The notes under the pieces are model-generated. The model had not been told where the DNA came from and did not search any database. It saw only the letters and a list, made by a program, of their open reading frames with translations. Below, piece by piece: positions 1 through 64,000 of a stretch of 64,000 nucleotides of DNA (position 1 is the stretch's first letter; every line of letters starts with the position of its first letter). Position numbers and translations under genes: made by a program. This stretch comes from Eledone cirrhosa (lineage: Eukaryota), in NCBI GenBank assembly GCA_964016885.1, contig OZ024758.1:31744001-31808000 (forward strand), in the 5' to 3' direction.

Positions 1-2576
1 CTGTATATATAACATGTTATATACAACATACTGTATATAACATACTGTATATACAACATACTGTATATACAACATACTGTATACAACATACTGTATACAA
101 CATACTGTATATACAACATACTGTATATACAATATACTGTATATAACATACTGTATATAACATACTGTATATACAATATACTGTATATAACATACTGTAT
201 ATAACATACTGTATATACAACATACTGTATATACAACATACTGTATACAACATACTGTATATACAACATACTGTATATACAACATACTGTATATACAACA
301 TACTGTATACAACATACTGTATATACAACATACTGTATATAGAACATACTGTATATACAACATACTGTATATACAACATACTGTATATACAACATACTGT
401 ATACAACATACTGTATACAACATACTGTATATACAACATACTGTATATACAACATACTGTATATACAACATACTGTATATACAACATACTATATACAACA
501 TACTCTATACAACACTTTATATACAACATACTGTATACAACATACTGTATATACAACATACTGTATATACAACATACTGTATATACAACATACTGTATAT
601 ACAACATACTGTATATATAACATACTGTATGTAACATACTATACATATACAACAAACTGTATATAACATACTATATACAACATACTGTATATACAACATA
701 CTGTATATATAACATACTGTATAAAACACTTTATATACAACATACTGTATATAACATACTGTATATAACATACTGTATATACAACATACTGTATATAACA
801 TACTGTATATACAACATACTGTATACAACATACTGTATATACAACATACTATATATACAACATACTATATATACAACATACTGTATATAACATACTATAT
901 ACAACATACTCTATACAACACTTTATATACAACATACTGTATATAACATACTGTATACAACATACTGTATATACAACATACTGTATATACAACATACTGT
1001 ATATACAACATACTGTATATACAACATACTGTATATACAACATACTGTATATACAACATACTGTATATACAACATACTGTATATAACATACTGTATATAC
1101 AACATACTGTATATACAACATATTGAATATATAACATACTGTATACAACACTTTATATACAACATACTGTATATAACATACTGTATACAACATACTGTAT
1201 ATAACATACTGTATATACAACATACTGTATACAACATACGGTATATATAACATACTGTATATATAACATACTGTATATATAACATACTGTATATAACATA
1301 CTGTATACAACATACTGTATATAACATACTGTATGTAACATACTATATATACAACATACTGTATATACAACATATATATATAACATACTGTATATACAAC
1401 ATACTGTATATAACATACTATATATATAACATACTATATATATAACATACTATATATATAACATACTATATATATAACATACTATATACAACATACTGTA
1501 TATATAACATACTATATACAACATACTGTATATATAACATACTATATATAACATACTGTATATATAACATACGATATACAACATACTGTATATATAACAT
1601 ACGATATACAACATACTGTATATATAACATACGATATACAACATACTGTATATATAACATACGATATACAACATACTGTATATATAACATACTATATACA
1701 ACATACTGTATATATAACATACTATATACAACATACTGTATATATAACATACGATATACAACATACTGTATATACAACATACTGTATATATAACATACTA
1801 TATACAACATACTGTATATACAACATACTGTATATATAACATACTATATACAACATACTGTATATATAACATACTATATACAACATACTGTGTATATAAC
1901 ATACTATATATATAACATACTATATACAACATACTGTATATATAACATACGATATACAACATACTGTATATATAACATACTATATACAACATACTGTATA
2001 TATAACATACTATATACAACATACTGTATATATAACATACGATATACAACATACTGTATATATAACATACGATATACAACATACTGTATATATAACATAC
2101 TATATACAACATACTATATACAACATACTGTATATATAACATACTATATACAACATACTGTATATATAACATACTATATACAACATACTATATACAACAT
2201 ACTGTATATATAACATACTATATACAACATACTGTATATATAACATACTATATACAACATACTATATACAACATACTGTATATATAACATACTATATACA
2301 ACATACTGTATATATAACATACTATATACAACATACTGTATATATAACATACTATATACAACATACTATATACAACATACTGTATATATAACACTATATA
2401 CAACATACTGTATATATAACATACTATATACAACATACTGTATATATAACATACTATATACAACATACTGTATACAACATACTGTATATATAACATACTG
2501 TATATATAACATACGATATACAACATACTGTATACAACATACTGTATATATAACATACGATATACAACATACTGTA
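1..2576. repeat. Simple satellite of 14/16-nt monomers (CAACATACTGTATA[TA]); about 1470-2400 is largely a 30-nt (16+14) higher-order repeat
   Basis: Direct periodicity; TATATAACATACTATATACAACATACTGTA recurs at 30-nt spacing. Confidence 0.97.
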
Positions 2577-2877
2577 TTTAAGTTGCACCGTTTTATAAGA
2601 AAAAATTTAAAAAATTGCAATATAAAAACCAGTATGTGACTAAAATATAAAAATATCATAGTACCGTGTCTTAAATGTTTAGTAAACTGGCTGGTGGAAT
2701 TGTAAGAGAATGGAACATCTTGTGGCATGTGTTCCATCTCTGTGTGTTCTGAGTTCACCTCCTGTCACTGTAAAAATCAAATCATAATAGTACTGGGGCT
2801 TGAACTGGCTGTAAATAGCATTGAAAAGGCTCAGTTTTGAAATAGCTATAAAGTATATCTAATTATGATGGTGAATT

Positions 2878-3217
2878 GGCAGAGTTGTTAAAGCATATTT
2901 ATTCTGGCCCTGGCGGAGTTGTTAAAGCATATTTATTCTGGCCCTGGCGGAGTTGTTAAAGCATATTTATTCTGGCCCTGGCGGAGTTGTTAAAGCATAT
3001 TTATTCTGGCCCTGGCAGAGTTGTTAAAGCATATTTATTCTGGCCCTGGCAGAGTTGTTAAAGCATATTTATTCTGGCCCTGGCAGAGTTGTTAAAGCAT
3101 ATTTATTCTGGCCCTGGCAGAGTTGTTAAAGCATATTTATTCTGGCCCTGGCAGAGTTGTTAAAGCATATTTATTCTGGCCCTGGCGGAGTTGTTAAAGC
3201 ATATTTATTCTGGCCCT
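2878..3217 (+). repeat. 10 x 34-nt tandem repeat within a SINE head
   Basis: GGC(A/G)GAGTTGTTAAAGCATATTTATTCTGGCCCT x10, followed by SINE B-box/body sequence (GAATTCAAATCTC...CCTTTCATCC). Confidence 0.9.
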
Positions 3218-3657
3218 CTGCTCTCTGAATTCAAATCTCACTGTGGTCAGTTTTTACCTTTCATCCATTTGAGTTAAAGTACTTGTCCAGAACAAGTGGA
3301 TTCGTGAAATTGTAAGGGGATTGGATAGGATATGATATCTTACAGCATGTGTTCCGTCCCTGTGCGTTTTGAGTTCAAATTCCACCTCCTGTCACTGTAA
3401 AAATTTATATTATAATAGTACCGGGGCTTCCCCCCATTATTAAAAGATCATCGATACTTATGAGATGCAACCTCACGGGAAGCCAACTAAACCTATGCAG
3501 GTGTGAGTTCTAATAACAATAAAATTCATTTTGTATTTACTATAATCACTAGTGTAGCTTGATATACAATTAACAAATATTAGGTTTTTGTATTTATATT
3601 TACCAATGTGTAAAATTATATTAAATTGTATCCTAAATTGTTTCTATTATTTTGCAG

Positions 3658-3722
3658 TACTGATTATGATGCAGAATTTTTTAAAAAGTTTACCATGGTT
3701 ATGAATGCTCTTGACAATCGAG
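3658..3722 (+). CDS. UBA2: UBA2/SAE2 coding exon (first one visible in the window)
   Basis: ag|...|gtgagt; translates TDYDAEFFKKFTMVMNALDNR, the E1 adenylation domain. Confidence 0.93.
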
Positions 3723-3772
3723 GTGAGTGAGATGTTTTGATTAGTTTGCATGATATAGAACAATTCTTTATA

Positions 3773-4144
3773 AGAAATACAAATTTAAATAAGTTTAAAT
3801 ATTTGAGAGCCCTACAATGTGTACAAGATGAAAAGTGCCAAGGTAATAGAAGTTATAGAAGAAAGACTGAAGGCTAGAATTTTACCTTAGCAAATTTATT
3901 TATCTCAAATATTTTCGGGTTTAAAAACTCATTATCAAGAGAGATTTGTATGTAGGAGTTCAAAGGAGAAGAGTTGTTGATAAAGGGTTTTTAAACCCCA
4001 AAATATTTAAGATAAATAAATTTGCTCTGGTAAAATTCTATCGTCCTCGGTCTTTCCTCTATAACTCCTATTACCTTGGCACTTTTAATCTTGTACGCAT
4101 TGTAGGGTTTCCAAATATTTAAATTTATTTGAATTTGTATTTCC
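3773..4144. mobile_element. Fold-back MITE-like element, arms about 165 bp, flanked by TA
   Basis: GAAATACAAATTTAAATAAG... is the approximate reverse complement of ...ATTTATTTGAATTTGTATTTC; TA at 3771-3772 and 4145-4146. Confidence 0.8.
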
Positions 4145-4660
4145 TATTCCACAATGCTTCAAGCAAACTACAACACTTTGCAATTCTTTATTTTTAATTT
4201 TTATTTATATATTATAAATTCTTAATCTCTTACAAGTATTTAAACATTTGTTAGGTCTTCCATATTGCCTCAAAAGTGGCTCGACTTAAAAAAAAAAAAA
4301 TACAGGTACACCTCAGCTTACGTCATTTCAGCTTTTGACATTTTCAAAGTTAGTTTTTCTTAATATTGTACGGCAAAAATAAACCTTGTTATGTTGATTG
4401 ACTCAATTGTACGTTAGTCTTCCAAAAATATTAAATCATATCTTCCTATCTTAGGCATTCGTCAGTCTTGAAACCCATGGATCTCTGCCTGGAGAATTTT
4501 GTGTCAACTGTATATTGTATGTTGAAGTACAACACTGGGGAATGCTTGTTTACGGAGGTGAAGGTGGGGTTTCGACATTGCTCTTGCTAAGAAAGAAATG
4601 TATGTAAATTTGACACCAAACCTCTTGGTTAAATTGAGTAACTGTTATATTATCTTTCAG

Positions 4661-4761
4661 CTGCTCGTAACCATGTCAATCGTCTGTGCCTAGCTGCTAA
4701 CATTCCTCTTATAGAAAGTGGTACTGCAGGATACTTGGGACAGGTCACTGTTATTAAAAAG
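4661..4761 (+). CDS. UBA2: UBA2 coding exon
   Basis: ag/gt boundaries; [33 protein letters not shown]. Confidence 0.96.
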
Positions 4762-4839
4762 GTAAGTTAATAAGTTTTGAAATCTAATTTCAAAAAGTGG
4801 ACATGAATCTTGGGTGATGACTGAAAGAATTTGATCACG

Positions 4840-5216
4840 AATACAAGCGGCTGAAAAGTATTCTTCTGGGGGGGTCTTTGGAGTAATGTTACTCGATAAA
4901 GTGCGTAGCATCGGAGCTGTGATGTCTCAATTCTCGAATTGAGACATCACAGCTCCGATGCTATGGGCATGTAGTTAGAATGTCTCAGGAAAGAATCGCT
5001 GGACAGATTTTATGGGCAAAACCAACTGGCAGGAGACCTAGGGGTAGATACCGAGCAAGATGGTTGGGTAACATCCATGAACTTGGCTGGTCACACTTGG
5101 GGATCCAGCCAGATCAGGTGGAAACTGTTCCTCCTGACAGGACCCACTGGAAGGCGTGTTTGAGGACTCTGCCCCCATGACCCTCTCAGGAATAAGTGGG
5201 TGAAGAAGGAAGAAAT
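4840..5216 (+). mobile_element. Degenerate LINE 3' fragment (RTE-like) with a GAA-rich tail
   Basis: Translates QLRCYGHVVRMSQERIAGQILWAKPTGRRPRGR; related pieces at about 15235-15395, 16757-16910, 17213-17385(-) and 24765-25120(-). Confidence 0.8.
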
Positions 5217-5938
5217 TGACCCCATAGATGGGCCATCAGTCTCTTACATACAATCCCGAGCAAGTACCTCTGGATGTATTTTATTGTAATATCAGCATTG
5301 GAGAGGTCATCATGTCTTTGACACGACTGAAGAGGCTTCATAACTCTTCGTTTGCTAGGTTTTCTACAGTTGGTTGCCCTTTTTATCACCATGTATATCA
5401 TTGTTTTTACGCCTGTTTTTTTATGCTTGCATGGGTTGGACATGTCCTTTTCAGCACAGTACCTCTTTACACATTGCAATCCTTCATTAACTCTACTGTG
5501 GGTTTCAGTGATTAGAGGTCATCTCTCGCCACATCTGCCCAGATCTTCCTTGGTGTACCTTGACTGCAGCTTCCTTCCACTGGGATTTGTTCTCACTTCA
5601 CCCAGTCATCACAATGCAGTCTTCTATCTTGCACACTATTTCTGAGTCCCCTTTTATCATTTGTCATGCATCTTTATATAAATTTGAGCGACTTCTGTCC
5701 GTCAGTCACACAATGTGTGTGTGTCTGTGTTTGCAGTGTGTTTATATGTACTCATGCATATAGATGTATGCATATGCACATACACACACGCATCAGTATG
5801 TTGAAAAGAAATTCTAGTATTAAATATTACATTCTGTTAAGTGTTGTAATGTTGATTTTTTAATTTTTTGACTTCTCTTGCATTTTCTTATCTTCTCTGG
5901 TGTCTTGTTAATTTCTGTTATAACCTATGTCTATTTAG

Positions 5939-6060
5939 GGTTTAACAGAGTGCTATGAATGCCAACCAAAACCCACTCAAAAGACATTCCCTGGCTGCAC
6001 AATCCGCAATACTCCATCTGAACCTATTCATTGTGTTGTATGGGCAAAGCATCTTTTCAA
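5939..6060 (+). CDS. UBA2: UBA2 coding exon with the Zn-binding CxxC and the catalytic Cys
   Basis: [40 protein letters not shown]; ag/gt boundaries. Confidence 0.97.
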
Positions 6061-6310
6061 GTAAGTGTGTGAACCTGTTACACTATATTTTCTCTGTTAT
6101 GATAAATGCACGATAAAGCTTTTTGATTGTCATTAATTGAGATGGGGTACTTGAAAACAAACAGATTAAATATGTCCATTTTTTCCACATTAGCATGGGT
6201 TAGATGAGTTGTCTCATTTGAGACAAGCCAGATCAGATTGTGTCTTGCTCATACAGAACTGTTTCTGGTTCTGTTTCTACAGCTGGATGCTCTTCCTAAT
6301 ACCAATCACA

Positions 6311-6590
6311 TTTACTGTGTGGACTAGGTGCTTTTTGTCATGTTGCCAACATGACCACTTTACAGTGTGGAGTGGGCACTTTTTGTTGTGTCGCCAATAC
6401 GACCACTTTACAGTGTGGACTGGGCACTTTTTGTCGTGTCGCCAATATGACCACTTTACAGTGTGGATTGGGCACTTTTTGTCGTGTCGCCAATACGACC
6501 ACTTTACAGAGTGGATTGGGCACTTTTTGTCGTGTCACCAATACGACCACTTTACAGTGTGGATTGGGCACTTTTTGTCGTGTCACCAAA
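6311..6590 (-). repeat. About 6 x 48-nt tandem repeat inside an RTE 3'-UTR-derived element
   Basis: GACCACTTTACAGTGTGGATTGGGCACTTTTTGTCGTGTCGCCAATAC units at 6353, 6401, 6449, 6497 and 6545; the reverse complement resembles the LINE 3' UTR at 28677-28770. Confidence 0.85.
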
Positions 6591-6747
6591 ATATGAATTG
6601 CTGTAAGGTGAACATTTCATATAAAATACTACTGTCTAAAATAATGGATTAATTTTGTGTCAACTAGTGTAGATTGTAAAATATTGAAAGAGATGGCCAC
6701 TTTGTTTTTTATTGAAATTTATATAGAATTGTTCCATTGTCTTGCAG

Positions 6748-6815
6748 CCAACTTTTTGGAGAAGAAGATCCTGATCAAGATGTTTCTCCTGACACTGAAG
6801 ATCCTGAGTTGACAG
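6748..6815 (+). CDS. UBA2: UBA2 coding exon
   Basis: QLFGEEDPDQDVSPDTEDPELT; ag/gt boundaries, phase consistent. Confidence 0.95.
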
Positions 6816-6970
6816 GTAAATATATCACCTTTACTTGTACTTAAACATTTCTATTTTATTTTTTAATTGCAAGCCCATAACATTGTAGATGTTTTTATAA
6901 TCTTATATTTGATGTCATACCTTTAAGTGAAGGTACATGGTTCACTATTTGAAATGCCATACCTTTGAGT

Positions 6971-7250
6971 GAAGGCACATGGCTCAGTGGTTAGAGCACT
7001 AGGTTTACAATCGTCAGATTGTGAGTTCGATTCTCAGACTGGATGGTGTGTTGTGTCCTTGAGCAAGACACTTCATTTCAAGTTGCTCCAGTTTACTCAG
7101 CTGTAGAAATGAATTGTGATATCACTGGTGCCAAGCTGTATCAGCCATTGCCTTTCCCTTGGACAACATCGATGGAGAGGTGAGACTGGTATGAGTGACT
7201 GCTGGTCTTCCACAAACAACCTTGCCCGGACTTGTACCTTGTAGGAGAAC
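6971..7250 (+). mobile_element. tRNA-derived SINE (family A)
   Basis: A box TGGCTCAGTGG, B box GAGTTCGATTC, then body TTGTGTCCTTGAGCAAGACAC. Confidence 0.8.
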
Positions 7251-7521
7251 AGACTGATAATATCTAACAGTCACTAACAGAACACTGTTAGTGACGGGGT
7301 CTTTATTCATACCTTCACATAAAATACTTATTTATCTAAATACATTTATTTTAATTGATTGTTTTGGGGTGTTTTGTTTTGTAGAAACCTTTTTACTATT
7401 GGCTTATATATATGTTGTTATTTAATTATCACTTTAAACTCAAAGTAATGATATTTTTGTATAGGTCTCTCTTTTCTGTCTAAATTATATTTTAGTAATG
7501 TTTAATTTTTCTTTTATATAG

Positions 7522-7646
7522 CGGAGGCTGGAGAATCTGCCCTTAATTCTACTTCTCAAAGTGAATCTACTGGAGATGTTGATAGAAAGTCTACTAGAAC
7601 TTGGGCCCATGAAACTGGCTATGATTTTCAGAAAATGTTTAACAAG
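7522..7646 (+). CDS. UBA2: UBA2 coding exon
   Basis: EAGESALNSTSQSESTGDVDRKSTRTWAHETGYDFQKMFNK; ag/gt. Confidence 0.9.
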
Positions 7647-7750
7647 GTGCTTAGATTAATCAATATTTTGTACATTTTGTTTTCTTGTATTCTAGCTGTG
7701 TCCTTTCACTGTTTGGTCGTTAATTAAAACAATATTTTGATATTTTTCAG

Positions 7751-7850
7751 CTGTTCCATAATGACATCAAATATTTGCTTTCAATGGAGAAACTTTGGGA
7801 AAAACGAAAACCTCCTAAACCCTTAGTTTACCAAAACCTGCCCACAACAG
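7751..7850 (+). CDS. UBA2: UBA2 coding exon
   Basis: LFHNDIKYLLSMEKLWEKRKPPKPL; ag/gt. Confidence 0.95.
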
Positions 7851-8150
7851 GTACATGTTTCTATATTTTTTGGTCTCCTGCATACATCCACAAACATTTT
7901 GTACAGTGAAATTCACGAGGTATATAAAAAAAAATTGTAACTTAAAAAAATTCTTTATAACGAGATTGACCAAATTGAGTGTTTGTTTGTTGTTACCCTG
8001 GGGGTTGAAAAATATTTCGTTATAATGGTATTCATTATAACAGAATTTTAACTCCTATGAAATATACTTGACCTGGCAAAATAATAAATACAAGATGCCG
8101 TGTTGAATTAACCCTTTTATGACCATATTTCTAATAAAATACCCTGTAGT

Positions 8151-8521
8151 GAAGGCGCATGGCTTAGTGGTTAGAGCATTGAGCTTGCAATCGAAAGGTT
8201 GTGAGTTCAATACTCGGACCGGGTGATGTTTTTTCCTTGAACAAGACACTTTATTTCACATTGCTCCAGTTTACTCAGCTGTAGAAATGAGATGATAGGA
8301 CTGGAGTCCCTATCATTCCACTGCAAAGTGGACGTGTAGGCGCCACGGAAAAAAAGCACCGAGCACTCACTGTAAATGAGGTTGGTGTTAGGAAGGGCAT
8401 CCAGCTGTAGAAATCAAGCCAGAATCAGTTCCCATATGAGCAAGACAAGGTCAGCCAACAGGACAGCCCGTCTAACCCATGTTAGCGTGAAAGAACGGAC
8501 GTAAAACGGTGATGATGATGA
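8151..8521 (+). mobile_element. Full-length tRNA-derived SINE with an RTE-derived tail and a 6-bp TSD
   Basis: A/B boxes; 3' about 200 nt match LINE 28719-28930; (GAT)n tail; TGTAGT at 8145-8150 and 8522-8527. Confidence 0.9.
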
Positions 8522-9691
8522 TGTAGTTCTTATAATAGATGGGTTGTATGTTCAATTCCTGGACTGAGTTCAATTGTTGTCCTTGAGAAAGAAACTTTAT
8601 TTCACATTGCTCCAGTTCACTCAGCTGTAGAAATGAGTTGTGATATCACTGATGCCAAGCTGTATCAGCCATTGCCTTTCCCTTGACATCATCGGTGGTG
8701 TGGAGGGAAGAGACTAGAATGCATGGGCAACTGCTGGTCTTTGGAATTGTGCCTTGGAAGGGAAACTTTCTAGGTGCAAATTCCATGGTCACTTGTGACT
8801 GAAGAGGGTATTTACTGAAATAATTATTTCTTTATCAAGATATTTGTAATATAAAAAAGATTCTCAGATAAAATTATTTTGGAAGATTTTGATTTAAATA
8901 GAAACCTTTTAAAATAAGTGAATTTAGCCTATAGAACCATAGGCAGTTTTGGGAGGGTATGAAAAGGGTTAAACCTGTTTTCTAATTTTGCTGGGGGATG
9001 GGGGAGTTAATCCTTGATTAGATATTGTAACACATAACAATAGACATTAGGAAATATAAACTGAGGAAAAGCCTGAAGCACATGCAGATGAATTTCAGGC
9101 CTAATTCACTTTTAATAGGCAGGAAACGTAGTATTTACAAGTAACTGAAACATGTCATACAAGTTGAAAGTACTTCACTTGTATACTCTTCATGTGGCTG
9201 TATAGCCAGATAACTGAAATTACACTGCACATGCATTATCATAATTGTATATTTGAGTGTCATGAGTTTTAATAATGGTTTCTACTATAGGCACATGGCT
9301 AGCAAATTTTGGGGTGAAGGGAAAGTTGATTAAATCGACCCTAGTGCATAACTGGTACTTTATTTTATTGGACAGGATATTAACTACTGGGTCACCTTTC
9401 TTTGGATGTCTGTTCAATCAGAGCTGACCTGGAATTAACTCTTTCGTATTTACATTACTCTATATATACTATTGTATTTTCATGGTAAAGGCTTTATCTC
9501 ACATAATATCGAATCAGAGATTTTGATATTATTTATTTTGAGAACAATGCCTTAATGTTGAGATAAGACCCATTTTAAAGGTTTCCAATTTAAATTAGAA
9601 TCTCCCGGCATAATCTTGTACAAGAACCTTATATTTACTATCTTACTAATAAAATAATAATATTAGTAAATCCCTCAAAATTCTTCCTTAA

Positions 9692-9883
9692 CCCTTTAGC
9701 ATTCACATTACTCTATATATACTATTATATTTTCATGGTATTATTTTCACATAATATCGAATCTGAGATTTTGAAAGTATTTATTTTGAGAACAATACCT
9801 TAACATCAGTTTGAGTGTTACCAGTTACAGCCAGTTTCAACAGAAAGAGGTAGAGAATTCTGGCCGGTTTGAACATTAAAGGG
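9692..9883. mobile_element. piggyBac-type MITE within a cluster of related MITEs (about 9436-10195)
   Basis: TTAA|CCCTTTAGCATTC...GAACATTAAAGGG|TTAA. Confidence 0.85.
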
Positions 9884-10335
9884 TTAATTAATTAAAATAG
9901 AATGTATTTCATTAGTAATGCAGTCATGAAAGGGTTAAATGTTATTTTTCTTGAAATATTATTTAACCCTTTTGTTACCAATCCAGCCCAAACCAGCTCT
10001 GGTTCTATGAAATAAAACCACCCATTTTAAAGGTTTCCAATTTAAATAAAAATCTTTCAGCTTAATTTTATATAAGTACCTTACATTAAGTTACTATCTT
10101 ACTAATGAAATAATTTTAGTAAATCCATCTAAATTTTTTCTTAAGTAATTAAAATAGAGTATTTCATTAGAAATGTGGTCATGAAAGGGGTAAACTACAA
10201 TATCATTCAAGATATAACATAAAAAGTTTTAAATCTCTCAAAATATTTTTTATTTTTGTTTCTTTTAATTAAAAAAAAAAAAATTAAAAGAAAACATGTT
10301 ACAAGTTAAGTTCTATATCTTAACTATTTTTGCAG

Positions 10336-10490
10336 TCCCTCACTCATCATCATCGACATCATCATCATTAATCAAAGATCAACAGATCCGATCAATAAAA
10401 GACTATGCAGATATGTTCAGTAACTGTCTCTCTGCACTCAATACAGAACTTGCCAAACAAGGGGATGGTGGCCTACTTGCCTGGGATAAG
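10336..10490 (+). CDS. UBA2: UBA2 coding exon
   Basis: PHSSSSTSSSLIKDQQIRSIKDYADMFSNCLSALNTELAKQGDGGLLAWDK; ag/gt. Confidence 0.93.
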
Positions 10491-11335
10491 GTTAGTTTAC
10501 TTTTATTATTCATTATTATTGATTTTTCTTTGTTTATCATGGGCATACATGCTGTTAAGTGATTGGTGTTACGAAGGGTATCCGGCCATAGAACACCAAT
10601 GGAGATAACTTGTTGACCTGTCTGGCCTCAGAATCCATAATGCATGAATAGCATTTTCAGCTTTAGAATATTAAAGCAAGCAGAGCAATATATGTACTTT
10701 GTCAGAAAACAAGATAACATTTCTATAAATATCACAAACGAAAAAGGGAGTCTCTGGCCAGTTACTTGACTTGCTAGAAAGAGCAGCAAATTTCTTTCAA
10801 ATCACATTAATCCTAAATAAAATGATACATTTGACAATGTAGTTTAGTCACAGCTAGAATGTCTTTGATTCTATTTTTATAAATATCACAAATGAAAAAA
10901 GGGGCCTGTGACCTGTTAGAAATGGCAGCAAATCTCTTAAATCACATCATTATCGTCATTGTTTGAACGCTTTCCCTGCTAGCAAGGGTTAGACAGGTCT
11001 ACATATACCAGGTCAGTACTGAAGCAGGGCTGCTGATCTCCCGGACAAGCCAGGGATCTGCATCTCGCTTAATCTTAAATAAAATGATACATTATTCAAT
11101 GTAGTCGATGTAGAAAAAAATATGACAGGTCATAACTGGATTGTCTTTGATTTGTAACTCTATTTGATCAGGACTGAGCCATGGGCTGAACAATTACAAC
11201 CCTAACTGCCATAACCACTTGATGAGTGCATACTAGAGATATGATTATATATTCATATAAACCAGAAATTTCAAACTTTTGGGGCCACTACCCCCCTCAT
11301 GGCCATGTAATAACCTCACTGACCCCCAACCCTAA

Positions 11336-11517
11336 TTGTTTCTACTTTTGGCACAAGGCCAGCAATTATCCCAGTGTATTACTGGTACTTTATTTTATCG
11401 ATCCCATAAGGATGAAAGGCAAAGTTAACCTCGGCAGGATTTGAACTCAGACCATAAAGGGCCGTAACTCTATGCTGCAAAGCATGGCGTCTGACCAATA
11501 CTGCCAATCCACTGCCC
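11336..11517 (-). mobile_element. tRNA-derived SINE (family B)
   Basis: Reverse complement of the element at 22635-22822 (B box GAGTTCAAATCC, tail AAAAGTAGAAACAA). Confidence 0.85.
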
Positions 11518-11756
11518 TTTTTGTAAATAATATATAATAAATAGAATTGTTACTTTATATATGATTAATATAATATATACTATGTATAAATAAATATATT
11601 TTATTTTACTATATTTAATATATTATTATATCATCTCTACTGCCCCCTTGGATCTGGGACAATAGCGTCCAGTTTGAGAACCTCTGATGTAAAGTTTCTC
11701 CCAATATTTTAGTAATGGCTCTTCTTACTACCTTTAACTTTGTTTTCTCTCTGCAG

Positions 11757-11850
11757 GATGATGAAGTTGCAATGGATTTTGTCACAGCTACCAGTAACAT
11801 AAGAGCTCATATTTTTGGCATACCCATTAAATCACGATTTGATATTAAAT
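11757..11850 (+). CDS. UBA2: UBA2 coding exon
   Basis: DDEVAMDFVTATSNIRAHIFGIPIKSRFDIK; ag/gt. Confidence 0.95.
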
Positions 11851-12444
11851 GTGAGTGTTTTGTTCTATTAGTAATTGTTTTTTGAAAATATAAACTGCTT
11901 TTAATGTTTATTGAGAAACCAGTTGCACTAATTTCTATTGCTTTATTGAAAAATGGACGTTAAATGGTGATTATGATGATTCACTATCATAGGGCTGCCA
12001 CTTCAATTCCTGAACCAGGCAGCATATAGTGCTCTTTAGCAAGATGTTTCATTTTATGTTGCTTTTCATAATAGAAACCTCCTCTGTGACCTCCTCAGAG
12101 GTCAGTTAAACCTACATAGGTGTCAGCTATTTCATTTTCATATTCTTTTCTCTGCACATTACTTGCATCACTCAGTGATGAGGGTCAATTGAAAAGTTGG
12201 CTGACTAAAACACTCATGGAATGAGCAAATGAGGTTTGTTTTTTAACATAGTCCCTGGAAAGAAACAATACAGTTGCAAGATTTCACAGCCCTAGCATCA
12301 CTCTTTCATTGTCAACTTATGAAGTTTTTTTACCTACCCTTGTAAGTTTTGGGTTTTTGTGTAAGGTTTAATGATCAAATATTATTTTCATGCATTTTTA
12401 TTGAAAAAAAAAAAAATGTTTGTAACCATCTGTAATATTTGTAA

Positions 12445-13024
12445 TCTATATAAAGTTGTAGTTCCTGTTTGTTTGTTTCTTTGTCTGTTCATGAACTCCT
12501 CCTATGGTTTTGGAGATAGACCCCCCCATAACCATATATATTCTGAAACTACATTGCCCAGCGTACTTGGATAAGTATATTTCATTTCAATCAAAGGGTT
12601 CCCTGGGGGCACAAACCCCAGCTGAAAATTTTTTCCCTTCGATTTATATGAAATTTAAATGACAAGATATGACGCCTATTCACAAAAGTTTTCAATTGAT
12701 ATTTTGAAAAAAATTATTTACAAGAAACAAAATAAGAATAAGATTTAATAATGTAATTTTGATTAGATATATTACAAAACATAATTGTTTCTACTTTTGG
12801 CATAAGGCCAGCAATTATCCCAGTGCATTACTGGTACTTCATTTTATCGACCCCGTAAGGATGAAAGGCAAAGTTAACCTCTGCGCGGGCCATTACATTT
12901 TACATTGAGTAATATTGAAATGCAGAGTTTTTCTCCATAAATTATATCACTGATTTAAAATCAATCATCGTTTTCTTACAAAAAAAATGTGTGAAACTCA
13001 GCAAGGCGCGAGTGATTTGGCTAG
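12445..13024 (+). mobile_element. Non-autonomous Helitron-like element with a nested SINE-B fragment (about 12783-12880)
   Basis: A|TCTATATAAAG...ACTCAGCAAGGCGCGAGT hairpin...CTAG|T; the 5' end resembles the Helitron at 55558. Confidence 0.7.
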
Positions 13025-13137
13025 TAATCAAATATTATTTTCATGTATTTTTCATAGAAAAAAAAATGTTTTTAATACATTGTTTTTGAATAATGAAATA
13101 ATTTCTATTTGTTTTTTTTTGTTTTCGTTTTTTTCAG

Positions 13138-13250
13138 CCATGGCTGGAAACATTATTCCTGCAATTGCTACCACTAATGCTATCATTGCAGGATTGATTG
13201 TCATAGAAGCTCTCAAGATACTCTCAGGAAATATTGACAAATGTAAAATG
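13138..13250 (+). CDS. UBA2: UBA2 coding exon
   Basis: [38 protein letters not shown]; ag/gt. Confidence 0.97.
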
Positions 13251-14302
13251 GTAAAATTTTAATTCTCTGAACATCAAAACCTGCTCGTCTTCATAATCAA
13301 CCAAGAGCTTGGTTTATTTTAAATTGCTGTATGTTGTTATGTTTGTTGTGTCTGTATGTGTTTTTGAAATGAGTTTACTTGAATAACATGTTTTTATAAA
13401 TCTACATCACATTTAGATTTTTATATTTCTTACACACACTAGGCCTGAACTCACAAACTCGTATTTAATACTATAAAAAAAAAATCACTTTTGAATTCAA
13501 TACTGGAGGAAATGTATATATCTAGAAGTACGACAGACATCGGGTGATAGCTGAAACATATACTTACTGTAATGTAATCCTCAGTTTTCTGTCTGCTTGG
13601 GTTTGACAACACTTTTTAAAGCATCAGTCTATGACCAAACACCCTTAGTGTGAACCCTCACTTGTTTTCTAAGTAAGGTATGGATCATCATACGTCTAAT
13701 TGCTGAGCAGCAAGGTCTCTGTTAACTGGGAATCATCATCATCATCATCATCCTCGTTTAACGTCCACTTTCCACGCTAGCATGGGTTAGACAGGAGTTG
13801 TCCCACTTGAGGCAAGGTTGGTCGGGTGACCGTGTCTCGCTCATATAGGACTATCTGGCAGGTTTTCCACGGCTGGATGCCCTTCCTAACACCAACCACA
13901 TTTACAGTGTGGAATGTAGACAAATATCTCTGACGTCAAATGAGAAGGTACATGCGCACGCACACACACACACACACACACACAATCATCAGCATCTTCG
14001 TTTAATGTCCACTTTCTACACTAGCATGGGTTAAATGGGTCAGGTGACTGTGTCTTACTCATATAGCACATATGTGATAATAATAATGATTGTATTTCTC
14101 TGTAAACAATGAAAATATAAGGAAAAATTAACAAGGTGGTGCCCTAGCATGGCCACACTCTAATGGCTGAAACTAGTTAAAGAATAAAATGTAGCAAAAT
14201 GAGTAATAAAGCAGTTTACCACAACCTGATGGAGGAAGCCTGGGTATCGGAGAGCTTTATATCTAGTTCAGTTTTAACATAGTGATATATATATCATAAT
14301 TT

Positions 14303-14810
14303 TACACCTGCTTTTCCTTGCTGGCTAGGGTGGGAAGGGTCCTATTCGGCACAGCATCTCTCCATTCGTCACGGTCCCTCGTCATCTCCTCTGTGAGCTT
14401 CAGCGATCTGAGGTCAGCTCTCACCTCTGCCCATGTTTTTCGTGGTCTTCCTCTTCTGCGTCTTCCTTCCACCGGGTTTCTTGGCACTTCTTCACCCAGT
14501 GGTTGTCTTCCTTGTGCATCACATGTCCATACCAATGCAGTCTTCTCTCCCGCACTCTACAACTTATCCCTCTTATTCACAGTTTCACTCTCAACTCGTC
14601 TATGCTTGGTCGTGCACGTACATTGACATTGCACATCCAACGGAGCATACTTGCTTCATTTTTCTCCAGCCGTCACATATCCTCCACAGTTGCTACCCAT
14701 GTCTCACTACTATGCAGCATCGCGCATCACACACAGGCATCATATAACCGACCTTTCGTTCGTAAGGAGAAACCCTTCGTTGTCAACAGAAGAAGCAGCC
14801 CTAAACTTCT
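14303..14810 (-). mobile_element. 5'-truncated RTE LINE fragment
   Basis: Minus-strand peptides KGFSLRTKGRLYDACV and GRPRKTWAEV match the RTE copy at 20988-22520. Confidence 0.9.
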
Positions 14811-15652
14811 AAACGATGATGATGATGATGATATGTGCGTGTGTGTGTAAATGAGGTTGGCGCTAGTAAGGGCATCCAACTGTAAAAACCAAACCAAAAT
14901 TGGTTGTGTATGAACTGGCCTGGCATTGCTCACAACAGGATAACTCCTCTAACTCATGCCAGCATGGAAAAATGGACGTTAAACGGTGAGGATGATAGAT
15001 CATCATTTTTACATTCAATTTACCATAATGGCATGGATTGGATGGAATGTTTTACAGGTAGATGCCCTTTCTTGCTTCTTGTATCTGTATAAATATATAT
15101 ATATATATATAAGTATATATAAGTATATATACACAATGGGCTTGGCACAGTTTCTGTCTACCAAATCCACTCACAAAGTATTGGTCAGTCTGTGACTAGG
15201 AGAGAAGTCAGTTGCCCAAGGAGAAGTCAGTAGACCCGGGCAAGATGGTTGGATAACATCCATGAGCTTGGCTGGTCTCACTTGGGGATCCAGCCAGGTT
15301 AGTTGGAAACTGTTGCTTCTGACAGGACCCGCTGGAAGGATTGTTTGAGGATTCTGACCCCATGACCCTCTCGGGATAAGTGGGCGAAGAAGATAATGTT
15401 CTAATGAAGAACTTAGTTACTTTATTAAATTCCTCCAAATCTTTGGTTATTTTCAAAATTTAATTGGAACACATAGGTAGTGCATTTCATTAGAAATACC
15501 GTAATGGAACGTTTAAATTATTATTCAGGCTGATGCTATTATGAAACATGTTACTGGGAATTTTAGCAAAGAAACGACTATTCATGTGTGTGTTTGCTTA
15601 AATTTATATATTTTTGTATAATCTCTTTACACATCTATTTCATGTTCTAAAG

Positions 15653-15808
15653 ACTTATTTGAATCGGCAACCAGCATCCCGTAAACAATTGTTAGCACCA
15701 TGTGCTTTGGTAAAACCCAATCCTAAGTGCTATGTTTGTGCTGAGAAACCTGAAGTTACAGTCATGCTTAACACTACAACAACAACAATCAAAGCACTTG
15801 AAGAGAAG
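15653..15808 (+). CDS. UBA2: UBA2 coding exon with the second Zn-binding CxxC
   Basis: TYLNRQPASRKQLLAPCALVKPNPKCYVCAEKPEVTVMLNTTTTTIKALEEK; ag/gt. Confidence 0.95.
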
Positions 15809-16021
15809 GTAGGCAGTTTTATTTTATTTCTTTGTAATACAGTGTTACTTGATTATTCTCTCGTATGATATGTCTCTCTCTCCGAGTCCACTCCAGTCAT
15901 GACACAGGAGGGTCACCTACTTTCTCACAGTTCTGCAAGCAGAACCCTCATACTGTGACATTCCTAACCCACTACTGACTTGATTAGGGCTCCAAATAAT
16001 GCCAAGCATTAAATGTAGCAA

Positions 16022-16038
16022 CTATCTTATTAAATTTA

Positions 16039-16084
<46 letters not shown>
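16022..16084. repeat. (TA)n microsatellite and AT-rich flank
   Basis: Direct; TA run about 16043-16084. Confidence 0.9.
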
Positions 16085-16088
<4 letters not shown>

Positions 16089-17570
16089 ACACTGTTATTT
16101 ATATCATAATTTAATTTACATCTTTCATCCTCCTGGGACTCCTCAAGGAGGATGAAACGTGTGTAAATTAAATTATGACATAAATAATGGTGTTTGGTAA
16201 CATTTTAATGTAAAAATTTGCTCTATGTAAGAATAGGCTTGCACATTAGGATTTCATATGTATTTTTTTAAATTGTATGAAGCCGTGTGTACAGTTTATT
16301 ATGAGTTGTATTTTTGAGCTGATATAAATTTTTCACCTACATCTTTCCAGTAGGTGCATGTGAGTGTATTTGACTAATTTACAGGAAACTCATGAAACTG
16401 ACTAAAGATTACATTAATAGTTTCCTGTCAATAAGACTAAAGATTAATTTGAAATGTGTGCAACCCAACACAAATGACCATGATAATAGTTGATCACTAT
16501 AGTCTATTTTTTTTACTTCAGAGGTACTTTACGTTATATTTTAAAGCTATTATTTATAGTAGCTGAGTTCAAATCCCACCGAGGTTAACTTTGCTTTTCA
16601 TCCTTACAGGGTCGATAAAATAAAGTACCAGTAATACACTGGAATAATTGCCGGCCTTGTGCCAAAAGTAGAAACAATTATTTATAGTAGCTGACTATTA
16701 TGGTCGTTTGTGTTAGGACTCAAACATTTAAAATTTTCCCAATGCTTCCTAAGTCCAATTGGTTGGATAACATCAATGAGCTTGGCTGGTCACATTAAGG
16801 GATCCAGCCAAATCAGTTGGAGGTGGTTGCTTCTGATGGGACTCGCTGGAAGGAGTGTTTGAGGACTCTGCCCCATGACCTTCCTAGGAATAAGTGGGCG
16901 AAGAAGAAAAGAATCTTCCTAAGTCAACCGCTTTGTTTACACTGTAAAATACATTCTAATGAATGCTATCAGTTACACTTTCTCTTTTTATTGCTGACAC
17001 ATTGGTTTTAAATAGACTTGCAAGTATTTTGGTTTTTTCTGATTGCTTGACTTGGTTGAAACAGCAATCAAATGTCCTCAAACTACACTCTAACATCTTA
17101 TATAAGGAAATGTGGGATAATATAGTCTGGGTTGTGTTATTCCTGTAAAGAAGGGTTGATCATGATTTGAATACTTTTGGTCACAGATCTATTTGATCAG
17201 GTTTGTCTTGACTTCTTTTTTGCCCACTTATTACTGTGGGGTGGGAGTCATGAGGACAGAGTCCTCAAACGCTCCTTCCAGTGGGTCCTGTCAGAAGCAA
17301 CCGTCTTCAATTGATTTGACTGGATCCCCAAGCGTGACCAGCTGAGCTCATGGATGTTATCAAACCATCTTGCTCGGGGTCTGCCAAACAACAATAATTA
17401 TCACTATCGAGAAAGTATCCAACACAGCAAGGTTTCTACTTCTATTGAAATATTCAAAGAACAACATTTCTGAGCTTAAAGAGGGGTGAGGTGTACTTAT
17501 GTCATTTTTCAAATTCATCTAAATGTTTACTTATTCCAAAACTAATGATATGGTTATATTTTTTCAATAG

Positions 17571-17628
17571 ATTGTGAAAGGCCATTTAGGAATGGTTGAG
17601 CCTGATGTAGAAATTGATGATGGCAAAG
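17571..17628 (+). CDS. UBA2: UBA2 coding exon (UFD domain)
   Basis: IVKGHLGMVEPDVEIDDGK; ag/gt. Confidence 0.92.
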
Positions 17629-17794
17629 GTAATATTTTTAAGGTGTTTTCTCCTTCCCCTTTCATTTCAAATTTACAATTAGATAGCTATTTCACCGATG
17701 TAATCTGTTCTGGAAACATTAATAAATCTAATCTTTCTGTAATGGATTAGTAATTATTAACTGAAACCATATAAGTTGGTTATTAGGAAGGGCT

Positions 17795-18047
17795 TCATCA
17801 TCATCATTATTTTACGTCCGCTTTTCCCTGCTTGCAAGGGTGGGACGGGAATTGATTCTGGCTTGATTTCTACAGCTGGATGCCCTTCCCAACACCAACC
17901 TCATTTACAGTGAGTGCTGGGTGCTTTTTTTTTTGTCGTGGCACCTCCATGACCACTTTGCAGTGGAATGATAGGGACCCCAGTCCCTATCATCTCATTT
18001 CTACAGCTGAGTAAACTGGAGTAATGTGAAATAAAGTGTCTTGCTCA
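17795..18047 (-). mobile_element. 5'-truncated family A SINE with the alternative RTE tail
   Basis: Reverse complement matches 30675-30910. Confidence 0.85.
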
Positions 18048-18568
18048 CTTATTCTGGTATCATCTGAAGTTGAATTAGAATGGTTTAGAAGAAACTAATA
18101 TGAATAATGTTAACTAAATTTATGTTAGTTAATAAAGAGTTTGTACCTAGCTTGGTCTAGGGCTATTGTAGAAGACACTTTCCTAATATGTCATACGCTG
18201 TAATAGATCCAAAAATCATGTTGCAAAGAAAACATCTTAACCACACAACCATGTCTACACCAATTGTAGTTTCTACAGTTATATATAAAAGGTGGGGCCC
18301 AGCATGGCTTCAGCCTGCCGGCTGGAACACGTTATTTAATGATATGGAAATCTATACTTTAATTTCTTTGTATGGTTTTGCATTATTTTGAAAATGATCC
18401 TTGATTTAACATGCTACTATAATTTCAGAATACTATCTGCAAGGTCTTATTAATGTAGTGGTTATATCTTAGTTTGTAGTAGTTCCTTACTTTTATTGTA
18501 GGGATTTAGTCTTGAAACTGGTATAATTGTTGCTATGGGACTGTAATTTCTATCTTTTATTGTTTTAG

Positions 18569-18607
18569 GGACTATCATCATAACCAGTGAAGAAGGAGAA
18601 ACTGAAG
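18569..18607 (+). CDS. UBA2: UBA2 39-nt coding exon
   Basis: GTIIITSEEGETE; ag/gt, phase 1-1. Confidence 0.92.
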
Positions 18608-19586
18608 GTAATATCTGTCTCTCACTGTTTTTCCTTATCTCATCTCTCTCTCTCCCTCTTTTGTTTGAACTATTTGGGTTTGTATTTTACTCCTCAAAAC
18701 TGCCCAAGTGTACTCAGCTGAAAATGAGTACCAGTAACTTTAGTAACATTGTTGCAGTATAATTTATATAAAGTATCATGAGATATGTGGTTATGATTGT
18801 TTTGAGAAAACCAGCACAATGCAAGAGTCAAACTAGAGTAAAGTAAGAAAAACAAAATGTAAACAATTGAAAATAAGGGAAGTGTGGTGTTGATGGTGAC
18901 CAGTGCTCTTCATCATCGTTGTCACCATTTAATATTCATTTTCCTCGCTAGCATGGGTTAGCAGGGTTGTCCTATTATGTGACAAATGCTATCACATACA
19001 ACTGTTTTTGGTTTTATTTCTAATGCCAAGCACATAATGGGTGCTTTTTGATGTGACACCACGATTACTTCACAGTGTGGGTGGGGTGCTTTTTATTGTG
19101 GCACCAAAACAATCTCTTTATAGTGCAGACTAGGTGTTTTTTGTTGTGACACCACAATAATCACTTTACAGTGTGTACTGGGTGCCTTTTGTTGTCACAA
19201 CACAATGAGTAGTTCAGTGTGGACTGCCCCAATAGCCAAATCAGCTTCATGCAGCTCTCACCTGCTCTCTATGATTCGTGGATACACAATAGTGTGTGTC
19301 AGTATGTTTTATTATTTATCAAGTTTTTGCTTTTTGAGGATTTGTTTGTATTTATATATTTTTTATTGACATATATTTACCATATATACTTGAATATAAG
19401 TTAAGGAACATGTGACCAAAAAATTGATGGTGAAATGGCAGTGGGATAGGGATGTCAGCTTATATATGGGGTTTGTATTTTTGCCCATTTCTCAGACATA
19501 AAATAGGGGGATTGCTTATATTTGAGTATATGTGGTATATTTTGTTTTGATGATACTTTTATAAATTTATATTTTAATTTTATTAG

Positions 19587-19692
19587 AAAATAACGAGAAG
19601 ATGCTGAGTGATTTCAATATAGGAAATGGAACTCGCTTAAAGTGTGATGATTTTCTTCAAAACTACAATCTTGTCATAACCATTCAACATGT
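19587..19692 (+). CDS. UBA2: UBA2 coding exon
   Basis: NNEKMLSDFNIGNGTRLKCDDFLQNYNLVITIQH; ag/gt. Confidence 0.95.
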
Positions 19693-19999
19693 GTGAGTAT
19701 TACAACTTCTAGTCTCTAAATCTCTAAATCCTTTTCAGGAAAATATACTGAAGTGCCTTTCAAATATTTTTGATATTATATGAAATTCAAAATAAGTAGA
19801 TTCTGTATAAAAACCATAGTTCTATACTTTATCAATTGTACTACTAAGGCATAATACCATATACTTTGAACAGATCTATACTAATTGCTTTCTTTGCATA
19901 GTATTGATCATAATCAAATTCTTTATAAATAATAATGAAAATTATTGTGACAGTGTATGAGTCATGATATACACACAGATACATGTGTGCATGTGTATG

Positions 20000-20330
20000 G
20001 AGGGGGGATATCAGGTGTAGTGTTGGAGAATTTCAGGAAGCATGGAGGTTTTAAAAATGCAGTGTCCCGACAGCTAACAACTGATGTAGGTAGTTTTGTT
20101 CCATGCTTCAGGAAAATGTTTTTGAAAGTCATAGGGGCTGTAGTGTTTTCTGATTTTGTAAGCATGTTCATGGGTGTTAGACACATGGAATTCAAAAAGA
20201 TGCTCAGAGTTGTTCTTGGAAAGATGGTTAATAATTTTGTGAGTGTCTACCAAGTCAGTTGCCAGATGTCGGAGCTTTAATGTATCTATGCCCAGGGAAG
20301 CAAGGCATTCAGAGTATGGTAGATGCCAAA
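20000..20330 (-). mobile_element. CR1/L2-like LINE 3' fragment
   Basis: HLPYSECLASLGIDTLKLRHLATDLVDTHKII...HAYKI...WNK resembles the ORF2 C-terminus of the CR1 group. Confidence 0.7.
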
Positions 20331-20987
20331 AATGTTGCTTAGCATTTATAATAGAACTATCATAATACTTATTTGTTGATTTGGTGCATAAATCATTGTT
20401 GCACACACATAAAATACTTGCTGACTCTTCCAGACTAAGCTATTAAAAGACTTCAATCTGTATTTCACTTACAGATTCCATTTATCAATAAATCATCATC
20501 GTTTAATGTCCATTTGATGCAGGAATGGTCGGGAGACTGTGTCTCGCTCATACGGAAGTGACTCTGGCAGGTTTTTTACAGTTGGATGCCCTTCCTAACA
20601 CCAACCACATTTACAAAATTGACATATAGTGACATTATACATAAATCATTTTTTTAATGCATTTATCATCATCATCATCACCATTTAATACCTATTTTCC
20701 ACACTAGCATGGGTTAGACGAGTTGCCCCCGTTGTGAGACAAATCGGATCAGGTAACCATGTCTTGCTCATACAGAACTGTTTCTGGCTTGATTTCTATG
20801 GCTAGATGCCCTTCCTAGCACCAACCACATATAAATAATTACTCCATTAACTTTTAAAAACAGCTCTTTATAATGAGGCTCAAGGCCTTATAAAGTATTG
20901 AATATAAGTTTTTTATTCTGTGAAACAAGTCGGATCATACAGGACAGTTTCTAACTTGGTTTCTATGGCTTAACCCTTTAGCATTCG

Positions 20988-22520
20988 CAAAGACTGGTGC
21001 AGCAATATTCTCATAAATTGCTACAAAGGTAGAGGGGATGCTCTGGAGAGGAGCAATTATAGGGGTATAAAACTGATAGATCAGGTTATGAAAGTGGCAG
21101 AAAGGATATTAGCACAACTAAATAGAGAAAGGGTCAAACTAGATGAGATGCAGTTTGGTTTTGTGCCTGGGAACAGTACAACAGATGCCCTCTTCTTGGT
21201 GAGACAATTGCAAGAGAGGTTCTTAGAGAAAAATAAGCCACTATACTTAGCCTTTGTTGACCTAGAGAAGGCCTTTGATAGGGTACCCCGATCTGTCATC
21301 TGGTGGTCCCTAAGGAAGCTAGGTGTTGAGGAATGGCTTGTGAGGACAGTGCAAACTTTGTACAGAGGTACTCTCAGTAAAGTCAGGGTAGGAATGGAGT
21401 TTAGTGAGGAATTCTAGATACAAGTAGGAGTACATCAAAGTTCGGTCCTCAGCCCGCTCTTGTTCATTATAGTCCTCCAAGCCATAACAGAGGAGTTTAA
21501 GACTGGCTGTCCATGGGAACTTCTCTATGCTGACGATCTGGTTCTTATAGCAGAATCAGTAGAGGAGCTAGAGAATAAATTCTGGCTATGGAAACAGCAG
21601 TTGGAAGCAAGAGGACAGAGTGAATCTAGCTAAGACAAAAGTGTTGATGAGTAGAAAAGAGGACAAAACCCTGGTTCCGTCTGGGAAATGGCCATGTTCG
21701 ATATGCAGAAAAGGAACTGGCATAAATTCTATAAAATGCACACAATGCAGATCCTGGGTACACAAGAGATGTAGCGGGATAGCAGGCAAACTAATAGGTA
21801 GGGAGAAATATGTATGCAGTAGATGTACAGGGAAATTAGACAGTAGAAGTCGCATTGATAGACACATTTTTCAAATGCAGGAGGGCGCTATAGAAGTGGT
21901 GGATAGCTTCCGGTACCTAGGAGATCAGATTAGCATGGGAGGAGGATGTTCTGAGGCCATAGTATCTAGAATAAGGACGAGTTGGAAGAAGTTTAGAGAG
22001 CTGCTTCCTCTGTTGACGAAGAAGGGTTTCTCCCTGCGTACGAAAGGCCGGTTGTATGATGCCTGTGTGAGGAGTGCGATGCTGCATGGTAGTGAGACAT
22101 TGGCAGCAACTGCAGAGGATATGCGATGGCTGGAGAGAAATGAGGCAAGCATGCTCCGTTGGATGTGCAGTGTAAATGTGCGTGAACGACCCAGCATAAA
22201 TGTGTTGAGAGAGAAACTGTCTGAGAGGGATAGAATGTAGTGTACGGGAGAGAAGACTGAGGTGGTATGGACATGTGATGCGCATGGAGGATGACCGATG
22301 AGTGAAGAAGTGCCAGGAAATGCCAGTTGAAGGAAGACGTGGTAGAGGTAGACCACGAAAAACATGGGCGGAGGTGGTGAGAACAGACCTCAGATCATTG
22401 AAGCTCACGGTGGAGATGACGAAGGACCGTGACGAGAGTAGAGATACTGTGCTGAATAAGACCCGTCCCACCCTTGCAAGCAGGGAAAAGCGGATGTAAA
22501 ATGATGATGATGATGATGCT
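20988..22520 (+). pseudogene. 5'-truncated, disrupted RTE LINE (RT to 3' end, (GAT)n tail)
   Basis: QFGFVPG, AFVDLEKAFDRV, YADD; in-frame stop at 21415-21417 and frameshifts. Confidence 0.95.
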
Positions 22521-22634
22521 TATCTGTTCGCATTATTTTAAATAAAGTACCAGTAACGTACTGGGATAATTGCTGGCCTTGTGCCAAAAGTAGAAACAAT
22601 TATTTTGAGTTAATCATTTGTTGATGCAGGAATG

Positions 22635-22822
22635 GGCGGTGGATAAGCAGTATCGGTAGAGGGTCTGACGCCATGCTTTGCAGCAAAGAGTTACGGCCCT
22701 TTATGGTCTGAGTTCAAATCCCGTCGAGGTTAACTTTGCCTTTCATCCTTACGGAGTCGATAAAATAAAGTACCAGTAATACACTGGGATAATTGCTGGC
22801 CTTGTGCCAAAAGTAGAAACAA
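22635..22822 (+). mobile_element. tRNA-derived SINE (family B), with a duplicated tail at about 22540-22615
   Basis: GGCGGTGGA...GAGTTCAAATCCC...CCTTTCATCC...AAAAGTAGAAACAA. Confidence 0.88.
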
Positions 22823-23002
22823 TTATTTTGAGTTAATCATACTCAAGAGAGTTATCAATTTTATTTGTTTGTAATTTTCTTAATTTTCTATGTGCAGGCT
22901 TGAAATTTTGTCAGTAGATGTTTAAATATCAATAATTTACAATTATATTATTTTACTTGATTTTTTTTTTTGGTCAAATTTGACTTTTATGGGCAGGTGA
23001 AA

Positions 23003-23605
23003 TTAATTAATAGGGGCATTTGAAGTATCAACCAGGTGCAAATACTGGTTTAATTTTAAATACGTTGTTTTCGGCATAATACTTGATATATAAGGATCAC
23101 TAAACCTTTTATCAGTGCTCCAGTAATTCCACAGTCTTGGAAATTGTTTTATACCAAACATAATATTTACGGTAAAAAATGCTTGCATTTCCGCAGCATC
23201 TGTCGGTTGCCAAACAGATCGGGTTTTCCTTGATTTGAAATCTGTTGTTGGGCATATCGATTAATTACTTCTGCCACAACTTCGAAGAAAGTTTGTGGTA
23301 AAAACAAAAAGAAATAATCCAGTGCTTTAGCATTGGGAGCTAATGTGTGTTGTGGACCAGTATTTTGAATAAAATCAGGAACATATATTAGTGGTATTTT
23401 TCAACCACGTTGCTGTAATATTTTCAATGGCGTCCCGGAAACCTCCGTTTTCACTTTCAAAACAATCATCGTCGGATGAAATTTCAGAAATATAAACATC
23501 AGATTCATTTGAAGATAAATCACTAATATTATCGTTTGTTTTTTGTTTATTCTGAATGTTGTGTGTAAAACCTTCAAAGTCGGTATCGCTACTTTCATAA
23601 ACCAT
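23003..23605 (-). pseudogene. piggyBac transposase N-terminal remnant
   Basis: Acidic N-terminus MVYESSDTDFEGF...SDDD and YWSTDKRF...IMPK..YLKLNQYLHLVD, typical of piggyBac/PGBD transposases; frameshifted. Confidence 0.78.
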
Positions 23606-24000
23606 GTTGAAACATAAAAAATGTTCTACTTTCAACGTTAAAAAAACACTTGTTGTTTTCAGTTGTTTCACTATATTAAGTGTTAATTTTCGCGGTAAGG
23701 GCCTAATCTCGCAGTAATCTCGAATTGACGAGATTTTGATGATGGTTTGTTTATTTTTAGAACAATATTTTAGTGTGGGTGTTATCAGCCGGTTTCGGGC
23801 GGTTTGAACAAATGAAGGGGAAATAATTTCGGGCGGTTTGAACACTAAAGGGTTAATGTTCTTCCTAACACTAACCATATTTGTATACTAAATAATTTAT
23901 TCCTAACTTTAAAACATCTGACATAGACTATGGCTTCATTATAAAGCATTTAATGTTTTTTTTTATTAATTTCTTTTTATTTTGTTACTCATTTTTTCAG

Positions 24001-24122
24001 TGAAAAATTAGAAGATAATGTTGAATTTTTAGTCTCTGGTGATGCAGAGGCTTTGAAAAGTAAACAAGAGAACACAGCAAGTACTTCTAGCTCATCACCA
24101 GTACCATCCACATCAAAATCAG
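24001..24122 (+). CDS. UBA2: UBA2 coding exon
   Basis: EKLEDNVEFLVSGDAEALKSKQENTASTSSSSPVPSTSKS; ag/gt, phases consistent. Confidence 0.88.
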
Positions 24123-25505
24123 GTGGGATTTCTTTACATATAACTATGTTTGTATCTGTGTCATCACAGTAGTGTGAAAAGACTGGGTTTATTAGTAAGT
24201 CAGTGGATCAGTTCAGAATAAGGAATCGATTGACAGGATCCCAGATGTTATTCGCTTTCCGAGTGAATGGAGCTTGTCAAATCGGACCAAGGAAACAATG
24301 TTTCCATTGGTCTTTCCATCATCTACCAGTTGCAACTCCAATTAAGTGTCTTGCTAAAGGACAAAACGCATCACCCAGTCTGGGAATTGAACTCGCAACC
24401 TCATGATTGCAAATCCAATTCTCTAACCACTAAACCATCTGCAACTTATCCTACAATTATATCATTTAGATACTAACCTATATTAACTAATAAGTTTAAC
24501 ATATTTGTGGTTTTTACAGGTCTGCTTTGAAATTAATAAAGTTCACTACTTTAATCTAATTAGTGATAGGGCCGCTGCTTTGATAGAATCTAGAAAATTG
24601 TTTGTGATAATTCAACAAATAGTCGGAATGTTCTATACATTGAAGGGAGTCCGTACTTGTCAAACAAACCTCATAATGAGGTACTAAATTACTAATTTTT
24701 CTTATTCCATGAGAGAAATAGATCTTGTGTAAGAAAACAACTTGGAGGAAGAAGGCTAATGCTTCTTCACCCACTTCTTCCTGAAAGGGTCATGGGGGCA
24801 GAGTCCTCAAACACTCTTTCCAGTGGGTCCTGTCAGAAGCAACCATCTCTAGTTAATCTAGCAGGTTCCCCAAGCATGACCAGCCAACCATCTTGCTTGG
24901 GGTCTACCCCTGGGTCTCCTGCCGGTTGGTTTTTTTCCCGTAAAGTATGTATTCTTTCTTGAGACATTCTAACCACATGTCCATAGTATCAGAGCTGTGA
25001 TCTCTCAATTCGGAGAAGTAGCAGCTCTACCAGGAGTGACTCTCTGATCTCTGAGCTATGCACTTTATTGAGTAACGTTATTCCAAAGACCCTTTGGAAG
25101 AATCCTATTTCAGCCACTTGCATTTGTGATAGTATTCTTTCGGTATTCTGAAAGCTAATGCTGTTTGAGTAAAATCGATGATCATAATCATCGATTTTAC
25201 ATCTTTTTCGTGCTGGCATTGTTTGAATGAGACTTAAAACAATTATTCACAGCCGGATGGCCTTCCTGACATCAGCTCTTTTAGTTACTTAGGGCAGGGT
25301 TGCTTGATTTGTGGATGGTGGATTATGATGGACCCCCATTTGTCTCAGTTGTGAAATTAAGATATTTTGTTTGTGAAGGGGCTATAATATGTAAGTGGAC
25401 AGTGTTTAATAGTGGGTGAACTGAGGATAATATTATGACATGTTCAGTTACTATATATATATATATATATGAATCTGAATCTATATATATATATATATAT
25501 GAAAT

Positions 25506-28500
25506 ATGAATCTGCGAGCTACCAAGCACCCACGTGAAGCGCCAACCCAGAGACCCTCCCCTACGAGTGTCGACAAATGCCCAAAACTCCGAGTTGGTAC
25601 CATCAATGTAGGCTCAATGAAAGGAAGAGCAGGAGAAATCGTAGAAATGCTAGAGCGAAAGGAAGTTGATGTATGCTGTGTGCAAGAGACTAGATGGAGA
25701 GGAGGGTCTGCTAGAGTCCTTGTAGGAAAAAGCCAGTGCTACAAATTTTTCTGGGTGGGAAATGACGATGGGATGGGTGGTGTAGGTATACTATTAGCTG
25801 ACAAGTGGGTAGATAAAGTAATCTCAGTGTACAGGGTAAATGCAAGAATCATTAAACTCAGACTAGTCCTGAATAAGACAATTACCACAATAATATCAGC
25901 TTACGCACCCCAATCGGGGCTGCCAGACGAACTTAAGGATAGGTTTTACGAGTCCCTAATACACACTACTGCTCTAACAGACGACAAGGACTTCCTAATC
26001 ATTGCAGGAGATTTTAACGGACACGTAGGTAAACACTGCGACGGCTTCAATAGAGTACATGGAGGCCATGGAGTTGGCACAAGGAATGAGGAAGGATTCA
26101 GACTTCTAGAATTCTGCGACGCCAATGACATGTCGATATGTAACACAAACTTTAAAAAACCCGACAACCACCTGATCACCTATAGATCAGGGGAGCACTC
26201 TAGTCAGTTAGATTTTATTCTCATCAGAGGACGTGACAGATGGACGGTCGTAAACACAAAAGCCTTCCCTAGTGAGGAATGTACATCCCAACATAGCTTA
26301 GTTGTCAGCGACCTCACGGTCAGAACTAGACGAGCTCTGAAACAGAGGCCAACCTGGAGAAGAAAGATCTGGAAGCTGAAAGTCCCCTCAACCAGTAACA
26401 GATTTAAAGATATTTTACTCAACGCCTACGACAGTAAAGAAGAACAGATAGAGACATTTAACGTAGAAGAGAACTGGGAGTTCCTAAAAAATAACTTACT
26501 AGAGGCGACGGATGAGGTTTGTGGCTGGAGTAAGACCTCAAGCAGGAGGAGAGTGACTTGGTGGTGGAACAATAAGGTAGATGAAGCAGTCAAGGCCAAG
26601 AGACAGGCATGGAAAGAATGGAAGAACGGGGGGAGCAGGGTACATTACATAGAGACCAAGAGGGAAGCTAGGCGACAAGTATACTTAGCTAGGAGGGAAG
26701 CAGAGGATAGAAAATTCAAGCATGTTTTACAACGTGAGGACCAGAAACAGGAGGTATTCAAGATTGCGAGGCAGTGTGTCAGAGATAGTTGTGATGTCAT
26801 TGGAGAGAAGTGTATCCGGAATGATAAAGGTGAGCTTGCCCTCACAAGTGCTGAGAAGAAAGATGCATGGAAGAGTCATTATGATAGATTACTAAATGAG
26901 GAGAATGCATGGGAAGAAGAGACCCTACCCCACGTAGACCCTATAGAGGGACCAGCAGTACAAGTCAGCGGCAGCGTAGTAAGTAAGGCAATCAGAGATA
27001 TGAAGATAGGGAAGGCAACCGGTCCATCGGGTATAGCTGCCGAGATGCTGAAGGCATCTGGGTCTGTAGGTCACACTATAACCACACGTATCGTTAACCA
27101 GGTAATACTAGAGGGGGCCATACCAAAAGATTGGTGCAGTAGCATCATTGTCAACTGCTACAAAGGTAAAGGCGATGCACTAGATAGAGGAAACTATAGA
27201 GGTATAAAGTTGATGGACCAGGTCATGAAAGTAACAGAAAGAGTTATAGCACAGCTGATTAGGGACCGGGTGAATATAGACGAGATGCAATTTGGGTTTG
27301 TTCCAGGGAAAGGCACCACTGATGCGCTCTTCCTTGTGAGGCAATTACAGGAAAAGTACCTAGCTAAAAGTAAGCCACTCTACTTGGCATTTGTCGACCT
27401 TGAGAAAGCCTTTGACAGAGTTCCACGTGCAGTAATCTGGTGGGCTCTTAGAAAACTAGGAGTAGATGAATGGCTTGTGAAAGCGGTACAAGCCATGTAT
27501 AGGGGAGCAGTCAGCAAAGTTAGGATTGGCAATGAGTATAGCGAGGAATTTAGCGTACAGGTTGGGGTCCACCAGGGCTCTGTTCTTAGCCCTCTCCTGT
27601 TCATCATAGTCCTGCAGGCAATAACGGAGGAGTTTAAGACCGGATGCCCATGGGAACTCCTGTATGCTGATGACCTCGCACTCATAGCTGAATCTATGGT
27701 AGAACTAGAGAATAAATTCCAAACCTGGAAGCAGGGACTAGAGAGAAAGGGCCTCAAAGTCAACATGACAAAGACTAAGGTCCTTATAAGTAGACGAGAA
27801 AACAGAACCCAGATCCCCTCAGGGAAATGGCCTTGCTCAGTATGTAGGAAAGGTGTAGGTAGGAACTCCATTCTTTGCCCCAAATGCAAACAATGGGTAC
27901 ACAAGAGATGTAGCGGGATCTCAGGAAGCTTAATTAAGAATGTAGGATTCACATGCAGCAGCTGTGCTGAAACAGCAAGCAAACAGCCACAGGAAACAAG
28001 TACCACCAATCTCTGGGAGGGCCCTGTAGAAACAGTAGACAGCTTCTGCTACCTAGGTGACCGAATTAGCAACGGAGGTGGGTGCTCAGAAAGTACAATA
28101 ACTAGGGTAAGAACGGGATGGAAGAAGTTTAGGGAACTACTACCACTGCTAGCTGCAAAAGGCTTCTCCCTCAGAATGAAAGGCAGACTGTATGATGCGT
28201 GTATCCGAACAGCGATGTTGCATGGTAGTGAGACCTGGGCGCTGAAGGTGGAAGACTTACGTAGATTAGAGAGAAACGAAGCCTGCATGCTCCGATGGAT
28301 GTGTAACAGTAATATACGTGAACGACAAAGCATAAATGAATTGAGAGAGAGACTGAGCATAAGAGGAATCAAATGCTGCGTGCAGGAGAGGCGGTTACGC
28401 TGGTATGGACATGTGATGCGTATGAAGGATGACAGCTGCATAAAAAGGTGCAGAGCACTAGAAGTTGATGGAAACCGCGGAGTGGGGAGACCCAAGATGA

Positions 28501-28625
28501 CTTGGGATGAGGTGATAAGAGCCGACCTTACCCAACTACACCTCTCAAAGTCAATGACACACGACCGTGACTTCTGGCGTCACGCAGTAATACAGGGTAC
28601 CCGACCTCCCATGGGTACATGCTGA
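25506..28625 (+). CDS. RTE-clade LINE ORF (APE endonuclease + reverse transcriptase + PHD-like finger), 1039 aa, uninterrupted
   Basis: GTINV, VQETRW, AYAPQ, GDFNGH, QLDFIL (APE); NYRGI, DLEKAFD, QGSVLSP, YADD (RT); LRWYGHV. Confidence 0.97.
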   Translation: MNLRATKHPREAPTQRPSPTSVDKCPKLRVGTINVGSMKGRAGEIVEMLERKEVDVCCVQETRWRGGSARVLVGKSQCYKFFWVGNDDGMGGVGILLADKWVDKVISVYRVNARIIKLRLVLNKTITTIISAYAPQSGLPDELKDRFYESLIHTTALTDDKDFLIIAGDFNGHVGKHCDGFNRVHGGHGVGTRNEEGFRLLEFCDANDMSICNTNFKKPDNHLITYRSGEHSSQLDFILIRGRDRWTVVNTKAFPSEECTSQHSLVVSDLTVRTRRALKQRPTWRRKIWKLKVPSTSNRFKDILLNAYDSKEEQIETFNVEENWEFLKNNLLEATDEVCGWSKTSSRRRVTWWWNNKVDEAVKAKRQAWKEWKNGGSRVHYIETKREARRQVYLARREAEDRKFKHVLQREDQKQEVFKIARQCVRDSCDVIGEKCIRNDKGELALTSAEKKDAWKSHYDRLLNEENAWEEETLPHVDPIEGPAVQVSGSVVSKAIRDMKIGKATGPSGIAAEMLKASGSVGHTITTRIVNQVILEGAIPKDWCSSIIVNCYKGKGDALDRGNYRGIKLMDQVMKVTERVIAQLIRDRVNIDEMQFGFVPGKGTTDALFLVRQLQEKYLAKSKPLYLAFVDLEKAFDRVPRAVIWWALRKLGVDEWLVKAVQAMYRGAVSKVRIGNEYSEEFSVQVGVHQGSVLSPLLFIIVLQAITEEFKTGCPWELLYADDLALIAESMVELENKFQTWKQGLERKGLKVNMTKTKVLISRRENRTQIPSGKWPCSVCRKGVGRNSILCPKCKQWVHKRCSGISGSLIKNVGFTCSSCAETASKQPQETSTTNLWEGPVETVDSFCYLGDRISNGGGCSESTITRVRTGWKKFRELLPLLAAKGFSLRMKGRLYDACIRTAMLHGSETWALKVEDLRRLERNEACMLRWMCNSNIRERQSINELRERLSIRGIKCCVQERRLRWYGHVMRMKDDSCIKRCRALEVDGNRGVGRPKMTWDEVIRADLTQLHLSKSMTHDRDFWRHAVIQGTRPPMGTC

Positions 28626-28930
28626 AGCATATAAACAATATGCCCCCCCCCCCCCCCCCCCCCCCACCACCGCAAGGTGGTCGTGGAGGTGCCACGGCAA
28701 AAAAGCACCCAGCCCACACTGTAAAGTGGACGTGTAGGCGCCACGAAAAAGCACCCAGCACTCACTGTAAATGAGGTTGGTGTTAGGAAGGGCATCCAGC
28801 TGTAGAAATCAAGCCAGATCAGTTCCTGTATGAGCAAGGCATGGTCAGCCGACCAGACACTGCCCACAACAGGACAACCCGTCTAACCCATGCTAGCGTG
28901 GAAGAACGGACGTAAAACGGTGATGATGAT
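25506..28930 (+). mobile_element. Young RTE LINE inserted in a (TA)n microsatellite of the last UBA2 intron
   Basis: Intact ORF, 3' UTR of about 300 nt with a C23 tract, (GAT)n tail, (TA)n on both sides. Confidence 0.93.
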
Positions 28931-29043
28931 ATATATATATATATATATATATATTGACTGATTTATACATGTTTTCAGTACATGTATTGGTTCCTCTCTT
29001 TATATATTCCATAGAAAAATAAACTAACTCTATTCTTTTGTAG

Positions 29044-29240
29044 AATTGCCTGTTGCTGACTACAATGATGATTTAATAATCATGGAAGAAGAACAATCGG
29101 AAGCTATGGATCTGAGCCCAACAAAAAGAAAGAGGAAGATTTCTGGTCAAAGTTCAGACGCTACTTATTCTAAAAGTAAAAAATCAAAACGAGAGCCCGA
29201 TGTAGAATGCAGCAATGATTCTGAAATAATAATTTTGTAA
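29044..29240 (+). CDS. UBA2: UBA2 terminal coding exon
   Basis: LPVADYNDDLIIMEEE...PTKRKRKIS...SEIIIL*; NLS-like and SIM-like motifs as in the SAE2 C-terminus; AATAAA at 29292. Confidence 0.88.
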
Positions 29241-29783
29241 TCACCATTCCAGTAAATTTTGTAACATGTCATCAGTCATGGGAAGTTGTTCAATAAACAC
29301 CATCTTCACTGCCATGTTGTCTTCTTATTTTTTATACTCTTTGTATTCTTAAGCTGGAGCAGTGGGTTGGCAGAGTTGTTGCATGCCCTTGTGTGCTGCA
29401 AGCAGTGTGTTGAGCCGGTGGTTATCCTGGTTTCATGGTGTGAAGCGACTGAGAGTACAAGACTCCCCCCTGGACAGGACGCCAGTTCATCACAGGGTTA
29501 AACTTCCAGCTATTGCTGGTATTCATTTTCAGCTGAGTATACTGGAGCAACGTGAAATGAAGTGTTTTGCTCAAGAACACAACACACAACCCAGCCCAGG
29601 AATCAAACCCACAACATTACGATCCTAAGTCCAACACCCTTACCACTAGGCTTGTTACTGTGGAGACAGCAGTATTTGTTCAAGTATGTCTGAATTCAAA
29701 TCTCGCTTTGGTTAAGTTTACTTTTCACCCTTTCAAGGTCGATAAAAAATAAAAGTACCAGTCAAGAACTGGGGTCGATTTAA

Positions 29784-29976
29784 CCCTTTACCAGTTACAT
29801 TACTCTATATTTACTATTGTATTTTCATGGTAAAGGCTTTATCTCACATAATATTGAATCTATGAGATTTTCATATTATTTATTTTGAGAACAATACCCT
29901 AACATAAGTATAAGTAACCTGTTGCAGCTGGTTTGAACAGAAACAGGTCAGAGAATCCGGTTTAAATGCTAACGGG
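29784..29976. mobile_element. piggyBac-type MITE (same family as 9692-9883; another copy at about 30244-30390)
   Basis: TTAA|CCCTTTA...TAACGGG|TTAA; shared internal sequence TACATTACTCTATAT. Confidence 0.85.
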
Positions 29977-30586
29977 TTAATCAACTTCCTTGTACCTGAA
30001 CAAGAAGCCATTATGTTGATTATGATGTATAATTATTTAACCTCCTCTACACAGACATCATAAACACCATTATCTAGCACCCTTCGATGGGTACATGACC
30101 CTGCCACATATATAACATTGTCAAAACTATATTGCAAGGACTAGGATTTCTGTTTAGAGTCAGGACATCTACTTGCCTCAGATACTGACCTTCTGGAACG
30201 TTCATGTCAGACCCACAGTTCAGTGTTGTTGGCGTAAATACAACCCTTTAGTATTTACATTAATTTATATTTTCACAGTAAAGGCCTTACCTCACATAAT
30301 ATCGAATCTTATACTGATGTCAGTATGAGCAGCCGGTTTGAACAAAAAGAGGTGAGAGGATTCTGGCCGGATATGGCCTGTTTAAAGGGTTAAACCAGAT
30401 CCCAAGGAAAACTATTTGATTAACTGGTAAACATTTTCAAATATATGTCAACCACAAGCTCAGTGTGTGTGTCCTTCACTTTATCTATTCTAATACTACT
30501 TTGTCCCTCTGAAATATCAAATTACACCACCTCTCTGGAATTCTCACCCTGTTCATATTTTCTATACAAATATTCTAGCTGGACAT

Positions 30587-30917
30587 GGAGGCACATGGCT
30601 CAGTGGTTAGAGCATTAGCCTTGCAATCGAAAGGTTGTGAGTTCAATTCTCAGACCGGGTGATGTGTTGTTTCCTTGAGCAAGACACTTTATTTCACATT
30701 GCTCCAGTTTACTCAGCTGTAGAAATGAGATGATAGGGACTGGGGTCCCTATTATTCCACTGCAAAGTGGTCGTGGAGGTGCCACGGAAAAAAAGCACCC
30801 AGCACTCACTGTAAACGAGGTTGGTGTAAGGAAGGGCATCCAGCTGTAGAAATCAAGCCAGAATCAGTTCCCGTCCCACCCTTGCAAGCAGGGAAAAGTG
30901 GACGTAAAAATGAAAAT
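30587..30917 (+). mobile_element. Full-length family A SINE with the alternative RTE tail
   Basis: A/B boxes, shared body, ends CCGTCCCACCCTTGCAAGCAGGGAAAAGTGGACGTAAAA. Confidence 0.9.
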
Positions 30918-32289
30918 GACATGAATTGCACCAATCTCACCAGTTTCAAGTACTCGCAAAGATCATAAGTACTTGCTGTTCCTTTGACTCACATCATCAT
31001 AATCATTGTTTAACATCTTCCACGTTAGACGGGTTTGTTCCATTTAGAGGCTAGTTGGGTCGGGTGACTGTCTTGCTCATATAGGACTTTCTGGCTGGAT
31101 GCCCTTCCTAACGCCAACCACATTTACAGTGTGGGCTGGGTGCTTTTTGTTGTGACACCTACATGACCAATTTATGTCTGCTTTCCCTACTAGCAAGGGT
31201 TGGACAGCTCTACATAGACCAAGTCAGTTCTGAAGTGGGGCTACTGACCTCCCACAGTGAAACATATAGCAGTGTACACAATCAGCATCATCACTTTTAT
31301 TTTATGCCTATTTTCTATGTTTGCATGGGTTTTCACATTTTGAGGCCATACATGTTGAGTTTCTCTTATATGTTATATTTTGGTATGGTTTTTACAACTG
31401 GATGCTCTTACTACTGCCAACCATTTCATGGCATATACTGGGTATATCTTTCTTAATGTCTTGTTTCACACAATACTGGTTGCTTGGGCAGATCGTGGGC
31501 CTGCATCACGTTTACAAGAAGTTTCCACTCTGCTGAGTGCTTTCGGAAGGTTGTCATGTCTTTGACATAGCTGAAGAGTCCTCTCAACCCTTTGGCAGGT
31601 TTTCTATAACTGGATGCCCTCCCTATCACCAAGGTGTACTGGGTGTGTTTATCATGTAAATCACACTAGGGAGGTTGTCTTGTCTTTGATACAGCTGAAG
31701 AGTCCTTCCAACCATTTGTTGAGCAGATTTATTGTGACTGGATGTTCTTCCTGTCACCAACAACTTTACAGAGTGTACTCGGTGCGTTTGTCGTGAAAAT
31801 CAACACCAGGGAGATTGTTGTGTCCTTGACATAACTGGAGGGTTTTCTCGACTTTTGGCGTACTTTCTAACGACAGCTAGAGAGATTTGAGTGATTGACT
31901 CAACTGAAGGTCTCTCCTTACTCTATTAGGTGGGGTATGACGTGATGTTGAGCAGTGAACCTGGCTAGAGTGTGGCTGTTAGAATGGGATGACCTTCAGC
32001 CAGGTGGAATGTGCTGAGGTGGCGCATATCAATGTATAAGATGACATTTTAAGCTGTTATAATTACATTTAGGAACTTCAACTGTAAAAGGATGATGGTA
32101 TGGTCCTGTAACTCCTGGTGGAGTTGTAGGGGTGCTGTATTGACATACGGCGTTTCTTGGACATTTAAAGAGTGGCGGAGCCCATCCTTCTCCAGGCCCG
32201 AGTACAGCAGATTTCTTCCAGGGAAAGATAGAAAGTGAGAGAGAGAGGGGAGAATGAGAAAGAGATATAGAGGAAGAATCAACCCCAGT

Positions 32290-32437
32290 AGTAGACTGGT
32301 ACTTTTATTTATCAACCTCGAAAGGATGAAAGGCAAAGTTGACCTCGGCGAGATTTGAACTCAGAAGAGCTGGGAGCCGAAACGAATACCACTAAGCATT
32401 GTATCCGACGTTCTAACGACTCTGCCAATTCGCCGCC
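32290..32437 (-). mobile_element. tRNA-derived SINE (family B-related)
   Basis: Reverse complement has GGCGAATTGGCAGAGTCGTTAGA...GAGTTCAAATCTCGCC...CCTTTCATCC. Confidence 0.8.
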
Positions 32438-33316
32438 TGTAAGGGGATGATACTTAGCCACACAACCTATAGTGCGTTTAAACACATGAAGACGAGGCAA
32501 CTAAAAGAAGAGTCCAAGAGTGAGAGATCTTGTCTTATGGACAATATCTTTGTTGACAGAAAAAGACGGATCAACTGGACTAGTTTGACCCCCCGTGTTT
32601 AATCAGCGAGTATCAGACATGCCAGACTTTAAAAATCCAAACACGGAGTACCATGAGATTTTAGATAATGAAAGCTATACCCATTTTCACCAGAACGAGG
32701 AGTTCTCCCCGCTGGACGAGGAGAGTTGACAGGTCTGCAGTATCCTCTTTAACTTCGTTAAAAGCCTGCTAATAAACTCACCATTACTACAATCTGATTT
32801 TCTTTTATCTCTTTCTTACGACTGTATTAATATATCCTCTCTTCTGTTCTTTATAGACGATCTGCTGTAGTTTAGGAAAAGTGATGATGCAGATTGTCTC
32901 GGGTAGGGAGCATTAAAGTGTAGTTATAAATGAATGCTGTTGCTGTCTTTTTCAAATTTGAAATATAGTAATAATGGATGGAAAGAATACCTTTATAGAA
33001 TGTCGAAAGGATATTAGAAGAAAGGAAAACTTATCTGTCTGTAGTCGTTGTTGTTATCTCCCTCTCTGTCGTGAGAGAGCTGATCCAGTTTGAAAGGAAT
33101 TCAAACTATAAAAACATCTTATTTTCATTTCTGTCATAATATAATTGAAGAAAAAAGAAACCCTTTATCATCCTAATCGTAATGTATATCATGGAAAAGG
33201 TATTGGTGTAAAATGTCATTAAAATTATAGATTATTAACAATATTATATATGAGACATAATCAGATGGGGAGATGTGTATCTTACGAATATAATGTTATA
33301 AATATTAAATGAAATT

Positions 33317-33426
33317 AAAAAAAATAAGGAACGCTTCACGAATTTGCGTGTCATCCTTGCGCAGGGGCCATGCTGATCTTCTCTGTATCGTTCCAATTTT
33401 AGAATATGTACTGCCGTAGCTAGTAC
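33317..33426 (-). ncRNA. RNU6: U6 snRNA, inverted copy with U52C and A100U variants
   Basis: Reverse complement GTACTAGCTACGGCAGTAC...ACAGAGAAGATCAGC...TTCCTTATTTTTTTT; TATA at -30. Confidence 0.93.
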
Positions 33427-34808
33427 AATGGCTTCTGGTAAACAACACTTTATATACATACGCTAAACCCTTCGTATAACATTTCCAGGATAGCTAATTA
33501 GCATATAATAATAGTTTATTACGTCACAATAAATAAACTGATGATTGTGTCACGTACTTAATACGTATAAGGTATTTGTATTAACATATTTATTGTCTTT
33601 AGAAAAGAATACATTGTATAATGTAGTCTCGGGTACAATATGACAGAATTGGAAATTGGATGTTGTTATGACTTTCAACATGGGTCTGTTCTATCAAGGA
33701 AGAAAGGGAGATAACAACAATTACTACAAATTATCAATGTTTCCCTGCTCTGAAGTTGTTTAACCAAGTTATTCCTTGCCCCCTTCATTTAAACTATAGA
33801 TACATCATATTCCTTAAACTCTTATTGAATTTTCTGCAAAACTACACTTTAATGCCATCCCTCCAAATTTAATTTCCTCTTTATTTTCTATAGAATATAT
33901 TTTTTCATGGAATTTACAGATGCACCATTTCCAAAGTACAGATTACATTTGTGCATAACTGTAATTATATATATCATCTTTCTCTGTCTGTTGTAAATTT
34001 AAGATCTGGTAGCAATATGATATATAATTCAAGTGAATGGAGCAAATACTTTGAGAAAATGTCGAAACACTATCAGGTAATGGTGATGTCACAGATTTTA
34101 TATACAAACACAATATTTCTATATTTAAAAAACAGAAAACAAATTGATAAATACAATAAATAAATAGTTTTTAAAGGAATTCTATCGAACAAATCGTAAT
34201 CTATATGTTCGAAATTGTGTCTCTGAAAGATTTCAGGTAAAAAACATGTATTATTGAGAAAATGAGGACGAGACAAATTTGGTGAGGGAGGTAGCACTAA
34301 AATCTGGTGAATCATAAATGCCGTTTCTGATCTTCGTAAGTTTTAGGACTTTCAGCAATTTGAAATACACTTACGATAAATGGAGAGAATACCTTTATAG
34401 AATATTGAAACGATATTAGAAGAAATTAAATCTTATCTGTCTGTAGTCGTTGTTGTTATCTCCCTCTCTGTCGTGAGAGAGCTGATCCAGTTTGAAAGGA
34501 ATTCAAACTATAAAAACATCGTATCTTCACTTCTGTCATAATATAACTGAGACTACATTATACGATGTATTGTATTCTAAAGATATCAGATAGACATTAA
34601 ATGGAGATATGGTTGTTAATACCAACATAGAAACCAGACCATTACTGTTTTTACATTGCATCTTCTTATTAGGTATATGATGAAGTGACAATTCAGCACG
34701 TTATATACATACACACTCACATGTACAACATTTACAGGATTGATAATTAGCATATAATAAATGGTTATGACGACACAATATATTGAATTAAGATTATGTT
34801 ACGTATTT

Positions 34809-34883
34809 AATTGGAACGATACAGAGAAGATTAGCATGGCCCCTGCGTGTCAACGCAAATTCGTGAAGCGTTCCATATTTTTT
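34809..34883 (+). pseudogene. 5'-truncated U6 pseudogene at the inversion junction, ISL disrupted
   Basis: Starts at AATTGGAACG (nt 29); CAAGGATGAC replaced by TGTCA; no promoter in the sense orientation. Confidence 0.93.
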
Positions 34884-36604
34884 AATTTCATTTAATATTT
34901 ATAACATTATATTCGTAAGATACTATTAAATGAATACGTTTACATTTCATTGAATAACATGTAATCATTTTTACAGTTGAGGGTCACATCACCCCTCTGA
35001 TAATGTCTCATATATAATATTGTTAATAATCTATAATTTTAATGACATTTTACACCAATACCTTTTCCATGATATACATTACGATTGGGTTGATAAAGGT
35101 TTTCTTCTTTCTTCAGTTAATTCCCGTATTTTTAATACTTTCATTATTCTATATATTTATGAACGTTAACTCTCATTTCCTCCAACTACGTCTAGGAATT
35201 AAATACGTAACATAATCTTAATTCAATATATTGTGTCGTCATAACCATTTATTATATGCTAATTATCAATCCTGTAAATGTTGTACATGTGAGTGTGTAT
35301 GTATATAACGTGCTGAATTGTCACTTCATCATATACCTAATAAGAAGAAGCAATGTAAAAACAGTAATGGTCTGGTTTCTATGTTGGTATTAACAACCAT
35401 ATCTCCGTTTAATGTCTATCTGATATCTTTAGAATACAATACATCGTATAATGTAGTCTCAGATATATTATGACAGAAGTGAAGATAAGATGTTTTTATT
35501 GTTTGAACTCTTTTCAAACTGGATCAGCTCTCTCACGACAGAGAGGGAGATAACAACAACGACTACAGACAGATAAGATTTACTTTCTTCTAATATCGTT
35601 TCAATATTCTATAAAGGTATTCTCTCCATTTATTGTAAGTGTATTTCAAATTGCTTAAACTCCTAAAACTTACGAAGATCAGAAACGGTAATTCTAATTA
35701 AACAGATTTTAGTGCTACCTCCTTCACCAAATTTGTTTCGTCCTCATTTTCTCAATAATACATGTTTTTTTACCTGAAATCTTTCAGAGACACAGTTTCG
35801 AACATATAGATTACGATTTGTTCGATAGATTTCCTTTAAAATCTATTTATTTATTGTATTTATTAATTTGTTTTCTGTTTTTTAAATATAAAAATATTGT
35901 GTTTGTATATAAAATCTGTCACATCACCATTACCTGATAGTGTTTCGACATTTTATCAAAGTATTTGCTCCTTTCACTTGAATTATATATCATATTGCTA
36001 CCAGATCTTAAATTTACAACAGACAGAGAAAGATGATATATATAATTACAGTTATGCACAAATGTTATCTGTACTTTGGAAATGATGCATCTGTAAATTC
36101 CATGACAAAATATATTCATTATAGAGAAAATAAAGAGGAAGTTAAATTTGGAGGGATGGCATTAAAGTGTAGTTTTGCAGAAAATCCAATTCTAATCTGT
36201 ATAATTTGTAGGAGTTTATGAATATGATGTATTTATAGTTTAAATGAAGGGGCCAAAGAATAACTTGGTTAAACAACTTCAGAGCAGGAAACATTGATAA
36301 TTTGTAGTAATTGTTGTTATCTCCCTTTCTTCCTTGGTAGAACAGACCCATGTTGAAAGTCATAACAACATCCAATTTCCAATTCTGTCATATTGTACCC
36401 GAGACTACATTATACAATGTCTTCTTTTCTAAAGACAATAAATATGTAAATACAAATACCATATCGGTATTAATTATGTGACACAATGATCAGTTTATTT
36501 ATTGTGACGTAATAAACATTTATCATATGCTAATTAGCTATCCTGGAAATTTTGTACAAAGGTCTTAGAGTATGTATATAAAGTGTTGTTTACCAGAAGC
36601 AACT

Positions 36605-36628
36605 GTACTCGCTACGGCAGTACATATT

Positions 36629-36661
<33 letters not shown>

Positions 36662-36713
36662 GGCCCCTGCGCAAGGATGACACGCAAATTCGTGAAGCGT
36701 TCCATATTTTTTT
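36605..36713 (+). ncRNA. RNU6: U6 snRNA (C6 allele)
   Basis: ACAGAGA box, AGC triad, ISL, T7 terminator, TATA at 36575. Confidence 0.98.
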
Positions 36714-36963
36714 AATTTCATTTAATATTTATAACATTATATTCGTAAGATACACATCACCCCATCTGATTATGTCTCATATATAATATTGTTAATAATC
36801 TATAATTTGAATGACATTTTACACCAATACCTTTTCCATGATATACATTACGATTGGGTTGATAAAGGTTTTCTTTTTTCTTCAGTTAATTCCCGTATTT
36901 TTAATACTTTCATTATTCTATATATTTGTGAACGTTAACTCTCATTTCCTCCAACTACATCTA

Positions 36964-37101
36964 GGAATTAAATACGTAAAATAATCTTAATTCAATATAT
37001 TGTGTCGTCATAACCATTTATTATATGCTAATTATCAATCCTGTAAATGTTGTACATGTGAGTGTGTATGTATATAACGTGCTGAATTGTCACTTCATCA
37101 T
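36964..37101 (+). promoter_or_regulatory. Second, diverged U6-type promoter paralog (P2), repeated in each + strand unit
   Basis: About 80% identity (74/93 ungapped, hand alignment) to the U6 promoter; shares TATGCTAATTA and GTATGTATATAA (TATA at 37071). Confidence 0.7.
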
Positions 37102-38231
37102 ATACCTAATAAGAAGAAGCAATGTAAAAACAGTAATGGTCTGGTTTCTATGTTGGTATTAACAACCATATCTCCGTTTAATATCTATCTGATATATTTA
37201 GAATACAATACATCGTATAATGTAGTCTCAGATATATTATGACAGAAGTGAAGATAAGATGTTTTTATAGTTTGAATTCCTTTCAAACTGGATCAGCTCT
37301 CTCACGACAGAGAGGGAGATAACAACAACGACTACAGACAGATAAGATTTACTTTCTTCTAATATCGTTTCAATATTCTATAAAGGTATTCTCTCCATTT
37401 AGTGTAAGTGTATTTCAAATTGCTTAAACTCCTAAAACTTACGAAGATCAGAAACGGTAATTCTAATTAACCAGATTTTAGTGCTACCTCCCTCACCAAA
37501 TTTGTTTCGTCCTCATTTTCTCAATAATACATGTTTTTTACCTGAAATCTTTCAGAGTCACAATTTCTAACATATAGATTACGATTTGTTAGATAGAATT
37601 CCTTTAAAAACTATTTATTTATTGTATTTATTAATTTGTTTTGTTTTTTAAATATAAAAATATTGTGTTTGTATATAAAATCTGTCACATCACCATTACC
37701 TGATAGTGTTTCGACATTTTATCAAAGTATTTGCTCCTTTCACTTGAATTATATATCATATTGCTACCAGATCTTAAATTTACAACAGACTGAGAAAGAT
37801 GATATATATAATTACAGTTATGCACAAATGTTATCTGTACATTGGAAATGGTGCATCTGTAAATTCCATGACAAAATATATTCATTATAGAGAAAATAAA
37901 GAGGAAGTTAAATTTGGAGGGATGGCATTAAAGTGTAGTTTTGCAGAAAATCCAATTCTAATCTGTATAATTTGTAGGAGTTTAAGAATATGATGTATTT
38001 ATAGTTTAAATGAAGGGGCCAAAGAATAACTTGGTTAAACAACTTCAGAGCAGGAAACATTGATAATTTGTAGTAATTGTTGTTATCTCCCTTTCTTCCT
38101 TGGTAGAACAGACCCATGTTGAAAGTCATAACAACATCCAATTTCCAATTCTGTCATATTGTACCCGAGACCACATTATACAATGTCTTCTTTTCTAAAG
38201 ACAATAAATATGTAAATACAAATACCATATC

Positions 38232-38370
38232 GGTATTAATTACGTGACACAATCATCAGTTTATTTATTGTGACGTAATAAACTTTTATCATATGCTAAT
38301 TAGCTATCCTGGAAATTTTGTACAAAGGGCTTAGAGTATGTATATAAAGTGTTGTTTACCAGAAGCCATT
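38232..38370 (+). promoter_or_regulatory. U6 type-3 Pol III promoter (representative copy, P1)
   Basis: TATATAAA at -30 (38341); upstream block at the expected PSE position; octamer-like ATGCTAAT and CRE-like TGACGTAA. Confidence 0.85.
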
Positions 38371-38394
38371 GTACTCGCTACGGCAGTACATATT

Positions 38395-38427
<33 letters not shown>

Positions 38428-38479
38428 GGCCCCTGCGCAAGGATGACACGCAAATTCGTGAAGCGTTCCATATTTTTTT
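38371..38479 (+). ncRNA. RNU6: U6 snRNA (C6 allele)
   Basis: Full U6 sequence with T7. Confidence 0.98.
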
Positions 38480-40197
38480 AATTTCATTTAATATTTATAA
38501 CATTATATTCGTAGGATAGTATTAAATGAATACGTTTACATTTCATTGAATAACATGTAATCATCTTTACAGTTGAGGGTCACATCACCCCTCTGATTAT
38601 GTCTCATATATAATATTGTTAATAATCTATAATTTTAATGACATTTTACACCAATACCTTTTCCATGATATACATTACGATTGGGTTGATAAAGGTTTTC
38701 CTTTTTCTTCAGTTAATTCACGCATTTTTAATACTTTCATTATTCTACATATTTATGAACGTTAACCCTCATTTCCTCCAACTAAGTCTAGGAATTAAAT
38801 ACGTAACATAATCTTAATTCAATATATTGTGTCGTCATAACCATTTATTATATGCTAATTATCAATCCTGTAAATGTTGTACATGTGAGTGTGTATGTAT
38901 ATAACGTGCTGAATTGTCACTTCATCATATACCTAATAAGAAGAAGCAATGTAAAAACAGTAATGGTCTGGTTTCTATGTTGGTATTAACAACCATATCT
39001 CCGTTTAATATCTATCTGATATATTTAGAATACAATACATCGTATAATGTAGTCTCAGATATATTATGACAGAAGTGAAGATAAGATGTTTTTATAGTTT
39101 GAATTCCTTTCAAACTGGATCAGCTCTCTCACGACAGAGAGGGAGATAACAACAACGACTACAGACAGATAAGATTTACTTTCTTCTAATATCGTTTCAA
39201 TATTCTATAAAGGTATTCTCTCCATTTAGTGTAAGTGTATTTCAAATTGCTTAAACTCCTAAAACTTACGAAGATCAGAAACGGTAATTTTAATTAACCA
39301 GATTTTAGTGCTACCTCCCTCACCAAATTTGTTTCGTCCTCATTTTCTCAATAATACATGTTTTTTACCTGAAATCTTTCAGAGTCACAATTTCTAACAT
39401 ATAGATTACGATTTGTTAGATAGAATTCCTTTAAAAACTATTTATTTATTGTATTTATTAATTTGTTTTGTTTTTTAAATATAAAAATATTGTGTTTGTA
39501 TATAAAATCTGTCACATCACCATTACCTGATAGTGTTTCGACATTTTATCAAAGTATTTGCTCCTTTCACTTGAATTATATATCATATTGCTACCAGATC
39601 TTAAATTTACAACAGACTGAGAAAGATGATATATATAATTACAGTTATGCACAAATGTTATCTGTACATTGGAAATGGTGCATCTGTAAATTCCATGACA
39701 AAATATATTCATTATAGAGAAAATAAAGAGGAAGTTAAATTTGGAGGGATGGCATTAAAGTGTAGTTTTGCAGAAAATCCAATTCTAATCTGTATAATTT
39801 GTAGGAGTTTAAGAATATGATGTATTTATAGTTTAAATGAAGGGGCCAAAGAATAACTTGGTTAAACAACTTCAGAGCAGGAAACATTGATAATTTGTAG
39901 TAATTGTTGTTATCTCCCTTTCTTCCTTGGTAGAACAGACCCATGTTGAAAGTCATAACAACATCCAATTTCCAATTCTGTCATATTGTACCCGAGACCA
40001 CATTATACAATGTCTTCTTTTCTAAAGACAATAAATATGTAAATACAAATACCATATCGGTATTAATTACGTGACACAATCATCAGTTTATTTATTGTGA
40101 CGTAATAAACTTTTATCATATGCTAATTAGCTATCCTGGAAATTTTGTACAAAGGGCTTAGAGTATGTATATAAAGTGTTGTTTACCAGAAGCCATT

Positions 40198-40221
40198 GTA
40201 CTCGCTACGGCAGTACATATT

Positions 40222-40254
<33 letters not shown>

Positions 40255-40306
40255 GGCCCCTGCGCAAGGATGACACGCAAATTCGTGAAGCGTTCCATAT
40301 TTTTTT
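40198..40306 (+). ncRNA. RNU6: U6 snRNA (C6 allele)
   Basis: Full U6 sequence with T7. Confidence 0.98.
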
Positions 40307-42024
40307 AATTTCATTTAATATTTATAACATTATATTCGTAGGATAGTATTAAATGAATACGTTTACATTTCATTGAATAACATGTAATCATCTTTACAGT
40401 TGAGGGTCACATCACCCCTCTGATTAAGTCTCATATATAATATTGTTAATAATCTATAATTTTAATGACATTTTACACCAATACCTTTTCCATGATATAC
40501 ATTACGATTGGGTTGATAAAGGTTTTCCTTTTTCTTCAGTTAATTCACGCATTTTTAATACTTTCATTATTCTACATATTTATGAACGTTAACCCTCATT
40601 TCCTCCAACTAAGTCTAGGAATTAAATACGTAACATAATCTTAATTCAATATATTGTGTCGTCATAACCATTTATTATATGCTAATTATCAATCCTGTAA
40701 ATGTTGTACATGTGAGTGTGTATGTATATAACGTGCTGAATTGTCACTTCATCATATACCTAATAAGAAGAAGCAATGTAAAAACAGTAATGGTCTGGTT
40801 TCTATGTTGGTATTAACAACCATATCTCCGTTTAATATCTATCTGATATATTTAGAATACAATACATCGTATAATGTAGTCTCAGATATATTATGACAGA
40901 AGTGAAGATAAGATGTTTTTATAGTTTGAATTCCTTTCAAACTGGATCAGCTCTCTCACGACAGAGAGGGAGATAACAACAACGACTACAGACAGATAAG
41001 ATTTACTTTCTTCTAATATCGTTTCAATATTCTATAAAGGTATTCTCTCCATTTAGTGTAAGTGTATTTCAAATTGCTTAAACTCCTAAAACTTACGAAG
41101 ATCAGAAACGGTAATTCTAATTAACCAGATTTTAGTGCTACCTCCCTCACCAAATTTGTTTCGTCCTCATTTTCTCAATAATACATGTTTTTTACCTGAA
41201 ATCTTTCAGAGTCACAATTTCTAACATATAGATTACGATTTGTTAGATAGAATTCCTTTAAAAACTATTTATTTATTGTATTTATTAATTTGTTTTGTTT
41301 TTTAAATATAAAAATATTGTGTTTGTATATAAAATCTGTCACATCACCATTACCTGATAGTGTTTCGACATTTTATCAAAGTATTTGCTCCTTTCACTTG
41401 AATTATATATCATATTGCTACCAGATCTTAAATTTACAACAGACTGAGAAAGATGATATATATAATTACAGTTATGCACAAATGTTATCTGTACATTGGA
41501 AATGGTGCATCTGTAAATTCCATGACAAAATATATTCATTATAGAGAAAATAAAGAGGAAGTTAAATTTGGAGGGATGGCATTAAAGTGTAGTTTTGCAG
41601 AAAATCCAATTCTAATCTGTATAATTTGTAGGAGTTTAAGAATATGATGTATTTATAGTTTAAATGAAGGGGCCAAAGAATAACTTGGTTAAACAACTTC
41701 AGAGCAGGAAACATTGATAATTTGTAGTAATTGTTGTTATCTCCCTTTCTTCCTTGGTAGAACAGACCCATGTTGAAAGTCATAACAACATCCAATTTCC
41801 AATTCTGTCATATTGTACCCGAGACTACATTATACAATGTATTCTTTTCTAAAGACAATAAATATGTAAATACAAATACCATATCGGTATTAATTACGTG
41901 ACACAATCATCAGTTTATTTATTGTGACGTAATAAACTTTTATCATATGCTAATTAGCTATCCTGGAAATTTTGTACAAAGGGCTTAGAGTATGTATATA
42001 AAGTGTTGTTTACCAGAAGCCATT

Positions 42025-42048
42025 GTACTCGCTACGGCAGTACATATT

Positions 42049-42081
<33 letters not shown>

Positions 42082-42133
42082 GGCCCCTGCGCAAGGATGA
42101 CACGCAAATTCGTGAAGCGTTCCATATTTTTTT
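42025..42133 (+). ncRNA. RNU6: U6 snRNA (C6 allele)
   Basis: Full U6 sequence with T7. Confidence 0.98.
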
Positions 42134-43793
42134 AATTTCATTTAATATTTATAACATTATATTCGTAAGATACACATCACCCCATCTGATTATGTCTCAT
42201 ATATAATATTGTTAATAATCTATAATTTTAATGACATTTTACACCAATACCTTTTCCATGATATACATTACGATTGGGTTGATAAAGGTTTTCTTTTTTC
42301 TTCAGTTATTTCACGTATTTTTAATACTTTCATTATTCTATATTTTTGTGAACGTTAACTCTCATTTCCTCCAACTACATCTAGGAATTAAATACGTAAC
42401 ATAATCTTAATTCAATATATTGTGTCGTCATAACCATTTATTATATGCTAATTATCAATCCTGTAAATGTTGTACATGTGAGTGTGTATGTATATAACGT
42501 GCTGAATTGTCACTTCATCATATACCTAATAAGAAGAAGCAATGTAAAAACAGTAATGGTCTGGTTTCTATGTTGGTATTAACAACCATATCTCCGTTTA
42601 ATATCTATCTGATATATTTAGAATACAATACATCGTATAATGTAGTCTCAGATATATTATGACAGAAGTGAAGATAAGATGTTTTTATAGTTTGAATTCC
42701 TTTCAAACTGGATCAGCTCTCTCACGACAGAGAGGGAGATAACAACAACGACTACAGACAGATAAGATTTACTTTCTTCTAATATCGTTTCAATATTCTA
42801 TAAAGGTATTCTCTCCATTTATTGTAAGTGTATTTCAAATTGCTTAAACTCCTAAAACTTACGAAGATCAGAAACGGTAATTCTAATTAACCAGATTTTA
42901 GTGCTACCTCCCTCACCAAATTTGTTTCGTCCTCATTTTCTCAATAATACATGTTTTTTACCTGAAATCTTTCAGAGTCACAGTTTCGAACATATAGATT
43001 ACGATTTGTTAGATAGATTTCCTTTCAAAACTATTTATTTATTGTATTTATTAATTTGTTTTCTATTTTTTAAATATAAAAATATTGTGTTTGTATATAA
43101 AATCTATCACATCACTATTACCTGATAGAGTTTCGACATTTTCTCAAACTATTTGCTCCTTTCACTTGAATTATATATCATATTGCTACCAGATCTTAAA
43201 TTTACAACAGACAGAGAAAGATGATATATATAATTACAGTTATGCACAAATGTTATCTGTACTTTGGAAATGGTGCATCTGTAAATTCCATGACAAAATA
43301 TATTCATTATAGAGAAAATAAAGAGGAAGTTAAGTTTGGAGGGATGGCATTAAAGTGTAGTTTTGCAGAAAATCCAATTCTAGTCTGTATAAGTTGTAGG
43401 AGTTTAAGGAATATGATGTATTTACTGTTTAAATGAAGGGGACAAAGAATAACTTGGTTAAACAACTTCAGAGCAGGGAAACATTGATAATTTGTAGTAA
43501 TTGTTGTAATCTCCCTTTCTTCCTTGATAGAACAGACCCATGTTGAAAGTCATAACAACATCCAATTTCCAATTCTGTCACATTGTACCCGAGACTACAT
43601 TATACAATGTCTTCTTTTCTAAAGACAATAAATATGTTAATACAAATACCATATCGCTATTAATTACGTGACACAATCATCAGTTTATTTATTGTGACGT
43701 AATAAACTTTTATCATATGCTAATTAGCTACCTGGAAATGTTGTACAAAAGGGTTAGAGTATGTATATAAAGTGTTGTTTACCAGAAGCCATT

Positions 43794-43817
43794 GTACTAG
43801 CTACGGCAGTACATATT

Positions 43818-43850
<33 letters not shown>

Positions 43851-43902
43851 GGCCCCTGCGCAAGGATGACACGCAAATTCGTGAAGCGTTCCATATTTTT
43901 TT
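43794..43902 (+). ncRNA. RNU6: U6 snRNA (A6 allele)
   Basis: Full U6 sequence with T7. Confidence 0.98.
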
Positions 43903-45560
43903 AATTTCATTTAATATTTATAACATTATATTCGTAAGATACACATCACCCCATCTGATAATGTCCCATATATAATCTTGTTAATAATCTATAATTTTAA
44001 TGACATTTTACACCAATACCTTTTCCATGATATACATTACGATTTGGTTGCTAAAAGGTTTTCTTTTTTCTTCAGCTAATTCACGTATTTTTAATACTTT
44101 CATTATTCTATATATCTATGAACGTTAACTCTCACTTCCTCCAAATACGTCTAGGAATTAAATACGTAACATAATCTTAATTCAATATATTGTGTCGTCA
44201 TAACCATTTATTATATGCTAATTATCAATCCTGTAAATGTTGTACATGTGAGTGTGTATGTATATAACGTGCTGAATTGTCACTTCATCATATACCTAAT
44301 AAGAAGAAGCAATATAAAAACAGTAATGGTCTGGTTTCTATGTTGGTATTAACAACCATATCTCCGTTTAATATCTATCTGATATATTTAGAATACAATA
44401 CATCGTATAATGTAGTCTCAGATATATTATGACAGAAGTGAAGATAAGATGTTTTTATAGTTTGAATTCCTTTCAAACTGGATCAGCTCTCTCACGACAG
44501 AGAGGGAGATAACAACAACGACTACAGACAGATAAGATTTACTTTCTTCTAATATCGTTTCAATATTCTATAAAGGTATTCTCTCCATTTATTGTAAGTG
44601 TATTTCAAATTGCTTAAACTCCTAAAACTTACGAAGATCAGAAACGGTAATTCTAATTAACCAGATTTTAGTGCTACCTCCCTCACCAAATTTGTTTCGT
44701 CCTCATTTTCTCAATAATACATGTTTTTTACCTGAAATCTTTCAGAGTCACAATTTCGAACATATAGATTACGATTTGTTCGATAGAATTCCTTTAAAAA
44801 CTATTTATTTATTGTATTTATTAATTTGTTTTGTTTTTTAAATATAAAAATATTGTGTTTGTATATAAAATCTGTGACATCACCATTACCTGATAGTGTT
44901 TCGACATTTTATCAAAGTATTTGCTCCTTTCACTTGAATTATATATCATATTGCTACCAGATCTTAAATTTACAACAGACAGAGAAAGATGATATATATA
45001 ATTACAGTTATGCACAAATGTTATCTGTACTTTGGAAATGGTGCATCTGTAAATTCCATGACAAAATATATTCATTATAGAGAAAATAAAGAGGAAGTTA
45101 AATTTGGAGGGATGGCATTAAAGTGTAGTTTTGCAGAAAATCCAATTCTAATCTGTATAATTTGTAGGAGTTTAAGAATATGATGTATTTATAGTTTAAA
45201 TGAAGGGGCCAAAGAATAACTTGGTTAAACAACTTCAGAGCAGGAAACATTGATAATTTGTAGTAATTGTTGTTATCTCCCTTTCTTCCTTGGTAGAACA
45301 GACCCATGTTGAAAGTCATAACAACATCCAATTTCCAATTCTGTCATATTGTACCCGAGACTACATTATACAATGTCTTCTTTTCTAAAGACAATAAATA
45401 TGTAAATACAAATACCATATCGGTATTAATTACGTGACACAATCATCAGTTTATTTATTGTGACGTAATAAACTTTTATCATATGCTAATTAGCTATCCT
45501 GGAAATTTTGTACAAAGGGCTTAGAGTATGTATATAAAGTGTTGTTTACCAGAAGCCATT

Positions 45561-45584
45561 GTACTAGCTACGGCAGTACATATT

Positions 45585-45617
<33 letters not shown>

Positions 45618-45669
45618 GGCCCCTGCGCAAGGATGACACGCAAATTCGTGAAGCGTTCCATATTTTTTT
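45561..45669 (+). ncRNA. RNU6: U6 snRNA (A6 allele)
   Basis: Full U6 sequence with T7. Confidence 0.98.
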
Positions 45670-47391
45670 AATTTCATTTAATATTTATAACATTATATTC
45701 GTAGGATAGTATTAAATGAATACGTTTACATTTCATTGAATAACATGTAATCATCTTTACAGTTGAGGGTCACATCACCCCTCTGATTATGTCTCATATA
45801 TAATATTGTTAATAATCTATAATTTTAATGACATTTTACACCAATACCTTTTCCATGATATACATTACGATTGGGTTGATAAAGGTTTTCCTTTTTCTTC
45901 AGTTAATTCACGCATTTTTAATACTTTCATTATTCTACATATTTATGAACGTTAACCCTCATTTCCTCCAACTAAGTCTAGGAATTAAATACGTAACATA
46001 ATCTTAATTCAATATATTGTGTCGTCATAACCATTTATTATATGCTAATTATCAATCCTGTAAATGTTGTACATGTGAGTGTGTATGTATATAACGTGCT
46101 GAATTGTCACTTCATCATATACCTAATAAGAAGAAGCAATGTAAAAACAGTAATGGTCTGGTTTCTATGTTGGTATTAACAACCATATCTCCGTTTAATA
46201 TCTATCTGATATATTTAGAATACAATACATCGTATAATGTAGTCTCAGATATATTATGACAGAAGTGAAGATAAGATGTTTTTATAGTTTGAATTCCTTT
46301 CAAACTGGATCAGCTCTCTCACGACAGAGAGGGAGATAACAACAACGACTACAGACAGATAAGATTTACTTTCTTCTAATATCGTTTCAATATTCTATAA
46401 AGGTATTCTCTCCATTTATTATTGTAAGTGTATTTCAAATTGCTTAAACTCCTAAAACTTACGAAGATCAGAAACGGTAATTCTAATTAACCAGATTTTA
46501 GTGCTGCCTCCCTCACCAAATTTGTTTCGTCCTCATTTTCTCAATAATACATTTTTTTTACCTGAAATCTTTCAGAGTCACAATTTCGAACATATAGATT
46601 ACGATTTGTTAGATAGAATTCCTTTAAAAACTATTTATTTATTGTATTTATTAATTTGTTTTGTTTTTTAAATATAAAAATATTGTGTTTGTATATAAAA
46701 TCTGTCACATCACCATTACCTGATAGTGTTTCGACATTTTATCAAAGTATTTGCTCCTTTCACTTGAATTATATATCATATTGCTACCAGATCTTAAATT
46801 TACAACAGACAGAGAAAGATGATATATATAATTACAGTTATGCACAAATGTTATCTGTACATTGGAAATGATGCATCTGTAAATTCCATGACAAAATATA
46901 TTCATTATAGAGAAAATAAAGAGGAAGTTAAATTTGGAGGGATGGCATTAAAGTGTAGTTTTGCAGAAAATCCAATTCTAATCTGTATAATTTGTAGGAG
47001 TTTAAGGAATATGATGTATTTATAGTTTAAATGAAGGGGGCAAAGAATAACTTGGTTAAACAACTTCAGAGCAGGAAACATTGATAATTTGTAGTAATTG
47101 TTGTTATCTCCCTTTCTTCCTTGGTAGAACAGACCCATGTTGAAAGTCATAACAACATCCAATTTCCAATTCTGTCATATTGTACCCGAGACTACATTAT
47201 ACAATGTCTTCTTTTCTAAAGACAATAAATATGTAAATACAAATACCATATCGGTATTAATTACGTGACACAATCATCAGTTTATTTATTGTGACGTAAT
47301 AAACTTTTATCATATGCTAATTAGCTATCCTGGAAATTTTGTACAAAGGGCTTAGAGTATGTATATAAAGTGTTGTTTACCAGAAGCCATT

Positions 47392-47415
47392 GTACTAGCT
47401 ACGGCAGTACATATT

Positions 47416-47448
<33 letters not shown>

Positions 47449-47500
47449 GGCCCCTGCGCAAGGATGACACGCAAATTCGTGAAGCGTTCCATATTTTTTT
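47392..47500 (+). ncRNA. RNU6: U6 snRNA (A6 allele)
   Basis: Full U6 sequence with T7. Confidence 0.98.
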
Positions 47501-49149
47501 AATTTCATTTAATATTTATAACATTATATTCGTAAGATACACATCACCCCATCTGATTATGTCTCATATATAATATTGTTAATAATCTATAATTTTAATG
47601 ACATTTTACACCAATACCTTTTCCATGATATACATTACGATTGGGTTGATAAAGGTTTTCTTTTTTCTTCAGTTAATTCACGTATTTTTAATACTTTCAT
47701 TATTCTATATTTTTGTGAACGGTAACTCTCATTTCCTCCAACTACATCTAGGAATTAAATACGTAACATAATCTTAATTCAATATATTGTGTCGTCATAA
47801 CCATTTATTATATTCTAATTATCAATCCTGTAAATGTTGTACATGTGAGTGTGTATGTATATAACGTGCTGAATTGTCACTTCATCATATACCTAATAAG
47901 AAGAAGCAATGTAAAAACAGTAATGGTCTGGTTTCTATGTTGGTATTAACAACCATATCTCCGTTTAATATCTATCTGATATATTTAGAATACAATACAT
48001 CGTATAATGTAGTCTCAGATATATTATGACAGAAGTGAAGATAAGATGTTTTTATAGTTTGAATTCCTTTCAAACTGGATCAGCTCTCTCACGACAGAGA
48101 GGGAGATAACAACAACGACTACAGACAGATAAGATTTACTTTCTTCTAATATCGTTTCAATATTCTATAAAGGTATTCTCTCCATTTATTGTAAGGGTAT
48201 TTCATATTGCTTAAACTCCGAAAACTTACGAAGATCAGAAACGGTATTTATGATTCACCAGATTTTAGTTAGTGCTACCTCCCTCACCAAATTTGTTTCG
48301 TCCTCATTTTCTCAATAATACATGTTTTTTACCTGAAATCTTTCAGAGACACAATTTCGAACATATAGATTACGATTTGTTAGATAGAATTCCTTTAAAA
48401 ACTATTTATTTATTGTATTTATTAATTTGTTTTGTTTTTTAAATATAAAAATATTGTGTTTGTATATAAATCTGTGACATCACCATTACCTGATAGTGTT
48501 TCGACATTTTCTCAAAGTGTTTGCTCCTTTCACTTGAATTATATATCATATTGCTACCAGATCTTAAATTTACAACAGACAGAGAATGATGATATATATA
48601 ATTACAGTTATGCACAAATGTTATCTGTACTTTGGAAATGGTGCATCTGTAAATTCCATGACAAAATATATTCATTATAGAGAAAATAAAGAGGAAGTTA
48701 AATTTGGAGGGATGGCATTAAAGTGTAGTTTTGCAGAAAATCCAATTCTAGTCTGTATAAGTTGTAGTAGTTTAAGGAATATGATGTATTTACTGTTTAA
48801 ATGAAGGGGGCAAAGAATAACTTGGTTAAACAACTTCAGAGCAGGGAAACATTGATAATTTGTAGTAATTGTTGTTATCTCCCTTTCTTCCTTGATAGCA
48901 CAGACCCATGTTGAAAGTCATAACAACATCCAATTTCCAATTCTGTCATATTGTACCCGAGACTACATTATACAATGTCTTCTTTTCTAAAGACAATAAA
49001 TATGTAAATACAAATGCCATATCGCTATTAATTACGTGACACAATCATCAGTTTATATATTGTGACGTAATAAACTTTTATCATATGCTAATTAGCTATC
49101 CTAGAAATTTTGTACAAAGGGGTTAGAGTATTTATATAAAATGTTGTTT

Positions 49150-49326
49150 CTACTTTAGACACAAGGCCAGCAATTATCCAGTACATTACTGGTACTTTAT
49201 TTTATCGACCTCGTAAGGATGAAAGGCAAAGTCAACCTCGGCGGGATTTGAACTCAGATCGTAAAGGGACGTAACTATGCTGGAAAGCATGGCGTCCGAC
49301 CCTCTACCGATACTGCCAATCCACCG
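49150..49326 (-). mobile_element. Family B SINE inserted at the U6 TATA box, 15-bp TSD
   Basis: TATAAAATGTTGTTT at 49135-49149 and 49327-49341. Confidence 0.95.
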
Positions 49327-49354
49327 TATAAAATGTTGTTTACCAGAAGCTATT

Positions 49355-49378
49355 GTACTCGCTACGGCAGTACATATT

Positions 49379-49411
<33 letters not shown>

Positions 49412-49463
49412 GGCCCCTGCGCAAGGATGACACGCAAATTCGTGAAGCGTTCCATATTTTTTT
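49355..49463 (+). ncRNA. RNU6: U6 snRNA (C6 allele; promoter interrupted by a SINE)
   Basis: Full U6 sequence with T7. Confidence 0.92.
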
Positions 49464-51189
49464 AATTTCATGTAATATTTATAACATTATATTCGTAAGA
49501 TACTATTAAATTAATACGTTTACAATTCATTGAATAACATGTAATCATTTTTACAGTTGAGGGTCACATCACCCCATCTGATTATGTCTCATATATAATA
49601 TTGTTAATAATCTATAATTTTAATGACATTTTACACCAATACCTTTTCCATGATATACATTACAATTAGGTTGATAAAGGTTTTATTTTTTCTTCAGTTA
49701 ATTCACGTATTTTTAATACTTTCATTATTCTATATATTTATGAACGTTAAATCTCATTTCCTCCAACTACGTCTAGGAATTAAATACCTAACATAATCTT
49801 AATTCAATATATTGTGTCGTCATAACCATTTATCATATGTTAATTATCAATCCTGTAAATGTTGTACATGTGAGTGTATATGTATATAACGTGCTGAATT
49901 GTCACTTCATCATATGCCTAATAAGAAGAAGCAATGTAAAAACAGTAATGGTTTGGTTTCTGTATTGGTATTAACAACCATATCTCCGTTTAATGTCTAT
50001 CTGATATCTTTAGAATACAATACATCGTATAATGTAGTCTCAGATATATTATGACAGAAGTGAAGATAAGATGTTTTTATAGTTTGAATTCCTTTCAAAC
50101 TGGATCAGCTCTGTCACGACAGAGAGGGAGATAACAACAACGACTACAGACAGATAAGATTTACTTTCTTCTAATATCGTTTCAATATTCTATAAAGGTA
50201 TTCTCTCCATTTATTGTACGTGTATTTCATATTGCTTAAACTCCGAAAACTTACGAAGATCAGAAACGGTAATTCTAATTAATCAGATTTTAGTTAGTGC
50301 TACCTCCCTCACCAAATTTGTTTCGTCCTCATTTTCTCAATAATACATGTTTTTTACCTGAAATCTTTCAGAGACACAGTTTCGAACATATAGATTACGA
50401 TTTGTTCGATAGATTTCCTTTAAAAACTATTTATTTATCGTATTTATTAATTTGTTTTCTGTTTTTTAAATATAAAAATATTGTGTTTGTATATAAAATC
50501 TGTGACATCACCATTACCTGATAGTGTTTAGACATTTTCTCAAAGTATTTGCTCCATTCACTTGAATTATATATCATATTGCTACCAGATCTTAAATTTA
50601 CAACAGACAGAGAAAGATGATATATATAATTACAGTAATGCACAAATGTTATTTTTATTTTAGAAATGGTGCATCTGTAAATTCTATGACAAAATATATT
50701 CATTATAGAGAAAATAAAGAGGAAGTTAAATTTGGAGGGATGACATTAAAGTGTAGTTTTGCAGAAAATCCAATTCTAATCTGTATAAGTTGTAGGAGTT
50801 TAAGGAATATGATGTATTTATAGTTTAAATGAAGGGGGCAAAGAATAACTTGGTTAAACAACTTCAGAGCAGGAAACATTGATAATTTGTAGTAATTGTT
50901 GTTATCTCCTTTTCTTCCTTGGTAGAACAGACCCATGTTGAAAGTCATAACAACATCCAATTTCCAATTCTGTCATATTGTACCCGAGACTACATTATAC
51001 AATGTCTTCTTTTCTAAAGACAATAAATATGTAAATACAAATGCCATATCACTATTAATTACGTGACACAATCATCAGTTTATTTATTGTGACGTAATAA
51101 ACATTTATCATATGCTAATTAGCTATCCTAGAAATTTTGTACAAAGGGGTTAGAATATGTATATAAAGTGTTGTTTACCAGAAGCCATT

Positions 51190-51213
51190 GTACTAGCTAC
51201 GGCAGTACATATT

Positions 51214-51246
<33 letters not shown>

Positions 51247-51298
51247 GGCCCCTGCGCAAGGATGACACGCAAATTCGTGAAGCGTTCCATATATTTTT
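51190..51298 (+). ncRNA. RNU6: U6 snRNA (A6 allele; 3' end CCATATATTTTT)
   Basis: Full U6; T-to-A change in the terminator run leaves T5. Confidence 0.95.
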
Positions 51299-53019
51299 AA
51301 TTTCATTTAATATTTATAACATTATATACGTAAGATAGTATTAAATGAATACGTTTACATTTCATTGAATAACATGTAATCATCTTTACAGTTGAGGGTC
51401 ACATCACCCCTCTGATTATGTCTCATATATAATATTGTTAATAATCTATAATTTTAATGACATTTTACACCAATACCTTTTCCATGATATACATTACGAT
51501 TGGGTTGATAAAGGTTTTCCTTTTTCTTCAGTTAATTCACGCATTTTTAATACTTTCATTATTCTACATATTTATGAACGTTAACCCTCATTTCCTCCAA
51601 CTAAGTCTAGGAATTAAATACGTAACATAATCTTAATTCAATATATTGTGTCGTCATAACCATTTATTATATGCTAATTATCAATCCTGTAAATGTTGTA
51701 CATGTGAGTGTGTATGTATATAACGTGCTGAATTGTCACTTCATCATATACCTAATAAGAAGAAGCAATGTAAAAACAGTAATGGTCTGGTTTCTATGTT
51801 GGTATTAACAACCATATCTCCGTTTAATATCTATCTGATATATTTAGAATACAATACATCGTATAATGTAGTCTCAGATATATTATGACAGAAGTGAAGA
51901 TAAGATGTTTTTATAGTTTGAATTCCTTTCAAACTGGATCAGCTCTGTCACGACAGAGAGGGAGATAACAACAACGACTACAGACAGATAAGATTTACTT
52001 TCTTCTAATATCGTTTCAATATTCTATAAAGGAATTCTCTCCATTTATTGTACGTGTATTTCATATTGCTTAAACTCCGAAAACTTACGAAGATCAGAAA
52101 CGGTAATTCTAATTAATCAGATTTTAGTGCTACCTCCCTCACCAAATTTGTTTCGTCCTCATTTTCTCAATAATACATGTTTTTTACCTGAAATCTTTAA
52201 GAGACACAGTTTCGAACATATAGATTACGATTTGTTAGATAGAATTCCTTTAAAAACTATTTATTTATTGTATTTATTAATTTGTTTTCTGTTTTTTAAA
52301 TATAAAAATATTGTGTTTGTATATAAAATCTGTGACATCTCCATTACCTGATAGTGTTTCGACATTTTACCAAAGTATTTGCTCCATTCACTTGAATTAT
52401 ATATCATATTGCTACCAGATCTTAAATTTACAACAGACAGAGAAAGATGATATATATAATTACAGTTATGCACAAATGTTATCTGTACTTTGGAAATGGT
52501 GCATCTGTAAATTCCATGACAAAATATATTCATTATAGAGAAAATAAAGAGGAAGTTAAATTTGGAGGGATGGCATTAAAGTGTAGTTTTGCAGAAAATC
52601 CAATTCTAGTCTGTATAAGTTGTAGGTGTTTAAGAATATGATGTATTTACTGTTCAAATGAAGGGGGCAAAGAATAATTTGGTTAAACAAATTCAGAGCA
52701 GGGAAACATTGATAATTTGTAGTAATTGTTGTTATCTCCCTTTCTTCCTTGGTAGAACAGACCCATGTTGAAAGTCATAACAACATCCAATTTCCAATTC
52801 TGTCACATTGTACCCGAGACTACATTATACAATGTCTTCTTTTCTAAAGACATTAAATATGTAAATACAAATACCATATCGGTATTAATTACGTGACACA
52901 ATTATCAGTTTATTTATTGTGACGTAATAAACTTTTATTATATGCTAATTAGCTATCCTGGAAATTTTGTACAAAGGGCTTAGAGTATGTATATAAAGTA
53001 TTGTTTACCAGAAGCCATT

Positions 53020-53043
53020 GTACTAGCTACGGCAGTACATATT

Positions 53044-53076
<33 letters not shown>

Positions 53077-53128
53077 GGCCCCTGCGCAAGGATGACACGC
53101 AAATTCGTGAAGCGTTCCATATTTTTTT
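53020..53128 (+). ncRNA. RNU6: U6 snRNA (A6 allele)
   Basis: Full U6 sequence with T7. Confidence 0.98.
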
Positions 53129-54788
53129 AATTTCATTTAATATTTATAACAGTATATTCGTAAGATACACATCACCCCATCTGATTATGTCTCATATATA
53201 ATATTGTTAATAATCTATAATTTTAATGACATTTTACACCAATACCTTTTCCATGATATACATTACGATTGGGTTGATAAAGGTTTTCTTTTTTCTACAG
53301 TTAATTCACGTATTTTTAATACTTTCATTATTCTATATATTTGTGAACGTTAACTCTCATTTCCTCCAACTACGTCTAGGAATTAAATACGTAACATAAT
53401 CTTAATTCAATATATTGTGTCGTCATAACCATTTATTATATGCTAATTATCAATCCTGTAAATGTTGTACATGTGAGTGTGTATGTATATAACGTGCTGA
53501 ATTGTCACTTCATCATATACCTAATAAGAAGAAGCAATGTAAAAACAGTAATGGTCTGGTTTCTGTATTGGTATTAACAACCATATCTCCGTTTAATGTC
53601 TATCTGATATGTTTAGAATACAATACATCGTATAATGTAGTCTCAGATATATTATGACAGAAGTGAAGATAAGATGTTTTTATAGTTTGAATTCCTTTCA
53701 AACTGGATCAGCTCTGTCACGACAGAGAGGGAGATAACAACAACGACTACAGACAGATAAGATTTACTTTCTTCTAATATCGTTTCAATATTCTATAAAG
53801 GAATTCTCTCCATTTATTGTACGTGTATTTCATATTGCTTAAACTCCGAAAACTTACGAAGATCAGAAACGGTAATTCTAATTAATCAGATTTTAGTGCT
53901 ACCTCCCTCACCAAATTTGTTTCGTCCTCATTTTCTCAATAATACATGTTTTTTACCTGAAATCTTTAAGAGACACAGTTTCGAACATATAGATTACGAT
54001 TTGTTAGATAGAATTCCTTTAAAAACTATTTATTTATTGTATTTATTAATTTGTTTTCTGTTTTTTAAATATAAAAATATTGTGTTTGTATATAAAATCT
54101 GTGACATCTCCATTACCTGATAGTGTTTCGACATTTTACCAAAGTATTTGCTCCATTCACTTGAATTATATATCATATTGCTACCAGATCTTAAATTTAC
54201 AACAGACAGAGAAAGATGATATATATAATTACAGTTATGCACAAATGTTATCTGTACTTTGGAAATGGTGCATCTGTAAATTCCATGACAAAATATATTC
54301 ATTATAGAGAAAATAAAGAGGAAGTTAAATTTGGAGGGATGGCATTAAAGTGTAGTTTTGCAGAAAATCCAATTCTAGTCTGTATAAGTTGTAGGTGTTT
54401 AAGAATATGATGTATTTACTGTTCAAATGAAGGGGGCAAAGAATAATTTGGTTAAACAAATTCAGAGCAGGGAAACATTGATAATTTGTAGTAATTGTTG
54501 TTATCTCCCTTTCTTCCTTGGTAGAACAGACCCATGTTGAAAGTCATAACAACATCCAATTTCCAATTCTGTCACATTGTACCCGAGACTACATTATACA
54601 ATGTCTTCTTTTCTAAAGACATTAAATATGTAAATACAAATACCATATCGGTATTAATTACGTGACACAATTATCAGTTTATTTATTGTGACGTAATAAA
54701 CTTTTATTATATGCTAATTAGCTATCCTGGAAATTTTGTACAAAGGGCTTAGAGTATGTATATAAAGTATTGTTTACCAGAAGCCATT

Positions 54789-54812
54789 GTACTAGCTACG
54801 GCAGTACATATT

Positions 54813-54845
<33 letters not shown>

Positions 54846-54897
54846 GGCCCCTGCGCAAGGATGACACGCAAATTCGTGAAGCGTTCCATATTTTTTT
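54789..54897 (+). ncRNA. RNU6: U6 snRNA (A6 allele)
   Basis: Full U6 sequence with T7. Confidence 0.98.
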
Positions 54898-55557
54898 AAT
54901 TTCATTTAATATTTATAACAGTATATTCGTAAGATACACATCACCCCATCTGATTATGTCTCATATATAATATTGTTAATAATCTATAATTTTAATGACA
55001 TTTTACACCAATACCTTTTCCATGATATACATTACGATTGGGTTGATAAAGGTTTTCTTTTTTCTTCAGTTAATTCACGTATTTTTAATACTTTCATTAT
55101 TCTATATATTTGTGAACGTTAACTCTCATTTCCTCCAACTACGTCTAGGAATTAAATACGTAACATAATCTTAATTCAATATATTGTGTCGTCATAACCA
55201 TTTATTATATGCTAATTATCAATCCTGTAAATGTTGTACATGTGAGTGTGTATGTATATAACGTGCTGAATTGTCACTTCATCATATACCTAATAAGAAG
55301 AAGCAATGTAAAAACAGTAATGGTCTGGTTTCTATGTTGGTATTAACAACCTTATCTCCGTTTAATGTCTATCTGATATCTTTAGAATACAATACATCGT
55401 ATAATGTAGTCTCAGATATATTATGACAGAAGTGAAGATAAGATGTTTTTATTGTTTGAACTCTTTTCAAACTGGATCAGCTCTCTCACGACAGAGAGGG
55501 AGATAACAACAACGACTACAGACAGATAAGATTTACTTTCTTCTAATATCGTTTCAA

Positions 55558-56643
55558 TCTATATATATAAAACTGTGGTTGTCTGTCTGTCTATCGATTT
55601 TTGGCACACATCTCCTCTTAGAATCTCTCACGGAATTGCACCGAAATTGCTATACTTGTACATTGAGCCCTAGCGAAGACATCGGAAAAAAAAAATTTCA
55701 AATTGACCCACCCTATGTCACGAAATCGAATATAATGTATCGATTTTTGAGCGTAAGTTATCAGTTATTTCCCTTTGTTCTGTTTACATTGAGCGTCTTA
55801 CGTAAAAAATTACGCTGGCTTTCTCAGCGTTCGAGCCAGCAAAATATTGACCTGCAAAGTTCATCAGTTCGAACACTAAGCTTCCGTTTTGCTTCATTTC
55901 CATTTAAAAGCATTTTAAAACAATATTTTTACTTGAAAACAAGTCTATTTAAAGACTACGTAAAACAAGCAAATATTTCAGGCGTGCAGACAGATAGTCG
56001 TGCAGAGAGGTGATATAGGCGTGCAGACAGACATAACTGATAATTTGGTTACGCTAATGTTTTTCTCTGCGTTGCAGTGTTTACATTTTCGATCTTTGTT
56101 AATAAATAACCAGTGCAGTTTTTATCCCCAGCATCCTCTTTTATTATAACATTCGGGTTATCGTTATGTTTTCTTAACTTCATAAGGCATATTGTTGGTT
56201 GAGGGAATATTAATCAAAAACACCACATGCAAGTCTGCACAGTAGACACTACAGTTTTTAAGCCAAAAAAGAAACTTAACATTGTAACTTTAACACAGCT
56301 ACTGAGCGACCCCGAGCAACGCCGGGCTTTACTGCTAGTAACTGATAATTTGGTTACGCTAATGTTTTTCTCTGCGTTGCAGTGTTTACATTTTCGATCT
56401 TTGTTAATAAATAACCAGTGCAGTTTCTATCCCCAGCATCCTCTTTTGTTATAACATTTGGGTTATCGTTATGTTTTCTTAACTTCATAAGGCATATTGT
56501 TGGTTGAGGGAATATTAATCAAAAACACCACATGCAAGTCTGCACAGTAGACACTACAGTTTTTAAGCCAAGAAAGAAACTTAACATTGTAACTTTAACA
56601 CAGCTACTGAGCGACACCGAGCAACGCCGGGCTTTACTGCTAG
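55558..56643 (+). mobile_element. Non-autonomous Helitron with a duplicated 305-nt 3' end
   Basis: Inserted between A and T of GTTTCAA|TATTC (empty in other units); 5' TC, 3' CTAG, CCGAGCAACGCCGG hairpin, no TSD. Confidence 0.93.
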
Positions 56644-57635
56644 TATTCTATAAAGGAATTCTCTCCATTTATTGTAAGTGTATTTCAAATTGCTTAAACT
56701 CCGAAAACTTACGAAGATCAGAAACGGCATTTATGATTCACCAGATTTTAGTTAGTGCTACCTCCCTCACCAAATTTGTTTCGTCCTCATTTTCTCAATA
56801 ATACATCTTTTTTACCTGAAATCTTTCAGAGTGACAGTTTCGAACATATAGATTACGATTTGTTAGATAGATTTCCTTTCAAAACTATTTATTTATTGTA
56901 TTTATTAATTTGTTTTTTGTTTTTTAAATATAAAAATATTGTGTTTGTATATAAAATCTGTCACATCATTATTACCTGATAGTGTTTCGACATTTTCTCA
57001 AAGTGTTTGCTCCTTTCACTTGAATTATATATCATATTGCTACCAGATCTTAAATTTACAACAGACAGAGAATGATGATATATATAATTACAGTTATGCA
57101 CAAATGTTATCTGTACTTTGGAAATGGTGCATCTGTAAATTCCATGACAAAATATATTCATTATAGAGAAAATAAAGAGGAAGTTAAATTTGGAGGGATG
57201 GCATTAAAGTGTAGTTTTGCAGAAAATCCAATTCTAGTCTGTATAAGTTGTAGGAGTTTAAGGAATATGATGTATTTATAGTTTAAATGAAGAGGGCAAA
57301 GAATAACTTGGTTAAACAACTTCAGAGCAGGGAAACATTGATAATTTGTAGTAATTGTTGTTATCTCCCTTTCTTCCTTGATAGAACAGACCCATGTTGA
57401 ATGTCATAACAACATCCAATTTCCAATTCTGTCATATTGTACCCGAGACTACATTATACAATGTATTCTTTTCTAAAGACAATAAATATGTAAATACAAA
57501 TGCCATATCGCTATTAATTACGTGACACAATCATCAGTTTATATATTGTGACGTAATAAACTTTTATCATATGCTAATTAGCTATCCTAGACATTTTGTA
57601 CAAAGGGGTTAGAGTATGTATATAAAATGTTGTTT

Positions 57636-57812
57636 CTACTTTAGGCACAAGGCCAGCAATTATCCAGTGCATTACTGGTACTTTATTTTATCGACCCCGT
57701 AAGGATGAAAGGCAAAGTCAACCTCGGCGGGATTTGAACTCAGATCGTAAAGGGACGTAACTATGCTGGAAAGCATGGCGTCCGACCCTCTACCGATACT
57801 GCCAATCCACCG
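57636..57812 (-). mobile_element. Family B SINE at the U6 TATA box (same insertion allele as 49150)
   Basis: TSD at 57621-57635 and 57813-57827. Confidence 0.95.
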
Positions 57813-57840
57813 TATAAAATGTTGTTTACCAGAAGCTATT

Positions 57841-57864
57841 GTACTCGCTACGGCAGTACATATT

Positions 57865-57897
<33 letters not shown>

Positions 57898-57949
57898 GGC
57901 CCCTGCGCAAGGATGACTCGCAAATTCGTGAAGCGTTCCATATTTTTTT
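57841..57949 (+). ncRNA. RNU6: U6 snRNA (C6 allele, A78U variant; promoter interrupted by a SINE)
   Basis: GGATGACTCG instead of GGATGACACG. Confidence 0.88.
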
Positions 57950-59659
57950 AATTTCATGTAATATTTATAACATAATATTCGTAAGATAGTATTAAATGAA
58001 TACGTTTACATTTCATTGAATAACATGTAATCATTTTTACAGTTGAGGGTCACATCACCCCATCTGATTATGTCTCATATATAATATTGTTAATAATCTA
58101 TAATTTTAATGACATTTTACACCAATACCTTTTCCATGATATACATTACAATTAGGTTGATAAAGGTTTTATTTTTTCTTCAGTTAATTCACGTATTTTT
58201 AATACTTTCATTATTCTATATATTTATGAACGTTAAATCTCATTTCCTCCAACTACGTCTAGGAATTAAATACGTAACATAATCTTAATTCAATATATTG
58301 TGTCGTCATAACCATTTATTATATGCTAATTATCAATCCTGTAAATGTTGTACATGTGAGTGTGTATGTATATAACGTGCTGAATTGTCACTTCATCATA
58401 TACCTAATAAGAAGAAGCAATGTAAAAACAGTAATGGTCTGGTTTCTGTATTGGTATTAACAACCATATCTCCGTTTAATGTCTATCTGATATCTTTAGA
58501 ATACAATACATCGTATAATGTAGTCTCAGATATATTATGACAGAAGTGAAGATAAGATGTTTTTATAGTTTGAATTCCTTTCAAACTGGATCAGCTCTGT
58601 CACGAAAGAGAGGGAGATAACAACAACGACTACAGACAGATAAGATTTACTTTCTTCTAATATCGTTTCAATATTCTATAAAGGTATTCTCTCCATTTAT
58701 TGTACGTGTATTTCATATTGCTTAAACTCCGAAAACTTACGAAGATCAGAAACGGTAATTCTAATTAATCAGATTTTAGTGCTACCTCCCTCACCAAATT
58801 TGTTTCGTCCTCATTTTCTCAATAATACATGTTTTTTACCTGAAATCTTTCAGAGACACAGTTTCGAACATATAGATTACGATTTGTTCGATAGATTTCC
58901 TTTAAAAACTATTTATTTATCGTATTTATTAATTTGTTTTCTGTTTTTTAAATATAAAAATATTGTGTTTGTATATAAAATCTGTGACATCACCATTACC
59001 TGATAGTGTTTAGACATTTTCTCAAAGTATTTGCTCCATTTACTTGAATTATATATCATATTGCTACCAGATCTTAAATTTACAACAGACAGAGAAAGAT
59101 GATATATATTATTACAGTTATGCACAAATGTTATCTGTACTTTAGAAATGGTGCATATGTAAATTCCATGACAAAATATATTCATTATAGAGAAAATAAA
59201 GAGGAAGTTAAATTTGGAGGGATGGCATTAAAGTGTAGTTTTGCAGAAAATCCAATTCTAGTCTGTATAAGTTGTAGGAGTTTAAGGAATATGATGTATT
59301 TATAGTTTAAATGAAGAGGGCAAAGAATAACTTGGTTAAACAACTTCAGAGCAGGGAAACATTGATAATTTGTAGTAATTGTTGTTATCTCCCTTTCTTC
59401 CTTGATAGAACAGACCCATGTTGAATGTCATAACAACATCCAATTTCCAATTCTGTCATATTGTACCCGAGACTACATTATACAATGTATTCTTTTCTAA
59501 AGACAATAAATATGTAAATACAAATGCCATATCGCTATTAATTACGTGACACAATCATCAGTTTATATATTGTGACGTAATAAACTTTTATCATATGCTA
59601 ATTAGCTATCCTAGACATTTTGTACAAAGGGGTTAGAGTATGTATATAAAATGTTGTTT

Positions 59660-59836
59660 CTACTTTAGGCACAAGGCCAGCAATTATCCAGTGCATTACT
59701 GGTACTTTATTTTATCGACCCCGTAAGGATGAAAGGCAAAGTCAACCTCGGCGGGATTTGAACTCAGATCGTAAAGGGACGTAACTATGCTGGAAAGCAT
59801 GGCGTCCGACCCTCTACCGATACTGCCAATCCACCG
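59660..59836 (-). mobile_element. Family B SINE at the U6 TATA box (same insertion allele)
   Basis: TSD at 59645-59659 and 59837-59851. Confidence 0.95.
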
Positions 59837-59864
59837 TATAAAATGTTGTTTACCAGAAGCTATT

Positions 59865-59888
59865 GTACTCGCTACGGCAGTACATATT

Positions 59889-59921
<33 letters not shown>

Positions 59922-59973
59922 GGCCCCTGCGCAAGGATGACACGCAAATTCGTGAAGCGTTCCATATTTTTTT
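59865..59973 (+). ncRNA. RNU6: U6 snRNA (C6 allele; promoter interrupted by a SINE)
   Basis: Full U6 sequence with T7. Confidence 0.92.
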
Positions 59974-61695
59974 AATTTCATGTAATATTTATAACATAAT
60001 ATTCGTAAGATAGTATTAAATGAATACGTTTACATTTCATTGAATAACATGTAATCATTTTTACAGTTGAGGGTCACATCACCCCATCTGATTATGTCTC
60101 ATATATAATATTGTTAATAATCTATAATTTTAATGACATTTTACACCAATACCTTTTCCATGATATACATTACAATTAGGTTGATAAAGGTTTTATTTTT
60201 TCTTCAGTTAATTCACGTATTTTTAATACTTTCATTATTCTATATATTTATGAACGTTAAATCTCATTTCCTCCAACTACGTCTAGGAATTAAATACGTA
60301 ACATAATCTTAATTCAATATATTGTGTCGTCATAACCATTTATTATATGCTAATTATCAATCCTGTAAATGTTGTACATGTGAGTGTGTATGTATATAAC
60401 GTGCTGAATTGTCACTTCATCATATACCTAATAAGAAGAAGCAATGTAAAAACAGTAATGGTCTGGTTTCTGTATTGGTATTAACAACCATATCTCCGTT
60501 TAATGTCTATCTGATATCTTTAGAATACAATACATCGTATAATGTAGTCTCAGATATATTATGACAGAAGTGAAGATAAGATGTTTTTATAGTTTGAATT
60601 CCTTTCAAACTGGATCAGCTCTGTCACGAAAGAGAGGGAGATAACAACAACGACTACAGACAGATAAGATTTACTTTCTTCTAATATCGTTTCAATATTC
60701 TATAAAGGTATTCTCTCCATTTATTGTACGTGTATTTCATATTGCTTAAACTCCGAAAACTTACGAAGATCAGAAACGGTAATTCTAATTAATCAGATTT
60801 TAGTGCTACCTCCCTCACCAAATTTGTTTCGTCCTCATTTTCTCAATAATACATGTTTTTTACCTGAAATCTTTCAGAGACACAGTTTCGAACATATAGA
60901 TTACGATTTGTTCGATAGATTTCCTTTAAAAACTATTTATTTATCGTATTTATTAATTTGTTTTCTGTTTTTTAAATATAAAAATATTGTGTTTGTATAT
61001 AAAATCTGTGACATCACCATTACCTGATAGTGTTTAGACATTTTCTCAAAGTATTTGCTCCATTTACTTGAATTATATATCATATTGCTACCAGATCTTA
61101 AATTTACAACAGACAGAGAAAGATGATATATATTATTACAGTTATGCACAAATGTTATCTGTACTTTAGAAATGGTGCATATGTAAATTCCATGACAAAA
61201 TATATTCATTATAGAGAAAATAAAGAGGAAGTTAAATTTGGAGGGATGGCATTAAAGTGTAGTTTTGCAGAAAATCCAATTCTAATCTGTATAAGCTGTA
61301 GGAGTTTAAGGAATATGATGTATTTATAGTTTAAATGAAGGGGGCAAAGAATAACTTGGTTAAACAACTTCAGAGCAGGAAACATTGATAATTTGTAGTA
61401 ATTGTTGTTATCTCCCTTTCTTCCTTGGTAGAACAGACCCATGTTGAAAGTCATAACAACATCCAATTTCCAATTCTGTCATATTGTACCCGAGACTACA
61501 TTATACAATGTCTTCTTTTCTAAAGACAATAAATATGTAAATACAAATGCCATATCACTATTAATTACGTGACACAATCATCAGTTTATTTATTGTGACG
61601 TAATAAACTTTTATCATATGCTAATTCGCTATCCTAGAAATTTTGTACAAAGGGGTTAGAGTATGTATATAAAGTGTTGTTTACCAGAAGCCATT

Positions 61696-61719
61696 GTACT
61701 AGCTACGGCAGTACATATT

Positions 61720-61752
<33 letters not shown>

Positions 61753-61804
61753 GGCCCCTGCGCAAGGATGACACGCAAATTCGTGAAGCGTTCCATATTT
61801 TTTT
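61696..61804 (+). ncRNA. RNU6: U6 snRNA (A6 allele)
   Basis: Full U6 sequence with T7. Confidence 0.98.
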
Positions 61805-63530
61805 AATTTCATTTAATATTTATAACATTATATACGTAAGATAGTATTAAATGAATACGTGTACATTTCATTGAATAACATGTAATCATTTTTACAGTTG
61901 AGGGTCACATCACCCCATCTGATTATGTCTCATATATAATATTGTTAATAATCTATAATTTTAATGACATTTTACACCAATACCTTTTCCATGATATACA
62001 TTACGATTGGGTTGATAAAGGTTTTCCTTTTTCTTCAGTTAATTCACGCATTTTTAATACTTTCATTATTCTACATATTTATGAACGTCAACTCTCATTT
62101 CCTCCAACTACATCTAGGAATTAAATACGTAGCATAATCTTAATTCAATATATTGTGTCGTCATAACCATTTATTATATGCTAATTATCAATCCTGTAAA
62201 TGTTGTACATGTGAGTGTGTATGTATATAACGTGCTGAATTGTCACTTCATCATATGCCTAATAAGAAGAAGCAATGTAAAAACAGTAATGGTCTGGTTT
62301 CTATGTTGGTGTTAACAACCATATCTCCGTTTAATGTCTATCTGATATCTTTAGAATACAATACATCGTATAATGTAGTCTCAGATATATTATGACAGAA
62401 GTGAAGATAAGATGTTTTTATTGTTTGAACTCTTTTCAAACTGGATCAGCTCTCTCACGACAGAGAGGGAGATAACAACAACGACTACAGACAGATAAGA
62501 TTTACTTTCTTCTAATATCGTTTCAATATTCTATAAAGGTATTCTCTCCATTTATTGTAAGTGTATTTCATATTGCTTAAACTCCGAAAACTTACGAAGA
62601 TCAGAAACGGTATTTATGATTCACCAGATTTTAGTTAGTGCTACCTCCCTCACCAAATTTGTTTCGTCCTCATTTTCTCAATAATACATGTTTTTTACCT
62701 GAAATCTTTCAGAGACACAGTTTCGAACATATAGATTACGATTTGTTCGATAGATTTCCTTAAAAAACTATTTATTTATCGTATTTATTAATTTGTTTTC
62801 TGTTTTTTAAATATAAAAATATTGTGTTTGTATATAAAATCTGTGACATCACCATTACCTGATAGTGTTTAGACATTTTCTCAAAGTATTTGCTCCATTT
62901 ACTTGAATTATATATCATATTGCTACCAGATCTTAAATTTACAACAGACAGAGAAAGATGATATATATTATTACAGTTATGCACAAATGTTATCTGTACT
63001 TTAGAAATGGTGCATATGTAAATTCCATGACAAAATATATTCATTATAGAGAAAATAAAGAGGAAGTTAAATTTGGAGGGATGGCATTAAAGTGTAGTTT
63101 TGCAGAAAATCCAATTCTAATCTGTATAAGCTGTAGGAGTTTAAGGAATATGATGTATTTATAGTTTAAATGAAGGGGGCAAAGAATAACTTGGTTAAAC
63201 AACTTCAGAGCAGGAAACATTGATAATTTGTAGTAATTGTTGTTATCTCCCTTTCTTCCTTGGTAGAACAGACCCATGTTGAAAGTCATAACAACATCCA
63301 ATTTCCAATTCTGTCATATTGTACCCGAGACTACATTATACAATGTATTCTTTTCTAAAGACAATAAATATGTAAATACAAATGCCATATCACTATTAAT
63401 TACGTGACACAATCATCAGTTTATTTATTGTGACGTAATAAACTTTTATCATATGCTAATTCGCTATCCTAGAAATTTTGTACAAAGAGGTTAGAGTATG
63501 TATATAAAGTGTTGTTTACCAGAAGCCATT

Positions 63531-63554
63531 GTACTAGCTACGGCAGTACATATT

Positions 63555-63587
<33 letters not shown>

Positions 63588-63639
63588 GGCCCCTGCGCAA
63601 GGATGACACGCAAATTCGTGAAGCGTTCCATATTTTTTT
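63531..63639 (+). ncRNA. RNU6: U6 snRNA (A6 allele)
   Basis: Full U6 sequence with T7. Confidence 0.98.
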
Positions 63640-64000
63640 AATTTCATTTAATATTTATAACATTATATACGTAAGATAGTATTAAATGAATACGTGTACA
63701 TTTCATTGAATAACATGTAATCATTTTTACAGTTGAGGGTCACATCACCCCATCTGATTATGTCTCATATATAATATTGTTAATAATCTATAATTTTAAT
63801 GACATTTTACACCAATACCTTTTCCATGATATACATTACGATTGGGTTGATAAAGGTTTTCCTTTTTCTTCAGTTAATTCACGCATTTTTAATACTTTCA
63901 TTATTCTACATATTTATGAACGTTAACTCTCATTTCCTCCAACTACATCTAGGAATTAAATACGTAACATAATCTTAATTCAATATATTGTGTCGTCATA

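Follow-up and report, generated by a model that had tools for sequence, protein, structure and literature searches.

The right half of the window (the whole 64-kb stretch of DNA analyzed here) is a tandem array of U6 snRNA genes. Besides the U6 promoter (P1), units of the array carry a second sequence of the same type (P2), which is followed by something other than U6. The preliminary description of this DNA suggested that U6 and a second small RNA gene make up a two-gene unit, with a factor-binding enhancer or a dead promoter as alternatives. We asked which of these P2 is.

The U6 array and its second promoter

Rfam returned 17 U6 matches: 15 full copies on the + strand, one on the - strand (33320-33426), and one broken copy (34778-34882). 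The array units run head-to-tail, are mostly 1.77 to 1.83 kb long, and are 96 to 99% alike. From one U6 to P2 there are about 250 to 310 nt, and from P2 to the following U6 about 1.3 kb. Exons of UBA2/SAE2 on the + strand (11800-29240) lie upstream. The UBA2 stop codon at 29238-29240 leaves a gap of about 4 kb between this gene and the array, which is therefore not intronic. Among the 11 matches to one UBA2 exon, identity was 98% to an Argonauta hians protein, 96% to Octopus sinensis, and 69% to the next named match, from which we take the DNA to be likely that of an octopod. The last UBA2 intron holds an open 1040-aa retrotransposon frame (25503-28625) with endonuclease, reverse transcriptase, and PHD-like finger domains, and positions 1-2577 are an AT-rich satellite of about 171 copies of a 16-nt repeat. 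Comparison of the array spacer with the first 32.9 kb of the window gave only short AT-rich matches, and a tRNA scan found no tRNA.

Table 1. Features of the array unit around P2, in window coordinates
Feature	Position	Strand	Basis or remark
U6 snRNA gene upstream of P2 (one of 15 full + copies)	36605..36711	+	Rfam RF00026, 115.7 bits
P2, U6 promoter paralog	36958..37084	+	79% over 92 columns to P1
Motif common to P1 and P2, presumably octamer-like (putative)	37024..37034	+	Motif position
PSE-like element of P2	37037..37055	+	16/19 identical to P1; position -66 to -48 in P1
P2 TATA box	37071..37078	+	2 nt nearer PSE than in P1
TATA-to-start leader of P2	37085..37101	+	Unlike that of P1 (2/16), common to P3
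Predicted Pol III transcript (candidate RNA), 165 nt, 28% GC	37102..37266	+	T5 at 161-165; no credible Rfam match
Predicted 5' hairpin, the part outside the inverted repeat	37102..37159	+	Pair probabilities ~0.8; z -0.68
Left arm of old inverted repeat, holding the 3' two thirds of the candidate	37158..37663	+	Alignment
T5, predicted Pol III terminator	37262..37266	+	First T4+ run, position 161-165 in 16/16 copies
P3, PSE-less paralog of P2 TATA block, leader, and first 10 nt	37664..37705	+	Score 41, above all 1000 shuffles
Right arm of inverted repeat, abutting P1	37758..38240	-	Alignment (38240-37758 vs 37158-37663)
P1, U6 promoter	38226..38370	+	TATA 38341-38348
Next U6 snRNA gene	38371..38477	+	Rfam search

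We confirmed that P2 is a paralog of the U6 promoter, as had been noticed: positions 36995-37084 align with P1 at 36497-36588 with 79.3% identity over 92 columns and one 2-nt gap (E of 1e-17 within the window). Sixteen full copies of P2 are present (15 on +, 1 on -), and a 17th is cut by the window end. By block, the identity between P1 and P2 is 27/40 in the distal part, 49/58 in the core, 16/19 in the PSE-like element, 17/19 in the TATA block, and 2/16 after the TATA. The two motifs that were said to be kept in P2 are both there, and the distance from the PSE end to the TATA is indeed 2 nt shorter, being 15 nt in 16/16 copies of P2 and 17 nt in 16/16 copies of P1. We assigned the PSE by its position (PMC5855946, in extract), not by a known mollusc consensus. 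Human U6 accepts the loss of 2 nt from the interval between its PSE and TATA, and natural spacings are 15 to 18 nt (PMC11696126, in extract). U6 starts 30 nt after its TATA, and the same offset in P2 falls on T37101, flanked by A at 37100 and 37102 (purines at +29 and +31), which agrees with the start given before at 37101-37102. Type 3 promoters prefer to start on A or G according to an excerpt of PMC5703244, and A37102 fits this preference. The first run of four or more Ts is the T5 already described, in the same relative place in every copy. Thus, P2 has a PSE-like element and a TATA at a workable spacing, a purine about 30 nt after the TATA, and a T4+ terminator, as a type 3 Pol III promoter does. 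Since T4 is the minimal terminator and T6 the fully efficient one in human cells (PMC5725217, in extract), some read-through would be expected at the T5. The T4-free run weighs little, because a run of at least 160 nt follows 30% of spacer positions by chance.

In three units, P1 is split at the TATA box by SINE-like inserts of about 190 nt (49135-49341, 57621-57827, and 59645-59851), which are flanked by a 15- to 16-nt target-site duplication and which we take to resemble an octopus repeat. U6 in these units keeps its TATA, but its PSE now lies 190 nt off, and a transcript from the displaced promoter would run into a T4 after no more than about 40 nt. One unit holds an insert at 55559-56643 that starts with TC, ends with CTAG, and contains a 305-nt tandem duplication; this is presumably Helitron-like.

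Origin and predicted fold of the candidate RNA

The last 109 nt of the candidate RNA are the start of an inverted repeat of promoter-less spacer DNA of about 500 nt, a feature from 37158 onward that is absent from the preliminary description. The arms are identical at 80/105 positions inside the candidate and 255/362 outside it (P=0.15), and the T5 is absent from the right arm. P3 sits at the center of the repeat. The P1 segment that matches the P3-like part of P2 had no significant paralog by the same comparison. Neither the upstream flanks of P3 and P2 (P from 0.14 to 0.39) nor their downstream flanks (P from 0.19 to 0.34) were significantly alike, and the idea that P3 is a degraded copy of the whole of P2, on which a relative-rate test could have been built, was rejected. 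Because the leader is common to P3 and the last 109 nt come from the inverted repeat, the candidate interval is a patchwork, put together from pieces related to spacer and placed after a duplicated promoter. Loose contig ends at 38194-38200 and 37848 (in the contig sets X1 to X3, below) hint at copies of the arm elsewhere in the genome.

The left end of the array (32955-34923) is rearranged as well, with an inverted unit (33427-34812) and the broken U6 fused to the flank of P2. One unit there is without P2 and without the 5' part of the candidate RNA, and the minus-strand U6 carries changes, one of which adjoins the AGC triad. The left end shows recent events of the same kind as the rearrangement behind the candidate interval.

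The Infernal/Rfam search proposed in the preliminary description found no family at threshold for the candidate RNA; the best match, mir-190, scored 23.3 bits where the gathering threshold is 48. We also compared the candidate with the defining features of known RNAs. Y RNAs and sbRNAs have a stem between their 5' and 3' ends and a conserved triplet pair in the upper stem. They were rejected, as the 5' end of the candidate pairs with positions 53-58, not with the 3' end, and one triplet is absent. H/ACA snoRNAs carry an H box in the hinge and an ACA 3 nt before their end, and C/D snoRNAs have C and D boxes at their ends; we found one internal D-like 4-mer and no hinge H box, terminal ACA, or C box, and rejected both. 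A Sm-class snRNA was rejected as the candidate has no match to the Sm site consensus. We take the mollusc telomere repeat to be TTAGGG and a telomerase RNA template to need more than one repeat, and the candidate was rejected as a telomerase RNA since its only match is a 5-nt partial template at the 5' end. Vault RNA is defined by internal A and B boxes, RNase P/MRP RNA by the CR-I motif, and U6atac by the U6atac box; these motifs and the corresponding Rfam matches are absent from the candidate, which has no internal A or B box, and all of these classes were rejected. An origin as a U6 pseudogene or decayed U6 was rejected, with similarity to U6 at P from 0.09 to 0.69 against shuffles; there is a 12/13 match to the U6 leader of one unit. 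The longest antisense match to U6 is 9 nt, and antisense was rejected as chance. In 7SK, lophotrochozoans included, the 5' hairpin contains a paired GAUC repeat (PMC2995076, in extract); the candidate has neither this paired motif nor an Rfam match, and 7SK was rejected. A miRNA precursor would form a stable hairpin with precise stacks of reads; one 8-mer of the candidate had no match in the 24,410 characters searched of the octopus miRNA supplement of PMC9699675.

A scan of metagenomes with the pattern common to P1 and P2 gave 0 matches, and the U6 5' pattern gave 108 loci; apart from chance matches in AT-rich sequence, none of these was like P1, P2, the candidate, or the arms. As a loose control from unrelated organisms, we looked for a whole-promoter paralog near other U6 loci and found it for 0/34 distinct promoters with sufficient flank; partial matches of 18 to 58 nt were seen for 6/34, none reaching the TATA part, and the one in control locus L050 falls in tRNA genes. 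This locus (1-3454) and L070 (1-5023) are dense Pol III clusters in an unrelated animal, with U6, SRP RNA, 5S, and many tRNAs within 3.5 to 5 kb. A viral sequence scan with the arm motif gave 0 matches.

The predicted fold of the candidate RNA spans it from the first base to the U tail, with a 5' hairpin (1-58) and a 3' domain that reaches the tail. The long 3' hairpin of the preliminary description is predicted here too, but its TGTTG/TAACA hairpin is not: in the fold predicted for the 37102 copy, 37102-37111 pair with 37151-37159 instead. The predicted folding energy is unremarkable, with z of -0.53 for the 37102 copy and -0.02 for an ancestral-type copy; this test is weak because U6 itself has a z of only -1.05. 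For the 3' domain of the candidate, z values of -1.68 and -0.67 were obtained. The GC content of the candidate equals that of the spacer. Of its 13 variable sites, 4 lie in unpaired parts of the predicted fold; pairing is kept at 5 and broken at 4. Among the pair-breaking changes, those at 37183 and 37196 are derived and present in 8/16 copies, whose hairpin is predicted to refold with its register shifted; only the inverted unit has the other two. In the 5' hairpin, 4/5 stem changes preserve pairing, and the fifth, which breaks a pair, belongs to the inverted unit. Both ends of the candidate lie in predicted stems, which was matched by 6 and 7 of 250 shuffles in a post hoc test. Thus, the structural evidence from these models is mixed.

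Variation among array units

We aligned 14 complete units, one partial unit, and the inverted unit and counted parsimony changes on a tree of these 16 units, which are not independent; expected changes were calculated from the spacer rate of 0.179 per site. In P2 (36960-37101), there were 7 changes against 25.4 expected (P<1e-4), and in U6, 5 against 19.1. The candidate RNA had 22 against 29.5 (P=0.09), the right arm 66 against 83.2 (P=0.03), and P1 43 against 25.9, which exceeds the spacer. Variants common to at least two units were found at 0/131 sites of P2, 5/165 of the candidate (P=0.049), and 80/1232 of the spacer. The inverted unit, the most distant, differed from the majority at 0/136 sites in P2, 6/165 in the candidate, 28/936 in the spacer (3.0%), and 11/145 in P1. 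There were no indels across units in P2 or in the candidate RNA. In the unit with U6 at 49355, P2 departs from the majority by 4 changes. Thus, P2 is as uniform across units as U6, and the candidate RNA is not clearly more conserved than the spacer; the near invariance between units described earlier is borne out for P2 and is not clear for the RNA.

Shared variants are absent from 36960-37103, the longest such stretch, which runs from the edge of the P2 homology to the predicted start. The probability of this 144-nt stretch was 0.011 with random placement of variants and 0.26 when clustered variants were merged. P1 must work in some units and yet is more variable than the spacer, and therefore uniformity does not simply track promoter function. 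This weakens any inference from the uniformity of P2. By reading of the variant table, five P1 variants at sites that differ between P1 and P2 carry the P2 base. The block pattern of identity between P1 and P2 excludes that both copies are neutral but still fits a neutral P2 beside a constrained P1.

Contigs X1 to X3, from one sample, cover 27, 28, and 29 of 30 spacer bins, with 36960-37346 in one contig; we did not count them as invariance because contigs drop variants. The X4 contigs, from organism B, cover 5/30 bins and match 37209-37359 with 1 difference and 37335-37426 with 4. These pieces straddle the T5, not the ends of the candidate.

P2 as a possible spacer promoter

P2 is a duplicate with intact elements that is uniform across units, and the interval predicted to be transcribed from it is made of spacer-like pieces. 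The explanation that we favor, tentatively and at somewhat less than an even chance, is that P2 is a Pol III "spacer promoter" that is selected as DNA and whose transcript is incidental. P2 would bind SNAPc and TBP and TFIIIB would load there, and Pol III would likely begin, near 37102, a short RNA whose end is predicted at the T5. P2 would probably be kept for a DNA role, that is, for factor loading and open chromatin over the U6 array, and not for the RNA sequence; selection rather than conversion would keep it uniform, and it may affect U6 output. P2 is frozen and the candidate transcript drifts near the spacer rate, as selection on the DNA element would be expected to produce. The low counts of changes in P2 and U6 next to that of the candidate, the unchanged P2 of the inverted unit, the lack of P2 indels, the fixed PSE-TATA spacing, and the variant-free stretch that ends at the predicted start all argue for this explanation. 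The variability of P1, the loss of significance of that stretch when variants are clustered, and the changes in P2 of the 49355 unit argue against it, as does the block pattern that fits a neutral P2. In insects, moreover, the PSE-TATA spacing is tightly kept (PMC1761439, in extract). The candidate is also free of indels and has its ends paired in predicted stems, which favors a role for the RNA.

It is rather unlikely, in our judgment, that P2 is a duplicate that is dead or has no function, a remnant of the same rearrangement as the arms, and is uniform through a recent sweep of gene conversion. Neutral decay of P2 alone predicts a core difference of 17 to 20%, which is close to the 11/77 seen against the P1 of the U6 at 38371. 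The distal flank and the arms outside the candidate are similarly diverged, as if of one age; the array readily makes orphan pieces, among them the inverted unit, the broken U6 fused to the P2 flank, and P3; and the invariant stretch is not significant with clustered variants. However, P2 is uniform even in the inverted unit, at a level of constraint like that of U6, and its TATA, PSE-like element, and spacing all survive, whereas P3 lost the PSE. About as unlikely, and like the dead duplicate a close rival of the spacer promoter, is that U6 shares each unit with a second gene, for a lineage-specific Pol III RNA of about 165 nt with two hairpins that arose from spacer DNA and is selected for its structure. 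Such a gene would account for the complete type 3 anatomy with its start purine and T5 in 16/16 copies, the presence of the T5 here and its absence from the promoter-less arm, the lack of indels, the predicted fold that tiles the whole RNA with its ends paired (by the post hoc test), and the preserved pairing in the 5' hairpin. The number of changes close to the spacer expectation, the 6/165 differences of the inverted unit beside the 3.0% of the spacer, the pair-breaking changes in half of the copies, the folding z values, the spacer-like GC content, and the lack of a significant peak of arm identity inside the RNA count against it. In the fuller form of this explanation, a new Pol III gene would have arisen de novo within the U6 array of octopods when a duplicated U6 promoter was joined to rearranged spacer DNA; it would now be amplified along with U6 and make a lineage-specific 165-nt two-hairpin RNA of no known class. 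This form seems doubtful to us. That the transcript belongs, in strongly diverged form, to a known class (7SK, Y/sbRNA, snoRNA, telomerase RNA, or miRNA precursor) or is a decayed U6 is highly improbable: the promoter type is that of 7SK and RNase P RNA (PMC5855946, in extract) and there are the weak mir-190 match and the match to one U6 leader, but no Rfam family reached threshold, the defining motifs are absent, and similarity to U6 is not above shuffles. For the two-gene unit of the preliminary description, the promoter side therefore stands, with all elements present, a tolerated spacing, and U6-like uniformity, but a second functional RNA gene is unproven and somewhat weakened by a conservation near that of the spacer, the broken pairs, the origin of two thirds of it in inverted promoter-less spacer, and the lack of a family. 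The factor-binding enhancer and the dead promoter together outweigh it.

Spacer promoters are known from Pol I rDNA. If an snRNA array had one for Pol III, the notion that promoter duplicates are recruited as enhancers in tandem RNA-gene arrays would reach beyond rDNA. If instead the candidate RNA is functional, the locus would be a traceable de novo birth of a Pol III gene. P1, P2, the PSE-less P3, and the three SINE-split copies of P1 form a natural series for defining the cephalopod type 3 promoter, which would be useful for native expression of guide RNAs or shRNAs. A search of the open-access literature by title listing found neither a Pol III spacer promoter in an snRNA array nor a study of a cephalopod U6 promoter.

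In rDNA, spacer promoters are extra copies of the promoter of the gene that serve as parts of enhancers and give rise to spacer RNA (PMC5765358, in extract). P2 resembles them in layout, as a gene-promoter duplicate in repeat spacers with 16 full copies. As in the Pol I rDNA of Xenopus, Drosophila, mouse, and human, there is a promoter duplicate of the same orientation in the spacer of the tandem unit; unlike these, P2 is in a U6 array and is of Pol III type 3, and its factor binding, transcription, and enhancer action are putative. It is like the type 3 Pol III genes (U6, 7SK, and RNase P RNA) in its PSE-like element and TATA near -30, its purine start, its end at a T run, and the absence of an internal A or B box. 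The candidate product differs from theirs in that it has no Rfam family, is as AT-rich as the spacer, and is less conserved than its promoter. Finally, the head-to-tail units, with their length of 1.77 to 1.83 kb and their high mutual identity, are like those of tandem snRNA and 5S arrays under concerted evolution, from which this array differs in having a second promoter copy in each unit.
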